From assembly GCA_964607965.1 (NCBI GenBank), contig CAZSMH010000001.1, forward strand, positions 20,132 to 84,131: a DNA stretch of 64,000 nt, written 5' to 3'. Positions 1 to 64,000 of the stretch are shown here, piece by piece. Origin of the DNA: an uncultured Christensenellaceae bacterium (GTDB lineage: Bacteria; Bacillota; Clostridia; Christensenellales; SZUA-584). The number at the start of each line of letters is the position of its first letter. Positions within the stretch are counted from its first letter, which is position 1. Below the pieces are notes generated by a model. That model saw nothing but the letters and a program-made list of their open reading frames with translations, searched no databases and was not told where the DNA came from. Both the position numbers and the translations under genes were made by a program.

Positions 1-157
1 AAGAACGCAGCAAATCCAGCGAATCGTCACGCGAACCGTCGTTTACAAATATAAGTTCATAATCTTTGAGCGGTTTCATTACTTTTTTTATTCTTTCGTA
101 GAATAAAGGCAAAACCGTATGTTCGTTATAGACGGGAATCACAACGGAGTATTTCAT
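1..157 (-). CDS. Glycosyltransferase family 2, N-terminal fragment (gene runs off the window start)
   Basis: Not in the ORF track. Reverse-strand ATG at 157 with a GGAGGC SD upstream. Translation MKYSVVIPVYNEHTVLPLFYERIKKVMKPLKDYELIFVNDGSRDDS has the classic GT-A/GT2 N-terminus (IPVYNE ... VNDGSxD). Confidence 0.8.
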   Translation of the reverse strand, partial: MKYSVVIPVYNEHTVLPLFYERIKKVMKPLKDYELIFVNDGSRDDSLDLLRS

Positions 158-268
158 ATTAGCCTCCAATAATTATCGAATAAGATTATATACCAAATCA
201 CATAACAATTCAAAGTAATTACATGAGATATTATGTTGCAAAATGTTGAAACGTGGCAGCAAAACAGC

Positions 269-297
269 TTGCGAAGCATAAGCAAAAATGGTAAGAT
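269..297 (+). promoter_or_regulatory. SigmaA-type promoter with extended -10
   Basis: TTGCGA (269-274), 17-nt spacer, TAAGAT (292-297) preceded by TG; 37 nt upstream of ATG 334. Confidence 0.5.
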
Positions 298-333
298 ATG
301 TTTAAATAAATATACGAAAGGAAGTAACGGTAT

Positions 334-2067
334 ATGCTGGCTGTATTAGCGCTTTTTGAAGATTTAACAAAAAGTTGCGGCATAAGCAGCAAAGCACAAG
401 CAGAGATAAAGTCTGCATTTGACGATTGGGAAAATCTCATGCTTGACGGAAAAAATGCTGTGGCGTACTATGCCGGCAATAGCGGCGCCGAAAAACCTGC
501 GCTAGCGTGTATAATAAAAAAAATAACTTCAAACGGCGATAAAAAAGCTGCTATTGTTGAAAATATAGAGCCCCTCGTTATTAAAAGCGGGGAGATCGGC
601 AGGAAAGTTTTTCGCACTGCCCGTCAGAACGGACATTTAAACAAAGAAGGCCATGCACCGATTGTATACTTTTTGCCAAAAACAGAGCTTGACAACCTTT
701 TGCAGCGCTCAAAGCTGGCAGATAAAGCGCAGGCATTGATTGAAGCGGGAGATTACAAAGGCGTATGTATGTTGTTTGCACCACTAAAAACAGTGCGCAC
801 AAACGATATTGTCTGGAACAGCGCAGAGCTGCTATATAAGTTGGGGCTATCGTGCAGCAAGCTTGCGGTAACGCTTAAGATAAAAGCGGCAGAGAAGAAA
901 CGGCTTGAGGAGGCGGAGCGCTACAGGAGTTACTGCATCGCGTTTCTGCAGCGCGGTGCTGTTTTAGAGCCTGAAAGTTCCAGATGTGCTACAGCACTGG
1001 CATATAGGTATTATTCTAATGTACACGAGCTTATGCGTCCGGGTGAAAGACGCGACCAGGATTTATCCGAGCAGATTGACAAGGCGCACGAGTGGCTATC
1101 GCGTGCACTAGAGATATATCCCGAGAGCATACGCAACCATTACCGGAAGGGAAAGCTTATTATAGAAAAGCAGGTACCGTATCTTTTGTTCGGCCAGCGT
1201 GCGTTTGGCTCGCGCGAAGCTGAGCTGCTGCGTGAGATAAGAGAAGTAGGCGAGGAACATCTGGCGACTGCCATTACGCTTTATGAAACGCAGACAGACG
1301 AAGATATAAAGCAGCGCAACCGCCGCGAATACGCTAAGGCGCTTTTCGTTCTGGGCGGATACTATATTGATGACGCTTATCTGCCGATGCACGAATTTTA
1401 TTTAAGAGGTATTGCCGGAACAAAACCTCTGCCCGGCATTCCGGCTATATCCGAGCTTAATATCCAAAGCGCAGTGCAATACCTGGAAAAGTGCTTTAGC
1501 GCTGAAACCGATATGCAGCTTTCTAATCTTGATACTAAACTGATGTCTAAGAAGCATAAAGAATGGACGCGCTCGCCTATTGAAAAACTATACCGTTTAG
1601 GATGTGCGCATAGCGCTCTGGCATTTATAGCGCGCACAAAGGGATGTGAAGATGAGCTGGAAATGCATGCGGATAAAGCTTTGTATTTTCTTGATGCGGC
1701 AATGAAAACGGCAAGAAACAGCACCGACCGCGTTCGCAACACATGGCATATAAGCGAAAAGATAGCCTGGACATATATACACAAGGGAAAATACCAAAAA
1801 GCTGCCTCGCTGCTGTTTTGTGCAAAGTCCGGCTATATAATAAATACACGAGTTATTGCGCTGCTGCTTGAAGGAGGGGCGGACGCAATAAAAAAGGCAG
1901 AAGAAGCGCTTGTTGCGGTATCGAAAGACAAACACAATTTGGCGTCAGGATTAACAAATGTGCTTTTGGCATATATTATAAGGCAAACAAAAAGTACAGA
2001 AGTGCCGCTGACAAAAACGCTGTCTGCAAAGAATCAAAGGCTCGCGAATATACTCGGACTTCAATAA
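334..2067 (+). CDS. Hypothetical 577-aa all-alpha / TPR-like repeat protein, family not recognised
   Basis: ATG with AAAGGAAG SD; an in-frame TAA 3 codons upstream fixes the start. Repeated TPR-like helix pairs (AQALIEAGDYKGVCMLF, AHEWLSRALEIYPES, EKIAWTYIHKGKYQKAASLL). No catalytic motif seen. Confidence 0.6.
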   Translation: MLAVLALFEDLTKSCGISSKAQAEIKSAFDDWENLMLDGKNAVAYYAGNSGAEKPALACIIKKITSNGDKKAAIVENIEPLVIKSGEIGRKVFRTARQNGHLNKEGHAPIVYFLPKTELDNLLQRSKLADKAQALIEAGDYKGVCMLFAPLKTVRTNDIVWNSAELLYKLGLSCSKLAVTLKIKAAEKKRLEEAERYRSYCIAFLQRGAVLEPESSRCATALAYRYYSNVHELMRPGERRDQDLSEQIDKAHEWLSRALEIYPESIRNHYRKGKLIIEKQVPYLLFGQRAFGSREAELLREIREVGEEHLATAITLYETQTDEDIKQRNRREYAKALFVLGGYYIDDAYLPMHEFYLRGIAGTKPLPGIPAISELNIQSAVQYLEKCFSAETDMQLSNLDTKLMSKKHKEWTRSPIEKLYRLGCAHSALAFIARTKGCEDELEMHADKALYFLDAAMKTARNSTDRVRNTWHISEKIAWTYIHKGKYQKAASLLFCAKSGYIINTRVIALLLEGGADAIKKAEEALVAVSKDKHNLASGLTNVLLAYIIRQTKSTEVPLTKTLSAKNQRLANILGLQ

Positions 2068-2095
2068 TTAAATCAACAAACAGCCTTGCCCTTTA

Positions 2096-2124
2096 TTGAC
2101 GAAGACACAGTAATATGATATATT
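2096..2124 (+). promoter_or_regulatory. SigmaA-type promoter with extended -10
   Basis: TTGACG (2096-2101), 17-nt spacer, TGaTATATT with the -10 at 2119-2124; about 50 nt upstream of ATG 2176. Confidence 0.55.
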
Positions 2125-2175
2125 GTCTCTGGTGAATGGAAATGTCACCAAATATGTGAATAAGGAGGTAGAAAC

Positions 2176-2409
2176 ATGAAGATTAAGAACATTAATGAAC
2201 CGCGGAAATTCTTTGAAACGCTCAAAAAATGCAAAGGCAAAATTGAGCTGGTAACTTCAGAGGGTGACAGGCTCAACCTAAAATCAACGCTTTGCCAGTA
2301 CATCATGCTTACACAGATGTTCTCGGAAGCCAAGATTGACGAGCTTGAACTGCTTGTCTCAGAGCCGGAAGATTTGAACCTGCTACTGAATTATCTGGTT
2401 AGAGGATAA
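2176..2409 (+). CDS. Hypothetical small acidic protein (77 aa)
   Basis: AAGGAGG SD 7 nt upstream of the ATG; followed by a clean terminator. No family recognised. Confidence 0.6.
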   Translation: MKIKNINEPRKFFETLKKCKGKIELVTSEGDRLNLKSTLCQYIMLTQMFSEAKIDELELLVSEPEDLNLLLNYLVRG

Positions 2410-2427
2410 CCAAATCTTTCAAAAGTC

Positions 2428-2451
2428 AGCCGCTGATATGCGGCTTTTTTG
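2428..2451 (+). terminator. Rho-independent terminator
   Basis: AGCCGC-tgatat-GCGGCT stem-loop followed by TTTTTT. Confidence 0.8.
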
Positions 2452-2527
2452 ATATATACGAAATGTACGTTTTTTTGTACAGAAACCATGCTAATATAAA
2501 TAAATAAAAGGAAAGGGGCGATATGGT

Positions 2528-5500
2528 TTGGGCTTAAATATTGTGACCGGTCGTGCAGGGAGCGGCAAAAGCCGGTACCTTATGGTACAGATAAAGAAAC
2601 TTTTAAAGAACCCGTTTGAAAAAATTATCGTTATCGTTCCTGGTCAGCTTACCTTCGAGACAGAAAAACGAATAATGCTGGAATGCGGTACGCAGGGTTT
2701 TCTTGGACTTGAGGTTTTGAGCATATCAAGGCTTGCGTATAAAATACTGGAGAATACGGGCGGCAATCCGTTTTTATCCAATTCACAAAAAGCTGTTGCG
2801 TGCCATTTGGCTCTTTTAGCTTTTAACGACCCTTTTTGCGGCACAGGTCACCTGCCTGATTTTGAAGTCTGCCTTGCTAAACTTTTTATGCGGCTTAAAA
2901 GCTACTGCCAGACGCCGGAGAGTCTCAAAAATGCGGTAGAATGTTTAAAAGGCACGGGATTTGGCGACAAATTGTCTGATATTGCGAAAGTGTACGAAAA
3001 ATATATGCAAATCTGCAAAGACCGGGCGGACACGGCAGACATGTATGTACTGGCTGCAAAAAACGTAAAACACGCGGATTTGCACGGCGCACATGTGTTT
3101 ATAGACGGAATGGACAGCTTTTCGCCTGCCGTTATGGCTCTTATGCAGCAGGTAATGGCTGTTTCAAAGCAAACATACGCCGCTTTTCGCGCAGAAGGGG
3201 AAGGTACCGATACGGATTTATTTGCTTCAGAAAAGCGTGATATGGACAGCTTGATAAAAGCCGCCACCACAGCAGGGCTTGAAATAAAGCAAACAGGCGA
3301 CCTTATTCCGCTTGATATACCAGATAGATACAGAAGCAAATCGATAAAATTTTTAGAAGAAAATCTATATGCTTATCCATATACACCGTTTAACGAGAAG
3401 CCTGACGGTATCCGTATAATTGAGGCTGAGGATACAGAGCAGGAAGTCAGAGCATTGGCCGCTAATATAATCGGCGAAGCCCAAAGAGGGAAGCGCTTCC
3501 GCGATATTGCTGTTGCAGTTGGCTCAATCGATAAATACCTGCCAGCAATAAAATCTGTATTTGCACAATGTGGTATATCTTATTTTATTGATGAGAGGCG
3601 CACATTGTCGGAAAATACTTATTATAGTTTTTTATACAGTGCGCTTTGTGCGGCTGCCGGAGATGCCGGTGCGGTTGAGGGCTATGTGTACAGCGAATAC
3701 TCTCCTGCGACAGCGGAGCAGCGTGCAGCGCTTTTAAGCTACACGCAGCGGTACGCTTTGAAGGGCTGGCATTATCATAAAAAGTTTATTTACGGCAGTG
3801 ATGTGCAAGAGATTGAATCTATCCGTACGCAGATAATGCGGCCGCTTAATAACCTTATTGAAGGCATCGCTAAGCCCGATACCCGCGGACAGATAGATTC
3901 GGTCCTAAGTTTTATCAGTGAGTGCAATGTGTATGAAAAGCTAAAAAAACTGAGCGAAAGTGTTGATGAGGCTTTTGTATATGGCGAAATATCGTATATG
4001 GCGCAGGTGTATGACAAAAGCATAGAGGTGCTGGAGGGTATAGCCGATATTGCAGAAGGCATACCGCTGACGCCGAAAACGCTGTGCAGTCTTGTGAAGA
4101 CGGGCTTTGAAGCTGTAAAAATCGCTGTTATACCTCCAGCTACGGATGAGGTGGCGGTTTTTGATATATCTGTTGCCCGCATGCCCGGAATTGATGTGCT
4201 TTTTGTAATAGGAGTAAATGACGGTGTTTGGCCGTCCCGAGAGGACAAGGCAGACATACTGCCGTCGGCGGAGCTTGAATCTTTATATAAAAGTGGTATT
4301 GATATTGGTTTGTACGACCCGGCGGAACATAAATTAAAGGTATATGCAACGCTTGCCAAGCCGAAAGAGAGGCTTATATTAAGCTACAACATACAGTCAG
4401 GGCAGCCGTCGGTCATTATTGACAGAATAAAGCGTCTGTTTCCCAAACTGAAGCCGGAAAAGCCTGATATGCCTCTTGCGTGTGTTGCGGATATTAAGTC
4501 GGAGGTGCTTTTCGCATTGGCCGAAGCGCTGCGCGGCAGAGAGCTCAATATCAAATTACTGCGCAGCTGTGCATATCATTTGACAAATCCGGGCTGGCGC
4601 AATGGCGCACGGGAAATGCTTTTGCGTACCAACGCGGCCATAACCTTAGATGAGGAAACGGCACTGGTGCTGTACGGCAGCATGCGCTGCAGCGCTACTC
4701 GGATAGAAAACTTTTATAAATGCCCTTATAAGCATTTTCTTGATTACGGGCTAAAGGTTAAGCTAAAGCGGGATTATATGCATGACCGCATAGATATAGG
4801 CGCATATATGCATTTTTCGCTCGATATGTTCACAAAAAAATTGCTGGAAGACGGCGCGGATATAAAAAAACTGACTGTGGCTGAAACAACGCAGCGAATG
4901 GCAGAAGCGGCAAAAAGGGCTGCAGAGCAATATGAAAACGGCAAGCTTATTGAGGATGAGCGCTTCGCTTTATTAAAGGTGCAGCTTGAGCGCGAGCTTA
5001 CGGACACAGCGCAGCGTATCCGCAGCCATATGATTGGAAGCAAAGCCTCTATATTCGCCAGCGAATTATCATTTGAGTATGATGCGGGAGCAAAAGACGG
5101 CAACATTAGTATTATCGGAAAAATAGACAGGATTGACAAGGCAGACGGATATTTCCGTGTTGTTGACTATAAATCGTCAAAAACCAAACTGGATTTAAAT
5201 GCGCTGGCAGCAGGCACGTCTATACAGCTGGCAGTATATATAGATGCTGCAAAAAGGATGCTAAAAGACTCAGAGCCAGCCGGCGGTTACTATATGAAAA
5301 TCGGCGAGAAATACAGCGACAGTTATGAACAGGCACAAAAAGACTCAAGAATGACGGGAATATCGCTTTGTGATGCTGATGTGCTGTCGAGTTTTAGCGC
5401 AATTATGCCGGGAGGCGGTTTTTCGGCGATAGACCAGGCAGTGACATCGTCAGGCGCACTTAATATGCGAGGAGCCGCAAGGCTGTTTTCGGCTGAGGAA

Positions 5501-5725
5501 CTAAACGCGCTGCTTTCATTTACCCGCAGCATGATAACAAAGGGCGTAAAACGCATATATTGCGGAGATGCGGATATATGTCCTGCAGAAAAAGCATGTG
5601 GTTATTGCGAATATTCGGGCATATGCCGGATTAATACGAATTATTCTGGAAACACAATCCGGGAGACGCCGTGCTTTGATCGGGCGCTTCTGGAAAACGG
5701 GGAGACAGACAGTGAAAACGCATGA
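2528..5725 (+). CDS. addB: Helicase-nuclease AddAB, subunit B
   Basis: TTG start after an AAAGGGG SD. N-terminal Walker A GRAGSGKS. C-terminal RecB-type nuclease (IDRIDK...VVDYKSSK). Four Cys of the Fe-S cluster (CPYKHF ... CPAEKACGYCEYSGIC). Confidence 0.9.
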   Translation: MGLNIVTGRAGSGKSRYLMVQIKKLLKNPFEKIIVIVPGQLTFETEKRIMLECGTQGFLGLEVLSISRLAYKILENTGGNPFLSNSQKAVACHLALLAFNDPFCGTGHLPDFEVCLAKLFMRLKSYCQTPESLKNAVECLKGTGFGDKLSDIAKVYEKYMQICKDRADTADMYVLAAKNVKHADLHGAHVFIDGMDSFSPAVMALMQQVMAVSKQTYAAFRAEGEGTDTDLFASEKRDMDSLIKAATTAGLEIKQTGDLIPLDIPDRYRSKSIKFLEENLYAYPYTPFNEKPDGIRIIEAEDTEQEVRALAANIIGEAQRGKRFRDIAVAVGSIDKYLPAIKSVFAQCGISYFIDERRTLSENTYYSFLYSALCAAAGDAGAVEGYVYSEYSPATAEQRAALLSYTQRYALKGWHYHKKFIYGSDVQEIESIRTQIMRPLNNLIEGIAKPDTRGQIDSVLSFISECNVYEKLKKLSESVDEAFVYGEISYMAQVYDKSIEVLEGIADIAEGIPLTPKTLCSLVKTGFEAVKIAVIPPATDEVAVFDISVARMPGIDVLFVIGVNDGVWPSREDKADILPSAELESLYKSGIDIGLYDPAEHKLKVYATLAKPKERLILSYNIQSGQPSVIIDRIKRLFPKLKPEKPDMPLACVADIKSEVLFALAEALRGRELNIKLLRSCAYHLTNPGWRNGAREMLLRTNAAITLDEETALVLYGSMRCSATRIENFYKCPYKHFLDYGLKVKLKRDYMHDRIDIGAYMHFSLDMFTKKLLEDGADIKKLTVAETTQRMAEAAKRAAEQYENGKLIEDERFALLKVQLERELTDTAQRIRSHMIGSKASIFASELSFEYDAGAKDGNISIIGKIDRIDKADGYFRVVDYKSSKTKLDLNALAAGTSIQLAVYIDAAKRMLKDSEPAGGYYMKIGEKYSDSYEQAQKDSRMTGISLCDADVLSSFSAIMPGGGFSAIDQAVTSSGALNMRGAARLFSAEELNALLSFTRSMITKGVKRIYCGDADICPAEKACGYCEYSGICRINTNYSGNTIRETPCFDRALLENGETDSENA

Positions 5726-8700
5726 ATGGAACGACCGGCAAAAGCAGGCTATTGATGCCCGTGGCAGCGTTGTTGTGTCGGCAGCGGCAGGCAGCGGCAA
5801 AACGAGCGTTTTGACTGAACGCGTGCTTGCGCTTATTGAAGAAGGCGAAGATATCGAACGCATGCTGATAGTTACGTTTACCAATCTTGCAGCCAGTGAG
5901 ATGCGTGAACGCATTTACAGACGCCTTTCGGAGACCGGACTTGTATCGCCCCGTCTTGCGGCTCAGGCGGAAAAATGCGTGTTTGCGGATATATCTACTC
6001 TTCATGCATTTTGCGGCAGGCTGATCAGAGAAAACTTTGTTTATGCAGGCATATCTCCGGCTTTCGCAATAGCGGACGAATCTCAAACGGCAAGACTGAA
6101 ACAAGCTGCTTTCGAGCAGACTTTAGATTATGCAATGCAGCAAACGCGGTATTATCCGATGGTAAAAAAGTATGCCGACCGCGGGGATACCGACAACATA
6201 CAAAGAATCGTATTTACTATCTACGCACGTGCCGTAAGTTTAAAAGACCCGCAAGGATGGCTTGATAAAGCGCTCCAAAACTATAAAGGCGGCGATTTTA
6301 TTTCCATTCTTTTTGATGAGTATAGTTGTATGGTGCGTGAAGCTGCGGTCGATGCACTGCCGTATTTGCAGCAGCGCACGGCTGTTTGGAGGGAGCGCGG
6401 ATTTGAAGCCGAAGCCTGCGAGTGTGAGAGGGACAGCTTTTTATTTTGTAATCAGTCGGAAAGCATAAAAATAAACAGTGTCTGTCTGCCAAAGGCGGCC
6501 GATATAAGCATAAAGGCTAAAGGGGCTCCGAACCTTGAGAGCAAAAAGCTTACGAATTATGCAAACAGGATATTTAACGAACTGCGCCGCTACGAAGGCA
6601 ATTTTTGTGAAAAAGTAAGAAATGAACTTAATATGACCGCGCAAGACGGACGGTTCTTTATAGAGTTGACACAAGTTTTTATGGAGCGGTATGCGAAGCT
6701 TAAGCTGGCTAAAAATCTTTTAGACCACGATGACACCATGCACTTGGCGCTGCGCGCGCTTTCCGTCAGCGATGTGGCGGCACATTACAGGGAACGCTAC
6801 GCGCATGTTTTTGTAGACGAGTATCAGGATATTAACGGAGTACAGCATGAGATAATATCGCGGCTGCAACGGGGCGGAAACGATTTTTTAGTCGGTGACG
6901 TAAAACAGTGTATATATACATTCCGCGAATCGAACCCCGATTTGCTTATGCTAAGATGCCGCGAGCTTAAGGGAAACGGCCTTATAGAGATGAATACAAA
7001 TTACCGAAGCGCTCCGCCAATAATTGATTTTGTAAACGGCGTAATGAGACACATGATGAGTCAGGACGCGGGCGGAATAGAATATACCGGAGGGCAGGTA
7101 TTAAAGGCCGGTATCGGAGGACAAGGGAATGTGTCGATTGTGCTTGCGGGGGTTGATGAAGAGGATAAACTTGAGGCCGAGGCAGCAGAACTGGCGGAAC
7201 AGATAAAAAAGCTTTATGATAACGGGTTTGCTTATAAGCAGATTGCGGTTTTGCGGCCGGAGATGAGCCAGTCGGGTAAACATATTGTGGCAGCTTTAAG
7301 TGCTGCAGGTATTCCGGTCGTTAACGGCTTTGGAGCGGAAGAGTCGGATTACGCCGAACTCGAAGTTTTTAAGAATTTACTCAAACTCATTGATAAACAG
7401 GAGGACGATATTGCTCTTTTAAGCGTGATGCGTTACCCGTATTTTGCATTTACGGAGCCGGAGCTTGCTGAAATAAGGCTTGCCCAAACACAGGAGCCGG
7501 ACGATAAAAGTTTTTGCCATGCGTTGCAGTCGTTTAAACAAAATTCTCGGCTTGGCAAGAAAGTGCAAAGCTTTCTGTACGAAATAGACAGGTATAAACG
7601 GCTTGGCGAGTGCATGAAACTTCCGGATTTTCTTTTTTGGCTCAGAGAGGAGATAAAGCTTAAAGACTACGCGCTTACGTCGCCCGGCGGATATGGCTGT
7701 GACGCTGCAATCGGAACATTTATCAGTGCAGTTTCCTCTCAAAAACCGATTTGTCTGGCGGATGTGCTTTCTGTTGCCGACAGAATATGTACTAAACGCG
7801 AAACACAGCAAAGTCCGGCGGATGCTGACGGAGTATACCTGACAACTATACATAAATCAAAAGGTCTGGAATTCCGCGCGGTGATTCTGTCCGGTCTGCA
7901 CAAGGTTATAGACCAGAGAGACACAAAAGGCGCCGTGCTTGTAGGTCGCGATTTAGGGCTGGCGCTCGATATACTTGACGAGAAGTTGTTTTTGCGAATA
8001 CCGACTTTTCACAGAATGGCGGTTGCGCGCAGCATAGCGCGCGAAAAAATAAGCGAGACTGTACGGCTTTTGTATGTCGGCATGACGCGCGCCATAGAAC
8101 GGCTGATACTGCTGGGCGCAGGTACGCAGATAAAGGAGTCTTGGCTCGAAAATAAGCCTGACGGATGGCAGCATAAAGCCTATAAATATTTTGACCTGCT
8201 TATGCCAGCCATACAAATGATGTGCCGTGACAGCAAAACGGATTTGTCCGACATAATTTATGTGTCACAAAAGAGCAAGGAAGAAGAGCCGTCGGTTAAT
8301 AAGGAAGAACGGCTGGAGGCTATATTCGCGAAGGCAAAACAAGTGGAGCCTGCAAATATATTTACCGGGTATATGTATAAAGAGGATATCGGGGTGCCGT
8401 CCAAGGTAAGTGTATCCTCTCTAAAACGGCTTGAGGAAGATAAAATATTAATACCGGTAGATATAACAGCACAGACAGACGGCTTAACTGCGGCGCAGAG
8501 AGGTACGGCAACTCACCGTTTGCTTGAGTACACAGGACTTGAACAGAAAACACAAGAAGAAATAAGCGCGTTGATATTAGAACTTGAGAATAAAAAGATA
8601 TTTGAAACAGGCACGGGGGCTTATATAAACGTTAAATCTGTCTGTTCATTTCTTAACAGCAATCTGGCGCAGCGTGCGAGACGGGCGCAAAAATGTCTGC

Positions 8701-8996
8701 TTGAGCAACCCTTCTGCCTTAAAATGCAGGCGTGTGAATGCGGCCTAAAGCCCGGATCGAAAGAGATGGTGATTGTTCAGGGAGTGATTGATCTGTGCTT
8801 TCTGGAGCAGAATAATTGGATAATAATAGATTACAAGACTGATGCGGTAAAGCCAAGCGATGCGCAAAAAGCGGCCGATAAATATGAGCTGCAGCTTAAA
8901 CTGTACTCACAGGCGCTCGAGAGAATAACTTATCTGCCTGTTGCCGAGAAATATATATATTTTCTTTCGGCTGATATGGCCGTTAGGCTTGGATGA
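5712..8996 (+). CDS. addA: ATP-dependent helicase/nuclease AddAB, subunit A (UvrD/PcrA-like)
   Basis: The track ORF starts at 5568, inside addB. The in-frame GTG at 5712 follows a GGGGAG SD and overlaps the addB stop. Motifs WNDRQKQAI, AAAGSGKT, VDEYQD, and C-terminal nuclease GVIDLCF...IIDYKTD. Confidence 0.9.
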   Translation: MKTHEWNDRQKQAIDARGSVVVSAAAGSGKTSVLTERVLALIEEGEDIERMLIVTFTNLAASEMRERIYRRLSETGLVSPRLAAQAEKCVFADISTLHAFCGRLIRENFVYAGISPAFAIADESQTARLKQAAFEQTLDYAMQQTRYYPMVKKYADRGDTDNIQRIVFTIYARAVSLKDPQGWLDKALQNYKGGDFISILFDEYSCMVREAAVDALPYLQQRTAVWRERGFEAEACECERDSFLFCNQSESIKINSVCLPKAADISIKAKGAPNLESKKLTNYANRIFNELRRYEGNFCEKVRNELNMTAQDGRFFIELTQVFMERYAKLKLAKNLLDHDDTMHLALRALSVSDVAAHYRERYAHVFVDEYQDINGVQHEIISRLQRGGNDFLVGDVKQCIYTFRESNPDLLMLRCRELKGNGLIEMNTNYRSAPPIIDFVNGVMRHMMSQDAGGIEYTGGQVLKAGIGGQGNVSIVLAGVDEEDKLEAEAAELAEQIKKLYDNGFAYKQIAVLRPEMSQSGKHIVAALSAAGIPVVNGFGAEESDYAELEVFKNLLKLIDKQEDDIALLSVMRYPYFAFTEPELAEIRLAQTQEPDDKSFCHALQSFKQNSRLGKKVQSFLYEIDRYKRLGECMKLPDFLFWLREEIKLKDYALTSPGGYGCDAAIGTFISAVSSQKPICLADVLSVADRICTKRETQQSPADADGVYLTTIHKSKGLEFRAVILSGLHKVIDQRDTKGAVLVGRDLGLALDILDEKLFLRIPTFHRMAVARSIAREKISETVRLLYVGMTRAIERLILLGAGTQIKESWLENKPDGWQHKAYKYFDLLMPAIQMMCRDSKTDLSDIIYVSQKSKEEEPSVNKEERLEAIFAKAKQVEPANIFTGYMYKEDIGVPSKVSVSSLKRLEEDKILIPVDITAQTDGLTAAQRGTATHRLLEYTGLEQKTQEEISALILELENKKIFETGTGAYINVKSVCSFLNSNLAQRARRAQKCLLEQPFCLKMQACECGLKPGSKEMVIVQGVIDLCFLEQNNWIIIDYKTDAVKPSDAQKAADKYELQLKLYSQALERITYLPVAEKYIYFLSADMAVRLG

Positions 8997-9018
8997 AGGC
9001 TATGAACTGTGATATAAT
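8989..9018 (+). promoter_or_regulatory. SigmaA-type promoter with extended -10 for ybjQ-like gene
   Basis: TTGGAT (8989-8994), 18-nt spacer, TGaTATAAT with the -10 at 9013-9018; overlaps the addA 3' end. Confidence 0.45.
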
Positions 9019-9046
9019 TTAAGTTACATTAACGGAGGACGAAAAT

Positions 9047-9358
9047 ATGATTATAACTACTATAGAAAACCTTGGAAAATCATTCGAACCGCTTGGCATG
9101 GTGAGGGGGTCGATGGTACAGAGTAAACACATTGGTAAAGATTTTATGGCGGGCTTTAAGACAGTGGTGGGGGGAGAGTTAAAGGGATATACCAAAATGC
9201 TCGAGGAAGCACGGGAGATTTCTCTTAAGAGGATGGCTGAACAGGCATCGATACTGGGCGCGGATGCAGTAGTTGGCGTTCGGTTTACTTCAAGTTCCGT
9301 GATGCAGGGCGCGGCCGAGGTTACGGCATACGGCACGGCAATACGTTTTATAAAATAA
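9047..9358 (+). CDS. YbjQ/UPF0145 family (heavy-metal-binding-like) protein
   Basis: ACGGAGGA SD. Sequence pattern G.V.G..V.S....KD......K...GGE...Y..ML..AR..A...M...A..LGA.AVVGVRF is typical of the YbjQ family. Confidence 0.8.
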   Translation: MIITTIENLGKSFEPLGMVRGSMVQSKHIGKDFMAGFKTVVGGELKGYTKMLEEAREISLKRMAEQASILGADAVVGVRFTSSSVMQGAAEVTAYGTAIRFIK

Positions 9359-9414
9359 TGCGTACAAGCCAAGGCTATTGCTGCAAATTATTGCGTATAG
9401 AGATTTAATTATAT

Positions 9415-10488
9415 TTAGTAATTGACGATTTCTTTAATGGTAACGTTAAGCGCTGTGCGGTCGTGCGCTAAGTCGATGTATCTCTCAGACGGTTTGCCGT
9501 CAATAAGCAGCTTAACAACAGGTCTTAAGCTGGCATTTTCATGATTCTTAACGACTATGCCCACTTCTTCAGTACTGAGCCTGATACATGTTCCGATGGG
9601 ATACGGCGCCACCTTTCGTGTAAGCGCGCTGACAACGTTCGGGTCGAACATGGTGTTGTATCCGCCCATGATATACTCAAGCGCATCGGAGGGCAGCATA
9701 GCTTTTCTATACGGTCTGTCAGCTGTTAACGCATCAAAAACATCAACTACACCCACAATACGCCCGAATGCGTGTATTTCCTCTCCCGACAGCCCGTAAG
9801 GGTAGCCTTTACCTCCGTATTGTTCATGATGCTGCAATGCCATCATTTTGGACTCTTCCGGTATGTCAAGGTAATCACAAAGATAATTATATCCGCGTTC
9901 GCTGTGTTTTTTTATTTCTTCAAATTCGTCGGGCGTAAGCCTCGCCGGCTTGTTTAGTATTTCTTTATCAATAAACATTTTGCCGGTGTCATGCAACAGC
10001 GCGCCAATCGCAAGCTGATGAAGATTTTTTTTGTTATAGCCAAGGGTAATGCCAACAACAACAGAAAGTATAGCAACATTTAGACTGTGGCTGTATGTAT
10101 AGTCATCATATGTCCTCAAATCTATCATGTTAACCATTATTTGGCTGGAATGCAGCATTTCATCAATTGTATACTGCAGCAGCTTATCAATTGTTTTCAT
10201 GCGCAGGCGGAGCGAGCCCGGACGGCTTGTGCTTGTACTGTCAAGCAACGCCTGAAGCTCATTTTTCATCGTCATTTTCAGCTCAGAGCTTACGACATCG
10301 TTGACAAAAAGGCCTTTTGATATTTCATCGTCTATATATAGGCCCTGATACCCAAGATTCTCTATTTTTTTGATAAGCGAGTCTGATAAAACCCGGCCCT
10401 TACGCAGCAGGACCCTATTCCTTGATAAAACAAGGTCTGAAGCCAGTTTATGTCCGCTGCGAAGGTGTTTAACAGGCACATATCTCAT
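9415..10488 (-). CDS. HD-GYP domain c-di-GMP phosphodiesterase with N-terminal DUF3391-like domain
   Basis: Motifs HSLNV, HDTGK, HSERGY, HHEQYGGKGYPYG, DVFDALTADRPYR. The start lies 5 nt after the cheA stop on the same strand. Confidence 0.85.
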   Translation of the reverse strand: MRYVPVKHLRSGHKLASDLVLSRNRVLLRKGRVLSDSLIKKIENLGYQGLYIDDEISKGLFVNDVVSSELKMTMKNELQALLDSTSTSRPGSLRLRMKTIDKLLQYTIDEMLHSSQIMVNMIDLRTYDDYTYSHSLNVAILSVVVGITLGYNKKNLHQLAIGALLHDTGKMFIDKEILNKPARLTPDEFEEIKKHSERGYNYLCDYLDIPEESKMMALQHHEQYGGKGYPYGLSGEEIHAFGRIVGVVDVFDALTADRPYRKAMLPSDALEYIMGGYNTMFDPNVVSALTRKVAPYPIGTCIRLSTEEVGIVVKNHENASLRPVVKLLIDGKPSERYIDLAHDRTALNVTIKEIVNY

Positions 10489-10493
10489 AAGCT

Positions 10494-12491
10494 TTAACTC
10501 ATTAGTCCGCCAACATCAAGAATAAGGCAAACACTCCCGTCTCCAAGAATTGTACAGCCAGAAATGCACTTTGTAGGTCCAAGTATTTTTGAAAGATACA
10601 TCGGCAGCGGTTTGACTACGGTCTGCTGCTCTCCGACAAGGTCGTCAACAAACAGGCAATAGGCTTGGTGCTGATCTTCGAGATGGATCAGCATTCCTTC
10701 TTCAAAATCTGTAACCGATGTTTCAATACCAAAAATTTTATGCAGACGTATAATGGGGAAACAATTGCCCCGTGTATGAATCATTTCGTTACCATCGGGG
10801 TCCTTTAAGATTTCTTTTTTATTAACCTTAAAAGCTTCTTTAATCGAAAGCAACGGTATAATAAATATACTCTGACCGACAGATACCAACATGCCGCTTA
10901 TTATTGACAAAGTAAGCGGTATGCGTATTCGTACAGATGTTCTTTGCCCGGGGGTGCTGTCAACGCTTATCGAGCCGCCGAGTTTTTCGATTTTTTTAAT
11001 TGCAACATCCATACCAACGCCGCGGCCTGAAAATTCCGTGACGTTTTCCTTTGTCGAGAAGCCCGGTGCAAAGATAAGAGAGTATGCTTCTTTGTCTGTA
11101 ACTTCGTTAGCTGGTTTTTTAATAAGACCAATTTCTATGCCTTTTTTTACAAGAGCCTCTTTATTAAGACCGCGGCCGTCATCCGATATGATTATGATAA
11201 CATCGCTTCCGGAATTAAATGCTTCAAGCGTAATTTGACCTGTAGCATCTTTCCCAAGTCTTTTGCGCTCATCGGGGTCCTCTAAACCATGATCCATTGA
11301 ATTTCGTACTATATGCATTATCGGATCTGAGAGATTATCCAATACGTTTTTGTCAAGCTCGGTATTTTCGCCTATAATTACAAGACTGGCTTGCTTATTT
11401 GTTTTTGTTGACATATCGCGGACGATGCGTTCCATTTTATGAAAAGTGGTAGAAACCGGCACCATACGGATGGACATAACAATATCCTGAAGCTCGTCAG
11501 TCAGTTTGCGGAGCTGGCGGGAAGCCTTATCAAAGCTGTCAAGGTTTAACTTTAAAACTTCGGGATTTTTTGTAACCGAAGATTCTGTAATTACAATTTC
11601 GCCGACAATATCCATAAGATTATCAAGCTTGCCTAAATTGACGCTCATATAATTCTGTTTACTTGCCACAGCAGATACTGGAGCGGCTGCCTTGCGTATT
11701 TGGGGTTCCTTGCTTTTCAAAAGAAAGGTTTTTGCTTCTGGCTGCGATTCATCTAATTCTGTAAGATTAAACTCCCTTATGAAGAATGCTTCGCAAATCT
11801 TTTTTTTGAGCGTATCATAAGATTCATCAGACAGCATATAAAGCGTAAAACCATTTTCGACAATTTCATCATCGCTGTGCTCTCCAAGAAGGTCTTGCGG
11901 TACAGTAGTGATTTTTGAACATAGTTTTTCGACCGATTTTACAATACCAAGTGCGCGTATGTTCTCCATACGGCTTTCTTTTTCAAAACATATATGCGCT
12001 TTATAACAGCTCTGGCCCTCTGATGTCTCTTTTAAATCAACAAAAAGCTGATCAGAGGTAGTGTCTACATCTTCTGTCGGACTTTCTTTTCTCTTAGTCA
12101 GTATATTAAAAAAGTTTTTAACATCTGCTGTCAATTTACTCAAATCGGCATCCGGCTTACCGGTGGTTTGTATCTTATTAAGTTCCCCTTTAATTGCGTC
12201 GAGAGAAGAAAAAACAAGATTGCATATTTTATGATAATCGTCTGCACGAGCGCTGTGTTCCCTAAGGTATCCGAAAAGGTCTTCAAGAGCGTGAGAGAGG
12301 CCAGTAATATTGTCAAAATTCATCATTGCAGAAGAACCTTTTATGGTATGCAGAATACGAAATATATCTGCAATATTATCAGAGGAAAAAACCTCTTCCT
12401 TTTCGCAGACAAGCAATAAAGATTCGAGGCTGTCTAAAAGCTGCTCATTTTCAAACAAATATACATCTAATATCGAATCATCTTTTGGCAT
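10494..12491 (-). CDS. cheA: Chemotaxis histidine kinase CheA
   Basis: Hpt motif HTIKGSS, HATPase motifs (HGLE, DDGRGL, GRGVGMD), C-terminal CheW-like P5 domain; GAAGGGAG SD. Confidence 0.95.
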   Translation of the reverse strand: MPKDDSILDVYLFENEQLLDSLESLLLVCEKEEVFSSDNIADIFRILHTIKGSSAMMNFDNITGLSHALEDLFGYLREHSARADDYHKICNLVFSSLDAIKGELNKIQTTGKPDADLSKLTADVKNFFNILTKRKESPTEDVDTTSDQLFVDLKETSEGQSCYKAHICFEKESRMENIRALGIVKSVEKLCSKITTVPQDLLGEHSDDEIVENGFTLYMLSDESYDTLKKKICEAFFIREFNLTELDESQPEAKTFLLKSKEPQIRKAAAPVSAVASKQNYMSVNLGKLDNLMDIVGEIVITESSVTKNPEVLKLNLDSFDKASRQLRKLTDELQDIVMSIRMVPVSTTFHKMERIVRDMSTKTNKQASLVIIGENTELDKNVLDNLSDPIMHIVRNSMDHGLEDPDERKRLGKDATGQITLEAFNSGSDVIIIISDDGRGLNKEALVKKGIEIGLIKKPANEVTDKEAYSLIFAPGFSTKENVTEFSGRGVGMDVAIKKIEKLGGSISVDSTPGQRTSVRIRIPLTLSIISGMLVSVGQSIFIIPLLSIKEAFKVNKKEILKDPDGNEMIHTRGNCFPIIRLHKIFGIETSVTDFEEGMLIHLEDQHQAYCLFVDDLVGEQQTVVKPLPMYLSKILGPTKCISGCTILGDGSVCLILDVGGLMS

Positions 12492-12526
12492 AAAACTCCC
12501 TTCTTTCCTGTTTGCTTATAAAGGTT

Positions 12527-12883
12527 TTACGGAAGATTGTTAAATGCCGCGACAATAACGTCTTCCTTAAATGGTTTTACTATAAAACCCTTGGCTCCGG
12601 AAAGAACGGCTTCTCTTACCATGCTCTCCTGCCCCATTGCTGAGATCATAATGATATTAGCATTAGGGTCTATAGACAATATCTTTTTTAGACTTGTGAG
12701 CCCGTCCATTTCAGGCATTGTAATGTCCATTGTCACCACATCCGGAGAAAGATCTTGGTATTTTTGAATAGCGATCTTGCCGTTCTCCGCTTCGCCGACA
12801 ACTTCATACCCGTTTTTACCGAGCATGTTTTTTATTGAGACCCTCATAAATGCTGCGTCGTCGACTATCAGAACCTTTTTCAT
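12527..12883 (-). CDS. cheY: Chemotaxis response regulator CheY
   Basis: The track ORF extends to 12940, but the ATG at 12883 has an AGGAGG SD. MKKVLIVDDAAFMR ... DVVTMDITMPEMDG ... KPF. Confidence 0.9.
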   Translation of the reverse strand: MKKVLIVDDAAFMRVSIKNMLGKNGYEVVGEAENGKIAIQKYQDLSPDVVTMDITMPEMDGLTSLKKILSIDPNANIIMISAMGQESMVREAVLSGAKGFIVKPFKEDVIVAAFNNLP

Positions 12884-12940
12884 CTTGTGCAACCTCCTGT
12901 AAAAGGTATAATTTATTGCTTTTTTAATGCCATAAGGCAT

Positions 12941-13468
12941 TTATATTGACAGAAAACCTTTAGGTACCATTGTACGTACTGATAAAACGCAGGTTTCACA
13001 GCAAAACTCGACAGAACGGCCGGAATTCCCTCCGGTGTCCTCTCCGCATATTTTTATGCCATGTTCTCCCAGTGCTTTTTTACACATTGCAATATTTCGT
13101 TGACCTACGTTCATAATATCCAGCGAATGAGATGTTTTGAACATATGAGCTCCGCCTGCCATTTTCGCTTTCAGCCTGCTTTTTACTGCACCGGCCGCTG
13201 TCAGCAGTTTCAGCATGTCTGCGATAGCGGTGTCTGCAAATTTAAAACGGTTCGTTATTGATACCGCATCTGATGCACATGGCAGCATTATATGAACCAT
13301 GCCTGCCAATCTAATTATTGGGTCGTACAGTACAAGCCCTATACACGATCCTAATCCAAGGGTAATAATTCTATCCGGCGACTGTGCTATTTTATGTTCA
13401 GCAATGCCTATTGTATAAGCCTTGGATGCAAATTCATTTTTTTCGGGTCCTGCCACGTAAGCGTTCAT
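12941..13468 (-). CDS. cheD: Chemoreceptor glutamine deamidase CheD
   Basis: TLGLGSCIGLVLYD and GGAHMF motifs; the start overlaps the cheC stop. Confidence 0.9.
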   Translation of the reverse strand: MNAYVAGPEKNEFASKAYTIGIAEHKIAQSPDRIITLGLGSCIGLVLYDPIIRLAGMVHIMLPCASDAVSITNRFKFADTAIADMLKLLTAAGAVKSRLKAKMAGGAHMFKTSHSLDIMNVGQRNIAMCKKALGEHGIKICGEDTGGNSGRSVEFCCETCVLSVRTMVPKGFLSI

Positions 13469-14091
13469 AAGAGTCCCATCTGTACCATCAATTTATTATA
13501 AGAATCTACGTCAGGTATCAAAAAGAACCGTCCGAATATACTTTGTGTCGATGTTGCAAACTCTGTTTCCATAAACAGAACTCCGTCACCATATTCCCCA
13601 TAAGCAGATATAAGAAGATTCATAACTGCCCCTGCCATATCTATAACCAATTCAGGAACTGACGCATTGATTTTAAAATTAGTCAAAGATGATATTGCAG
13701 ACAGATAAGATCCTATAAGTATATTTGATAATTCTTTAAGTGCGGACACCTGCAACTCGCTTAAATCCGCGATTTCTTCTTTGCTATCATCAGAAAGCTC
13801 TCCCAAAAGCATATTTGTCAAAAGGTTTGCATCAGGTTTATCAAGCACAAGCAGTATATAGCCGTTTAAGTCCTGGGATATTTCGACAAGAAGACCTGCA
13901 ACAACATTTTCAGGGCCTTTCAGCAAATCGCAAATTTGATTATATGCGCAAAACTGCGCTTTTGGTACACGAAGCTCAACATCATCCCCTAGCATAACCG
14001 AAAGAGCAGTTACCGCATGACCAGCACCGATATTTTCCAGTTCGCGCAAGAAGTCCAGTTGGTCGCTCGGTAAGCCTTCCAGATTGAACAT
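13465..14091 (-). CDS. cheC: CheY-P phosphatase CheC
   Basis: DFLRELENIGAGHAVTALS and ELSNILIGSYL repeats (CheC/FliY-type phosphatase motifs). Confidence 0.9.
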   Translation of the reverse strand: MFNLEGLPSDQLDFLRELENIGAGHAVTALSVMLGDDVELRVPKAQFCAYNQICDLLKGPENVVAGLLVEISQDLNGYILLVLDKPDANLLTNMLLGELSDDSKEEIADLSELQVSALKELSNILIGSYLSAISSLTNFKINASVPELVIDMAGAVMNLLISAYGEYGDGVLFMETEFATSTQSIFGRFFLIPDVDSYNKLMVQMGLL

Positions 14092-14283
14092 AACAGACCG
14101 CCTTGTAATATAATTAGTTGCTTGCTTTCTACCGCCTAATTATAACCTCCGGATTTAATAAGCTGTTGAAACTTTCAAAAAACCCGATAGATAAAAATAG
14201 AAGCCATATACCGCAACATAAGGAATATAAACAGAATTATATGGTAAGAAACGTCTATTGTACTAAAAAAGGCGGAAAAATTA

Positions 14284-15987
14284 ATGAGAATTGAACATAC
14301 CGCGACCATAATAAATATTTCTGAAAATTCCCGAGGCCAAGAACTTATACAGGGAAATGTATTGGTTGCAGAGGTAACGGGCATAGACGGGGACATGGTT
14401 ATATTAAAAAGCCGGGATGGAATGGTGCTGACGGCGAAGCTTATCAGTGATATTAGTGTTTCCGTAGGCGATTATGTAGAAACGGTTATTGACCAGGCAG
14501 GCCACGGACGCTATGTGCTGCGTATTGTAGATATAACGAGAAACTTGGCAAATAATAACGCCGATGCGAAAGATATACCGGCTGCTCATATATTTTTAAA
14601 CGCACGCGCACTGCGTGATACGCTCAATATTATGAAAATGAACCCGGGTACAGACCCTAAGGTAGCTGCATTTTTATCCCGCCACGATATAAGCGGCGCC
14701 CCAGAAAACATAAAAGTTATAACAAAGCTTACCAAAGATGCCGAGCTAGTCGGCAGACTATTGGCAGAGGCTAAAGTTCTTATAAAGCAGGAAGGAGCTA
14801 ATAATAATTCCAAACAGATTATTGATTCTATAAATAAGCCAATGCAGAACGCAGATTTATATCAGCCGCCTGAATATGACGAAGCACAGAATATAAACAA
14901 AAATTTAAAAACAGTATCAGATGCGGAAACTAAAAAAACCGATAATATATCAAAAAATTCACAGAGTACTGATTTGAAACATGTTCACTCATCCGATAAA
15001 CCAAACGTAATGCTGCAAAACGATAAATACGCGGATAAACCCAATGCGGTATATCATGCCGCTGAGTTAAAAACGGATAACAAGCTTTCGGGACAGTCAG
15101 AAAAAGCATTAACATTTGCAGAACATAATGAAGCGAATCCGGTCTATTTAAACAGTACGACGGCATCAAAAACAGAGCCAAAGACAACGGAACACATCTA
15201 TACTGCAAAAGTAGTGCCGGAAAAGGTTGGTACCGATTCATTCCAGAAGGAAGCGGATGAGACAATCCGGCAGGCGGCAACGGATTTAAAGTTAAATTCC
15301 GGTTTAAAGACAGCGGATACGAATGCTGCAGCGATATTTAAAGAAGTTAATGAATATGAAGTACAGTCAGCGCAGATATTATCTGAAAAGATAACATCAT
15401 TATTTGTTAAATTGTTTGATAAGAATAAACTTGCTGAAAATATAAAAAAAGCCGTTACCGGACTGCCTGAATATATCAAAGAACTAAAGCTTTCGCTGTT
15501 AAGGCACGATACAAATAACAAGGAAGTATTAATGCGAAAGCTTGAACCTGTCGAAAAGCAGTTGGCGCTTATATCCCAAATTAAGCATTTCGACTGTTTC
15601 CATATTCCGCTTATGCGTGCCGACGGTTCCGATACAACCGCTGAACTATATGTATACAGGAACAAAAAAAGAAAAGCGGAAGACGCAAAAGACGATGAAA
15701 GCTTTGTGATATTGATTGGTCTGGATACGCAGAATTTAGGACGGATAGAAACACTTATTAAAGCAAGCGGCAGCAAATTATCGGTTATTCTGCATATGGA
15801 AGATACAAGGCTTGCGGATGTGATTAATGACGAAATTAAGCTTTTTAAAGACACGGCAGAGGGGTTTGGATATCCAATTGTAAATGTAAGCATTGAAAAG
15901 CTGGCTTCTCATACAACAATAATTAATGCGGAAGAGCGGCTGACTATGCAGCCGGGACCCGGCTTTGGTGTGGATATAAGAATATGA
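14284..15987 (+). CDS. FliK-like protein (567 aa): C-terminal Flg_hook-like domain, low-complexity middle, unknown N-terminal beta-rich domain
   Basis: AAGGCGG SD. The C-terminal ~90 aa (NLGRIETLIKASGSKLSVILHMED...GYPIVNVSIE) follow the same pattern as FliK 47496-48938 (YLGKLNIKLVMENGNIRMAIKSGD...GITVTSIDIS). The stop overlaps the next ATG (ATGA). Confidence 0.5.
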   Translation: MRIEHTATIINISENSRGQELIQGNVLVAEVTGIDGDMVILKSRDGMVLTAKLISDISVSVGDYVETVIDQAGHGRYVLRIVDITRNLANNNADAKDIPAAHIFLNARALRDTLNIMKMNPGTDPKVAAFLSRHDISGAPENIKVITKLTKDAELVGRLLAEAKVLIKQEGANNNSKQIIDSINKPMQNADLYQPPEYDEAQNINKNLKTVSDAETKKTDNISKNSQSTDLKHVHSSDKPNVMLQNDKYADKPNAVYHAAELKTDNKLSGQSEKALTFAEHNEANPVYLNSTTASKTEPKTTEHIYTAKVVPEKVGTDSFQKEADETIRQAATDLKLNSGLKTADTNAAAIFKEVNEYEVQSAQILSEKITSLFVKLFDKNKLAENIKKAVTGLPEYIKELKLSLLRHDTNNKEVLMRKLEPVEKQLALISQIKHFDCFHIPLMRADGSDTTAELYVYRNKKRKAEDAKDDESFVILIGLDTQNLGRIETLIKASGSKLSVILHMEDTRLADVINDEIKLFKDTAEGFGYPIVNVSIEKLASHTTIINAEERLTMQPGPGFGVDIRI

Positions 15988-16289
15988 ATAAGGGCAAAGA
16001 TGAGAAGGCGCTTGAGGCCGCCGCACTAAAATACAACGCACAGTCAGATAATGCACCGTATATTTTAGCGATGGGCAAGGGCTATGTAGCGGATAAAATG
16101 ATAGAAGCAGCGCATGAATCGGGCGTGCATGTTGTGCAGGATGAGAAGCTTTCAAAAGTTTTGCAAAAGCTCAGCGTAGGCGATGAAATACCCGAGACTT
16201 TGTATCAGGTTGTGGCAGAGATACTAAGCTTTATAAGCAATATAGATGAAAAGTACGGCGCAAGGTTTGGAATTGACAAAATGCGGTGA
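15984..16289 (+). CDS. Stand-alone FlhB C-terminal-domain-like protein (EscU/YscU/FlhB-CC; B. subtilis YlqH-type)
   Basis: Aligns by eye to the last ~80 aa of the window's FlhB (AP.I.A.G..Y.A..I.E.A ... VGDE.PE..Y..VAE.L). No TM segments and no NPTH motif. Confidence 0.8.
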   Translation: MNKGKDEKALEAAALKYNAQSDNAPYILAMGKGYVADKMIEAAHESGVHVVQDEKLSKVLQKLSVGDEIPETLYQVVAEILSFISNIDEKYGARFGIDKMR

Positions 16290-16325
16290 TATATAATAAG
16301 CAATTATTGTATGAAAGGGACATTG

Positions 16326-17192
16326 ATGTCTGTATACGGTGTTGGGGCGGCACAAGCCGCAATGTTGAGGATACTGAACCAAAAGGAGCAAACGCAGAGC
16401 AGCACAGGGACGTTTGCCGATGTGTTAAACCAAAGCCTTCAAACTGGCACAGCGCAAACAGATTTATATTCAGGTTTTACAGACAGCGACATGACATCCT
16501 TGCTTCTTGTCTCTTTGCTGGGCGGCGGATCTAATATGATGATGCTAAGCCTGGGCAATGCGCTGGCGTTACAACGTAAACAACAGGCATCGCTGGCCTA
16601 TGATATACCGGCGAAAGCGCTGACACCGGTGGCGGCATCAAAGGCGGTTACGCCCGCGATATACAGCTTTCCCCAGAACAGGTCTGCAGCCCTCTATAAC
16701 CGAGTGATTGCACAGTTTTCGGTGGAAACCAATCCTAGGTACGAGGTTAACAAAAAAGGGCGCGGAGATACTTACTGCAATATTTTTGCTTGGGATGTAA
16801 CCAGTGCAATGGGCGCAGAAATACCGCATTATATTAATCCAAAAACCGGTGCTCCGATGAAGTATCCGAAGGTATCCGGAGCCCGTGAGCTTTCAGCAAA
16901 CGGCACATACAACTGGCTGCACAAGCATGGAGCAAAATACGGGTGGTATCCGGTTAGCGCCGAGGAGGCGCAAATGCTTGCAAACAGAGGTCAGCCGGTT
17001 GTGGCGTCGCTAAAAAGAAGCGGCATGAGCGGCCATATACAGATAGTGTGTCCTTCGGCGGACGGGTTATACGACCCAAAGAGAGGCGTAATGATTGCAC
17101 AAGCCGGGCGGAAACTGACAAGTTATGCCCCGATAAAGTCAATCTATAAAAAAGAGAGTCTCTCTAAAGTTGTTTATTTCGCACACAGATAA
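16326..17192 (+). CDS. Hypothetical protein: disordered N-terminus plus putative papain-like Cys/His cell-wall hydrolase domain
   Basis: The ATG at 16326 has an AAAGGGA SD; the track start 16311 has none. GDTYCNIFAWDV and SGHIQIVCP lie ~85 aa apart, resembling NlpC/P60-CHAP-type dyads. No signal peptide or TM. Confidence 0.4.
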   Translation: MSVYGVGAAQAAMLRILNQKEQTQSSTGTFADVLNQSLQTGTAQTDLYSGFTDSDMTSLLLVSLLGGGSNMMMLSLGNALALQRKQQASLAYDIPAKALTPVAASKAVTPAIYSFPQNRSAALYNRVIAQFSVETNPRYEVNKKGRGDTYCNIFAWDVTSAMGAEIPHYINPKTGAPMKYPKVSGARELSANGTYNWLHKHGAKYGWYPVSAEEAQMLANRGQPVVASLKRSGMSGHIQIVCPSADGLYDPKRGVMIAQAGRKLTSYAPIKSIYKKESLSKVVYFAHR

Positions 17193-17242
17193 GCGGCATG
17201 GATGCCGGTTAGTAATATCAAACAGACAGGAGGTTTGTGGTT

Positions 17243-18778
17243 ATGGCGATAAATCCTATTAGTCCATCGACTATAAGACTCTCTGGGCTATCATCGGGTC
17301 TTGATACCGATGCTATCGTAGAGAGCTTGCTTCAGGCGAGTCAGCTAAAAATTGACAAACAAAATCAGTTGACTACTAAGCTGACATGGAAGGCTGATTC
17401 GCTAAGAGAGGTAAATTCTCTTATAAGGTCGTTTAGAGAAAACAATTTAAGCGTATTGAATTCGTCGAATAATATGCTTTCGGCAGCGACGTACAACACT
17501 TATTCCATATCTATGCTGTCAGCGACCGAGGCCGTTTCCGTAAGCGCCGGATCTTCAGCGAACATTGGGAAATTGACTATAAACAGCATTGATCAGCTTG
17601 CTGCACAAGCTTCCGTAAAAAGCATGAACGCTTTTGCAGGCGAAACAATGAATCTCGGAGCGGCCTTAAAGGACTTGGAATTTGCAACCGCTCTTGAATT
17701 TGAAGAGGGAGAGATTTCGTTTTCAATAAACGGTGAAATATTTGCATTTTCCGAGGATTCAACATTAAATGATGTAATAAACACAATAAACTCGTCTGAG
17801 GCAGGCGTCAGGATTGCATACAGCAGCCTGACAAAAGGGTTTGCGATAACGTCCAAAACAACCGGAAGTGCAAGCGAGGTAGCGATAGTTAATATTTCGG
17901 GCAATGCTTTTGCCGCTTTAGGCAATCCGGCTGAAGAAAGTGCTTTTGGGATATCAGAAGGTACTGTGAACGGTCAAAATGCCATGATAAGCATTGAAGG
18001 CATTGCGGTTGAAAAATCAACAAACAGTTTTACAATAGACGGCATAACATATTCCCTTAAAGACACTATGGATTCTGCAGTTTCATTTACTGTTGACCGA
18101 AACCTTGATGCTACGGTTGATAAGATAGTGTCGTTTATCAGCGAATACAACACTATTATAGAAAAGCTGCAAAGCATGATAAGTGAAAAGACGTATCGCA
18201 CTTATCAACCGCTTACCGATGTGCAGAAAGATCAAATGAGTGAAAAAGATATACAGCTATGGGAGGACAAGGCAAAAAGCGGCTTGCTGCGCAACGATTC
18301 GGGAATATCGTCGTTATTAAACAGTATGAGAAACGCATTTTCTACAGTGGTAGAGGGCTTGGGTATGCCACCCTCTGCTCTTGGGCTTAATACAGGCTCG
18401 TACTATGAGCAAGGCAAAATAACCGTTGACACTGAAAAACTGCGCACTGCATTAGAAAATAACCCGGATAAAGTAAGAGATTTGTTTACTCAAAGTCCAT
18501 CTGGCGACCCTGAAGATAAATTCAGCAAGTCCGGACTGGTGCTGCGCATATCCGATGCGCTGCTTTCCTATACGCAAAAAGCTACCAGCAATACGCTTTT
18601 AGGACTTGAAAAGCAGATAAGCGATTCCAAAGATAAGGTGGATTCGCTTTCTGATAAACTGGCTACAAAAGAATCTGCGCTTTGGCGAAAATACACTGCA
18701 ATGGAAAAGGCGCTTTCGTCGCTTTACAGTCAGCAGAGCTGGATGTCGGCAATGACAAACACTTGGACAAATAATTAG
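17243..18778 (+). CDS. fliD: Flagellar filament cap protein FliD
   Basis: AGGAGG lies 9 nt upstream of ATG 17243; the track GTG 17237 is only 3 nt from the SD. N-terminus RLSGLSSGLDTDAIVESLLQA and C-terminus EKQISDSKD...RKYTAMEKALSSL are typical of FliD. Confidence 0.9.
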   Translation: MAINPISPSTIRLSGLSSGLDTDAIVESLLQASQLKIDKQNQLTTKLTWKADSLREVNSLIRSFRENNLSVLNSSNNMLSAATYNTYSISMLSATEAVSVSAGSSANIGKLTINSIDQLAAQASVKSMNAFAGETMNLGAALKDLEFATALEFEEGEISFSINGEIFAFSEDSTLNDVINTINSSEAGVRIAYSSLTKGFAITSKTTGSASEVAIVNISGNAFAALGNPAEESAFGISEGTVNGQNAMISIEGIAVEKSTNSFTIDGITYSLKDTMDSAVSFTVDRNLDATVDKIVSFISEYNTIIEKLQSMISEKTYRTYQPLTDVQKDQMSEKDIQLWEDKAKSGLLRNDSGISSLLNSMRNAFSTVVEGLGMPPSALGLNTGSYYEQGKITVDTEKLRTALENNPDKVRDLFTQSPSGDPEDKFSKSGLVLRISDALLSYTQKATSNTLLGLEKQISDSKDKVDSLSDKLATKESALWRKYTAMEKALSSLYSQQSWMSAMTNTWTNN

Positions 18779-18806
18779 AGTAGCCTAACAAGAAGGAGCA
18801 AGTAAA

Positions 18807-19214
18807 ATGAACGCTATGGCAAATTCTTATCAGCAGTATAGAAAACATGATGTAATGATGGCTAATCCTCTTGAGCTTATCATAATGCTTTATAACGGCT
18901 GTATTAAACAGCTTAAGCTTGCGGGAATAGCAATAAACGGTAAGGATTTTGAGCCTGCAAATTCACATTTGCAGAAGGCTCAGGAAATTGTAATGGAGCT
19001 TATCAACGGACTGGATTTTAAGTACAGTATTGCTAACGAGCTTATGTCTTTATATGAGTTTATAAACCGACAGATAATTTCAATTAATATCAAAAAGGAC
19101 GCTGACGGCATACAGCCTCTTGTAGAGATGCTGGCAGCTTTGCGTGATTCCTGGGTGAAAGTGCAAAAACAGCACAAAGGTGGTACATACCAGGTATATG
19201 AAAGAGAGTCTTAA
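18807..19214 (+). CDS. fliS: Flagellin-specific chaperone FliS
   Basis: YQQY...NPLELIIMLYNGCIK...A..I..EL...LD is the FliS signature; GAAGGAG SD. Confidence 0.9.
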   Translation: MNAMANSYQQYRKHDVMMANPLELIIMLYNGCIKQLKLAGIAINGKDFEPANSHLQKAQEIVMELINGLDFKYSIANELMSLYEFINRQIISINIKKDADGIQPLVEMLAALRDSWVKVQKQHKGGTYQVYERES

Positions 19215-19628
19215 ATGGATACAGAGCAGGGGAATTTATTATCTATATTGGAACAAAAAAAAGAATGGCTTACAAAGATGCTCGATATTACACGTCAGTT
19301 CAAAGCGTTGCTGGAGGCTGACCGCATTGACGAGTTTGAAAACGGTATTAAAAGCAGAGAAACAATAATCGCAAAAATTGACGGCCTAATAAATATCGAA
19401 CGCAAGTTTGGCAACAAAAACAGCGCTGATATTGTTATTCTAAAAAAGCAGACACAAGAAATAATACAGCAAATACTAGAAGTCGACAAGGAAAATACCG
19501 AACTGGCAACGAAAAAGATAAAATGGTACAAGGAGCAGATTAAAAGTATAAACGAAAGCAAAAAAGGAACCAGCAGTTATTCGAAAAGTATGCAGGAAAA
19601 CGCATTTTACGTTGATGCCAAAAAATAA
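19215..19628 (+). CDS. fliT: FliT-like flagellar chaperone (helical, 137 aa)
   Basis: Position directly after fliS; all-helical, with the LL..K...L..ML..T......L pattern of Firmicute FliT. Confidence 0.5.
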   Translation: MDTEQGNLLSILEQKKEWLTKMLDITRQFKALLEADRIDEFENGIKSRETIIAKIDGLINIERKFGNKNSADIVILKKQTQEIIQQILEVDKENTELATKKIKWYKEQIKSINESKKGTSSYSKSMQENAFYVDAKK

Positions 19629-19657
19629 GATGTTTTGCGGCAGGCTTTGGAGTTTAT

Positions 19658-20110
19658 ATGAAGGTTGCGGATATAAGGCGTGTTTTACCAGGTACAAATG
19701 AACGGCAAGCGGTTGTGGGTAAAAATGCCGCGTCCGGTTCGGGCATGGCTTTTTCCCGCCATATGACTGCGCTTAACAAGACACAGTATCATCAATATTT
19801 GAATGATTTGCAGGAAAGGATTTTTAAAAAGGGCGAGAAGTTAAAGGAAAGCGCAGATATAAAAGTTTTGCAGGAATACAGACAGCTTATAAGCGAACTG
19901 CTTGCACAGGCGGCCGGCAATGCCTACGAGTGTATTAAATCAAGCTTGTTTGACTCAAAAGGGCGTCACAAGATTTTTTTTGTTATAAGAAAAATAAATG
20001 AAAAATTGGACGAGTTAGCAAGCGAGATATTGTCAGAGCAGAAGGACAATATTAAGCTGCTTGAAATGGTAGATGATATCCGCGGTATGCTGGTGGATTT
20101 GTTCTTATAG
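19658..20110 (+). CDS. YaaR / DUF327 family protein
   Basis: Close pattern match to B. subtilis YaaR as recalled (L..I...GE.L......L..Y..L+.E.L ... +INEKLDELA.EI...+K..I.LL....+IRG+LVDL). Confidence 0.75.
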   Translation: MKVADIRRVLPGTNERQAVVGKNAASGSGMAFSRHMTALNKTQYHQYLNDLQERIFKKGEKLKESADIKVLQEYRQLISELLAQAAGNAYECIKSSLFDSKGRHKIFFVIRKINEKLDELASEILSEQKDNIKLLEMVDDIRGMLVDLFL

Positions 20111-20132
20111 ATATATGAAAAGGAGGACGGTT

Positions 20133-20618
20133 ATGATAGATCAACTGTATGAGCAGCAGGAGGACACCCAATACGGACGTTATTTGACTTTTTATATTTT
20201 GGATGATGTTTACGGTATTGAGATTAAATATGTAACTGAGATTATTGGCGTGCTTCCTATTACATCTATACCCGAGGTTGCGGATTATATTAAGGGGATT
20301 ATTAATCTGCGCGGCAAAATTATACCTGTTATAGATATGAGGATAAAATTCAAAAAGCCGTCTGCAGATTATGACGACAGGACATGCATTATCATTGTTG
20401 AAACTGAAGACCTTATTTTGGGACTGATTGTGGACAGGGTTGCAGATGTAATAACATTAAACGATGAAGACATTGCGCCGCCGCCAAGCCATAAGTCGGG
20501 TATTCGCAATAAGTATATACGTGGCATCGGGAAAGTTTCAGGAGAAATAAAACTATTGCTAGATTGTGATAAGCTGTTCAACGAGGAAGAAACCCAAGAG
20601 ATTAAATCCATAGAGTAA
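20133..20618 (+). CDS. cheW: Chemotaxis coupling protein CheW
   Basis: The ATG at 20133 follows an AAAGGAGG SD; the track start 20073 overlaps the previous gene. YLTFYILDDVYGIEI...V.EI..........P....GIINLRG.IIPVIDMR is the CheW fold signature. Confidence 0.9.
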   Translation: MIDQLYEQQEDTQYGRYLTFYILDDVYGIEIKYVTEIIGVLPITSIPEVADYIKGIINLRGKIIPVIDMRIKFKKPSADYDDRTCIIIVETEDLILGLIVDRVADVITLNDEDIAPPPSHKSGIRNKYIRGIGKVSGEIKLLLDCDKLFNEEETQEIKSIE

Positions 20619-20722
20619 CTAGTTTCAAAGATTATAATCAGGGCAGGGGGCGGCGCTTTCTGCCCTTAATCCATATAAAAGACACTAAATAAAAGACAAT
20701 AAAAAATTTTGACGGGGAAGCA

Positions 20723-21538
20723 ATGATTGCTATAAAAGACAGGGAATTTTTTTTACTGGTAAACTATCTGCAAAAAAAGTTTGGTATAAATCTTACAAAA
20801 AAAAGAACTTTGGTTGAGAGCAGGCTCAACAATTTTTTAATTGAAAACAATTTTAGCGATTATGAATCGTTTTTAGGTTTCGCTTTTAAAGATAAGACAG
20901 GAAATATGATTAACCAGATAATTAACCGGCTGACAACAAACTATTCATATTTTATGAGAGAATGGGAACATTTTGAGTATTTCAGGGACCATGTACTGCC
21001 GGAAATAAAAGAACGGGAAAAAGAAAAGGATATACGAATCTGGAGCGCGGGATGCTCCACAGGACAGGAACCGTATATGATTGCGATGCTCATTGCCGAT
21101 TATTTTGGCAGTATAAAAGAAAACTGGGATACTAAGATACTGGCAACGGACATATCACAGAAAGCGCTGGAGGCCGCGGTGAAGGGTGAGTATGACAACG
21201 AGTGTTTAACTAATGTACCGGCAGACTGGAAAAGGAGGTATTTTAACAAGTTAAATAACGGTAAGTGGGAAATTAAAAAAATAATTAAAGATGAAGTAAT
21301 TTTCAGGCGTTTAAACCTTATTGAAAATCGATTTTCTTTTAAAAAACAGTTACACGTTATTTTTTGCCGTAATGTGATGATTTATTTTAACAAGCAGACG
21401 AAAGAAGAGCTTATTGAAAAATTTCATGAAGTAACGGCACAGGGCGGATATCTGTTTGTTGGCCAGTCTGAAACGCTAAGTACAAACACCATTCGATACA
21501 AAAATGTAAGACCATCAATTTATAAGAAGGGTATGTAG
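20723..21538 (+). CDS. cheR: Chemotaxis methyltransferase CheR
   Basis: IRIWSAGCSTGQEPY, ILATDIS, IFCRNVMIYF. Confidence 0.95.
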   Translation: MIAIKDREFFLLVNYLQKKFGINLTKKRTLVESRLNNFLIENNFSDYESFLGFAFKDKTGNMINQIINRLTTNYSYFMREWEHFEYFRDHVLPEIKEREKEKDIRIWSAGCSTGQEPYMIAMLIADYFGSIKENWDTKILATDISQKALEAAVKGEYDNECLTNVPADWKRRYFNKLNNGKWEIKKIIKDEVIFRRLNLIENRFSFKKQLHVIFCRNVMIYFNKQTKEELIEKFHEVTAQGGYLFVGQSETLSTNTIRYKNVRPSIYKKGM

Positions 21539-21542
21539 AGTT

Positions 21543-22580
21543 ATGGCGGTAAATGCGGTCAGATTGTTGGTCGTAGACGAGTCATCCTTTTTTAAAGAAA
21601 CTATTGTTTCCGCACTTGCACAAGACCCGGGGATAGAAGTAGTTGCAACAGTAGCCGACGCTTTTAAAGCACGCGATTTAATTATTAAATTGTCGCCTGA
21701 CGTAATTATTTTAGATATAAGCAGGCATGGAACTAAAGACCTTGAATTTCTAAAACATTTGCTGTCGCAATATAAGCTTCCTGTAGTTATTATCAGTAAC
21801 CTGGCCAGCGCGGTGTTTGATGCTCTTGATGCCGGTGCCGTTGATTTTATCAGCAAGCCTGCACTAAAAACAGGGCATGATATTCAGCAATTCATATCTC
21901 AAGTAGCTGTTAAGGTGAAAATAGCTTCAATTGCTAAAGTTGACAGGCGGGCAAAAAAAGAAATACTTAAGGCATCACAAATAATACAGAACATAAAAGC
22001 AAATAAAGACAGCCTTATTGCAATAGGTGCGTCAACGGGAGGCACAGAGGCTACATTAAACATTTTAAAAGAATTAGGGAACGACCTTGCAGGAATAGTT
22101 ATTGTTCAGCATATGCCGGCAGTTTTCACGAGAATTTATGCCGAGAGACTCAATACATTGTGCAGAATGGAAGTTAGGGAAGCAAAGGATAAGGACAAAA
22201 TATTACCCGGCACCGTGTTGATCGCCCCGGGCGGCATGCATATGTCGGTTGAAAGACAAGGCGGCAGTTTGGAAGTTAATTGTTATGCCGGAGAAAAGGT
22301 AAACGGCCACTGTCCGTCTGTTGATATTTTATTTGGTTCAGTCGCTAAATTAAAGGGTATCAATAGCTTAGGCATTATTTTGACGGGAATGGGAAGTGAC
22401 GGTGCCAACGGTCTTCTCGCGATGAAGCAAAACGGTTCTATGACAATAGGGCAGGATAAAAAGAGCTCTGTCGTTTACGGTATGCCTGCAGTGGCTTATA
22501 GCATTGGTGCTGTTAAAAGCCAGCTGCCGCCGGAAGAAATCCCGCAGAAGATATATGAATGGCATAGTTTGATTACTTAA
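21543..22580 (+). CDS. cheB: Chemotaxis methylesterase CheB (REC + esterase)
   Basis: REC domain (LLVVDES ... VIILDI ... FISKP) and esterase domain (IGASTGG, VQHMP, GMGSDG). Confidence 0.9.
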   Translation: MAVNAVRLLVVDESSFFKETIVSALAQDPGIEVVATVADAFKARDLIIKLSPDVIILDISRHGTKDLEFLKHLLSQYKLPVVIISNLASAVFDALDAGAVDFISKPALKTGHDIQQFISQVAVKVKIASIAKVDRRAKKEILKASQIIQNIKANKDSLIAIGASTGGTEATLNILKELGNDLAGIVIVQHMPAVFTRIYAERLNTLCRMEVREAKDKDKILPGTVLIAPGGMHMSVERQGGSLEVNCYAGEKVNGHCPSVDILFGSVAKLKGINSLGIILTGMGSDGANGLLAMKQNGSMTIGQDKKSSVVYGMPAVAYSIGAVKSQLPPEEIPQKIYEWHSLIT

Positions 22581-22589
22581 AAAACGGAC

Positions 22590-22617
22590 TAATGTTAGGC
22601 TAAATAAAACCCGATAA
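22590..22617 (+). promoter_or_regulatory. Possible sigma28-like promoter (TAAT-N17-CCGATAA) abutting the SLT start codon
   Basis: cTAATg at 22589-22594 and cCCGATAA at 22610-22617. The TAAx-to-CCGATA spacing equals that of the two strong sigma28 promoters here. One mismatch in each element. Confidence 0.3.
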
Positions 22618-22622
22618 TAAGT

Positions 22623-23237
22623 ATGATGAGAAATGTAGAAAGTATATATTTGTCAAAGCTTGAACGTTTTCAAAGTGTACTCGAAAAAGGCGTTGCAAAA
22701 CAAGGCGGCCAGGTATTTGAGGACATACTGCAAAAAGTTCAGGCGCGGATGAACGGAAACGTTATAGAAGAGCCGGCGGAGACTGCATATACCAATACAT
22801 ATACTGATTCGGTTTCGGACAGTAAAAGCGAAATCGATTTAGCGATAGAGAACGCGGCTGGAATTACGGGGCTGAGCCCTGCGCTTATACGCGCAGTAAT
22901 AATGACCGAGTCATCCTTCCGCCCAAATGCCGTATCACGATGCGGCGCGCAGGGGCTGATGCAGCTTATGCCGGGAACCGCTAAGGAGCTTGGCGTGCAG
23001 GATTCTTTCGACGTTTATCAAAACGTACTGGGAGGCTGCACTTATCTTAAAAAACAGCTTAAACGATTCGGCGATTTACGGCTGGCGCTTGCCGCTTACA
23101 ATGCAGGCCCTAGCCGTGTGGCGTCTTATCGCATTAAAGACCCCGATGACCCTGAGCAGTATGAAAGGCTGTCCAAAGGCGTACGGGGATACGTAAACAA
23201 AATTCTTCGCTATTATAAGAAGTATTCAGGAACGTAA
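22623..23237 (+). CDS. Lytic transglycosylase (SLT domain), flagellar-locus associated (FlgJ-like role)
   Basis: SLT catalytic motif IMTESSFRPNAVSRCGAQGLMQLMPGTA plus AAYNAGP. No SD and no signal peptide; start is 22623 or 22626. Confidence 0.8.
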   Translation: MMRNVESIYLSKLERFQSVLEKGVAKQGGQVFEDILQKVQARMNGNVIEEPAETAYTNTYTDSVSDSKSEIDLAIENAAGITGLSPALIRAVIMTESSFRPNAVSRCGAQGLMQLMPGTAKELGVQDSFDVYQNVLGGCTYLKKQLKRFGDLRLALAAYNAGPSRVASYRIKDPDDPEQYERLSKGVRGYVNKILRYYKKYSGT

Positions 23238-23254
23238 ATAGGGGGTGGTATGTC

Positions 23255-23650
23255 TTGCCAGGCAATGTTTTTAACAATGTTGACGTGCTGCAGCAAGGGC
23301 TTAACGCATCATGGATGAAAAACAAAGTAATTGCAAACAACATAGCAAATGTCGACACGCCCGGGTTTAAAGCGTCTTCGGTTTCGTTTGAATCTGTGTT
23401 TAAAGCGGCTATTGGGCGTGAATTTACAGCAAAAAAGACGCGCTCAAAACACATTGATTTTTCAGGAAGCGATATGCAGGCCGTTGTAGCGCAGGATAAC
23501 AGCACCACATACAGAATGGACGGCAACAATGTAAATATAGACGCACAAAACGCTGAGATGGCGAAAAATACTATATTTTATAACGCACTGGTCCAGCAGC
23601 TTTCGAGCGAGTTCAGAAAGCTGCAGATTGCGATAAGAGAAGGAGGCTGA
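23255..23650 (+). CDS. flgB: Flagellar basal-body rod protein FlgB
   Basis: TTG start after a GGGGGTGG SD; ANNIANVDTPGFK motif; position before flgC. Confidence 0.9.
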   Translation: MPGNVFNNVDVLQQGLNASWMKNKVIANNIANVDTPGFKASSVSFESVFKAAIGREFTAKKTRSKHIDFSGSDMQAVVAQDNSTTYRMDGNNVNIDAQNAEMAKNTIFYNALVQQLSSEFRKLQIAIREGG

Positions 23651-23655
23651 TTATC

Positions 23656-24078
23656 ATGGCATTTTTGAAATCTCTGGATATAAGCGCTTCTGCGTTGACT
23701 GCTCAGCGCATGAGGATGGATGTAATAAGCCAGAACATTGCTAACGCGACGACAACCCGTACGGCAAACGGCAGTCCTTACCGCAGGCGAATAGTTGTAA
23801 TGAGCGAAAAACCATCTTCTTTTGAAACAGTGTTCGGGAAAACGCTGGGCGGAGGCGTAAAAGTATCGAGCATAGCCGAAGATGCTTCGGATTTTGAATA
23901 CAAATATGATCCTAACCATCCTGATGCCAACGAGCTGGGTTATGTTGCAATGCCCAATGTAGATGAGGTTGAAGAGATAATTGATATGATGTCGGCTTCG
24001 CGTTCTTTCGAGGCCAACGTTACCGTGCTTAACGCAACCAAAGGAATGGCAATGAAAGCACTTGAAATCGGCCGGTAG
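23656..24078 (+). CDS. flgC: Flagellar basal-body rod protein FlgC
   Basis: SASALTAQRMRMDVISQNIANATTTRT ... GYVAMPNV...EE..DMM.ASRSFEAN. Confidence 0.95.
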   Translation: MAFLKSLDISASALTAQRMRMDVISQNIANATTTRTANGSPYRRRIVVMSEKPSSFETVFGKTLGGGVKVSSIAEDASDFEYKYDPNHPDANELGYVAMPNVDEVEEIIDMMSASRSFEANVTVLNATKGMAMKALEIGR

Positions 24079-24106
24079 TTGTTTTAAGTTTTTAGGAGGG
24101 GTTTAA

Positions 24107-24397
24107 ATGCAGATAAGCGGAATAAACAGTCTTTCACCACAGGCTGCTATAAAGGAAACGGACAAATCTAATGGGCAAAGCAGTTTTACCAACATACTCT
24201 CGGACGCCATAGACAGCGCTAAAGAAGCTGAAAAAAGCGCGGGAGAGCAAAACGCAGCGATTCTTACCGGAGAAGCTGACGATTTGCATACGCCTTTAAT
24301 AGAGGCGCAGAAAGCTGAGCTTATACTAAGCCTTGCAGTACAGATCAGAAACAAGGTTATAGAGGCCTATAACGACGTAATGCGTATGCAAATGTAA
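24107..24397 (+). CDS. fliE: Flagellar hook-basal body complex protein FliE
   Basis: C-terminal A.LSL...+RNKV+EAY.++MRMQ is typical of FliE; AGGAGGGG SD. Confidence 0.9.
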   Translation: MQISGINSLSPQAAIKETDKSNGQSSFTNILSDAIDSAKEAEKSAGEQNAAILTGEADDLHTPLIEAQKAELILSLAVQIRNKVIEAYNDVMRMQM

Positions 24398-24417
24398 TAT
24401 CTTTTTACATAATCTGT

Positions 24418-24446
24418 TTCACACAAATTTAATAAGGGTATATAAA
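24418..24446 (+). promoter_or_regulatory. Possible sigmaA-type promoter at the fliE|fliO junction
   Basis: TTCACA (24418-24423), 17-nt spacer, TATAAA (24441-24446) in the 72-nt gap. Confidence 0.35.
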
Positions 24447-24469
24447 GTGTAGACTGAGAGGGGTTACTG

Positions 24470-24985
24470 ATGGGGGATAACGACTGGTCTACGCTTTTTA
24501 TTATTCTTATTATGGTCGCTGTAATGGTGGGAGCTTATTTCACCACTAAATTCCTATCCGGAAAAACCAGCCGAATGCTAAAAAGCAAGCATATACAAAT
24601 TATAGACCGCATCGTACTGGCAAAAGACAAAGCATTGTTTCTTACAAAAGTAGGAGGCAGATGCTTTTTTATTGGCGTGACAAATCAGACAATCAATACG
24701 ATAAGCGAGATTAAGCCGGAAGAGATAAGCATTATTCCAGACGAAGGATCCAATACTTCTCCGAAAAATATTTTGCGAAGGTTTTCGGATTTTCTTGCAA
24801 GCGCTAAAAATGCTCCGGAAAATTTGCGCAAAGCAAGAAACGAACATAAACAGACAAAAAACCAATCTGTTGCTCCCACTAAAACCGGTGTTGACGATGA
24901 CTATATTGACCAGATAAGCCGCGCGATTGAACAGCGCAGAGAAAAAGCGGGCAAAAAATCTGGTGGCACAGAGGGCGGCAAATGA
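24470..24985 (+). CDS. fliO: Flagellar biosynthesis protein FliO (FliZ of Bacillus)
   Basis: Single N-terminal TM followed by IQIIDRIVLAKDKALFLTKVGG..F.IGV; position immediately before fliP with overlap. Confidence 0.75.
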   Translation: MGDNDWSTLFIILIMVAVMVGAYFTTKFLSGKTSRMLKSKHIQIIDRIVLAKDKALFLTKVGGRCFFIGVTNQTINTISEIKPEEISIIPDEGSNTSPKNILRRFSDFLASAKNAPENLRKARNEHKQTKNQSVAPTKTGVDDDYIDQISRAIEQRREKAGKKSGGTEGGK

Positions 24986-25779
24986 ACAGCATCAGTTCTG
25001 AAAAGCCGGCAAAAAAATGCCGTCAGCGTATAGTAAAAAAAATAATTATAACATGCGCACTGCTTCTTGTTCTTGTTGTATTGTTTTCGGGCTGTGCGGC
25101 AGACGAGGATACATCGTCCGAGAATTCGGCTCTGGGCGGATTGCTGGGAGATAGGTCTGATACAATAGACATTCTGTTGCTGCTTACAATACTATCGCTG
25201 CTTCCGTCTATACTGATAATGCTCACCTGTTTTCCGCGCATTATCATCGTGCTGTCGCTTATACGCAACGGTCTCGGTCTGCAGCAGATGCCGCCGAATC
25301 AGGTATTAATCGGGTTGGCGTTGTTTTTAACTTTCTTTGTTATGTCACCCGTTATAGAAGATGTTAATGTTAAGGCGTACCAGCCTTATATTGCAGAACA
25401 GATAGAATCTGACGAAGCGCTTAAGCGCGCAATGGAGCCTGTCCGCGATTTTATGTTCAGGCAGACATATAAGAGCGATTTGGATTATTTTATATCCGTT
25501 TCGCCTAACGATAAAGATGTGCAGAGCCCAGAGCAAGTATCTAATACGGCTCTTATTCCGGCCTTTATCACAAGCGAGATAAAGCGCGGGTTTCAGATTG
25601 GCTTTTTGCTCTACATACCGTTTATCGTTCTTGATATGATTGTGGCCAGTGCGCTGATGTCCATGGGAATGATGATGCTGCCGCCGATAATTATATCATT
25701 GCCGTTTAAAGTTCTTTTATTTGTATTGGTGGATGGATGGACACTTACAGTACGTACGCTTATAAACAGCTTCGGATAG
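24982..25779 (+). CDS. fliP: Flagellar export apparatus protein FliP
   Basis: LLTILSLLPSILIMLTCFPRIIIVLSLIRNGLG, FLLYIPF+V+D+IVAS.LMSMGMMMLPP. Confidence 0.95.
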   Translation: MNSISSEKPAKKCRQRIVKKIIITCALLLVLVVLFSGCAADEDTSSENSALGGLLGDRSDTIDILLLLTILSLLPSILIMLTCFPRIIIVLSLIRNGLGLQQMPPNQVLIGLALFLTFFVMSPVIEDVNVKAYQPYIAEQIESDEALKRAMEPVRDFMFRQTYKSDLDYFISVSPNDKDVQSPEQVSNTALIPAFITSEIKRGFQIGFLLYIPFIVLDMIVASALMSMGMMMLPPIIISLPFKVLLFVLVDGWTLTVRTLINSFG

Positions 25780-25828
25780 GACGCAATATATAAAAACGTT
25801 AAAGCAATAATCAGGGAGGTTATACCAG

Positions 25829-26098
25829 TTGAGTCAGCCTGAAGTCATTACCGTAATGCAGGACGCGGTAACAACTATTATTACCGTTGCTGCGCCGATA
25901 TTGATTGTAGCCATGGTTGTAGGCGTGGTTATTTCCATTTTCCAGGCAACAACGCAGATTAATGAGCAGACGCTTGCCTTTGTGCCGAAAATCATTGCTA
26001 TACTGATTGTTCTTCTGATATTTGGAGGAATGATGCTGACCAACTTAACGGATTTTGCACAGCGAATGTTCGGTTGTGTGGATACAATGCTAAGATAG
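25829..26098 (+). CDS. fliQ: Flagellar export apparatus protein FliQ
   Basis: TTG start after a GGGAGG SD; 89 aa with two TM segments; SIFQATTQINEQTLAFVPKI motif. Confidence 0.95.
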   Translation: MSQPEVITVMQDAVTTIITVAAPILIVAMVVGVVISIFQATTQINEQTLAFVPKIIAILIVLLIFGGMMLTNLTDFAQRMFGCVDTMLR

Positions 26099-26108
26099 AA
26101 GTGGGGCA

Positions 26109-26891
26109 ATGGAAGAGATAATAAACAGCGTGATGTCAAATGTCGACTATTTTGTGCTGATGTTTCTGCGCATAAGCGGGCTGCTTATTTCTTCTCCCAT
26201 ATTCGGCAGACGCAACTTGCCCAATATGTTAAAGATTGCGCTGTGCCTTTTGATTACTTATATAACATTTGCTTCATACCCGCAGGGTGTTGTGACATAC
26301 ACAGGTGCGGCCGGTTTTATACTTCTGTGTGTTAAAGAACTGCTCTTCGGACTGGCGCTGGGCTATGTTACGACGTTGTTTTTCTCAATAGTTCAGACAG
26401 CGGGCCAAGTGATGGATATGCAGATGGGTTTTGGCATGGTAAACGTGTTCGATGTACAGAGCAATATAAGCGTCCCGGTTACCGGCAATCTTTTGTATGT
26501 GGTACTGCTTATAACATTTTTCGGTGTGAATGGGCATATAAAGCTTATTCATATAATCCGCAGTACATTCGGACATATACCGGTGGGCGGAGTGGCGCTT
26601 AACCCGGCAATCGGTCTTGTAGCCCTTGAAGTGTTTGCGCTTGCATTTATGCTTTCGGTAAACGTAGCCATTCCATTGATAGCATCCGGCCTGCTTGGAG
26701 AGGTTGCAATGGGTTTTGTTGTGAGGGCTATACCGCAAATGAATGTGTTTGTTGTGGGTATACCTTTAAAAATAGCGCTCGGATTTTTGATGCTGCTGCT
26801 TATAATGCCCGTATTTATACACTTTACAGATACGATGTTTAGAAACATGTTTGTTTCTATAGACAGTATGATTGCGGGGCTTGCCGGATGA
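26109..26891 (+). CDS. fliR: Flagellar export apparatus protein FliR
   Basis: Polytopic membrane protein with the typical GQ.MD.QMGF motif; between fliQ and flhB. Confidence 0.9.
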   Translation: MEEIINSVMSNVDYFVLMFLRISGLLISSPIFGRRNLPNMLKIALCLLITYITFASYPQGVVTYTGAAGFILLCVKELLFGLALGYVTTLFFSIVQTAGQVMDMQMGFGMVNVFDVQSNISVPVTGNLLYVVLLITFFGVNGHIKLIHIIRSTFGHIPVGGVALNPAIGLVALEVFALAFMLSVNVAIPLIASGLLGEVAMGFVVRAIPQMNVFVVGIPLKIALGFLMLLLIMPVFIHFTDTMFRNMFVSIDSMIAGLAG

Positions 26892-27964
26892 GTCCGCAGC
26901 AGCAATCCGGAGAAAGAACGGAAAAGGCTACACCGCGAAAACGAAGGGAAGCAAGAGAAAGGGGACAGGTATACAAAAGTGTAGAAGTAATCACCGCATT
27001 GTCCCTGATGCTTGTTTTCGGAGTACTGGCAGTGTTCGGCGCGGGCATGGTCTCGAATATAAAAAAGCTGCTGACTTACTTTTTTACTGCAAGTGCGCCC
27101 GGTGATTTCTCCATAGCAGCTGCAACGGGTTACATGACAGATGCCGCATGGATGTTTCTACAGATAATGTTGCCGCTTTTGCTGGCGGCTTTTTTAGGGG
27201 GAATACTGTTCAATGTAGTTCAGGTAGGGTTTGTGTTTACAACAAAAGCGCTGCAGCCAAAGATGGAGCGTATAAGCATAGCGTCTGGCATAAAACGGAT
27301 TTTTTCGGTAAGAACGCTGCTTGACCTTGCAAAAGCAATTATAAAAATAACAATACTGGTTGTGGTGGCTTACGGTGAATACGAGCGTAATTTAAACGGA
27401 TTTGCATGGCTTATGCATGAAAATGTTGAAACGGCTGCAGCAAGTTTTACCGATACTTTAATCTCTGTTGCTTTCAGCCTGGGGATAGCGCTTGCGATAT
27501 TTGCGCCGTTTGACTATATGTTTCAGCGCTGGAAATACAACAAAGATTTGATGATGACAAAGCAGGAAGTAAAGGACGAGTACAAGCTGACTGAGGGCGA
27601 CCCTTTTATAAAGGGAAAAATTGCGCAGAAACAAAGGCAGATGAGCCGTATGCGCATGGTGCAGGCAGTTAAGGATGCGGACGTTGTTATCACAAACCCT
27701 ACGCATTATGCTGTGGCGCTGTCGTACAAAGAAGGCAGGAACACAGCGCCTGTGATTGTTGCAAAGGGTATGGATTATCTGGCGAAACGCATAAAAGAGG
27801 AAGCAAAAAAATACTTGGTAGAAATTGTTGAAAACAAGATATTGGCGCAGTCGCTTTACTTCTTTTGTGAGGTTGGCGATGAGGTGCCGGAAGAAATGTA
27901 TAAAGCTGTTGCCGAAGTTTTAGCTTATGTATACCGCTTGAAGAACAAAGGAGGACGTGCGTGA
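26888..27964 (+). CDS. flhB: Flagellar export switch protein FlhB
   Basis: N-terminus GERTEKATPRKRREARERGQV, four TM segments, autocleavage motif VVITNPTHYAVAL. Confidence 0.95.
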   Translation: MSPQQQSGERTEKATPRKRREARERGQVYKSVEVITALSLMLVFGVLAVFGAGMVSNIKKLLTYFFTASAPGDFSIAAATGYMTDAAWMFLQIMLPLLLAAFLGGILFNVVQVGFVFTTKALQPKMERISIASGIKRIFSVRTLLDLAKAIIKITILVVVAYGEYERNLNGFAWLMHENVETAAASFTDTLISVAFSLGIALAIFAPFDYMFQRWKYNKDLMMTKQEVKDEYKLTEGDPFIKGKIAQKQRQMSRMRMVQAVKDADVVITNPTHYAVALSYKEGRNTAPVIVAKGMDYLAKRIKEEAKKYLVEIVENKILAQSLYFFCEVGDEVPEEMYKAVAEVLAYVYRLKNKGGRA

Positions 27965-29994
27965 AATTCACGGATATTCTCGTGGCCGTACTGCTGCTGG
28001 CAATAATACTGATAATAATAATGCCGCTTTCCCCGGGGATGATGGATTTCTTTCTGATTGCAAATATCGCGATGTCCCTTCTTATACTGCTTATTACTCT
28101 TTATACAAAAACAACGCTTGAGTTTTCAACCTATCCGACGATGCTTCTTATAGTAACGCTGCTGCGGCTGGCGCTTAATATTTCTTCGACGCGCCTTATA
28201 TTAAGCAACAACGGGGATGCCGGAAACGTAATTAAAACGTTCGGCAGTTTTGTGGTAGGAAGCAACCTTGTTGTAGGCTTCGTTATTTTCCTAATTATTG
28301 TAGTGGTTCAGTTTGTGGTAATAACGAAGGGCGCAGAGCGCGTCGCGGAGGTATCGGCACGGTTTACGCTTGACGCAATGCCGGGCAAACAGATGGCAAT
28401 AGATGCAGATTTAAGCTCCGGACTTATTGACGAAGAACAGGCGAGGGAACGCAGACAGGATATACAGCGGGAAGCGGATTTTTACGGCGCAATGGACGGC
28501 GCATCAAAATTCGTTAAGGGCGATGCTATCGTCGGCATAATAATTACAGTCATAAATATTGTAGGCGGTATTATTATTGGTTTAACAAGTTCCGGCATGG
28601 GGTTTGATCAGGTAATACAGGTATATACGCTTGCTACGGTAGGAGACGGTCTTTGCAGCCAGATACCCGCGCTTTTAGTCTCTACAGCAACAGGTATCAT
28701 TGTGACCCGTTCCGCAACTAAAAAGAGTTTCGGACAGGATGTTTCAAAGCAGCTTTTCAGCCAGCCGTTCATATTTTATATACTTGGAGGAATGCTGGCT
28801 CTTATTGGGTTTATACCAGGTTTGCCCAATATACCGATATGGCTTGTCTCGATTGCTTTGGTGATTGCCGGATACATACGTAAGCAGCGTGACGCTAGGC
28901 TGGAAGAGGCTGAACAAAAAACAGAAGCCGAATCCACAGCGGCTGAGAAACGTAAACCGGAGAGCGTAACATCTCTGCTGCATGTTGATTTAATCGAAAT
29001 GGAGTTTGGCTACGGGCTTATATCGCTGGTGGATGCATCGCAGGGAGGCGATCTGCTTGACCGCGTTGTTATGATACGCCGTCAATGTGCGCTTGAACTT
29101 GGTATTATCGTTCCCATTGTCAGACTGCGTGACAATATACAGCTTGGCACTAAGGAATATGTAATAAAGATAAGGGGACTTGACGTGGCGCGCGGCGAAG
29201 TTATGCTGGGGCGCTATCTTGCGCTGAAACCCGAAGACGTGGACGAGCCCGTGGAAGGTATAGAAACAGTAGAGCCGGCATTCGGTCTGCCTGCCCTTTG
29301 GATTGAGGAAAAGGACAGAGAAAAAGCCGAGTTAAAAGGTTACACGACTATTGATGTGCCTTCAGTTATATCAACACACCTGATGGAAGTAATAAAACAG
29401 CATGCGGATGAGCTTCTCGGCCGTCAGCAGGTTCAGACTATTATAGACAATATTAAGAAACAGCAGCCCGCGCTCGTTGAGGAAGTTGTGCCAAAAATGT
29501 TTTCCATCGGTGAGGTACAAAAGGTGCTGGCAAATCTTCTGCGCGAAGGCGTATCTATACGGGATATAGGTTCAATTCTCGAAATACTCGGGGACTACGG
29601 AAACATTACGCGGGATACGGATTTGCTGACAGAGTATGTGCGTCAAAAGCTAAAGCGTGCGATTACAAAGAACTTTATACCGGACGGAAAAGCGCGCGTG
29701 ATTACTATTGACCCCGATGTGGAAAAAGCAATATCCGGCAGCATAAGACAGACAGATAAAGGCTCTTCCATGGCGCTTGAGCCTTCCCAGATACAGCAGG
29801 TGCTGAGCAACTTAAAGGATGCCGTAGAGCATTTCTTAAGCCTAGGCATACCGCCGATTGTTATTACATCGCCGCAAATTCGTAAGCATATAAAAAACCT
29901 CTCTGCACAGGTTTACCCGGAACTGGTCGTACTCTCATATAGCGAGCTTGAGCAGAATGTTGAAATATATTCAGACTGGACGGTGAGTTTTTAG
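27961..29994 (+). CDS. flhA: Flagellar export gate protein FlhA
   Basis: GTG start overlapping the flhB stop, AAAGGAGG SD. Motifs FVVITKGAERVAEV.ARFTLDAMPGKQMAIDADL, FYGAMDGASKFVKGDA. Confidence 0.95.
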   Translation: MKFTDILVAVLLLAIILIIIMPLSPGMMDFFLIANIAMSLLILLITLYTKTTLEFSTYPTMLLIVTLLRLALNISSTRLILSNNGDAGNVIKTFGSFVVGSNLVVGFVIFLIIVVVQFVVITKGAERVAEVSARFTLDAMPGKQMAIDADLSSGLIDEEQARERRQDIQREADFYGAMDGASKFVKGDAIVGIIITVINIVGGIIIGLTSSGMGFDQVIQVYTLATVGDGLCSQIPALLVSTATGIIVTRSATKKSFGQDVSKQLFSQPFIFYILGGMLALIGFIPGLPNIPIWLVSIALVIAGYIRKQRDARLEEAEQKTEAESTAAEKRKPESVTSLLHVDLIEMEFGYGLISLVDASQGGDLLDRVVMIRRQCALELGIIVPIVRLRDNIQLGTKEYVIKIRGLDVARGEVMLGRYLALKPEDVDEPVEGIETVEPAFGLPALWIEEKDREKAELKGYTTIDVPSVISTHLMEVIKQHADELLGRQQVQTIIDNIKKQQPALVEEVVPKMFSIGEVQKVLANLLREGVSIRDIGSILEILGDYGNITRDTDLLTEYVRQKLKRAITKNFIPDGKARVITIDPDVEKAISGSIRQTDKGSSMALEPSQIQQVLSNLKDAVEHFLSLGIPPIVITSPQIRKHIKNLSAQVYPELVVLSYSELEQNVEIYSDWTVSF

Positions 29995-31113
29995 GTGTTT
30001 GTCAAGAGATTTGTAGCAACCGATATGCAGGAAGCGATAAAAAAAATTCGCAAAGATTTTGGGCCCGATGCGGTTATACTCGACAGCAAACATGTGCGAG
30101 GCAAAGGCTTTAGAGGCTTTCTAAAGAAGAATGTCGAGGTTGTTGCTGCATATGAGCCACACAAAACAACGCCTGTGTTTCAACCGGTACAAGCAAATCC
30201 GGAGCCTGCTGTGCAAAAAAATGCAGCCATAGAACCGCTGGCAGAACAAATTGAATCTTTAAAGGGAATCGTAGCTGATATAAATAACAGGATAAGGCTT
30301 AATGCGCGCGATAATACGCTGTCTTTGCCGCCTGAGATATTGGAGTTATACCATGAACTGCTGGAAAGGGACGTATGTGAAGAACTGGCACACGAGCTTG
30401 TGACATTGACGCACGGTGTGCGCAGCAAAAAAGATTTGGAACTTGATGCTGTAGCCCAACAGATTGTAATGGACAGGCTGGGAGAACCGATGCCGATTAA
30501 GCTTAAAAAGTTTGAACAGACAGTGCTGCTGTTTGCAGGACCTACGGGGGCTGGAAAAACAACGACTCTGGTCAAACTGGCTGGACGGCTCGCGCTTGAT
30601 CAGAACCAAAAAGTCGGGCTTATAAATATGGACACATACCGGGTGGGTGCTATGGAGCATATGAAAATATACTCTGATATCATGGGCATTCCTCTAAAGA
30701 CTGCTTACAATGCAAGAGAGTTAAAAACAGCTGTGGAAGCTTTAGCGGACAGAGACGTTATACTGATCGATACTGCAGGAAAAAGCGTTAGCGATGCCTC
30801 TTACAGAAAGGAGCTGCAGGATTACATGTCCGCCGCCAATGTGGATGAAGTTTATCTTGTACTAAGCATTGTAACCAGCAGCAGGGTATGTAAAGATATA
30901 ATACGCAACTATTCGTTCATACCAAATTACAGGCTTATAGTAACAAAGCTGGATGAAGTGGGTTCGTGGGGAAACATCTTAAATATCGCAGATTATGCAA
31001 AAAAGCCGCTTTCGTATATTACAATGGGGCAGAATGTGCCCGATGATATAAGCCAGGTAGATGCAGAAAAGCTGGCTGACAATATCATTGGCAGACGAGA
31101 GGTTGTGTTATGA
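29995..31113 (+). CDS. flhF: Flagellar SRP-like GTPase FlhF
   Basis: GTG directly after the flhA stop. Basic N-terminal domain MQEAIKKIRKDFGPDAVIL; GTPase motifs GPTGAGKTTT, DTAG, TKLDE. Confidence 0.9.
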   Translation: MFVKRFVATDMQEAIKKIRKDFGPDAVILDSKHVRGKGFRGFLKKNVEVVAAYEPHKTTPVFQPVQANPEPAVQKNAAIEPLAEQIESLKGIVADINNRIRLNARDNTLSLPPEILELYHELLERDVCEELAHELVTLTHGVRSKKDLELDAVAQQIVMDRLGEPMPIKLKKFEQTVLLFAGPTGAGKTTTLVKLAGRLALDQNQKVGLINMDTYRVGAMEHMKIYSDIMGIPLKTAYNARELKTAVEALADRDVILIDTAGKSVSDASYRKELQDYMSAANVDEVYLVLSIVTSSRVCKDIIRNYSFIPNYRLIVTKLDEVGSWGNILNIADYAKKPLSYITMGQNVPDDISQVDAEKLADNIIGRREVVL

Positions 31114-31976
31114 TGGATCAGGCTGAGAGCCTTCGCAGGCAGATGATTGTTCAAAAGAAAAAAACAAAAATAGTAACAATAACAAGCGGCAAAGGGGGCG
31201 TGGGAAAATCCAGCCTTGCGCTTAATCTTGGAATAGGTTTGAACAGGCGGGGAAACCGGGCTATGATTATTGATACGGATTTCGGTTTTTCCAATATTGA
31301 CGTTATGCTTGGAGTGCGAACACAATACGATTTGATGGACGTTATTGATAACCGAAAGGAAATAAGCGATATTATTGAAACCGGGCTCGAAGGAGTGCAA
31401 TTTATTTCAGGTGGCTCGGGGGTATACGAACTTACTAAGCTTGACTCTAACCGGCTTATGCATATGGTCAGCAGCCTTTTTGAACTGGAAAGTGCTTGTG
31501 ATACGATTATCTTTGATACCGGCGCTGGCTTTTCGGATAATTCGCTGCGGCTTATTAATGCCAGCCATGAAACAGTACTGGTTACGACTGCTGAGCCTAC
31601 GGCTGTTGTGGATGCATATGCGCTTTTAAAAATGGTGCACGAACAGGGCGAAAGCCCGTGCGTAAGCCTTGTGCTTAACAAGGCGGATGACATACGCGAG
31701 GCGGATTCTGTGATGGATGGGCTGATACGTATTGTTGGGAAGAACACAAACATAAAAATGCGAAAATTGGGTATTATTCCGCGCGATATTAATATGCAGC
31801 ATGCAATAAAAAAGCAGGTGCCCATACTTGTCGGGCACCCGAAATGTGCAGCCTCGGTGCAGTTAAACGAAATTGTGCAGAGATTTTTAAGCGTACCGCC
31901 TGCCGAACGCAGAAAATTCGGACTTGCCGTTTTTCTTGATAAATTTATGGCGAGAAATGACATTGTTAAGGAGTAG
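31110..31976 (+). CDS. flhG: MinD/ParA-type ATPase FlhG (YlxH/FleN)
   Basis: Deviant Walker A SGKGGVGKS; C-terminal amphipathic tail; overlaps the flhF stop. Confidence 0.9.
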   Translation: MMDQAESLRRQMIVQKKKTKIVTITSGKGGVGKSSLALNLGIGLNRRGNRAMIIDTDFGFSNIDVMLGVRTQYDLMDVIDNRKEISDIIETGLEGVQFISGGSGVYELTKLDSNRLMHMVSSLFELESACDTIIFDTGAGFSDNSLRLINASHETVLVTTAEPTAVVDAYALLKMVHEQGESPCVSLVLNKADDIREADSVMDGLIRIVGKNTNIKMRKLGIIPRDINMQHAIKKQVPILVGHPKCAASVQLNEIVQRFLSVPPAERRKFGLAVFLDKFMARNDIVKE

Positions 31977-31982
31977 ATTGTT

Positions 31983-32624
31983 GTGCGGTTAGAAAAAATC
32001 GTAAAAATCGGCGAATTGTTAGAGTTTAATATTAACGGAAAGACTTACAGGACAAAACTTCAGGATATTAACGGCGATTTGTTTACTGTGTTTAATCCTA
32101 CGGATAGGGGAATTCCGGTACCGATTTCGCAGCAAGATATAATCAATGTAAGATTTTATCGCACTTCCGGAGTATTTGTTTTTGATGCGCAGATGCAGGA
32201 GAGATTTACAAAAGGCAGATTACAGCTTTGCAGACTTTTGATTGCTTCGGAGGTTAAAAAATTTCAGAGGCGCCAAAGTTACAGACTTCCTATTGTACTT
32301 CGGGTTTTGATTTGGCGTGTGGATGACGAGGAACAAAAAAAGTATAAGGCGAAAACAGTTGATATATCGGAACACGGCATACTTCTCACCTGTTATGACG
32401 TATTTCCAAAAGGGACTAAGCTGTGTGCTGAAATTAATATGACAGATAAGGAAAAGAGAATATTTGAAGCGGAGGTACTACGTTGTGAGCAGCCGTTCAA
32501 TGACAGCGAGCCTAAAAAGATGGTGTTGATGTATATTAACATATCGGAAAGCGACAGAAATTATCTGGGGCGTTTTATTATGCGGCAGCAGATACTAGCA
32601 CGAAAAAAGGGTACCAGGATGTGA
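31983..32624 (+). CDS. YcgR-like PilZ-domain protein (putative c-di-GMP flagellar brake)
   Basis: GTG start after an AAGGAG SD; PilZ motifs RRQSYR (RxxxR) and DISEHG (DxSxxG). Confidence 0.8.
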   Translation: MRLEKIVKIGELLEFNINGKTYRTKLQDINGDLFTVFNPTDRGIPVPISQQDIINVRFYRTSGVFVFDAQMQERFTKGRLQLCRLLIASEVKKFQRRQSYRLPIVLRVLIWRVDDEEQKKYKAKTVDISEHGILLTCYDVFPKGTKLCAEINMTDKEKRIFEAEVLRCEQPFNDSEPKKMVLMYINISESDRNYLGRFIMRQQILARKKGTRM

Positions 32625-32628
32625 AAAG

Positions 32629-33402
32629 ATGAACACTGAACAAAGCGCACAGCGGCTATGGCAAAAATATGACAGAGAAAGAACGCTGGAAAATAAGAAC
32701 GAATTGGTGCTGCACTATCTTCCGCAGGTCAAAAGCATTGTACTGCGGCTTATGCCTATTTATAAAGCATACAGCAACTATGACGATATGTTAAGCTGCG
32801 GCATACTCGGACTTATGGATGCTATCGAAAAGTATGATACCAAACGCGATGTTAAATTTGAATACTACGCAGCAATGAGAATAAAAGGAGAGATTATAGA
32901 CAATATACGGAAACAAGACTGGGCGCCGTCCAGCCTGCGGCGCAAAATAAAGGCGATAAGCCAAGCGTACTATGATTTAGAAAACCGTTATAATCGGGAG
33001 CCTACTGATAAAGAGGTGGCTGATTATCTTAATATCGATGAGGATGATCTTTTCAGCACACTTGGAAAATCACAAATGTTCAACATCATTCATTTTGAAG
33101 AACTGATTCAAAACGATGCTGTTTGGGAACTTGGCATACAGAGCCAGGGACTATCTCCCGAAGAGGAAGTGGAAAGCCGTGAGATGGTGCATATACTCGG
33201 GGATTTGATTGATAACCTTCCTGAAAAAGAAAAGCTTGTTATAACGCTGTATTATTATGAGGAAATGACTTTAAAAGAAGTGGCTGCTGTTATTGGGGTG
33301 TCGGAATCCCGGATATCACAGATACACTCCAAAGCAGTGATGAGACTTAGGTCGAAAATGCAGTTTGTCGGGGTATACGAGAACGCAAAGGCACGCGGAT
33401 AA
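32629..33402 (+). CDS. fliA: Flagellar sigma factor sigma28 (FliA/SigD)
   Basis: Region 2 (YDDMLSCGILGLMDAIEKYD...F..YA..RIKGEI.D..RKQDW) and region 4 HTH (LKEVAAVIGVSESRISQIHSKA). Confidence 0.95.
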   Translation: MNTEQSAQRLWQKYDRERTLENKNELVLHYLPQVKSIVLRLMPIYKAYSNYDDMLSCGILGLMDAIEKYDTKRDVKFEYYAAMRIKGEIIDNIRKQDWAPSSLRRKIKAISQAYYDLENRYNREPTDKEVADYLNIDEDDLFSTLGKSQMFNIIHFEELIQNDAVWELGIQSQGLSPEEEVESREMVHILGDLIDNLPEKEKLVITLYYYEEMTLKEVAAVIGVSESRISQIHSKAVMRLRSKMQFVGVYENAKARG

Positions 33403-33422
33403 AATCAAGGGGTGTTGTTGAT

Positions 33423-34085
33423 ATGGGTATTACTGAATACGCTTTTGTTACATATGTATTCATATTGCTGTGTTTTGGTATATGGCTGTATGGAAAGTTT
33501 ATACATGCTACACATAGAAAAAGCTCAAAAAAACAAGGCGGTGACTATGAAAAAGAGCAAAGACTTTTTAAGCTGTATCAGAACATTGAAGATATGCTTG
33601 CAAGCTTTGAAGAATTTGCAGACGAGGCTCGTGCGGATATTGAACTGAAAAAATCAGAGATAAAAGAAATGCTTGACGAGACAAAACATATCAGCAAGAC
33701 TGCACAAAATGTAGAATCGACCGATGTTTTTTTAAAGTCTAGCGTGTCGGAAACGCTTCCGGAGGTGACCGCCGCTAACGCAGCTGCATTAGCGGCATAT
33801 AAAGCTGCTGCCAATATTAAAATGGTGGCTGAGGCGGCACTTGAAACACCGGAAGAAAAAGCGGATATTAATGAAAAGGTTGCTGATAACGATAAAGAGC
33901 AGGGGACAGAAAAAAACAGTGTTGTCGCTAACGGGTTGTCATCGCTTGAGAGAGTACAGCTTAAAATACCCGACAAAGTTGCGGAAATGAGTGCGAAGGG
34001 CATTGATATTAACGATATTGCCAAGCAGCTTAATATTTCCGTGCGCGAGGTAGCGCTTGCAATGAAAATAAAGAAAGTACAATAA
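33423..34085 (+). CDS. Hypothetical membrane-anchored coiled-coil protein with C-terminal HTH-like segment
   Basis: N-terminal TM (FVTYVFILLCFGIWLYGKF), charged helical middle, C-terminus GIDINDIAKQLNISVREVALAMKI. Sits immediately after fliA. Confidence 0.55.
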   Translation: MGITEYAFVTYVFILLCFGIWLYGKFIHATHRKSSKKQGGDYEKEQRLFKLYQNIEDMLASFEEFADEARADIELKKSEIKEMLDETKHISKTAQNVESTDVFLKSSVSETLPEVTAANAAALAAYKAAANIKMVAEAALETPEEKADINEKVADNDKEQGTEKNSVVANGLSSLERVQLKIPDKVAEMSAKGIDINDIAKQLNISVREVALAMKIKKVQ

Positions 34086-34101
34086 CTGCTTAACAAAAAC
34101 C

Positions 34102-34129
34102 TAAAGTGGAGTTGAGGTTTTGCCGATAA
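34102..34129 (+). promoter_or_regulatory. Sigma28 (FliA/SigD) promoter
   Basis: cTAAAGt (TAAA 34102-34105), 16-nt spacer, GCCGATAA (34122-34129); 19 nt upstream of the ATG at 34148. Confidence 0.75.
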
Positions 34130-34147
34130 GAATTATGAGGTGGTTAA

Positions 34148-34903
34148 ATGCTCAGAAGCTTTTATATTGCAGGCACAGGCATGTTGGCTCAAAGAGCCAG
34201 AATGAATGTCTTGACGAATAATATAACTAACATAGATACAACAGGTTATAAAAAAGATGCGATTGTCTCCCGATCGTTTGCAGATTTGTTAATACAGAAC
34301 AAAAAGGATCCGTACTTGCTTAATAAATCAGCATTAATAGGTCCGCAGAATACCGGAGCCCATGTAGATATTATTGCAACCGTATTTTCTCAGGGAGATC
34401 TTGAGGAAACAAGGCGGCAAACGGATTTGGCGCTGGAGGGGCAGGGCTTTTTTACAGTACAGACTAATGAGGGGAACAGATATACCCGTGACGGCAGTTT
34501 TTCCGTAGGAAATGACGGTTGCCTTATAACCGGCGACGGCTGTTATGTATCTGGATATAACGGAAGAATATATGTGGGCCACGGCTCGTTTGCTGTTGAC
34601 ACACTGGGAAATGTGACCGTAGATGGACAAATAACAGACAGACTAAGAATCGTTGATTTTGATGATTTATCCGGGCTTAGGAAAACAGGCGAGAATCTGT
34701 ATGCCAATTACTCGAATCAGCCGGTCAGACAGGCACAAAACGTTAAGGTTATGCAAGGATATCTTGAGGTTTCAAATGTTAACATGGCGGACGAAGTAGT
34801 AAACATGGTTGAAGTAAACCGCGCTTTTGAGATGAATCAGCGGGTGCTTAGGATAATTGATGAATCACTGTCAAAGTCAGTTAACGAAGTAGGAAGGGTA
34901 TAG
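34148..34903 (+). CDS. Flagellar basal-body rod protein, FlgF/FlhO-like paralog
   Basis: N-terminus AGTGMLAQRARMNVLTNNITNIDTTGYK and C-terminus QGYLEVSNVNMADEVVNM+EVNRAFE; GAGGTGG SD. Confidence 0.8.
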   Translation: MLRSFYIAGTGMLAQRARMNVLTNNITNIDTTGYKKDAIVSRSFADLLIQNKKDPYLLNKSALIGPQNTGAHVDIIATVFSQGDLEETRRQTDLALEGQGFFTVQTNEGNRYTRDGSFSVGNDGCLITGDGCYVSGYNGRIYVGHGSFAVDTLGNVTVDGQITDRLRIVDFDDLSGLRKTGENLYANYSNQPVRQAQNVKVMQGYLEVSNVNMADEVVNMVEVNRAFEMNQRVLRIIDESLSKSVNEVGRV

Positions 34904-34913
34904 GGTGGTCGGA

Positions 34914-35666
34914 ATGCAGACTTTATACGCGGCAGGGCTTGGCGTTAAGATGCAGCAGCATCGTGTGGGTGTAATCGCAAACAATATTGCGAATATAAAT
35001 ACTGCAGGATTCAAAAGCCAGCGGGTCAGCTTTAAAGATGCGCTGTATACTGAATTGATAAATCCCGCAGACACGGCGAGTACCGAAAATCTGCAGCAGG
35101 GTACGGGTGTTTTGATAGTCTCCACTTCCAGGGATTTTTCCTTTGGGAATCCGCTTAATACCGGCAATTCTCTTGACTTATATATTGACGGCAACGGGTT
35201 TTTTACAGTGGCCGACAGCGACGGTGAAATAATGTATACGCGCAATGGGTGTTTCGGCGTTTCCAGCGAAGCGGACGGTCGTTATCTGGTAACCGCGCAA
35301 GGAAATTACATTCTGGATACCGACAATAACCGTATAAGCGTACCTTTGAATACGGATCAGATTACGGTCAGTCCGGAGGGATTGATAGCATTTGACGGTG
35401 TTTCAGCTGCAACTTTGCGGATAGTTGATTTTATGAACAAAGAAGGATTGCTGGCACAGGGAAACGGATGCTATATCGAGACGGAAGTGTCCGGACCGCC
35501 CGTGGCCTCGGAGGCACAAATATCGCAGGGGGTTATGGAGTCTTCAAATGTTGATTTGGCTGTTGAACTATCAAGATTGATTCGTGCCCAAAGAGCGTTT
35601 TCGCTTGCAGGAAGGGCTGTGAGCATATGGGATCAGATGGCGTCAAACGCTAACAATATAAGATAA
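34914..35666 (+). CDS. flgG: Flagellar distal rod protein FlgG/FlhP-like
   Basis: ATG 34914 is preferred (AGGGTGG SD); an in-frame GTG at 34905 is also possible. IANNIANINTAGFK ... QGVMESSNVDLAVELSRLIRAQRAF. Confidence 0.8.
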   Translation: MQTLYAAGLGVKMQQHRVGVIANNIANINTAGFKSQRVSFKDALYTELINPADTASTENLQQGTGVLIVSTSRDFSFGNPLNTGNSLDLYIDGNGFFTVADSDGEIMYTRNGCFGVSSEADGRYLVTAQGNYILDTDNNRISVPLNTDQITVSPEGLIAFDGVSAATLRIVDFMNKEGLLAQGNGCYIETEVSGPPVASEAQISQGVMESSNVDLAVELSRLIRAQRAFSLAGRAVSIWDQMASNANNIR

Positions 35667-35682
35667 ATACAAGGAGGCATAA

Positions 35683-36090
35683 ATGGACTCTCGGCTTAAG
35701 CAATGTAACATATGCAACAAGTTGTTTTATTCGTTCGGGGCGGGTAATTGTCCTGAATGCACCGAAAAGACGGAAAAAGATTTTGAAAAGGTGAGAGATT
35801 ATATATACGAGAACCAAAATGCCAACGTTGTTGAGATATCGCAGAAAACAGGCGTTTCTGAGAAAGCAATACTATCATATTTGAAAGATGGACGCCTGAC
35901 AATAGCAGAAGACAACGGGCTGCTGCTGTGTGAGAATTGCAGCCGATCTATACCAACAGGCCGTTACTGCAAGGAATGCAGCAGAATGCTGGAGTATGAT
36001 TTAAAAGGAGCATATGTAGCCCCCGAGGACAGAAAAAAAGGCAGCGCAAAAGGGTTGGGCAAAATGCATATTGATTATTATGATAAATAA
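35683..36090 (+). CDS. Flagellar operon zinc-ribbon protein (YvyF / TIGR03826-like)
   Basis: CNIC...CPEC and CENC...CKEC ribbons flanking a winged-helix-like segment; position directly upstream of flgM as in Bacillus. Confidence 0.7.
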   Translation: MDSRLKQCNICNKLFYSFGAGNCPECTEKTEKDFEKVRDYIYENQNANVVEISQKTGVSEKAILSYLKDGRLTIAEDNGLLLCENCSRSIPTGRYCKECSRMLEYDLKGAYVAPEDRKKGSAKGLGKMHIDYYDK

Positions 36091-36117
36091 ATATTTATAT
36101 ATATGAGGTGAAAGACT

Positions 36118-36393
36118 GTGAGAATTGATTCAATATCCCCGAAGGATTTGCTTAGGCAGTATACGCATATTAGGGAAAACAAGCCGGCCCCGGCAGCCTC
36201 GCCCGGTACGGACAGGGCTGAAATAACAGACGGCGCTAAAATGTTTTCCAATGCGCTTAAGGAAACGATGAATATGATGGAGGTGCGGTCTTCCGAGGAA
36301 CTCGAACATATCAATCAAGTTGCGGAGCAAATCAAAAACGATACTTATTCGGTTCCGGGGATAAAGGTGGCAGAAAAGATATTAGGTAAATAG
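36118..36393 (+). CDS. flgM: Anti-sigma28 factor FlgM
   Basis: GTG start after a GAGGTGA SD; 91 aa; C-terminus I..+..QIKNDTY.V....VAEKIL is typical of FlgM. Confidence 0.85.
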   Translation: MRIDSISPKDLLRQYTHIRENKPAPAASPGTDRAEITDGAKMFSNALKETMNMMEVRSSEELEHINQVAEQIKNDTYSVPGIKVAEKILGK

Positions 36394-36426
36394 CAGCATC
36401 AGTTTTATATGAAAGGAGGCATTATT

Positions 36427-36933
36427 GTGGACCGGCTGATAACAGCGCTTCAAGCGGTATTGAAGCAAGAGACAAAAGAATATAGTTTAATTCTTGCACT
36501 GGCCGGAGAAAAAAAAGAAAGCCTGCTTAAAAATGATGTTGCAGAGCTTGAGCGTATTGTTGCAAAAGAATGGGTGGTACTTAAAAAAATAAAGCAGCTT
36601 GAGACCGAACGCGAAGGTTTGATTGGCAAAATAGCAGCTTTATGCCGTATGCCCCGCGATACGCTGCGCCTTGAGCATATAATGGATGTATTAGATGATG
36701 ATATAAAGCAGGATTTTAAACGCATCAAAAAGGAACTGGAGAGCGTATTGGAAGAGCTATCGGAACAAAATTTTGTTAACAAAGGGCTTATCGATACGCA
36801 TCTTGCATACTCTGCTTTCTGCGTAAATCTGCTGACCGGACATCTTAATAAAAAACTGGGTGTCTATTCGCACTCGGGCGTAATTATGGACAGGCATGAA
36901 ACCGGCAATCTGTTGGTTGACCAAATGGTTTGA
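36427..36933 (+). CDS. flgN: FlgN-family chaperone for FlgK/FlgL
   Basis: GTG 36427 is preferred: AAAGGAGG ends 8 nt upstream, and the track ATG 36409 lies inside the SD. Helical, L..L...L..E...Y..L..L...K...L; position before flgK. Confidence 0.7.
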   Translation: MDRLITALQAVLKQETKEYSLILALAGEKKESLLKNDVAELERIVAKEWVVLKKIKQLETEREGLIGKIAALCRMPRDTLRLEHIMDVLDDDIKQDFKRIKKELESVLEELSEQNFVNKGLIDTHLAYSAFCVNLLTGHLNKKLGVYSHSGVIMDRHETGNLLVDQMV

Positions 36934-36942
36934 GGTAATAAA

Positions 36943-38439
36943 ATGGCAAGTATGTTTTTCGGGTTAGAAATCTCAAAGTCAGCGTTGGCAGTAAGTCAGC
37001 GCTCTATCACTTTGACGGGACACAACATTGCCAATGCAAATACTGTTGGGTATACCCGCCAGCGCATATTGCAGCAGGCGATAGATCCGAACCTTGCACC
37101 GTCACATATCGCTAACGATAAAAGAGCGATTATTGGCGGCGGCGTTGAAACCTGTGTTATAGATCAGATTCGCAGTGATTACATTGACAGGCAGTACCGT
37201 AAGGAAAACGCATCGCTTGGATATTGGAGTACCCGCGCTGAGGAACTGCAGTATGTCGAATCTATTCTAAACGAACTTTCAGACAGCAGCATTTCGGCTG
37301 CCATGAAAGACTTTTTCAATAGTGTCAGCGAACTTTCAATGGACCCGGTGAATGAAGAGATTCGTACAAATGTTCAGCAGAACGCCTTGAAAATGATAGA
37401 TACATTCGGTCATTATTACAAGGGTCTGGTTGACTTGCAGGTCACATATAACGAATCTATGAATGCTGTCGTGCAGGATATAAACGACCTGCTGACAAGC
37501 ATAGCAGGCTATAACAAGCAGGTTTACGCATACGAACTGTCCGGGCAGAAGGCCAATGACCTTCGTGATAAGCGCAACGTATTGCTCGACCAGCTTTCGG
37601 AGCTTGTTGGGATAACATACGAAGAGGATTCTAACGGTTATTTTATTGTAAACTGCGACGGCGTTGAACTGATAAATCACGTTACGGTAACGCTGCTGGA
37701 AACCCAGCCAGTGCTTACCGGAGAAGTGTCAGGTTCGCCGGATTTCTATGAGATATATTACGAGGGTACGACAACGCCTTTTTCCTACAGCGACGGCGAA
37801 CTGTATGCATACAAAATTCTGCGGGACGGTAACTCGCCGGATGATGTCGGTATACCTTATATTCTGCAGAACCTGAACAAGCTTGCAAGATACATGGCTG
37901 AGGCGTTCAACGATGTTCATAGTGGCGGATATACAATGCCGTACGGGGCACAGCCGTCCCAGACAGGTATCAACTTTTTTGACGTGCCTGCAGGCGGTTA
38001 CGGCGACATCACAGCCGGGACACTGGATTTGTCGGCACAGATACTGGCGAATGTCAATAACATTGCAGCCTCCGGTGTATTTATTGATCCTAGTGCTGCA
38101 AACCCGGAGAAGGGCAATAATGAAAATGCGCTGGCATTATCCGCGCTTTCGACAAGAATGGATATACCCGGCGTAGGCAACTTTGAGAACTACTTAAAAA
38201 GCACCACTGTAGAAATAGCGTTAGTAAGCTCTACGAGTCAGAAAATGACTTATAGCCAGAAAACGATTGTAGACAATCTTGAAAACCGGCGGCAGTCGGT
38301 TTCCGGAGTGTCGCTTGATGAGGAAATGGTTCAGATGATTACATATCAGCACGCGTATGCGGCCGCCTCACGTGTTTTAACCGCGATTGACGAGGCGCTT
38401 GATGTGCTGATAAACCGGACAGGCCTAGTTGGCCGTTAG
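36943..38439 (+). CDS. flgK: Hook-filament junction protein FlgK
   Basis: N-terminus GLEISKSALAVSQRSITLTGHNIANANTVGYTRQR; C-terminus SGVSLDEEMVQMITYQHAYAAASRV. Confidence 0.95.
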   Translation: MASMFFGLEISKSALAVSQRSITLTGHNIANANTVGYTRQRILQQAIDPNLAPSHIANDKRAIIGGGVETCVIDQIRSDYIDRQYRKENASLGYWSTRAEELQYVESILNELSDSSISAAMKDFFNSVSELSMDPVNEEIRTNVQQNALKMIDTFGHYYKGLVDLQVTYNESMNAVVQDINDLLTSIAGYNKQVYAYELSGQKANDLRDKRNVLLDQLSELVGITYEEDSNGYFIVNCDGVELINHVTVTLLETQPVLTGEVSGSPDFYEIYYEGTTTPFSYSDGELYAYKILRDGNSPDDVGIPYILQNLNKLARYMAEAFNDVHSGGYTMPYGAQPSQTGINFFDVPAGGYGDITAGTLDLSAQILANVNNIAASGVFIDPSAANPEKGNNENALALSALSTRMDIPGVGNFENYLKSTTVEIALVSSTSQKMTYSQKTIVDNLENRRQSVSGVSLDEEMVQMITYQHAYAAASRVLTAIDEALDVLINRTGLVGR

Positions 38440-38459
38440 CCGTAAAGGAGGCAATTATT

Positions 38460-39395
38460 ATGCGCGTGACAAGCGGCATGATGCTTAGCGGGTATTTAAA
38501 GAATTTAAACAATAATATGTCTGAATTGAATAAACTGCAAAACCAGATGGCAACGGGCAAACGGATTACCAAGCCTTCGGATGATCCTATCGGGGTTATA
38601 TCCAGCATGCAGACCCGCGTAAAAATCTATAAAAGCGAACAGTATAAAAAAAATGTAGAAAAATCGCTGACATGGCTTGAGCTGACAGAATCTTCGGTTC
38701 TTGAACTCAATGATATGCTCAAGACGGCTTATGAAAAAGCTGTGTACATGAGCAATGATTATTTATCTGCTGAGGATAAAGCTGCGACGGCGGAACAAAT
38801 AGGGCAGCTGCGCGACCATGTTTTAAATATTGGCAATGCGAAATCGGGCGATAAATATATTTTCGGCGGCTATAATGTTACTTCTCCGCCATTTGTTTTG
38901 GACGCAACGGGCAATATTTTGTACAATGGGTATGATCTAACCGATGAGTCAAACCCTGCCCTGTTAGCCGAGGATGAAGCTTCCATACAATATGAAATCG
39001 GTTTCGACGTTATAATGGATATATCAACGACAGGAACGCAGCTTTTTGGTATGGGCGAAAATAACGTTTACACGGTGCTCGATGATTTTTACACTGCGCT
39101 GAAAAACGATGCTTCAGGCGAAGAAATTTCACAGTTTATAAAAAAACTGCAGGACTGCCAGACGCATGTAATGTCTGTTGATGTGAGCGTAGGCGGGCGA
39201 GTCAACCGCTTAGAGCTTATACAAAACCGCTTTGAAGATGATGTATATATATACGAAGCGATAAAATCGAAAATTGAAGATGTTGACCAGGCCGAAGCTA
39301 TAATGAATTATAAGATGGCGGAATTTGTATATACGGCAGCGCTTCAGGTAGGCAACAATATAGTTCAGACTTCGCTTATCAATTTTCTAAAGTAG
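38460..39395 (+). CDS. flgL: Hook-filament junction protein FlgL
   Basis: MRVTSGMM......NLN.....L.KLQ.QM+TGKRI.KPSDDP plus a flagellin-like C-terminus. Confidence 0.9.
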   Translation: MRVTSGMMLSGYLKNLNNNMSELNKLQNQMATGKRITKPSDDPIGVISSMQTRVKIYKSEQYKKNVEKSLTWLELTESSVLELNDMLKTAYEKAVYMSNDYLSAEDKAATAEQIGQLRDHVLNIGNAKSGDKYIFGGYNVTSPPFVLDATGNILYNGYDLTDESNPALLAEDEASIQYEIGFDVIMDISTTGTQLFGMGENNVYTVLDDFYTALKNDASGEEISQFIKKLQDCQTHVMSVDVSVGGRVNRLELIQNRFEDDVYIYEAIKSKIEDVDQAEAIMNYKMAEFVYTAALQVGNNIVQTSLINFLK

Positions 39396-39418
39396 CGTGA
39401 TGCAAAGGGGGGCTAAAT

Positions 39419-39904
39419 ATGCTCATTGAAACCGATAGATTCGGTTCTTTTGATACCAAGGATTCAAAGCTTATTGAATTTCCGCAGGGTTTGCCCGGGT
39501 TTGAGGAACTGCGTCAGTTTATTATTCTTGAGGTGCCGCAGACAAAACCCGTATACTGGCTGCAGTCAACGGAAAACAAATACATTGCTTTGCCTGTAAT
39601 ACTTTCGTTTGAGATAATGGATGATTATTATATAGATATCCGTGAAAACGAGCTTGAGGAACTGCAGGTTGAAAGCCAGAACGATTTGCTGGTAATGAAT
39701 GTTGTTGTGATTCCGGGTAAAATTGAAGAGATGACAGTAAATCTTGCCGCGCCCATTATTATTAATGCTGTGCGCGGTATAGGAAAGCAGATTATTATTG
39801 ACGCAAAGACGATGCCTATTCGCTGGCCGGTATATGAGGCAATCATGAAGAGTCTTGACAAAGGAGGAGAGCAGGATGCTGGTGTTGTCGAGGAAAACGG
39901 GTGA
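39419..39904 (+). CDS. fliW: Flagellar assembly factor FliW (CsrA antagonist)
   Basis: I.F..GLPGFEELR.F.I........P..WLQS.E......PV is the FliW signature. Confidence 0.9.
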   Translation: MLIETDRFGSFDTKDSKLIEFPQGLPGFEELRQFIILEVPQTKPVYWLQSTENKYIALPVILSFEIMDDYYIDIRENELEELQVESQNDLLVMNVVVIPGKIEEMTVNLAAPIIINAVRGIGKQIIIDAKTMPIRWPVYEAIMKSLDKGGEQDAGVVEENG

Positions 39905-40082
39905 AGGAATCACGCTTAATCAGGACGTTGTGATAGAGATTTTATCAATTGAAGGGGATAGGGTTAAGATAGGTATAAACGCTCCTAAGGAAATGAGGAT
40001 ATTCCGTAAGGAGCTTTTGGATGAAACAGTAGATCTGAATCGAGCGGCGGCTAATACGCCGGCGATTTCTTTTGGCCGTTAA
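39876..40082 (+). CDS. csrA: Carbon storage/translation regulator CsrA
   Basis: The ATG at 39876 follows AAAGGAGGAG and overlaps the fliW 3' end. MLVLSRKTGEGI...IGINAPKEMRIFRKEL. Confidence 0.95.
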   Translation: MLVLSRKTGEGITLNQDVVIEILSIEGDRVKIGINAPKEMRIFRKELLDETVDLNRAAANTPAISFGR

Positions 40083-40106
40083 TTAATATTAAATACGAAA
40101 AACTAA

Positions 40107-40138
40107 GGCTCTCATGCAGCAGCGCGTGAGGGCTTTTG
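40107..40138 (+). terminator. Rho-independent terminator of the flgM...csrA operon
   Basis: GCUCUCAUGC-agcagc-GCGUGAGGGC (10 bp, two G-U pairs) followed by TTTT. Confidence 0.7.
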
Positions 40139-40217
40139 ATATTCTCAAAAACGTAAAGACTGCGGCATGCAACCTATACTGCAAAGCAGTAATTTTTTTG
40201 CTTTGGCAAGCGGCTGC

Positions 40218-40257
40218 ATAAATAAGAAACTGCCGACCCGATTGCGAGCCGGCAGTT
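40218..40257 (-). terminator. Rho-independent terminator of the flagellin gene (T-tracts on both sides)
   Basis: AACTGCCG...CGGCAGTT stem at 40228-40257; on the minus strand it is followed by TTCTTATTT. Confidence 0.75.
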
Positions 40258-40303
40258 CCTATTTTTAGACTGAGAGTCGGATGGACTCTGTGTGTGGCGC
40301 CGT

Positions 40304-41419
40304 TTACCCGAGCAGCGAGAGCACGTTCTGCGGAGCTGCATTGGCCTGAGCCAACATAGCGGTCGCAGCCTGTACAAGTATGCTGTTCTGGGTGAATACT
40401 GTCATCTCTTTTGCCATATCGAGGTCTCTGATACGGCTTTCGGCAGCCTGCAGGTTTTCTGCGGATGTATCGAGGTTGCTTATCTTGTGCTCAAGCCTAT
40501 TCTGCACAGCACCCAGGTTTGCGCGCTGTTCCGATACATCATTGATTGCCGCGTTGACAGTGCCTATGGCATCGTTTGCATTGCTCTGAGTATCCACGGC
40601 AGCAGAGGTCAAACCAAGATTGGCAGCCCGCATATCACCTATTGTTATTGCCAGGCTTTCATCTTTGTTTGCGCCTGTATGTATCTGGGCAGCTGTACCG
40701 GACACGGTAAACGCAAGAGCCTGACCAACGAAGGAATCAGCAGCATGCGAAGCCATAGTGATGCTTACAGTTCTTCCGCCTCCGAAATCAAGGCTGACTG
40801 TGCCAGCACCTGCCGGCTGTGCCTGGACCACCGCTGTGCTGTCGGAAGCCAGCGTGAAGGTGTAGGCTGTGCCTGCGGCACCCGGACGCGTGATGTTGAT
40901 TGTATCAGCCGTTGAGAATCCTTGGATTGTGATGTCGGTGACACCAAGAACACCGGGTCTTACAGCCGAAGCGCCCGTCACCGAAGCGGTTGAACCAAAG
41001 CTGCCGTTGAGCAATACCTTGTTGTTGAATGTGGTTTTGGTTGCGATGTCGTCGATTTCCAGCTTAAGCTCGGCAAACTCGGAGTTCAATGCAGCGCGGT
41101 CAACAGAATCATCGTTAGTGTCGGTTGCTGACTGTACAGCCAGTTCGCGCATACGCTGAAGTATGGAGTGGGTTTCTGTAAGGGCGCCTTCAGCCGTCTG
41201 CACAAGCGATATGGCATCTTCACTGTTCTTAGAGGCCATCTGCAGGCCGCGGATCTGCGCTCTCATTTTTTCTGAAATCGCAAGACCGGCAGCATCGTCG
41301 CCGGCACGGTTGATTCTAAAGCCTGACGACAATTTCTCGGTTGATTTTGATACGCTAGTGTTGTTCATAGCGTACTGACGATGAGTATTCATCGCCATAA
41401 TGTTGTTGTTAATACGCAT
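40304..41419 (-). CDS. fliC: Flagellin
   Basis: MRINNNIMAMNTHRQ...LSSGFRINRAGDDAAGLAISEKMRAQIRGL at the N-terminus and LAQANAAPQNVLSLL at the C-terminus. Confidence 0.97.
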   Translation of the reverse strand: MRINNNIMAMNTHRQYAMNNTSVSKSTEKLSSGFRINRAGDDAAGLAISEKMRAQIRGLQMASKNSEDAISLVQTAEGALTETHSILQRMRELAVQSATDTNDDSVDRAALNSEFAELKLEIDDIATKTTFNNKVLLNGSFGSTASVTGASAVRPGVLGVTDITIQGFSTADTINITRPGAAGTAYTFTLASDSTAVVQAQPAGAGTVSLDFGGGRTVSITMASHAADSFVGQALAFTVSGTAAQIHTGANKDESLAITIGDMRAANLGLTSAAVDTQSNANDAIGTVNAAINDVSEQRANLGAVQNRLEHKISNLDTSAENLQAAESRIRDLDMAKEMTVFTQNSILVQAATAMLAQANAAPQNVLSLLG

Positions 41420-41427
41420 AATTTTTT

Positions 41428-41457
41428 CCTCCCTGAAATTTTTTTCGCATCCTTGCG
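41428..41457 (-). promoter_or_regulatory. Flagellin 5' leader with CsrA-type binding sites (GGA hairpin + SD)
   Basis: The minus strand reads CGCAAGGAUGCG (GGA in a 4-bp-stem hairpin loop, 41457-41446) and AGGGAGG SD (41434-41428) 8 nt before the AUG. Confidence 0.65.
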
Positions 41458-41526
41458 TGGTTTATAAAAGAAAAACAAACGTTTCTGGGCGCCTTCGTCA
41501 ACGTTTATATTTCTCTTACGATTGAT

Positions 41527-41554
41527 ATATCGGCAATATAGAAAGAATACTTTA
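41527..41554 (-). promoter_or_regulatory. Sigma28 (FliA/SigD) promoter of flagellin
   Basis: The minus strand reads GTTAAAGTATTCTTTCTATATTGCCGATAT: TAAA, 16-nt spacer, GCCGATAT. Confidence 0.85.
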
Positions 41555-41647
41555 ACAATTTATTGATTAACAATGGAAAAAAAGTTTATTAATAATTCGA
41601 ATCAACATATATTTATATATTTTATTATTTATGTATTGGGAAGGCTT

Positions 41648-43228
41648 ATGGCGAACGCGTTAACGAAGATACCTTCAAAAATTTTTGATGCTTTTAAAAA
41701 AATGGAAAAAGGCCAAAAGGTCAGGCTGTTTATACTTATAGCAGTAATAATCATTATTCTTGTGCTGGTCTCGGTAGTGCTGAATCAAAAAAATTATACT
41801 GTTTTATACAGAGGGCTTGATTCTTCGGAAGCGGGTATAGTATTAGGCATGCTTGAGGACATGGGCGTTGATGCTAAGGCTGAGGGCACGGGTACTATAC
41901 TTGTTGATGAATTGGTAGCGGACAGCGTGCGTATGCAGCTGGCAGCGCAGGGATACCCAAACAGCGGACTGTCCTACGATATTTTTCAGAACGCTTCAGG
42001 GCTTGGCGTAACCGATATGGAAAAACAGGTCTATTACCAGTTTCAGCTTCAGGAGAATCTGCGCCGCACAATTATGAAAATGAGCAAGGTTGAGGATGCG
42101 GTGGTAAACATAGACCTCGGCGAAGAAAGTTCATATGTGTTCTCCGACAAAGAACAGGCGCCCACGGCTGCAGTGCTTCTTGAGCTGCACGGCGGGCAGC
42201 GGCTTACCGGCGATGAAGTCAAATCCATTTCCGAACTTGTGTCCAACAGTGTTTCAGGGCTTGATGTAGAGAACATAAGCATTACAGACTCCTCGATGAA
42301 TCAATACAGCGTTAACAAAGATAACGAGATTGAAAGCGTTGATACACAAATAGGCCTTCAGACAAGCATTGCAAAGCGCCTTAAGGATCAGGTAATAAAT
42401 CTGCTGGCGCCCGTATTCGGAGACAATAATGTTATGGCTGAAATCAACGTTAAGCTTAATTTTGACACAAAGGTAATAGAATCAATTGAATTTGAGCCGC
42501 CCTCCAACGGGACGGAAGGACTTGTGGTCAGCATGAAGGAGCTTGTTGAAGCCATTATTAATGAAACAGAGGGTGATGTGGCAGGTATCGATGCAAACGG
42601 AACAGCGTCCGAGTATTTAGCAAAAATTGAAGACAACGATAATGCCGTATACTATAACGTTTCGCGGGAAGCTAACTTAGAAATAAACGAAACAAAAACT
42701 CTGATAGAGCAGGCAAAGGGAACAATTGAGGAACTTTCCGTATCGGTAATCATCAACAGCGAAAACGCCGATGATTATACCGAGGAAGTTATAAATCTTA
42801 TTGCAACAGCAATAGGTGTGGATAAGTCGCTTGTGACAGTTGCCATGCTGCCGTTTATTTCGGCTGAAGAGCCGGACGGAATAAATAATTCTTTCCAGCA
42901 GCAGCAGGAAATACTCCAAAGCGTTCAGGACGCTGAAACGCTTCGTCTTGTAATAATTGTTGCTTCCGCGGTTATTGTATTAATAATACTTGCGGCAGTG
43001 ATAAAAATGTTTGTAAACAGCGGCAGAACAGCGGTAACAGAAGGCGGATTTGAGTATATTGTTGACGATGAGGCTGTTTTGGGCGAACCGCCAAGACCTT
43101 CGTTTGATGATATAAGTATTGAGGATCTTGACAAGACAGACAACAAGCTTCAGATACTTGAGGACTATATAGGGAAAAATCCTGAATCGGTTGCTAATTT
43201 GCTGCGCAACTGGCTTAATGAAGACTAG
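41648..43228 (+). CDS. fliF: Flagellar MS-ring protein FliF
   Basis: The ATG at 41648 gives the normal FliF N-terminus (short cytoplasmic tail, then TM LFILIAVIIIILVLV). The track start 41573 adds 25 AT-rich-encoded residues. YTVLYRGLD..EAG.++..L...GV motif. Confidence 0.85.
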   Translation: MANALTKIPSKIFDAFKKMEKGQKVRLFILIAVIIIILVLVSVVLNQKNYTVLYRGLDSSEAGIVLGMLEDMGVDAKAEGTGTILVDELVADSVRMQLAAQGYPNSGLSYDIFQNASGLGVTDMEKQVYYQFQLQENLRRTIMKMSKVEDAVVNIDLGEESSYVFSDKEQAPTAAVLLELHGGQRLTGDEVKSISELVSNSVSGLDVENISITDSSMNQYSVNKDNEIESVDTQIGLQTSIAKRLKDQVINLLAPVFGDNNVMAEINVKLNFDTKVIESIEFEPPSNGTEGLVVSMKELVEAIINETEGDVAGIDANGTASEYLAKIEDNDNAVYYNVSREANLEINETKTLIEQAKGTIEELSVSVIINSENADDYTEEVINLIATAIGVDKSLVTVAMLPFISAEEPDGINNSFQQQQEILQSVQDAETLRLVIIVASAVIVLIILAAVIKMFVNSGRTAVTEGGFEYIVDDEAVLGEPPRPSFDDISIEDLDKTDNKLQILEDYIGKNPESVANLLRNWLNED

Positions 43229-43237
43229 GAGCACACA

Positions 43238-44245
43238 ATGGTAAGGGACAAACTGACGCCAAAAGAAAAGGCCGCAGTGCTTATGATTACAATGGGAAAA
43301 GATCAGGCGGCCAAGGTTTATAAATTTCTGTCTGAAGAGGAGATAGAACAACTTACCCTAAGCATTACCAGCATGAGGCGTGTTGACCCAGAGCTTAAAG
43401 AAACGGTGATAGACGAGTTCATGCAAATGTGCATAGCAAGAAAATATATATCAGAAGGCGGAATTGATCTTGCAAGAGAGATTTTAAACAAAGCATTCGG
43501 TGAATCAAAAACAAACGATCTTATTGGTAAGCTTTCTTCATCGCTTCGTGTCAAACCGTTCGACTTTATACGAAAAGCCGACAGCACTCAGGTGTTAAAC
43601 TTTATACAAAATGAGCATCCGCAGACAATTGCGCTTATACTTTCGTATGTAGAACCAAAACATGCCGCACAAATACTTGCGGCTTTGCCGCTTGAAAAGC
43701 AGACAAGCGTAATTGCCCGCATCGCAAATATGGGAATAACATCACCCGAATATATTAAGGAAACCGAGCGGGTGCTTGAAAAAAAGCTTTCCACCTTAAG
43801 TTTTGCCGACCAGACGATAACCGGCGGTATAGACAGCCTTGTTACGATTCTTAACAGCGTTGATAGAGGGACGGAGCGGCACTTGCTTGAGGCGCTGGAA
43901 GAAACGGATGCGGAACTGGTTGAGGAAATAAGAAAACGCATGTTTATCTTTGAAGACATTGTTAAGCTCAGCAACCAGGCCGTACAGCGAGTATTAAAGG
44001 AGATTGACAACCGGGATCTTGCTGTTGCGCTAAAAGGCGCCACTAATGAGGTGGCGAAGATTATATATGATAACATTTCTAAACGCCTTCAGGAGATGTT
44101 AAAGGAAGATATTGAATATATGGGTCCGGTGCGCGTGAGAGACGTTGAAGAAGCGCAGCAAAAGATTGTTAACGTAATAAGACAGCTTGATGATTCGGGT
44201 GAGATAATCATTTCACGCAACTCGGGGGATGAGTTAATTGTTTAA
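43238..44245 (+). CDS. fliG: Flagellar motor switch protein FliG
   Basis: EKAAVLMITMG.D.AAKV+K.L.EEEIE.L; MFIFEDI; EAQQKIVNVIRQLDDSGEI. Confidence 0.95.
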   Translation: MVRDKLTPKEKAAVLMITMGKDQAAKVYKFLSEEEIEQLTLSITSMRRVDPELKETVIDEFMQMCIARKYISEGGIDLAREILNKAFGESKTNDLIGKLSSSLRVKPFDFIRKADSTQVLNFIQNEHPQTIALILSYVEPKHAAQILAALPLEKQTSVIARIANMGITSPEYIKETERVLEKKLSTLSFADQTITGGIDSLVTILNSVDRGTERHLLEALEETDAELVEEIRKRMFIFEDIVKLSNQAVQRVLKEIDNRDLAVALKGATNEVAKIIYDNISKRLQEMLKEDIEYMGPVRVRDVEEAQQKIVNVIRQLDDSGEIIISRNSGDELIV

Positions 44246-44951
44246 GATTGACAAAACGCTTGTTGACAATATGAATATGAACAAGTCGTGCATTGTCATA
44301 ACTCATAAGGAGACGACAAAAAAACCGCTTTCACATGAAAAAATAACTTTGAATGATGACTCGGATTTGCCTCCCGAAATACGGGAGAAAGCCAAGGAGT
44401 TTATGCAGAGTGCCAATATAAAAGCGCAGCAGATAATTTCAAATGCATTGGCAGAAGCCGAGCAGATTAAAGAGGAAGCGCGGCAGTTGGGTATAAGCGA
44501 AGGGCTTGCGGAAGCACAAAACAAGCATGACGAACAGTATAAAGAGTTACAGAACGTTATCTCCAAGGTGGAAGCATACAGAGAAGGCCTTTTTGAAGAT
44601 TTGCAAAGCAGTATACTCGACTTATCTATCGATATAACCGAAAAAATAATAAATATAACGCTCGAAAAAGACGATACAGCATATAAGGAACTTGTTAAAA
44701 ACGCTGTGGAAAGCATGAAAAGAGCGGATAAATTTGCGTTATATGTAAGCCGCAGCGAGTATGAAAAGTTCTTTAAGGATTGCCCGCAATGGCTTAAATC
44801 GCAAACAGAATGCGGCGAATACGAGGTTTATTGCGATGCGTCCATGCAAAAGGGCGATTGTATAATAGAATCAGAAAAAGAAATAGTGGATGCGGGTGTT
44901 TCAAGACAGCTTAAAAAGGTAAGGCAGCATCTTAAAGAACAGGGGGATTGA
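44238..44951 (+). CDS. fliH: Flagellar export ATPase regulator FliH
   Basis: TTG start overlapping the fliG stop. Charged coiled-coil region (AEAEQIKEEARQLG..EG..EA) typical of FliH; position before fliI. The start is uncertain (ATG 44271 is an alternative). Confidence 0.75.
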   Translation: MFKIDKTLVDNMNMNKSCIVITHKETTKKPLSHEKITLNDDSDLPPEIREKAKEFMQSANIKAQQIISNALAEAEQIKEEARQLGISEGLAEAQNKHDEQYKELQNVISKVEAYREGLFEDLQSSILDLSIDITEKIINITLEKDDTAYKELVKNAVESMKRADKFALYVSRSEYEKFFKDCPQWLKSQTECGEYEVYCDASMQKGDCIIESEKEIVDAGVSRQLKKVRQHLKEQGD

Positions 44952-44952
44952 T

Positions 44953-46272
44953 ATGTTCCCCAAAACTCAAATCTATAAAAACGCACTGAAAGATAAATCT
45001 TTTCTGGAATATGGCGGCAGGGTAAACCAGGTATATGGATTGACGGTCGAAGCTGTCGGTATGTCTGCAAAGCTCGGCGATATATGCCGTATATATACGG
45101 ATAACAAGGATCAGTATGTTCTGGCCGAAGTAGTCGGTTTTAAGGAAAAAAAGGTGCTGCTGATGCCTTTCGGGGAATTATCTGGAGTGGGACCTAACAG
45201 CTATGTAGTGTCCGACGACAGAGCGCTCAGCGTTGCTGTGGGGAGGGGATTCTGCGGCCGCGTGCTTGACGGGCTTGGCAACCCTATGGACGGGCAGAGC
45301 CCGGTACAGGCGGAGGGGTTCTACCCGATAATGAATGCGCCGCCCAGCCCGCTTGAAAGACGGCGTATTACGGAACGGCTGACGCTGGGGATAAAAGCAA
45401 TAGATTCCATGCTTACACTGGGAAAAGGACAGAGGATAGGAATTTTTGCAGGAAGCGGGGTCGGTAAAAGCACATTGATGGGTATGATTGCGCGCAACAC
45501 ATCGGCGGACATAAACATAATTGTGCTTATTGGGGAAAGAGGGCGCGAAGTACGCGATTTTATAGAAAAGGATTTACAGGAAGAGGGCCTATCGCGTTCT
45601 GTGCTTATTGTGGCTACTTCCGACCAGCCTGCGCTTGTTCGTTTAAAATCCGCTATGGTGGGAACCGCGATGGCTGAGTATTTCCGCGATCAGGGAATGG
45701 ACGTAATGCTTATGATGGACTCCCTGACAAGGTTTGCTATGGCACAAAGGGAGATTGGCATGGCTATAGGCGAGCCGCCGGTATCAAGAGGATTTACGCC
45801 GTCTGTATATGCTATTATGCCAAAGCTTCTGGAACGTGCGGGAATGTGCAGCCGCGGGTCAATCACCGGGCTTTATACCGTTCTTGTTGAAGGCGATGAT
45901 CTTGATGAACCTATTTCAGATACGGTAAGGGGAATACTCGACGGTCATATTGTACTTTCGAGAAAGATGGCAAACAACAACCATTATCCGGCGATAGATG
46001 TATTGCAAAGCGTAAGCCGTCTTATGCCGGATGTTATGAGCGAGGAAGACCAGAAAAAGACTTCTTATATAAAGGGAGTGCTGGCCACATACAGGGACGC
46101 TCAGGATCTTATTTCCATTGGCGCGTACAAGCCGGGGTCAAGTGCAAAGATAGACGAGGCTATAGCAATGATCGACTCAATAAACGATTTGCTTATGCAG
46201 CAAGTGCCGGAGAGGTTTACATTTGAGCAGACAATGGAAATTGTAAATGAAATATATGAGATGAGAGCTTAA
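44953..46272 (+). CDS. fliI: Flagellum-specific ATPase FliI
   Basis: Walker A GSGVGKST and Walker B VMLMMDSLTRFA; F1-ATPase beta-like. Confidence 0.97.
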   Translation: MFPKTQIYKNALKDKSFLEYGGRVNQVYGLTVEAVGMSAKLGDICRIYTDNKDQYVLAEVVGFKEKKVLLMPFGELSGVGPNSYVVSDDRALSVAVGRGFCGRVLDGLGNPMDGQSPVQAEGFYPIMNAPPSPLERRRITERLTLGIKAIDSMLTLGKGQRIGIFAGSGVGKSTLMGMIARNTSADINIIVLIGERGREVRDFIEKDLQEEGLSRSVLIVATSDQPALVRLKSAMVGTAMAEYFRDQGMDVMLMMDSLTRFAMAQREIGMAIGEPPVSRGFTPSVYAIMPKLLERAGMCSRGSITGLYTVLVEGDDLDEPISDTVRGILDGHIVLSRKMANNNHYPAIDVLQSVSRLMPDVMSEEDQKKTSYIKGVLATYRDAQDLISIGAYKPGSSAKIDEAIAMIDSINDLLMQQVPERFTFEQTMEIVNEIYEMRA

Positions 46273-46276
46273 AAAA

Positions 46277-46717
46277 ATGAAGCAGTTTGTATTCACGCTG
46301 CAGCAATGGTATGACCTGCAGGTGGGGACGGAAAAACAGTATAAGATGCAGATTAGTCTGCTGGACAAACAGATTTCTTCCTGCAGGAACGAGCTTGGTT
46401 TTCTGGCCGGCTGTTTTGACAGGACAAAAGCTGAATACTGTGGTGCGGTATCTTTGGGTATGCTGGCATTGCGCGCAGGTGATTACGGCCGTTATTTTGA
46501 ATGCACAAAACTTCAGATGGCAGCCGTACAATCACAGATAGATAGGCTCGAGAACGAAAAGGAGCAATGGTATAAAAAACTAGTGCAGGTGCGCAGAGAA
46601 ATAAAATTGCTGGATAAGCTGTATGAAAAGCAGTACAAAGAGTATCTTGACGAAGTCAAAAAAGAAAACGGCAAGTTTATAGACGATATGGTTTCATATA
46701 GAGTAACAGTTTCATAA
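46277..46717 (+). CDS. fliJ: Flagellar export chaperone/stalk protein FliJ
   Basis: 146-aa coiled-coil protein immediately after fliI. Confidence 0.75.
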   Translation: MKQFVFTLQQWYDLQVGTEKQYKMQISLLDKQISSCRNELGFLAGCFDRTKAEYCGAVSLGMLALRAGDYGRYFECTKLQMAAVQSQIDRLENEKEQWYKKLVQVRREIKLLDKLYEKQYKEYLDEVKKENGKFIDDMVSYRVTVS

Positions 46718-46727
46718 AGGATGGGTT

Positions 46728-47444
46728 ATGCAGGAAGATATTATAGAAAAAGAGCAGGAAGCTTCAAAAGAGCCTAAAAAGGTCCCTAAACCGCCAAAAG
46801 AACCAAAGATACCGAAAGCGAAACCCGAGAAGCCGGCCAAAGCCGCAGTAAAGAAACCAGTGACAAAATCTGCGGGGCACAAAGCCGGCAAATCATCGGG
46901 CGGAGCAATCGCGTGCATTTTTTTAGTTGTTCTGGTTTTAGCGGGCGCGATGATTGTTTATTTTAATGTCGGTGGTTCGGCAGAGGCTGTTGTTGCAATT
47001 TTAAAAGACAATATTCAGGCAGACGAAGAGGTCTACGAAGGGCCTTCGGCCGAAGAATTGGAAAAAAAGCAGGCTGAACTAAATAAATTGGAACAAACAC
47101 TTGAGAAAAGGAAGAAAAATATCGATAGAAAAGAAGATGATGTTTCTGCGCAGGAAAAAGATTTAAGCGAACGTGAGAAAACGCTTACCCAGCAGCTTGA
47201 AGATTTTAAAACCGAATCCGAGAAAGTGTATGCGCTTGCGCAGGCTCAGGCAGAGTTAAAAGCTACAGCTCAGGTATTTGAAAAGATGGATGTTCAAAAG
47301 GCTGCTGATGCAATCAGCAAGCTTAAACCGGTATCCCGTATTGCCGACTTATTTAAAGCGATGAACGAAGAAAAAGCGGCGCAGATACTGGATAAGATGA
47401 GTTCAAAACTTGCAACAAGTGTTTTATCAGCAATGATGAAATAA
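46728..47444 (+). CDS. YlxF-like flagellar protein with MgtE_N-like C-terminal domain
   Basis: Lys/Pro-rich N-terminus, one TM (IACIFLVVLVLAGAMIVYF), coiled coil, C-terminus FEKMD.QKAA..+..L.......L...M.E.KAA.IL..M. Same slot as B. subtilis ylxF. Confidence 0.65.
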   Translation: MQEDIIEKEQEASKEPKKVPKPPKEPKIPKAKPEKPAKAAVKKPVTKSAGHKAGKSSGGAIACIFLVVLVLAGAMIVYFNVGGSAEAVVAILKDNIQADEEVYEGPSAEELEKKQAELNKLEQTLEKRKKNIDRKEDDVSAQEKDLSEREKTLTQQLEDFKTESEKVYALAQAQAELKATAQVFEKMDVQKAADAISKLKPVSRIADLFKAMNEEKAAQILDKMSSKLATSVLSAMMK

Positions 47445-47495
47445 AAAAGGAGGTGCCAGTTAATAAAAATTAAATAGTTAAGGAGGGATGAACAA

Positions 47496-48938
47496 TTGAA
47501 TGCAACACCGGTGTTTGCAGAAACACCAAACGTTGCGGCTCCCACACCGCCTTGTTGCGGCAGCGGCTTAAAACAGACTAAGGTCAAGCCGATTTCAGCA
47601 GAATTTAAGCAGCAGCTTAAAAACTGTCTTGAAAACGAATACGCGGCTATCGCACAGGCGCTTTTTGGAAGCTGCAGCACAGATGATAACAGCATGGTCG
47701 TCAATTCCACAGCACAAACCGGAATTGCTGGCATTCTCGAAGGATTCGGATTGCTGGATTATCAAACAGACGCCCTCTTTGTACCCGAGCATGATGTTCC
47801 GTCAGCGTTGCCTAAAGAAGCACAGGGGCATACGGTTGCCGCTGATATGGCAGCCGTGCTTTCGAAATGGATGCAGGTTAACGAGAAACCAACGGGGAGT
47901 GGAATGTCTGAGCAATTTGCATGGATGCTATCTAACAAACAGTTCAATACTCTGCCGCCTGACACGCAGCAGCAGATATTGAGCATAGTAAAAGAGTATC
48001 TGGGCTCCCTCGAGAGTACCAACAGCGACAAAACCGTTAACGCGGCGGCGTGCCAAACAACTTTGCCGAATACAGACAGCGCACAAGATTTGCTCAAATT
48101 GCTGCTGCATATAAAAACGGTGCAAAATCCGGCGCCAAACGCGGAAACATTGTCGGCTGACAGTTCTGATAGTAAGCCGATTGTTTTGCAGCGCCCTGTA
48201 GAGGAAAATGCGCAAACTGCGGGCAAAGCTGCTGTTTTTAAAGACAGCCCGGGTAGTGTTCAGGATGCCGCGGATAAAACTGCAAAGCCTCAAGCGCAAA
48301 TAAAAGACGTCGGCACATCAAACACAGCGCAGCAGAGCGAAGACGGAAATCCAAAGGCTGCATCTGCGGCTGTGAGTCTTCAGGCCGGCGTTGATGGAAC
48401 GGCGGCGGCATCAAGCAGCGTACAAAAGGCAGATGCTTCAACCGCAACTGCTAAGGAAAGCGCAGCGCCACAGCTTTCGTCTGAGCAGCCCGATTTTGTC
48501 AGGGACAATGTCGTGCGTATTGTTGACAAGATAAGTACGCAGTTCGAAGGCGGCCGGCACGAGTTTGATGTAGAACTAAAGCCGGAGTATCTTGGCAAGT
48601 TAAACATTAAGCTTGTAATGGAAAACGGCAACATTCGGATGGCTATAAAATCAGGCGATTTAGCAGTCAAAGGAATGATATGCGATCAGGCGCCGGCTTT
48701 ACAGAATCTGCTGAGAGACAAGGGAATAACCGTAACGAGTATAGACATCTCTTACCAGAGCAACGAATCATTAGCGGACGGCGGCTACGAAGCCCACAGG
48801 CAAAACGGCCGTCAAAGCGGCGGTAATAAAGGCAGCGGAAGTTCTTTAGAGTGGCTGACCGGAACCGGTCTTTATGATGCGATGTCGGGGGCTGCGGATT
48901 ATTATCTTTACGGCAGCTCTTTCGAGTATTTAGCCTAA
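47496..48938 (+). CDS. fliK: Flagellar hook-length control protein FliK
   Basis: TTG start 8 nt after an AGGAGGG SD; Q/A/S/T/P-rich ruler region; C-terminal Flg_hook domain (EFDVELKPEYLGKLNIKLVMENGNIRMAI...). Confidence 0.85.
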   Translation: MNATPVFAETPNVAAPTPPCCGSGLKQTKVKPISAEFKQQLKNCLENEYAAIAQALFGSCSTDDNSMVVNSTAQTGIAGILEGFGLLDYQTDALFVPEHDVPSALPKEAQGHTVAADMAAVLSKWMQVNEKPTGSGMSEQFAWMLSNKQFNTLPPDTQQQILSIVKEYLGSLESTNSDKTVNAAACQTTLPNTDSAQDLLKLLLHIKTVQNPAPNAETLSADSSDSKPIVLQRPVEENAQTAGKAAVFKDSPGSVQDAADKTAKPQAQIKDVGTSNTAQQSEDGNPKAASAAVSLQAGVDGTAAASSSVQKADASTATAKESAAPQLSSEQPDFVRDNVVRIVDKISTQFEGGRHEFDVELKPEYLGKLNIKLVMENGNIRMAIKSGDLAVKGMICDQAPALQNLLRDKGITVTSIDISYQSNESLADGGYEAHRQNGRQSGGNKGSGSSLEWLTGTGLYDAMSGAADYYLYGSSFEYLA

Positions 48939-48953
48939 TAAGGAGGCGTTTTT

Positions 48954-49553
48954 ATGCCAGTAGAACAAACAACTGCTACGGCGTCAACTCTAAGGACGTT
49001 CGAAAGCTTAAACGGTACAGGTAACAGCAATAACATGTCCCAGCAGGACTTTCTGAAAATATTGGTGGCTCAAATGGCTAATCAGGACCCACTTGAGCCG
49101 GCAGGACACGGAGAGTTTCTTGCGCAGATGGCTCAGTTTTCATTACTGGAGGGTTTTCAGTCTTTAAGCCAGAGCTTTGAGACAAGCCAGGCTTACAGCA
49201 TGATTGGCAAATATGTTTACATAGAGGATTCCGCCGGGTTGATTTTCGGCAAAGTTGACGGAGTTGTCAATGAAAAAGGAATCAACTATTTGCTTGTTGG
49301 CGGTGAGACGTATAACGCCGTTAAAGTCACAGGGGTTATGGACCCTTCAAGCATTGAAAACAATTTGGATACAAAAATATTGCAGGGAGCTAATTTGATT
49401 GGGAAAACAGTATCGGCAGATATTAAAGCCGAAGACGACACGGTTACGACAATTTCCGGTCAGGTAGAAAAGCTCATAATAAAGGACGGCAGCATATTCG
49501 CTGTTGTAAACGGGCAGAACATTCCCGTGTCCAGTATAACTCAAATTGCATAA
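48954..49553 (+). CDS. flgD: Hook capping/assembly protein FlgD
   Basis: SQQDFLKILVAQMANQDPLEP.....F.AQMAQFS.LEG. Confidence 0.95.
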   Translation: MPVEQTTATASTLRTFESLNGTGNSNNMSQQDFLKILVAQMANQDPLEPAGHGEFLAQMAQFSLLEGFQSLSQSFETSQAYSMIGKYVYIEDSAGLIFGKVDGVVNEKGINYLLVGGETYNAVKVTGVMDPSSIENNLDTKILQGANLIGKTVSADIKAEDDTVTTISGQVEKLIIKDGSIFAVVNGQNIPVSSITQIA

Positions 49554-49571
49554 TACAGGAGGAACACAACT

Positions 49572-50414
49572 ATGATGCGTTCATTGTATTCCGGTGTTAC
49601 CGGTCTTAGAAACCATCAGACAAAAATGGATGTTATAGGAAACAATATTTCAAACGTAAACACGATAGGCTATAAATCGAGCCGCGTGATATTTCAGGAC
49701 ATATACAGCCAGACAATCAAACCGGCTTCCACAACGGGCACCGGTTCGGGCGGAACAAACCCGCAGCAGATAGGCCTTGGCGTTCAGGTTGCCACAATCG
49801 ATGTGCTGCATACCAAGTCTACGCCGCAGTATACGGGTAATTCGCTTGACCTGTCAATAGAAGGCGACGGCTACTTTATTATGTCCAGTGACGGGCAGCT
49901 GTCGTATACGCGTGCCGGCAACTTCTATCAGGATGTTAATCACTATCTTGTAGATGCAAACGGAGCATACGTTCAAGGTTATGAAGTAGATTTAAACGGA
50001 GCGCTTGTTCTCGACGGCGGAGGCGATCCCATACCAACCAATATTTACCTAGACCCTAATTATTATGATATTTCAATCAACAGCAGCGGCCAGGTGGTAG
50101 GTATTGACCAGGCGACCAACCAAAGCCAGGTGATAGGACAGATAACCTTGGCGACTTTCGCTAACCCGAACGGCTTAGAGAAGGTAGGGCAGAACACATA
50201 CAGGGTAACGGTAAACTCGGGCACTGAGGTTCGCCATACACCGGGCGTTGGTACCGGAGGTCTTCTTAATCCGGGTACGCTGGAAATGTCAAACGTAGAC
50301 TTGACAAGTGAGTTTGCGGACATGATTGTAACGCAGAGGGGCTTTCAGGCCAACTCAAGAATTATCACCACTACAGACCAAATGCTCGAGGAACTTGTTA
50401 ACATGGTACGATAA
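49572..50414 (+). CDS. flgE: Flagellar hook protein FlgE (short Firmicute type, 280 aa)
   Basis: MMRSLYSGVTGLRNHQTKMDVIGNNISNVNTIGYK ... LEMSNVDLTSEFADMIVTQRGFQANSR. Confidence 0.9.
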   Translation: MMRSLYSGVTGLRNHQTKMDVIGNNISNVNTIGYKSSRVIFQDIYSQTIKPASTTGTGSGGTNPQQIGLGVQVATIDVLHTKSTPQYTGNSLDLSIEGDGYFIMSSDGQLSYTRAGNFYQDVNHYLVDANGAYVQGYEVDLNGALVLDGGGDPIPTNIYLDPNYYDISINSSGQVVGIDQATNQSQVIGQITLATFANPNGLEKVGQNTYRVTVNSGTEVRHTPGVGTGGLLNPGTLEMSNVDLTSEFADMIVTQRGFQANSRIITTTDQMLEELVNMVR

Positions 50415-50426
50415 CGGCTAACTAAA

Positions 50427-50458
50427 GCGGCGTGCGGCGTGGCGCACGGCCACGCTGC
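50427..50458 (+). other. GC-rich intercistronic hairpin without a U-tract, between flgE and flbD
   Basis: GCGGCGUG (50427-34) pairs with CACGCUGC (50451-58); an alternative inner stem is CGUGCG (50431-36)/CGCACG (50443-48). Local GC is far above the surroundings. Confidence 0.5.
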
Positions 50459-50486
50459 ACAGATTCTTTGAGAAAGGAATGATGAA

Positions 50487-50690
50487 ATGATCCGCGTTCA
50501 CCGTTTAAACAACCAGGAATTTTTAGTAAACTGCGAGCTTATTGAGTTTGTAGAGGAAACACCAAATACAGTGGTTTCGATGGTTTCAGGCAGAAAACTT
50601 GTGGTATCGGAAACAACAGTTGAAATACAGAAGCTGATTATAGAATATAAGCGAAAAATATTTTGCGCTGAAACTCCGGAAGAAAAATAA
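50487..50690 (+). CDS. flbD: Flagellar protein FlbD
   Basis: MIRVHRLNNQEF.+N..LIEFVEETP+TV+S...G.K++V.E is the FlbD signature; upstream of motA. Confidence 0.9.
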   Translation: MIRVHRLNNQEFLVNCELIEFVEETPNTVVSMVSGRKLVVSETTVEIQKLIIEYKRKIFCAETPEEK

Positions 50691-50706
50691 CTAGGGGAGT
50701 ATTGAT

Positions 50707-51498
50707 GTGGAAAAAACAACGGTATCGGGCATAATAATTGGATTTGCATGCATAATAATATCTATTTATCTTTCAGGTACTATAGATTCATTTATTGACC
50801 CTGCATCGGTTCTCATTACTGTTGGCGGTACAATTGCCTCAACAATCGTATCCTATCCCGGAAAAATGCTAAAATCACTTAAAACCGTTTACACAAATGC
50901 ATTTAAAAAAGTAAAAGTAGACTTAAACGAGGATATAGAATTAATCATACAAATTGCAAATATAGCGCGGCGTGAAGGCTTGCTGGCATTGGAAGACGCA
51001 ATGGAAGAGATTGAGAATCCGTTTTTAAAGAAGGGTATTATGCTTATAGTTGACGGGGCGGATACTGAACTGGTAAAAAGCATACTTCAGACGGAGATTG
51101 CGTTCATTCAGGAAAGGCATTCACAGGGACAGGCAATTATATTAAGCATGGCCGGTTATGCACCCGCTTTCGGCATGATTGGAACGCTTATCGGGCTTAT
51201 CAATATGCTTAAGAATTTATCTGATTACGGTTCGCTCGGACCGAATATGGCAATTGCGCTTGTTACAACATTCTACGGTGTCGTTCTTGCAAACTTGGTA
51301 TTTACACCGATTGCAAAGAAACTGAAAGCCCAAAGCGATGCGGAGAGCCTGCAAAAAGAACTATATATGGAAGGCTTGCTTTCTATACAGGACGGCGAGA
51401 ATCCGCGTATTATTAAAGATAAACTGACCTCGTTCCTAGCACGCAGGGAGATCAGGAAAGAAGAAGAAACAAATGCAGAGGTCAAAGAGATAGAATAG
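50707..51498 (+). CDS. motA: Flagellar stator protein MotA
   Basis: GTG start after a GGGGAG SD; four TM segments; PAFGM+GT+IGL+ and ALVTTFYG motifs. Confidence 0.9.
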   Translation: MEKTTVSGIIIGFACIIISIYLSGTIDSFIDPASVLITVGGTIASTIVSYPGKMLKSLKTVYTNAFKKVKVDLNEDIELIIQIANIARREGLLALEDAMEEIENPFLKKGIMLIVDGADTELVKSILQTEIAFIQERHSQGQAIILSMAGYAPAFGMIGTLIGLINMLKNLSDYGSLGPNMAIALVTTFYGVVLANLVFTPIAKKLKAQSDAESLQKELYMEGLLSIQDGENPRIIKDKLTSFLARREIRKEEETNAEVKEIE

Positions 51499-51506
51499 GT
51501 GACAAG

Positions 51507-52268
51507 GTGAGATTCAGGAAGAAAAAAGAGGAGCTTCAGGAAGAAGGAGCGCCTGCATGGATGAATACTTACGGAGACATGGTCACTTTGCTGTTGACCT
51601 TTTTCGTGTTGCTTTTTTCTTTTTCTACAATAGATGCGCAAAAATGGGAAGAGATTGTAAGTTCGCTGTCCGGCACGCCGTTTGTGGCAATACAGGCTAT
51701 AGACCCCGGCAATGTACAGGGCGAGATAGCAAGCGAGGTAAACGCCGACCCTACTCCTACACCGTCTCCGCAATCGGATGCAAACGCTGAGGAAATAAAA
51801 GAAAGATTTGACGAATTGTATCAAAAAATAAAATCGCATATTGAGGAGAATAACCTTTCAAGTCTATTAAATGTTGAGGAGCAGGAAAATGCCATACTGA
51901 TTCGCATGTCGGATTCAGCCCTTTTTGATTCGGGTAAGGATTTTCTTAAAACCGATGCAAAAATGATACTTGGCTCGATTTGCGTGATTATTGAAGAATA
52001 CGATGATTTAATACAAAGGATTCGTATTGAGGGGCATACGGATAATGTGCCTATTCATAATTCGCGGTTCGCCGATAACTGGGAGTTATCCGCTTCAAGG
52101 GCTCTTGTTGTTGTAAGATACATGCTGAGCATGACGGATATTATACCGGCTAAGTTCATACCTATGGGATACGGTGAATATCATCCGGTGGATTCCAATG
52201 AAACTTCGGCGGGCAGAGCAAGCAACAGGCGGGTAGACTTCGTTCTTGAAAGTATTTTAAAGGAATAG
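51507..52268 (+). CDS. motB: Flagellar stator protein MotB (OmpA-like C-terminus)
   Basis: GTG start. AWMNTYGDMVTLLLTFFVLLFS plug/TM with the conserved Asp. C-terminus IEGHTDN.P......F.NWELS..RA ... NRRV. Confidence 0.9.
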   Translation: MRFRKKKEELQEEGAPAWMNTYGDMVTLLLTFFVLLFSFSTIDAQKWEEIVSSLSGTPFVAIQAIDPGNVQGEIASEVNADPTPTPSPQSDANAEEIKERFDELYQKIKSHIEENNLSSLLNVEEQENAILIRMSDSALFDSGKDFLKTDAKMILGSICVIIEEYDDLIQRIRIEGHTDNVPIHNSRFADNWELSASRALVVVRYMLSMTDIIPAKFIPMGYGEYHPVDSNETSAGRASNRRVDFVLESILKE

Positions 52269-52277
52269 GAGTTTGTT

Positions 52278-52676
52278 ATGAAAAAAGTAATAACTATTAT
52301 TGTTTTAGTTTTAATTGCGGCGGGTGCGCTAACATACTTTCTTTTTCTGGCGCCGCCGCCTGAAGTGCAAACGAGCTATTTTGTACCGGGCGATTACTTT
52401 GTAACAAATATCAAAGACAGCACAAGGTTGCTGAAAGTGACTATAGTTATTGAGCTTAGTACGACGAATCCGGATGAGACACAAGAGTATCTTACTGAGC
52501 GCAGCCACATAATACGAGATAATATTGTGTTTTTACTGAGAAGCAAAACGGAAGAAGACCTGCGCAGCAACGATATACAAAAGACTTTGCGCGAAGAGAT
52601 TGTTGACAGACTTAAAACAGAATTGAAATTAGACTACATTAACACGATATATTTCAATGATTATGTGATACAATAA
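52278..52676 (+). CDS. fliL: Flagellar basal body-associated protein FliL
   Basis: N-terminal TM followed by F+TN+.DS.R.LKV.I.+EL; position before fliM. Confidence 0.85.
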   Translation: MKKVITIIVLVLIAAGALTYFLFLAPPPEVQTSYFVPGDYFVTNIKDSTRLLKVTIVIELSTTNPDETQEYLTERSHIIRDNIVFLLRSKTEEDLRSNDIQKTLREEIVDRLKTELKLDYINTIYFNDYVIQ

Positions 52677-52712
52677 ATGTGTTTAAATAAAGCTGTTGAT
52701 AGGAGATAAACA

Positions 52713-53720
52713 TTGGCGAATATTTTATCTCAAAATGAAATAGATGAACTTTTAAGCGTACTGACTTCAGGAAAGGATGCGCCGGTCGACGAGTTTGTAG
52801 CAGAAGACCCCAAAACGGCAAAGCCTTATGATTTTCGTACTGCAAATAAGTTCTCCAAGGAACAGATACGTACGCTTCATTTTATTTACGATAACTACGC
52901 CAGCAGGCTTTCTACCTATTTATCGGGCACACTGCGTACACTCTGTGAGGTTGACGTTATTTCAATTGAAGAACAGACTTTTTCTGAACTTAGCAACTCT
53001 ATGCCTTCTCCCGTGGTGGTATCTATTATCAATATGCCGCCGTTGCAGGGGTCGTCCCTGTTTGTTATTTCTTCTGCTATTTCTTATGAGATTATAAGCA
53101 GGCTCTTAGGCGGGACGGGTGAAGTGCAGGCTGTAGATAAGCCGTTCACTGAAATCGAATTATCGATTATTGAGCGCGTAATAAAAAAGGTTTTATCTTT
53201 GATGAGCGAAGCTTGGGAAAGGATAAACAAAATCAGCGTACAGCTGGACAGGATTGAAACAAGCTCACAATATGTACAAATTGTATCTGCAAATGAGCCT
53301 ATTGCCATTATTACAATGAATGTAAAAATAGGAGCAGTCTCGGATATTATTAACATATGCATACCTAATATGGCGGTACAGCCTATTGCAAAACAGTTAG
53401 TTATGAAAACCTGGTATTCTGAGCAAAACTTTAATAAAAAAGTTATGAATATTAAAGAGTTAAAGCAGGGGCTTGCCGGAGTTTCGTTGACGCTTTATAC
53501 TGTTTTTAATGAAGTAGAAGCAACAGTAAGAGATATACTCAGTACGCAGGTCGGAGACGTAATAAAAATAGCACACAATATAAGCATGCCGGTTACAGTC
53601 AATATCGAACATATTCCAAAATTTAAGGGTTTTATAGGCATGCAAGGTTCAAATTATGCGGTTAAGGTTGTGGATATTCTAAGGGAGGCACCGGATGATG
53701 AGTCAGATGTTGATGAATAA
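52713..53720 (+). CDS. fliM: Flagellar motor switch protein FliM
   Basis: TTG start after a TAGGAG SD; CheY-P-binding N-terminus LSQNEIDELL; PYDFR motif. Confidence 0.95.
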   Translation: MANILSQNEIDELLSVLTSGKDAPVDEFVAEDPKTAKPYDFRTANKFSKEQIRTLHFIYDNYASRLSTYLSGTLRTLCEVDVISIEEQTFSELSNSMPSPVVVSIINMPPLQGSSLFVISSAISYEIISRLLGGTGEVQAVDKPFTEIELSIIERVIKKVLSLMSEAWERINKISVQLDRIETSSQYVQIVSANEPIAIITMNVKIGAVSDIINICIPNMAVQPIAKQLVMKTWYSEQNFNKKVMNIKELKQGLAGVSLTLYTVFNEVEATVRDILSTQVGDVIKIAHNISMPVTVNIEHIPKFKGFIGMQGSNYAVKVVDILREAPDDESDVDE

Positions 53721-54774
53721 TAATGAAGGACAAGATGCCGCTGGTTTAACGCTCAGAGACAATGAGAAGGATGCTCTCGGCGAAATAGGAAATATTTGCA
53801 TGGGGACTTCGGCTACTACGCTATCGCAGCTTTTGGGCAAACGTGTAACAATAACCGCTCCTAAAGTCAGCCTCGTTAAAGGCAATGAGTATTTGGACGA
53901 ATATGAAAAGCCCGTAGTGGTAACAGAGGTTTCTTATACTAAAGGACTAAACGGGTTCAACATTTTTTTGATAAAAAAAGAGGATGCTCTTTCTATCACG
54001 GAAGTATTGATGGGCAGCCCGGCAGGTGCGGATGAGATGTATATAAGCGCCATAAGCGAAGTAATGAACCAGATGGTCGGGTCTTCTTCTACTGCGCTAG
54101 CGGATTTGCTGCACACAAATGTTAATATATCGCCGCCGGTAGTAAAAGAAATAATGAATAATAACGATGTAGTAAGCAAAGAGGGTCAGATGCTTATCAG
54201 AACCAGCTTTTTGCTTGAGATAGAAGATTTGCTTAAAAGTGATATACTTCAGATTATACCATTTGATTTTGGAAAGAAACTTGCATCTACTCTCATTGTG
54301 GAGGAGCCGGAACCAAAGCTGGCTTTAGAAGGACATCCCAAAACCATTGGAGTATCAAATCCCACGCTTAATATGCAGCAGCGGGCTTCGGCTGCTGCTG
54401 TGGTTACAAAGGATGCCAGAATTATGAACGATGAAAACAATGAGGGAAAAATTGAATTAAAGGAGGTTAAGTTCCAGTCTTTCAATGAAAAACCGGGCGA
54501 TTTTACATATCCCGCAGACATATCCAATATCGACCTTATAATTGATGTTCCGCTGCATGTAACGGTGGTGCTTGGGAAAAGTAAAAAAAGCATAAAGGAA
54601 ATACTCGAACTTAACCGAGGGTCTGTTATTGTGCTTGACAGGCTTGCAGGTGAAATGGTAGATGTACTTGTTAACGGCAAACTGTTTGCACGGGGCGAGG
54701 TGGTTGTAATTGAAGATAACTATGGTGTTCGGATTACAGAAATCACCTCTGATGAACCTGCCAAAGATAAGTAA
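53695..54774 (+). CDS. fliY: Flagellar motor switch/phosphatase FliY (CheC-like + FliN domains)
   Basis: DALGEIGNICMGTSATTLS and AISEVMNQMVGSS (CheC-type repeats). C-terminal FliN/SpoA domain (VTVVLGKSKKSIKEILEL..GSVI.LD.L). Confidence 0.9.
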   Translation: MMSQMLMNNNEGQDAAGLTLRDNEKDALGEIGNICMGTSATTLSQLLGKRVTITAPKVSLVKGNEYLDEYEKPVVVTEVSYTKGLNGFNIFLIKKEDALSITEVLMGSPAGADEMYISAISEVMNQMVGSSSTALADLLHTNVNISPPVVKEIMNNNDVVSKEGQMLIRTSFLLEIEDLLKSDILQIIPFDFGKKLASTLIVEEPEPKLALEGHPKTIGVSNPTLNMQQRASAAAVVTKDARIMNDENNEGKIELKEVKFQSFNEKPGDFTYPADISNIDLIIDVPLHVTVVLGKSKKSIKEILELNRGSVIVLDRLAGEMVDVLVNGKLFARGEVVVIEDNYGVRITEITSDEPAKDK

Positions 54775-54779
54775 AGCTT

Positions 54780-54813
54780 TATAACAAAGTACACCCCCTG
54801 TTCGGAGGTGCAC
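54780..54813 (-). terminator. Hairpin terminator between convergent fliY and the SASP gene
   Basis: GTACACCCCC/GGAGGTGCAC imperfect stem at 54789-54813; on the minus strand it is followed by TTTGTTAT. Confidence 0.5.
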
Positions 54814-54818
54814 CCAAG

Positions 54819-55040
54819 TCAGGTTATGCCCTTTTGCTGTTTGGCCATTGCAATCATCCGCTTGACCATTTCCCCGCCGATAGGACCGCCTTGCTGCCCG
54901 TTTACCCGGCTGGGAAGGTTGCCTTTGTATTCATCATTATTTTCTTTGCAGTATTGCGAAATGCCAAGTTCGTTAGCGCATTCAAATTTAAACTTTGTCC
55001 ACGGATGGTTTTGGTCATATTTTCGGTTCTTTGATGACAA
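54819..55040 (-). CDS. Small acid-soluble spore protein, alpha/beta type
   Basis: TTG start 7 nt after an AAAGGAGG SD. KFE.ANELGI ... G.L.SR.NG..GG.IGGEMVKRMI is the SASP alpha/beta signature. Confidence 0.85.
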   Translation of the reverse strand: MSSKNRKYDQNHPWTKFKFECANELGISQYCKENNDEYKGNLPSRVNGQQGGPIGGEMVKRMIAMAKQQKGIT

Positions 55041-55118
55041 ATTGATACCTCCTTTCTGCCAGACTGTAAATAATAAAAGTCTGATATCTATATTTTTAGC
55101 GAAAACGAAGTAATTACT

Positions 55119-55160
55119 CTGTTAATTATTTGTTAATCACGATAAAATATATATTAACAG
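55119..55160 (+). promoter_or_regulatory. Cluster of three Rex-like half-sites in non-canonical spacing upstream of the ADH gene
   Basis: cTGTTAA (55119-25), TTGTTAA (55130-36) and inverted TTAACAg (55154-60). The canonical clostridial Rex box is TTGTTAA-N4-TTAACAA, and no such arrangement is present. Confidence 0.25.
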
Positions 55161-55205
55161 CAAACATATAATTATCCTGAAAAAAATTTAGAAGAGGAGC
55201 ATGCA

Positions 55206-56375
55206 ATGAAGGATTTTAGATTTTTGAACAAAACAGAAATCGTATTTGGAACTAAAGCCCAGAACGCTGTTGGCGAACTTACAAAAAAGTACGGGAGCAA
55301 GGTGCTCCTCCATTACGGCGGCGGACACATAAAAAAGGCAGGTTTATATCAGCAGATTACAGAACTGCTGAAAAAAGAAGGCGTCAGTTTTATAGAACTG
55401 GGCGGCGTATCGCCCAATCCCAGACTATCTATGGTAAGGGAAGGGATAGAAATCTGCAGACACAACGGCGTTGATTTTATACTTGCAGTGGGCGGAGGCA
55501 GTGTTATAGATTCGGCTAAGGCAATTGCTGTAGGTGTGCATTATAACAAAGATGTCTGGGACTTCTATATTTCTGACGCTAGACCAAAAGAGGCGCTTGG
55601 AGTAGGTGTTGTGCTTACCATACCAGCCGCGGGCAGCGAGGCAAGCAACAGCAGCGTTATCACAGACGAATCAAATAATAATAAACGCTTTCTTGATGAC
55701 GATTTGCTGCGTCCGATGTTTTCGTTGCTTAATCCGCAGCTGACTTTTTCGCTGCCGCCGTTTCAAACTGCATGCGGTGCAACCGATATCATGGCACATA
55801 TTATGGAACGGTACTTCACGCGCGTAAAGGATGCAGAAATTACCGACAGGATGTGTGAAGCTGCATTAAAAACGGTTATCGGCAATGTTAGTAAAGTACT
55901 TAAAAAACCGGATGATTATGCTGCCCGCGCAGAGATTATGTGGACAGGGACGCTGGCTCATAATGGCCTTTTAGGAACAGGCCGAATTGAAGATTGGTCA
56001 TCTCACATGATTGAGCATGAGATAAGCGGCCTTAACGATGTCGCGCACGGCGCAGGTCTTGCTGTTGTTTTTCCGGCATGGATGAGCTATGTATATAAAC
56101 ATGACGTATCGTTGTTTGCGCAGTTTGCTTCAAGGGTTTGGAATGTGGAAGTTGACTATAATAATCTGCAGGCTACAGCGCTTGAAGGAATCAGCCGTAC
56201 AAAATCGTTTTTTAAATCAATCGGTCTGCCTACCAGCTTGGGTGAAATCGGCATTTGTTCCAAGCATTACAGCCGTATTGCGGCAAACTGCCGCCGGGCT
56301 GATGGTAAGACGGTAGGAAACTTTGTAAAACTGCAAAGCGATGATATAATTGAAATACTTAAACTGGCTGAATAA
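55206..56375 (+). CDS. Iron-containing alcohol dehydrogenase (NADH-dependent butanol dehydrogenase-like)
   Basis: GGGSVIDSAKAIA and HxxxH metal-site region (MIEHEISGLNDVAHGAGLAVV); GAGGAG SD. Confidence 0.9.
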   Translation: MKDFRFLNKTEIVFGTKAQNAVGELTKKYGSKVLLHYGGGHIKKAGLYQQITELLKKEGVSFIELGGVSPNPRLSMVREGIEICRHNGVDFILAVGGGSVIDSAKAIAVGVHYNKDVWDFYISDARPKEALGVGVVLTIPAAGSEASNSSVITDESNNNKRFLDDDLLRPMFSLLNPQLTFSLPPFQTACGATDIMAHIMERYFTRVKDAEITDRMCEAALKTVIGNVSKVLKKPDDYAARAEIMWTGTLAHNGLLGTGRIEDWSSHMIEHEISGLNDVAHGAGLAVVFPAWMSYVYKHDVSLFAQFASRVWNVEVDYNNLQATALEGISRTKSFFKSIGLPTSLGEIGICSKHYSRIAANCRRADGKTVGNFVKLQSDDIIEILKLAE

Positions 56376-56443
56376 GCCGCTTTTAACAAGGGTTGTCGCA
56401 AGAGCGGCAGCCCTTATTAAAATGATACGCTTTTAAAAGCGGC
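56376..56443. repeat. 10-bp perfect inverted repeat enclosing the ADH hairpin, plus a 14-bp palindrome
   Basis: GCCGCTTTTA (56376-85) and TAAAAGCGGC (56434-43); CGCTTTTAAAAGCG (56428-41) is a perfect palindrome. Confidence 0.6.
56388..56415 (+). terminator. Hairpin after the ADH gene (weak U-tract)
   Basis: AAGGGUUGUCG-caagag-CGGCAGCCCUU (11 bp including G-U pairs), then AUUAAAAU. Confidence 0.45.
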
Positions 56444-56524
56444 AAAAAACGGTGGCATGTGAGCTTATTGTAAGTATGATAATTGCATATTTACTGTGTA
56501 AAAAATAAGATTATGTAAAAAACT

Positions 56525-56552
56525 TTGTCAGCGGCGCTGCTTATGCTATAAT
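56525..56552 (+). promoter_or_regulatory. SigmaA-type promoter with extended -10 for rex
   Basis: TTGTCA (56525-30), 16-nt spacer, TGcTATAAT with the -10 at 56547-52. The predicted TSS lies downstream of the track start 56555. Confidence 0.6.
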
Positions 56553-56575
56553 ACGTGAAAAGAAAGGAGGCACAT

Positions 56576-57214
56576 ATGCAGGAAAACAGAATACCTGAAG
56601 CAGTGATACACAGATTGCCTAAATATTACAGATATCTGTCAGAACTTGAGGCGGCAGGTATGGAACGCGTTTCATCTGCCCGTATGAGTACGGACATGAG
56701 ACTAAATGCCTCCCAGATTCGCAGGGATTTAAACTGTTTCGGAGGCTTCGGCCAGCAGGGCTACGGCTATCAGGTAATACGCTTGAAGCAGGAGATAATG
56801 AAGATACTTGGTGTAGGCTCTTCACATAAAGCGGTTATAGTCGGTGTCGGCAACATTGGACAAGCGCTGCTCAAATACAAGCATTTTGCACAGGAAGGTT
56901 ATCAGATCATTGCGGCTTTTGATTCGGATGAGAGCATTATAGGCCACGATTTGGGCGGTATAGAGGTTAAACCTATGAGTGAGCTTGAAGGCTTTATTTA
57001 TAAGAATGCTGTAGATATCGGCATTGTTTCTGTGCCAAAAAAATATGCGCAAAGAATTACAGACGAATTGGTCAGTCTAGGCGTTAAAGGTATTTGGAAC
57101 TTTGCACCGGTTGACGTACAGGTTCGCCGCGGAGTCAGCATAGTAAATGTTCATTTAAGCGATGGTTTATATGTATTATCGTACAGGATGAGGCAGAACA
57201 GTGAAAACAATTAG
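56576..57214 (+). CDS. rex: Redox-sensing transcriptional repressor Rex
   Basis: The ATG at 56576 follows an AAAGGAGG SD. IPEAVIHRLPKYYRYL, Rossmann motif VIVGVGNIGQAL, NFAP. Confidence 0.95.
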   Translation: MQENRIPEAVIHRLPKYYRYLSELEAAGMERVSSARMSTDMRLNASQIRRDLNCFGGFGQQGYGYQVIRLKQEIMKILGVGSSHKAVIVGVGNIGQALLKYKHFAQEGYQIIAAFDSDESIIGHDLGGIEVKPMSELEGFIYKNAVDIGIVSVPKKYAQRITDELVSLGVKGIWNFAPVDVQVRRGVSIVNVHLSDGLYVLSYRMRQNSENN

Positions 57215-57593
57215 CATAAGAACAAGCAAGCGTAACCAGATGGTGGATATTACAAGGGAAATACAAAAGTGTGTCAATGAAAGCGGTATTCAAAGTGGCC
57301 TTGTGTGTATTTTTGTGCCGCACACCACGGCGGGCATATCCATCAATGAAAATGCAGACCCGGATGTAATACGGGATGTCATGTTTGCTTTAGAACGAAC
57401 TGTGCCAAACAGCGGCTTTGCACATATCGAAGGCAATTCTGATGCACATACCAAAGCTCAGATAACAGGTTTTTCTTTAACCGTAATTATTGATGACGGC
57501 AGGCTTAATCTTGGCACATGGCAAAGCATCTATTTTTGCGAATTTGACGGGCCTCGGAACAGACGCGTAAACGTAAAAGTGATTGCTGATTAA
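57201..57593 (+). CDS. YjbQ/UPF0047 family protein (secondary thiamine-phosphate synthase-like)
   Basis: GTG start overlapping the rex 3' end. VPHTTAGISINENADPDV..D........P......H..GN.DAH.K...G. Confidence 0.85.
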   Translation: MKTISIRTSKRNQMVDITREIQKCVNESGIQSGLVCIFVPHTTAGISINENADPDVIRDVMFALERTVPNSGFAHIEGNSDAHTKAQITGFSLTVIIDDGRLNLGTWQSIYFCEFDGPRNRRVNVKVIAD

Positions 57594-57689
57594 ATATGAT
57601 ATATTTGTTAAACAGTACGCATGTCTGTTTACAAAGTTCAAAAAATATTGTATGTTAAGCTATGCAATACCAAATGGGGGAGAGAGGTC

Positions 57690-59222
57690 ATGCGTAGAAA
57701 ACAGCATCAACACTTCAAAGCATTGCTTCTTGCATTGGGAGTTCTTGTTGTTTCATTGATAGTAGTATTAATTTTGATGTTTACCGGCGGTGCCTTGAAC
57801 AGCGAGGAACGGCAAGTCCGGTTTATTGACGCTGCGCATTTTTTGCCCGGCATTTCGGTTGGGGGTGTTGATGTTTCGGGCAAAAGTTTCAAAGAGGCGC
57901 TTGGAGATGAGCAGATTTTGGCCGGAGCAAGAGCTTTTGAAGAGAGCTTTTCATACTCGTTTAACGTGGTTAATACCACACATACTTTTTCTGCGGCAGA
58001 GCTTGGGCTTGTGGCAAATACAGAACAGCTGCTAAAGGAAGCAATATGCTTCGGGCAGCATGGAGAAGGAGATGTAGTCAGCCAGCAAAAAGAGCAGCTG
58101 GAAAACGGCAATGTAAATTTTGATTTCGGGGTATACGGCGAGGAACCCATAGTGAAAGCGCGGATAACGGAGCTAAAGCCACAAATTGATGCTCTTCCGG
58201 CTGATGCTATGTATGAGATAGCCGATGATATAAAGAGCAATCCAAAGGCGGTATGCCTTGAGGATGTAGAGGGCGTTACGATAATTGCAGAGACTGTGGG
58301 AGCTGATGTTGACGCGGCTGCGCTGGCGAAGCTTATATGCAGCAATGTAAACAGCGGCAATTATGATATTATAGATGCGCCTGCCATTACTGCATATCCC
58401 AAAGTGGATACAGAAATGCTTAAGGCCAACACAGTAAAAAGAGGCGAGATGACATCGCTGTTTAACGTAAGGCCGCTTAATAAAGCTAAACGTGTTAAAA
58501 ATATAAAAATTTTCGCAAATATAATAAACGGGACGATAATCAATCCGGGTGAAACATGGTCTTTGAACGAGACCGCAGGTCCAAGAAATGAAACAACTGC
58601 AAAGACTATCGGCTGGGAAGCTGCGCCCGGAATAAGCAACGGACGATATGAAGAACAGCTTGGCGGCGGCGTATGCCAGGTATCCAGCACAGTTTATAAT
58701 GCTGCTCTGCGTGCCGAAATGACAATTGTTGAGAGAAGACCTCACAGCTGGCCTTCGTCATATGTGCCTGAGGGACTTGACGCGACTATAAGCACTGGGG
58801 GGCCCGACCTTGTTATAAGCAATCCGACCGACAGCCCTGTTTATATGGTGGCATGCGTGGACGATGAAGAATATAAGCTTACCGTACAGTTTTTCGGTGC
58901 GTCCCAGCCTCACGGCTTAACCATTGATTTCATCAGCAAAAAGGTAAGTACGGGAAAGGCACCGGAACCGAAGTATTATTATAATTCGCCTACTACGCCG
59001 GACGGCGAGCCTATAGGCGAGGGTAAAACATATGAATGGATAAAACCGCGCGGAAGCCAGACGTGGAGGGTATACAAACAGTATAAGGATGCAGACGGAA
59101 ATGTAATAAAAACGGAAACATATGGCAAAGATGTTACATACAAGGCTTATGCGGGCGTTTATTATGTAAACGGTCCCGATCCGTCTCTGGCGCCGTCCGT
59201 GCCCGATGCGGGTGAAGGCTGA
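57690..59222 (+). CDS. VanW-family protein (TM anchor, PG-binding-like domain, VanW domain, G5-like tail)
   Basis: The ATG at 57690 follows a GGGGGAGAGAGG SD. ISVGGVDVSGKS; VanW core GGGVCQVSSTVYNAALRAEM...RRPHS. Confidence 0.85.
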   Translation: MRRKQHQHFKALLLALGVLVVSLIVVLILMFTGGALNSEERQVRFIDAAHFLPGISVGGVDVSGKSFKEALGDEQILAGARAFEESFSYSFNVVNTTHTFSAAELGLVANTEQLLKEAICFGQHGEGDVVSQQKEQLENGNVNFDFGVYGEEPIVKARITELKPQIDALPADAMYEIADDIKSNPKAVCLEDVEGVTIIAETVGADVDAAALAKLICSNVNSGNYDIIDAPAITAYPKVDTEMLKANTVKRGEMTSLFNVRPLNKAKRVKNIKIFANIINGTIINPGETWSLNETAGPRNETTAKTIGWEAAPGISNGRYEEQLGGGVCQVSSTVYNAALRAEMTIVERRPHSWPSSYVPEGLDATISTGGPDLVISNPTDSPVYMVACVDDEEYKLTVQFFGASQPHGLTIDFISKKVSTGKAPEPKYYYNSPTTPDGEPIGEGKTYEWIKPRGSQTWRVYKQYKDADGNVIKTETYGKDVTYKAYAGVYYVNGPDPSLAPSVPDAGEG

Positions 59223-59272
59223 GAAACAGCTTATTGCAGAGCTTTTAAAGGAAGCGTGAATCAGGTTAACTG

Positions 59273-61027
59273 ATGGAGGAAAAGATGGTCAAAAAAGCAC
59301 AAATTGAGATAAAAGAAACTGATATTGAGATAAAAGGTACTGATAAGGATGAAAAAAAACGCAGGATATTCTTGATTGCGGCTGCAAGCGTTTTGTTTGC
59401 AGCAATAGTTATATCTGTAATTTTGATTTTGGGTAATGCGCAGGCGAGCGAGGATAATATTGAGAGGATACTGGAATTCGGCAAATTGACAGACGGAGTA
59501 TCAATAGGAGGAGTCGACATTTCAGGAATGACGGAGCAGGAAGCGCGTGCCGCTACCGAGAACCTGCCTGATAGATTGCTGGCAAATACCAGCTTGTCGT
59601 TTGACATTGACGGCGCCCACGCAACATTGGGGGCACAGATATTAGGCCTTGCGACGGATTATGAAGAGATTTTCTCAAGTGCCGTTAAATTCGGCCGTTC
59701 AGGCAGCTTTGAAGAGCGCGTATCAGATATTAAGGCGGCGTTTGAAGGCCGGGCGGCGTTTGATATTATAATTAAAGCGGACGAGGCCTCTGTAAAGGCT
59801 GGCCTTGCTTCAAACTATGATACATTCAATAATGATGCGCGAGATGCTTCATACATTTTTATGCCCAACGGTTATCTTGAAGACGGCACACCGTTTGAAC
59901 CGGGCGAATTCAACGGCAAGGCAATAACATACCCTGAAACGCTTGTCCGGATTCCGGAAGAGCAAATGCCAAATCCGCTAAGATATCAGTACTGGAAAAA
60001 AACAAAGTATATAAAAGACAGCAGGCCGGAGGATGCCAATATTGCGCGCTTTCTGTATATGGAGGAAGAAAAAGGCATAAATACAGATATGGATGCCTTA
60101 GCAGCGCTTATTATTCAAGCGGTGGAAAAAGCGGATTTTTCCACGGTGATTGTTGTGCCCGTACAGGTGTCAGAGCCCACAGTTACGCTTGATCAGGTTA
60201 AGGCAAAAACTCAGCTTGTTTCATCGTGGACAACTTGGTACGGACACAGCTCTAGTAAAAACAGAGCTTGGAACGTAGGGCTGCTGGCAAGCAAGATAAA
60301 CGGCACGGTGCTTGAGCCTAATGTACAGTGGTCAATAAACAAGAACATCGGGAAACGCACTATAGCGGGCGGCTTTAAAAAAGCCGGGGCTTTAAGCGGC
60401 GGAAGGACGATTGAAGATGACGTCGGGGGCGGGGTATGCCAAGTGGCAAGCACACTCTACAATGCCGCTATCCGTTCGGATATAAGTGTGCCCGAACAGC
60501 ACCGCCATACTATTCCTTCGGCTTACTTGCCTATTGCTCTCGATGCGGCCATAAGCGTCAGCCCCGATCTTGCGCTGCTAAATCAGCATGACGTGCCAGT
60601 GTTTATTGTGTCGTATCTTGATTATAAGAATAAGAACATTACGTTTGAGATATATGGACCGACCGTTGTGCACGAAACGTACGGCGATGTGATACTCGAT
60701 TTTGAAGGTAAAAAAACGGGCACAGGGGCAACGCCCGCTACAATTAATTATTACAACCAAAAGAAGACGCCGGACGGAGATACGATTCCTGAAGGCGGTA
60801 AAGTTGTATATCGAGATGCGCGTGCGGCCGTATACTGCAGGGCTTATATCATATATCGCGACCTTACAGGTAAAGAGCTTGAAAAAAAGGTGCTGTATAA
60901 TGACAGTTATAATTCGTTTACAGGACAGGTATACCACAACTATCCCGAAGGAGGTCCTGTAGTTCCGCCCGGAAATGAGGAACCGCCCGTGGGAGGAGGA
61001 GAAGAACCGCCCGAAGATACGCCTTAA
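59273..61027 (+). CDS. VanW-family protein, tandem paralog with Pro/Glu/Gly-rich tail
   Basis: VSIGGVDISGMT; GGGVCQVASTLYNAAIRSD...HRHT. The start is 59273 or 59285 (GGAGGA SD 5 nt upstream of the latter). Confidence 0.85.
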   Translation: MEEKMVKKAQIEIKETDIEIKGTDKDEKKRRIFLIAAASVLFAAIVISVILILGNAQASEDNIERILEFGKLTDGVSIGGVDISGMTEQEARAATENLPDRLLANTSLSFDIDGAHATLGAQILGLATDYEEIFSSAVKFGRSGSFEERVSDIKAAFEGRAAFDIIIKADEASVKAGLASNYDTFNNDARDASYIFMPNGYLEDGTPFEPGEFNGKAITYPETLVRIPEEQMPNPLRYQYWKKTKYIKDSRPEDANIARFLYMEEEKGINTDMDALAALIIQAVEKADFSTVIVVPVQVSEPTVTLDQVKAKTQLVSSWTTWYGHSSSKNRAWNVGLLASKINGTVLEPNVQWSINKNIGKRTIAGGFKKAGALSGGRTIEDDVGGGVCQVASTLYNAAIRSDISVPEQHRHTIPSAYLPIALDAAISVSPDLALLNQHDVPVFIVSYLDYKNKNITFEIYGPTVVHETYGDVILDFEGKKTGTGATPATINYYNQKKTPDGDTIPEGGKVVYRDARAAVYCRAYIIYRDLTGKELEKKVLYNDSYNSFTGQVYHNYPEGGPVVPPGNEEPPVGGGEEPPEDTP

Positions 61028-61094
61028 GGAGGCGGCTGATTATGCCGATTAGCCGAAATTCCGCTTTGTTAAGGCGCTTGCTATTCATTCACTG

Positions 61095-61123
61095 TTGACG
61101 AAATTTTATTTTGGTGATAATAT
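61095..61123 (+). promoter_or_regulatory. SigmaA-type promoter with extended -10; implies a ~140-nt leader
   Basis: TTGACG (61095-100), 17-nt spacer, TGaTAATAT with the -10 at 61118-23. Confidence 0.55.
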
Positions 61124-61274
61124 AAACTAAAATATGTATCAATATTGGTACAAAAATTATGGTCGAGAAAAAGCCGATGACAGAATTTCTGGACCGCGTA
61201 GTGTTCTTGAAACATTGGGCCGGAACTAAGAAATATCATATCGTCTTTAAGAACCATGTTAAAAAGGAGAAAAA

Positions 61275-61556
61275 ATGTTTCAGGACAGGACACTAACGTG
61301 CGCAGATTGCGGAGAAAGCTTTGTATTCTCTGCTTCAGAGCAAGAATTCTATCACGATAAGGGCTATGAAAACGACCCGAAAAGGTGTCTATCATGTCGC
61401 CAGCAAAGAAAACAGCAAAAAAGGTCGAGCGACCGCCCGATGTTTGATGCTGTTTGTGCTGAATGCGGTGCGGAAACAAAGGTGCCGTTTCAGCCGACCG
61501 GCGAGCGGCCTGTTTATTGCAGCGATTGTTTTAAGGCTAGAAAAGACCGGTATTAA
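61275..61556 (+). CDS. Double CxxC zinc-ribbon protein (CxxC-x17-CxxC type)
   Basis: AAAAGGAG SD. CADCGESF...CLSCRQQR and CAECGAETKVPFQP...PVYCSDCF; basic linker. Confidence 0.8.
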   Translation: MFQDRTLTCADCGESFVFSASEQEFYHDKGYENDPKRCLSCRQQRKQQKRSSDRPMFDAVCAECGAETKVPFQPTGERPVYCSDCFKARKDRY

Positions 61557-61570
61557 AAATTTAACAAAAA

Positions 61571-61603
61571 AGCGCCGTATTCGTACGAATATGGCGCTTT
61601 TTG
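61571..61603 (+). terminator. Rho-independent terminator
   Basis: AGCGCCGTATTCG-ta-CGAATATGGCGCT (13 bp, 1 mismatch) followed by TTTTGC. Confidence 0.85.
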
Positions 61604-61639
61604 CATATGAGTAAAGCTGTTAATATACCAACAGCATGT

Positions 61640-61669
61640 TTGACGTTGTGCACATACCGGTGGTAGAAT
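61640..61669 (+). promoter_or_regulatory. SigmaA-type promoter with extended -10 for the Lrp-aminotransferase operon
   Basis: TTGACG (61640-45), 18-nt spacer, TGgTAGAAT with the -10 at 61664-69. Confidence 0.5.
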
Positions 61670-61703
61670 ACTTAAAGCTTAATTTAGGGACGGAGGGGTT
61701 TTT

Positions 61704-62198
61704 ATGAAAAATGGTTTGTGTGCCGAGATTCTTGATATGCTTGAAAATGACGCAAAAGTCAGCATAGAAGATATGGCTGTGCTTACCGGAGCATCCAGCG
61801 AAAAAATAAGAGAAGCCATTACGGCAATGGAAAAGGAAAAAATAATAGTTAAATATACAACAATAACAAACCGGGAAAAGCTTGGGGCTGATGAGGCGGA
61901 AGCATTGATCGAAGTTAAAGTTGTACCTAAAAGGGGACTTGGTTACGATGATCTTGCAGAACGCATATATCGCTTTTCGGAAGTTAAATCAGTATATCTG
62001 ATGTCGGGTACATACGATCTTTCAGTTGTAGTTAAAGCCGATACTATGAAACAAATATCCCAGTTTGTTTTTGAAAAACTGGCTGTGCTGGAGGGCGTTT
62101 CCAGTACGGTGACGCACTTTATTATGCGTAAATACAAAGAACAGGGAGTGATTTTGACAACGCGGGAGCAGGAGGAAAGGCTGGTAATTTCGCTATGA
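61704..62198 (+). CDS. Lrp/AsnC family transcriptional regulator
   Basis: N-terminal HTH (ILDMLENDAKVSIEDMAVLTGASSEKIREAI) plus a RAM/ACT-like C-terminal domain (V.LMSGTYDL.V.V.A). Confidence 0.85.
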   Translation: MKNGLCAEILDMLENDAKVSIEDMAVLTGASSEKIREAITAMEKEKIIVKYTTITNREKLGADEAEALIEVKVVPKRGLGYDDLAERIYRFSEVKSVYLMSGTYDLSVVVKADTMKQISQFVFEKLAVLEGVSSTVTHFIMRKYKEQGVILTTREQEERLVISL

Positions 62199-63367
62199 CA
62201 ACAGAGAGATTTGTTTCTTCGATAGTTAAAGAAGTCCCGCCCTCCGGAATACGCAAATTTTTTGATATTGCAAGCGAAATGAAAGACTGTATTTCGCTTG
62301 GTGTGGGAGAGCCCGATTTTGACACTCCGTGGAACATTCGGGAGAGCGCCATTTACGCGCTGGAATCCGGCCGTACGCATTACTCATCGAACCATGGCGG
62401 CACCGAACTGCGAAAGGCAATAAGTGATTATCTTGATTTGCGTTTCGGGCTTAGCTTTGATATCAATCAGATTCTTGTGACGGTAGGAGCCAGCGAGGCT
62501 CTTGATCTTGCGTTTCGCGCTATAATGAATCCCGGTGACGATGTTATTGCACCGTCACCCTCATATGTGGCATATATGCCGGGAATCAGCTTTGCAGGCG
62601 GCAACCCTGTGCCTATGGTACTGCGGGAAGAAAACCAATTCCGGATTACACCCGAAGACTTAAAAGCGGCTGTAACAAAAAAATCTAAAGCTATAATAAT
62701 CGCTTTCCCCAACAACCCGACAGGCGCAATAATGACAAAAGAGGATTATGAAAAAATCGTTCCAATAATAATTGAAAATGATTTGCTGGTTATATCAGAC
62801 GAGATATATGCAGAGCTTACATATGGTCGCCAACACTTTTCGATTGCGTCGCTGCCCGGAATGAAGGAGCGCACAATAGTAATTAACGGTTTTTCAAAAG
62901 CTTTTGCAATGACGGGTTTTAGGCTTGGATTTGCAGCGGGGCCAAAACCTTTGATAGACGCTATGGTAAAAGTGCATCAGTATTCCATGCTCTGTGCGCC
63001 CTCAATAAGTCAGGATGCTGGCATAGAAGCGCTGCGGTACGAGTGCGGCCATAAGTTTAACCAGGTTAAGGCTATGGTGGCTGAGTATAACAGGCGCAGG
63101 AGATATATGCACGGGGCATTTAATGATATGGGGTTGAGTTGTTTTGAGCCTTTCGGCGCTTTTTACACATTTCCAAATATTAGCTCAACAGGACTGACTG
63201 CGGACGAATTCTGCACACGGCTGCTATACGAAAAAAAGGTTGCCTGCGTGCCCGGGACGGCTTTCAGCGATAATATGAACAATTTTATTCGATGCTCGTA
63301 TGCTACATCGCTTGAGAAAATTAAGGAAGCAATGGTCAGAATTAAAACCTTTATTGAGAGCCTTTAA
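62195..63367 (+). CDS. Pyridoxal-phosphate-dependent aminotransferase, class I/II (AspC-like)
   Basis: GVGEPDFDTP, NPTG, and the PLP-lysine motif NGFSKAFAMTGFRLG. The start overlaps the Lrp stop. Confidence 0.9.
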   Translation: MTTERFVSSIVKEVPPSGIRKFFDIASEMKDCISLGVGEPDFDTPWNIRESAIYALESGRTHYSSNHGGTELRKAISDYLDLRFGLSFDINQILVTVGASEALDLAFRAIMNPGDDVIAPSPSYVAYMPGISFAGGNPVPMVLREENQFRITPEDLKAAVTKKSKAIIIAFPNNPTGAIMTKEDYEKIVPIIIENDLLVISDEIYAELTYGRQHFSIASLPGMKERTIVINGFSKAFAMTGFRLGFAAGPKPLIDAMVKVHQYSMLCAPSISQDAGIEALRYECGHKFNQVKAMVAEYNRRRRYMHGAFNDMGLSCFEPFGAFYTFPNISSTGLTADEFCTRLLYEKKVACVPGTAFSDNMNNFIRCSYATSLEKIKEAMVRIKTFIESL

Positions 63368-63423
63368 GTAAAAGCAGAAATTTGCTACTGCAAATAAGCG
63401 GTTAATGTTATGCATATTTGTGT

Positions 63424-63450
63424 TAAAGCAATTTCTTAGAATACCGATAA
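63424..63450 (+). promoter_or_regulatory. Sigma28-type promoter (TAAA-N16-CCGATAA)
   Basis: gTTAAAGc with TAAA at 63424-27 and aCCGATAAT with CCGATAA at 63444-50. The spacing is 1 nt shorter than the two strong sigma28 promoters in the window. 46 nt upstream of ATG 63497. Confidence 0.55.
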
Positions 63451-63496
63451 TACTATAAGAGATGGAATCTTTATAAATTGGCAAGGAGGCCGTAAT

Positions 63497-64000
63497 ATGA
63501 AGATTGATAATTATAGTATTATGCAAGGCAGCTCTCACAGCCTGCAAAAAAGCAGGAGTGAAACGGAACATCTGGAAGTGTGGAGTGATAGAGCCCAAGC
63601 TGACGAACCACCTTTTATTGTTGATATAAAAAACAGAGCTTTTGAGCTTTCTGCCGAAAAGACATGTAAAAAGAATGATTTGGGGGAGGAAGAAGAGGCG
63701 CAGAAGGACCCGCGCATCAAGCTTATTGAATCTTTTATATATCAGCTTACGGGCAAACGTATTAAATTTAAGTGTCAAACCCCAATAATTGAGCAAAACT
63801 ATAAAGCGGATACCCCCGGAATAACATTTGTTGTACGCGGTGGCAGACAGGACGGCAGCGGCTTCGGTATGGTTTACGAATATCAGGAAATTGTATCCGA
63901 GCAGGAAAATGTCAAGTTCGATTCCGGAGGATATGTGACTACGGCCGACGGGCGAACTATTGCCTTTAATCTTGAGTTCGAGATGTCGCGGGAGTTTTAC
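63497..64000 (+). CDS. Hypothetical protein, N-terminal 168 codons (runs off the window end)
   Basis: Not in the ORF track. AAGGAGG SD 7 nt upstream; open for 168 codons to the window edge (MKIDNYSIMQGSSHSLQKSRSETEHLEVW...KLIESFIYQLTGKRIKFK...). No family recognised. Confidence 0.65.
   Translation, partial: MKIDNYSIMQGSSHSLQKSRSETEHLEVWSDRAQADEPPFIVDIKNRAFELSAEKTCKKNDLGEEEEAQKDPRIKLIESFIYQLTGKRIKFKCQTPIIEQNYKADTPGITFVVRGGRQDGSGFGMVYEYQEIVSEQENVKFDSGGYVTTADGRTIAFNLEFEMSREFY

Follow-up and report, generated by a model that had tools for sequence, protein, structure and literature searches.

Why would a gene that encodes no known flagellar, motor or chemotaxis component, and that lies 8.65 kb outside the flagellar locus of the same window, stand behind what looks like a promoter for late flagellar genes? 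The window, by which we mean the whole 64,000-nt stretch of DNA that was analysed, ends before the gene does, and the answer had to be sought largely among relatives. What emerges is a known promoter class and a known protein module combined in an undescribed architecture and regulon. We consider it probable that positions 63424-63450 form a functional FliA/SigD promoter for a stand-alone gene of the DUF8379-SPM type (SPM, self-processing module), and that its product of about 343 aa would be expressed late, exported and clipped at an Asp-Pro bond upon exposure to Ca2+, with linkage to another protein as a possible further step. The features on which this reading draws are collected in Table 1.

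Table 1. Positions of the promoter, the gene and the reference features within the window
Feature	Position	Strand	Basis and remarks
-35 element of sigma-28-type promoter, TAAAG	63424..63428	+	Direct reading; TAAA at 63424-63427, then G
-10 element ACCGATAA (consensus GCCGATAA, 7/8)	63443..63450	+	Direct reading
Predicted leader	63451..63496	+	Includes SD AAGGAGG, 63483-63489
Codons 1-168 of the gene (about 343 in all); DUF8379-type N-domain of DUF8379-SPM protein	63497..64000	+	63% identity to L001; phmmer; Pfam labels of relatives
Residues 3-29, long N-terminal beta-strand; conserved family N-terminus (M1, I3, E24, L26, W29)	63503..63583	+	AlphaFold2 model of fragment, pLDDT 91-97; conservation
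Residues 72-85, conserved helix LIESFIYQLTG, given as KLIESFIYQLTGKRIKFK in the initial annotation	63710..63751	+	AlphaFold2 model; conservation
Residues 124-167, long beta-hairpin GxGxxYEYxE...TADGRxIxFxLxFxMSR, best-conserved part of N-domain	63866..63997	+	AlphaFold2 model, pLDDT 86-97; conservation
fliA/sigD, sigma-28 factor expected to read the promoter	32629..33402	+	TIGR02479 FliA_WhiG, 239 bits against a cut-off of 189.6; Pfam sigma-70 regions r2, r3, r4
Reference sigma-28 site, 12/12, before two FlgF/G-type rod genes	34102..34129	+	TAAAGT..GCCGATAA, 16-nt spacer
Reference sigma-28 site, 12/12, before flagellin (40304-41419, minus strand)	41527..41554	-	TAAAGT..GCCGATAT, 16-nt spacer

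The promoter and its setting in the window

The region of the promoter reads gtgTTAAAGcaatttcttagaatACCGATAATac, with 15 nt (63428-63442) between TAAA and the -10 element. It matches the sigma-28 consensus at 11 of 12 scored positions, the sole mismatch being an A for G at the first base of the -10 element, and the G that follows TAAA agrees with an extended consensus derived from 66 sites of the family described below. Between the end of the -10 element and the ATG at 63497-63499 lie 46 nt, and the SD is 7 nt upstream of that codon. Transcription would be expected to start about 7 nt past the -10 element (about 63457-63458), leaving a 5' UTR of about 40 nt. The leader has no Rfam match, and no sigma-70-like site was found on the plus strand of the intergenic region. 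From the ATG the frame stays open for 168 codons, up to base 64000, the window edge. Direct reading places the motif, the SD and the 168-codon frame exactly where the initial annotation had put them, to the base; the 46 nt that it gave as the distance to the frame is the interval from the end of the -10 element to the ATG, and the peptide that it quoted is the translation of the plus-strand frame from 63497. It had also remarked that the frame was missing from the ORF list, which is explained by the frame running off the end of the window, such ORFs being left unlisted.

Is a cognate sigma factor at hand? The window encodes FliA/SigD (Table 1) and holds a large flagellar locus with genes for FlhA, FlhF, FlhG, a YcgR-like PilZ protein, FlgK, FliW, flagellin, FliF, FliG, FliI, FliK, FlgE, MotB, FliM and FliY. 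The last gene of this locus, for FliY, ends at 54774 and lies 8.65 kb upstream of the site; the intervening genes encode an iron-dependent alcohol dehydrogenase (Fe-ADH), Rex, two VanW-like proteins, an Lrp/AsnC regulator and an aminotransferase, so that both the distance and the kinds of intervening gene noted earlier are borne out. The two sites within the window that had been offered for comparison exist as well (Table 1), and relative to them the site under study has a spacer shorter by 1 nt and the A for G. Like the sigma-28 (FliA/SigD) class 3 promoters of flagellin, motAB and chemoreceptor genes, the site has the form TAAA(G)-N15-(G)CCGATAA, lies 46 nt before a start codon and is accompanied by a gene for the cognate sigma factor; unlike the genes behind those promoters, the gene that it precedes is not a recognised part of the motility apparatus.

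The window taken by itself offers less than this likeness suggests. About 12 distinct sites matching at 11 or more of the 12 positions occur in the whole window, several of them inside ORFs, against about 3 in shuffled sequence, and a single 11/12 match judged on the window alone is weak evidence. Because of this background, the site becomes convincing only through its conservation in relatives. There is no terminator between the upstream aminotransferase gene and the DUF8379-SPM gene, and read-through from the former into the latter is possible.

Conservation of the promoter across the family

For 80 family loci from a metagenome scan, the 200 nt that precede each family gene were scored for their best match to TAAA-N14-17-GCCGATA[AT], and the 459 other genes of the same loci served as controls. 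A score of at least 10/12 was reached by 63 of the 80 family genes, at least 11/12 by 30 and the full 12/12 by 12. When the same 80 upstream regions were read on the opposite strand, only 2 reached at least 10/12, and shuffles of these regions gave about 4.5 per 80. Among the 459 control genes the proportions were 6.5% at 10/12 or better and 1.1% at 11/12 or better. The signal persists on collapse at 60% identity, 36-37 of 52 protein clusters being still positive, and the GC content of the family loci ranges from 32 to 68%. In the family the site ends at a median of 44 nt before the start codon, and among 66 sites the commonest spacers are 15 nt (37 sites) and 16 nt (26 sites). The positions that did not enter the score are themselves informative: TAAA is followed by a G and then by a T-rich run, as in the classical extended -35 element TAAAGTTT. 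Proteobacterial loci carry a version with the flavour TCAAGT...GCCGTTAA/GCCGATAA. The remaining 17 of the 80 relatives lack a good sigma-28 site.

Given that 63 of 80 family genes and only 6.5% of the controls carry the motif, and that it lies at a similar position, a sigma-28-type promoter is a conserved attribute of the family. Judged by sequence, the copy in the window is one instance of this conserved promoter and very probably a real flagellar sigma-28 promoter. The sigma-28 reading proposed in the initial annotation thus gains from the conservation of the motif in 63 of 80 family loci, from the extended -35 element in flanks that were not scored and from the presence of FliA in the window.

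The closest comparison is provided by L001, a Christensenellaceae MAG locus and the sole relative found in a scan of one genome per species. Its flanks keep the same order (a partial ADH gene, Rex, both VanW-like genes, a 93-aa ORF, Lrp and the aminotransferase), and at the equivalent place it carries a perfect TAAA-N16-GCCGATAT (TTAAAG-N15-GCCGATAT). From the -35 element to the ATG, leader included, window and L001 are nearly identical; the distal half of the intergenic region is rich in indels. The L001 ORF has 343 codons, and an intrinsic terminator follows 14 nt past its stop codon. With a promoter and a terminator of its own, the L001 gene therefore forms a unit of promoter, leader, one gene and terminator. 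The proteins encoded by the flanking genes are 76-92% identical between window and L001, compared with 62.5% over 168 of 168 residues for the family protein; this apparently faster divergence than that of the neighbours is typical of exposed proteins.

The family and its visible N-terminal domain

What is the gene behind this promoter? A phmmer search with the 168-aa fragment, which aligned over residues 1-168 at E=1e-20, retrieved 437 cluster representatives, mostly of 340-370 aa, and a profile search extended the family to more than 1,600 proteins, all of them without names, in Firmicutes and Proteobacteria. In precomputed Pfam labels, relatives carry DUF8379 (PF28292) at the N-terminus together with SPM (PF26745). 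The window fragment was assigned to DUF8379 by its end-to-end alignment with labelled relatives, whose N-domains carry that label; the label itself conveys no function. The exhaustive phmmer search alone succeeded, and a word-index homolog search with the same fragment returned no match. When the fragment and the full-length L001 protein were scanned with Pfam and NCBIfam models, there were either no matches or faint ones to EF-hand/LanM, the Pfam set in use having neither PF26745 nor PF28292; the identification came instead from the precomputed labels, a profile search of the PDB and Foldseek. The literature search yielded no paper describing the family, linking SPM to flagella or reporting a non-RTX SPM. 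The initial annotation had stated that the product matched no recognised family; the family can in fact be recognised, as DUF8379 plus SPM, but it is indeed uncharacterised. Nor is the family a well-known one unconnected with motility: SPM is known from RTX toxins, but the present family is a separate, non-RTX architecture tied to flagellar genes.

The window edge cuts the gene about 17 codons before the expected Asp-Pro, leaving the N-domain in view and the predicted SPM half beyond the edge. Residues conserved in the family are present in the fragment (M1, I3, W29, G86, G124, Y127, E135 and G145). In its AlphaFold2 model, the N-terminal strand of residues 3-29 is followed by an acidic linker of low confidence. 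T85, at the end of the conserved helix, is nearly invariant and G86 invariant or nearly so, and Lys87 (Lys in 88% of the family) and Lys90 (77%) come directly after. A Foldseek search of the N-domain against the PDB gave no match below E=0.8, hence no known structural relative. A reading as a pore-former was considered and dropped: the top-ranked matches, to MACPF, gasdermin and Cry78Aa, reflect only long beta-hairpins, and the strands are largely polar with no membrane-like segment.

Family proteins were also searched for export signals, and no signal peptide, no transmembrane or hydrophobic segment, no Sec/Tat signal and no type I signal was found in them. RTX repeats are likewise lacking, apart from a single chance GGxGxD in 2 of 79 proteins, and the proteins end two residues after SPM.

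A self-processing module in the relatives

As the C-terminus of the window protein lies beyond the edge, the following results on SPM were obtained from relatives. Over the C-terminal 160 residues, the family profile matches the FrpC SPM structures 6sjw and 6sjx at E=5e-11 and 1e-9. The AlphaFold2 model of one member, P0010 (pLDDT 80.6), matches 6sjx by Foldseek at E=5e-10 with a target-normalised TM of 0.71 over 177 of 182 residues, and the same search found nothing significant beyond the FrpC SPM structures. Asp-Pro is present in 79 of 79 intact family ORFs of the metagenome sample, always 158-160 residues from the C-terminus, and is invariant in both alignments, A1 and A2.

In FrpC, binding of Ca2+ leads SPM to fold and to cut the Asp414-Pro415 bond at its own N-terminal edge; the aspartyl anhydride so generated can react with a lysine to give an isopeptide bond, an activity known as 'clip-and-link' (PMC7078468). 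How much of this machinery does the family retain? Like the FrpC SPM (6SJW, 6SJX), it keeps the EF-hand loops D462-E474 and D499-D511, an aromatic residue at W451, the port residues L475, G477 and G491, and a C-terminal Asp/Asn-Leu equivalent to D579-L580, with Asn in 11 of 79 proteins; FrpC tolerates D579N (PMC7078468). Unlike FrpC, the family has Pro, Thr or Ala and never Asp at the position of D478, where an Ala mutant of FrpC is strongly impaired; it also lacks the first Ca2+ site (D419/D421/D423-D456) and has a shortened third EF-hand. The full Ca2+ set of FrpC, with four EF-hand-like loops and a transient D414/D478/D579 site, is thus not found in the family, in which the D462-E474 and D499-D511 loops alone are retained in full.

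The setting of the module differs as well. In Gram-negative pathogens, SPMs of the FrpC type lie inside large RTX exoproteins that leave the cell by type I secretion (PMC7078468, PMC3034196), with one RTX case in a Firmicute, FtxA (PMC7692872). All the papers found describe SPM as an internal module of type I-secreted RTX exoproteins (PMC7078468, PMC3034196, PMC7692872, PMC7846742, PMC12538545). The homologous modules of Neisseria meningitidis FrpC/FrpA and Actinobacillus ApxIVA begin with Asp-Pro, as does that of the family. Unlike in these proteins, however, the family SPM forms the C-terminus of a protein of about 350 aa, and unlike the RTX-borne modules it occurs in both Firmicutes and Proteobacteria and behind a sigma-28 promoter. 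The GGxGxD nonapeptide repeats and the C-terminal type I signal that define the RTX clip-and-link subclass are both lacking.

Closer to the window, the module is not uniformly complete. At 50% clustering, the representatives closest to the window fragment are P0001 and P0004. Both have an in-frame deletion of SPM EF-hand 1, and P0001 has Asp-Ala in place of Asp-Pro; with both losses in the same clade, decay of the module does occur. In the window clade the Trp equivalent to W519 is replaced. L001 and P0002 have a complete module with Asp-Pro. The window organism presumably possesses an intact SPM as well, to judge from one ortholog, L001, at 63% identity.

Genomic neighbourhood of the family genes

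Most copies of the gene stand alone, as in the window. Among the 55 loci that measure 6 kb or more, 16 have a flagellar or chemotaxis neighbour, and most loci, that of the window included, show no flagellar neighbours. In five loci (L003, L018, L021, L066 and L071), the gene lies among fliC, flaG, fliD, fliS and fliT, and the family proteins of these five are only 46-58% identical to each other. One of them, L021, scores poorly for the promoter and directly follows fliS on the same strand; its family gene is probably transcribed with the fliS operon. In about 11 loci, plus L087, a chemoreceptor gene lies directly downstream on the same strand. Many proteobacterial copies are placed in this way, in an apparent operon with the chemoreceptor gene. 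The proposal in the initial annotation of an unknown, late-class member of the motility regulon accords well with the placement of relatives, some of them within fliC/flaG/fliD/fliS clusters and others immediately before chemoreceptor genes.

Proposed function and alternatives

What would a cell gain from making such a protein with its flagella? We propose that the family gene would be switched on with the late flagellar genes, under the control of FliA, and that its product would be exported, the flagellar type III apparatus being the most plausible route. This route is favoured because it is tied to the regulon and because no other secretion signal occurs in the family; AlphaFold2 predicts an ordered beta-strand at the N-terminus, a region that is typically disordered in flagellar export substrates. 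Outside the cell, at high Ca2+, SPM would fold and cut the Asp-Pro bond, and the N-terminal part, about 185 aa long, would come free with a reactive aspartyl anhydride at its new C-terminus. The anhydride could then be hydrolysed, with release of the fragment, or could form an Asp-Lys isopeptide bond with a nearby protein. Conceivable targets are the protein itself, for which Lys87 and Lys90 of the LTGKxIK motif would be candidate acceptors, the flagellar filament or cap, the cell envelope, and a surface or a partner cell. We place the chemistry outside the cell because the FrpC SPM binds Ca2+ at about 150 uM, the only affinity measured for any SPM (PMC7078468), and the divergent module of the family may differ in this respect. 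The scheme in its complete form, namely a late-regulon protein that is exported by the flagellum, undergoes Ca2+-triggered autoproteolysis at Asp-Pro and has its N-domain bonded to a lysine on filament or cap, envelope, surface or partner cell, is put forward tentatively, as something that might happen rather than as the expected outcome.

Precedents for parts of this scheme exist. Non-flagellar proteins that are expressed with the flagellar system or exported by it include FspA, FlaC and the Fed proteins of Campylobacter and YplA of Yersinia. In Vibrio cholerae, FrhA is an RTX-like adhesin under control of the flagellar hierarchy, according to work cited in PMC3034196. The family resembles all of these in its probable late-flagellar co-regulation and its lack of a Sec signal, which makes for a plausible analogy, but none of them is related to it in sequence and none has a self-processing module.

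Could the protein act without leaving the cell? A cytoplasmic Ca2+-responsive regulator or switch of motility or chemotaxis, working through Asp-Pro cleavage or through mere Ca2+ binding, would suit a protein in which no secretion signal is recognised and of which many proteobacterial copies are encoded directly upstream of a chemoreceptor gene, in an apparent operon; with two of the FrpC Ca2+ sites absent, the response to Ca2+ may also differ from that of FrpC. We nevertheless regard such a role as unlikely. The Ca2+ concentration of about 150 uM that the one measured SPM needs is far above that of the cytosol (PMC7078468), and a cleavage that is irreversible and can be used once would make for an odd regulator. 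The protein, moreover, evolves faster than its neighbours, and several copies have as neighbours genes for filament and cap proteins, which are exported, and for the chaperones of these proteins.

A second alternative keeps the protein outside but removes the flagellum from its path: an adhesin or matrix protein of the motile phase, merely co-regulated with flagella, would exit by lysis, in vesicles or through an unrecognised system, in the manner of FrhA. Here the absence of both a Sec/Tat signal and a C-terminal type I signal, the protein ending two residues past SPM, counts against a dedicated route other than the flagellar apparatus, which is an export route already tied to the regulon, and the distribution of the family over Firmicutes and Proteobacteria points the same way. 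Sigma-28 control of non-flagellar adhesins is established, in the case of FrhA by work cited in PMC3034196. Most family genes do not lie beside flagellar genes, and a flagellar export signal would not typically take the form of the ordered strand predicted at the N-terminus, both of which lend this alternative some weight; we think it improbable all the same.

It is also rather improbable, we believe, that the module has decayed in the window organism itself, where the N-domain would then work without clipping and the remnant of SPM would persist as a Ca2+-binding or structural appendage. The losses of EF-hand 1 in P0001 and P0004 and of Pro in P0001, together with the replaced W519-equivalent Trp of the window clade, give substance to the idea, but the much closer, syntenic L001 (63%) and P0002 have complete modules with Asp-Pro, and the Asp-Pro is kept in every one of the 79 intact ORFs of the metagenome sample. 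Least likely of all is a chance resemblance, with the gene read from another promoter or by read-through of the aminotransferase operon and unrelated to sigma-28: the excess of sites in the window (about 12 against about 3 expected, several inside ORFs), the A for G in the -10 element, the missing terminator after the aminotransferase gene and the 8.65 kb to the flagellar locus would all be compatible with it, but the motif stands at the corresponding position before 79% of family genes and 6.5% of controls, the syntenic ortholog has a perfect copy, and the plus strand of the intergenic region offers no sigma-70-like site.

Implications

Sigma-28 regulons are regarded as well charted, yet a family of more than 1,600 members in two phyla, with the promoter in most of its lineages, has never been studied. 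Its C-terminal half is a rare FrpC-type module, one that turns ordinary amino acids into a protein anhydride; under the name NeissLock, this chemistry is the subject of engineering (PMC7846742). In a compact form, outside RTX proteins and coupled to motility, the module would be a tractable system in which to learn what clip-and-link is for, and the family offers protein engineering a pool of small, divergent SPMs. It is at the same time a candidate for new cargo of the flagellar export apparatus, and for genome annotation a 'hypothetical protein' becomes a testable prediction. If the proposed mechanism is correct, clip-and-link would for the first time be seen in nature beyond RTX/type I proteins, and the family would supply a covalent step in the transition from swimming to sticking.

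One minor point concerns the strand on which the gene was read. Two minus-strand ORFs (63224-63796 and 63535-63720) overlap it; they were disregarded because the plus-strand frame has hundreds of homologs.

Divergence of the family protein and decay of its module

Gene order is common to window positions 55206-64000 and positions 1-10504 of L001, the syntenic ortholog locus from a Christensenellaceae MAG, which carries ~2.8 kb of additional DNA between the ADH and rex genes. Neighbouring proteins of the two loci are 76-92% identical, compared with only 62.5% for the DUF8379 domain, so the domain is evolving much faster. In P0001 and P0004, the nearest cluster representatives of the window protein fragment, ~36-42 residues of the self-processing module (SPM) are deleted in frame with loss of EF-hand 1, and P0001 has Asp-Ala in place of the scissile Asp-Pro. 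Judged by sequence, some lineages in the window protein's own clade carry a decayed module.

The family alignment (A4) places the motif LTGKxIK at residues 85-90 of the window protein. The Thr-Gly of this motif is nearly invariant, and the conservation of its lysines is 88% and 77%. Should the fragment become linked to itself after clipping, these lysines are candidate acceptors.

Transcriptional context

At L001 11046-11072, between the family gene and radA, is a strong intrinsic terminator (GCCCCgcgccaaGGGGC, then a T-run), and the family gene there is predicted to be a monocistronic unit bounded by it. In many loci, mostly proteobacterial (L002, L007, L027, L034, L040, L047-L049, L058, L062, L073, and L087), the family gene is followed by a co-directional methyl-accepting chemotaxis protein gene, with which it apparently forms an operon.

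Sigma-28-like sites and motility control genes in the window

How much weight can a single promoter match bear? The four extra 11/12 matches are probably chance resemblances and show how weak single-site matching is as evidence. A perfect site precedes two rod genes; a sigma-28-type promoter in this position is unusual. The ORF 5' of this site has no family match in Pfam or NCBIfam. The presence of genes for a YcgR-like PilZ protein and FliW points to c-di-GMP braking and FliW-type control of flagellin in the window organism.

Window features (scores are matches to the sigma-28 pattern)
Feature	Position	Strand	Context
Match, 11/12	2497-2524	+	just 5' of addB (2528)
YcgR-like PilZ gene	31983-32624		between flhG and fliA
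Match, 11/12	32763-32789	+	within ORF
ORF, 220 aa	within 33423-34129		directly 3' of fliA
Site, 12/12	34102		3' of 220-aa ORF
Two FlgF/G-type rod genes	34148-35666		behind 12/12 site
FliW gene	39419-39904		after flgK-flgL region
Match, 11/12	47569-47595	+	within ORF
Match, 11/12	55876-55903	-	within ORF
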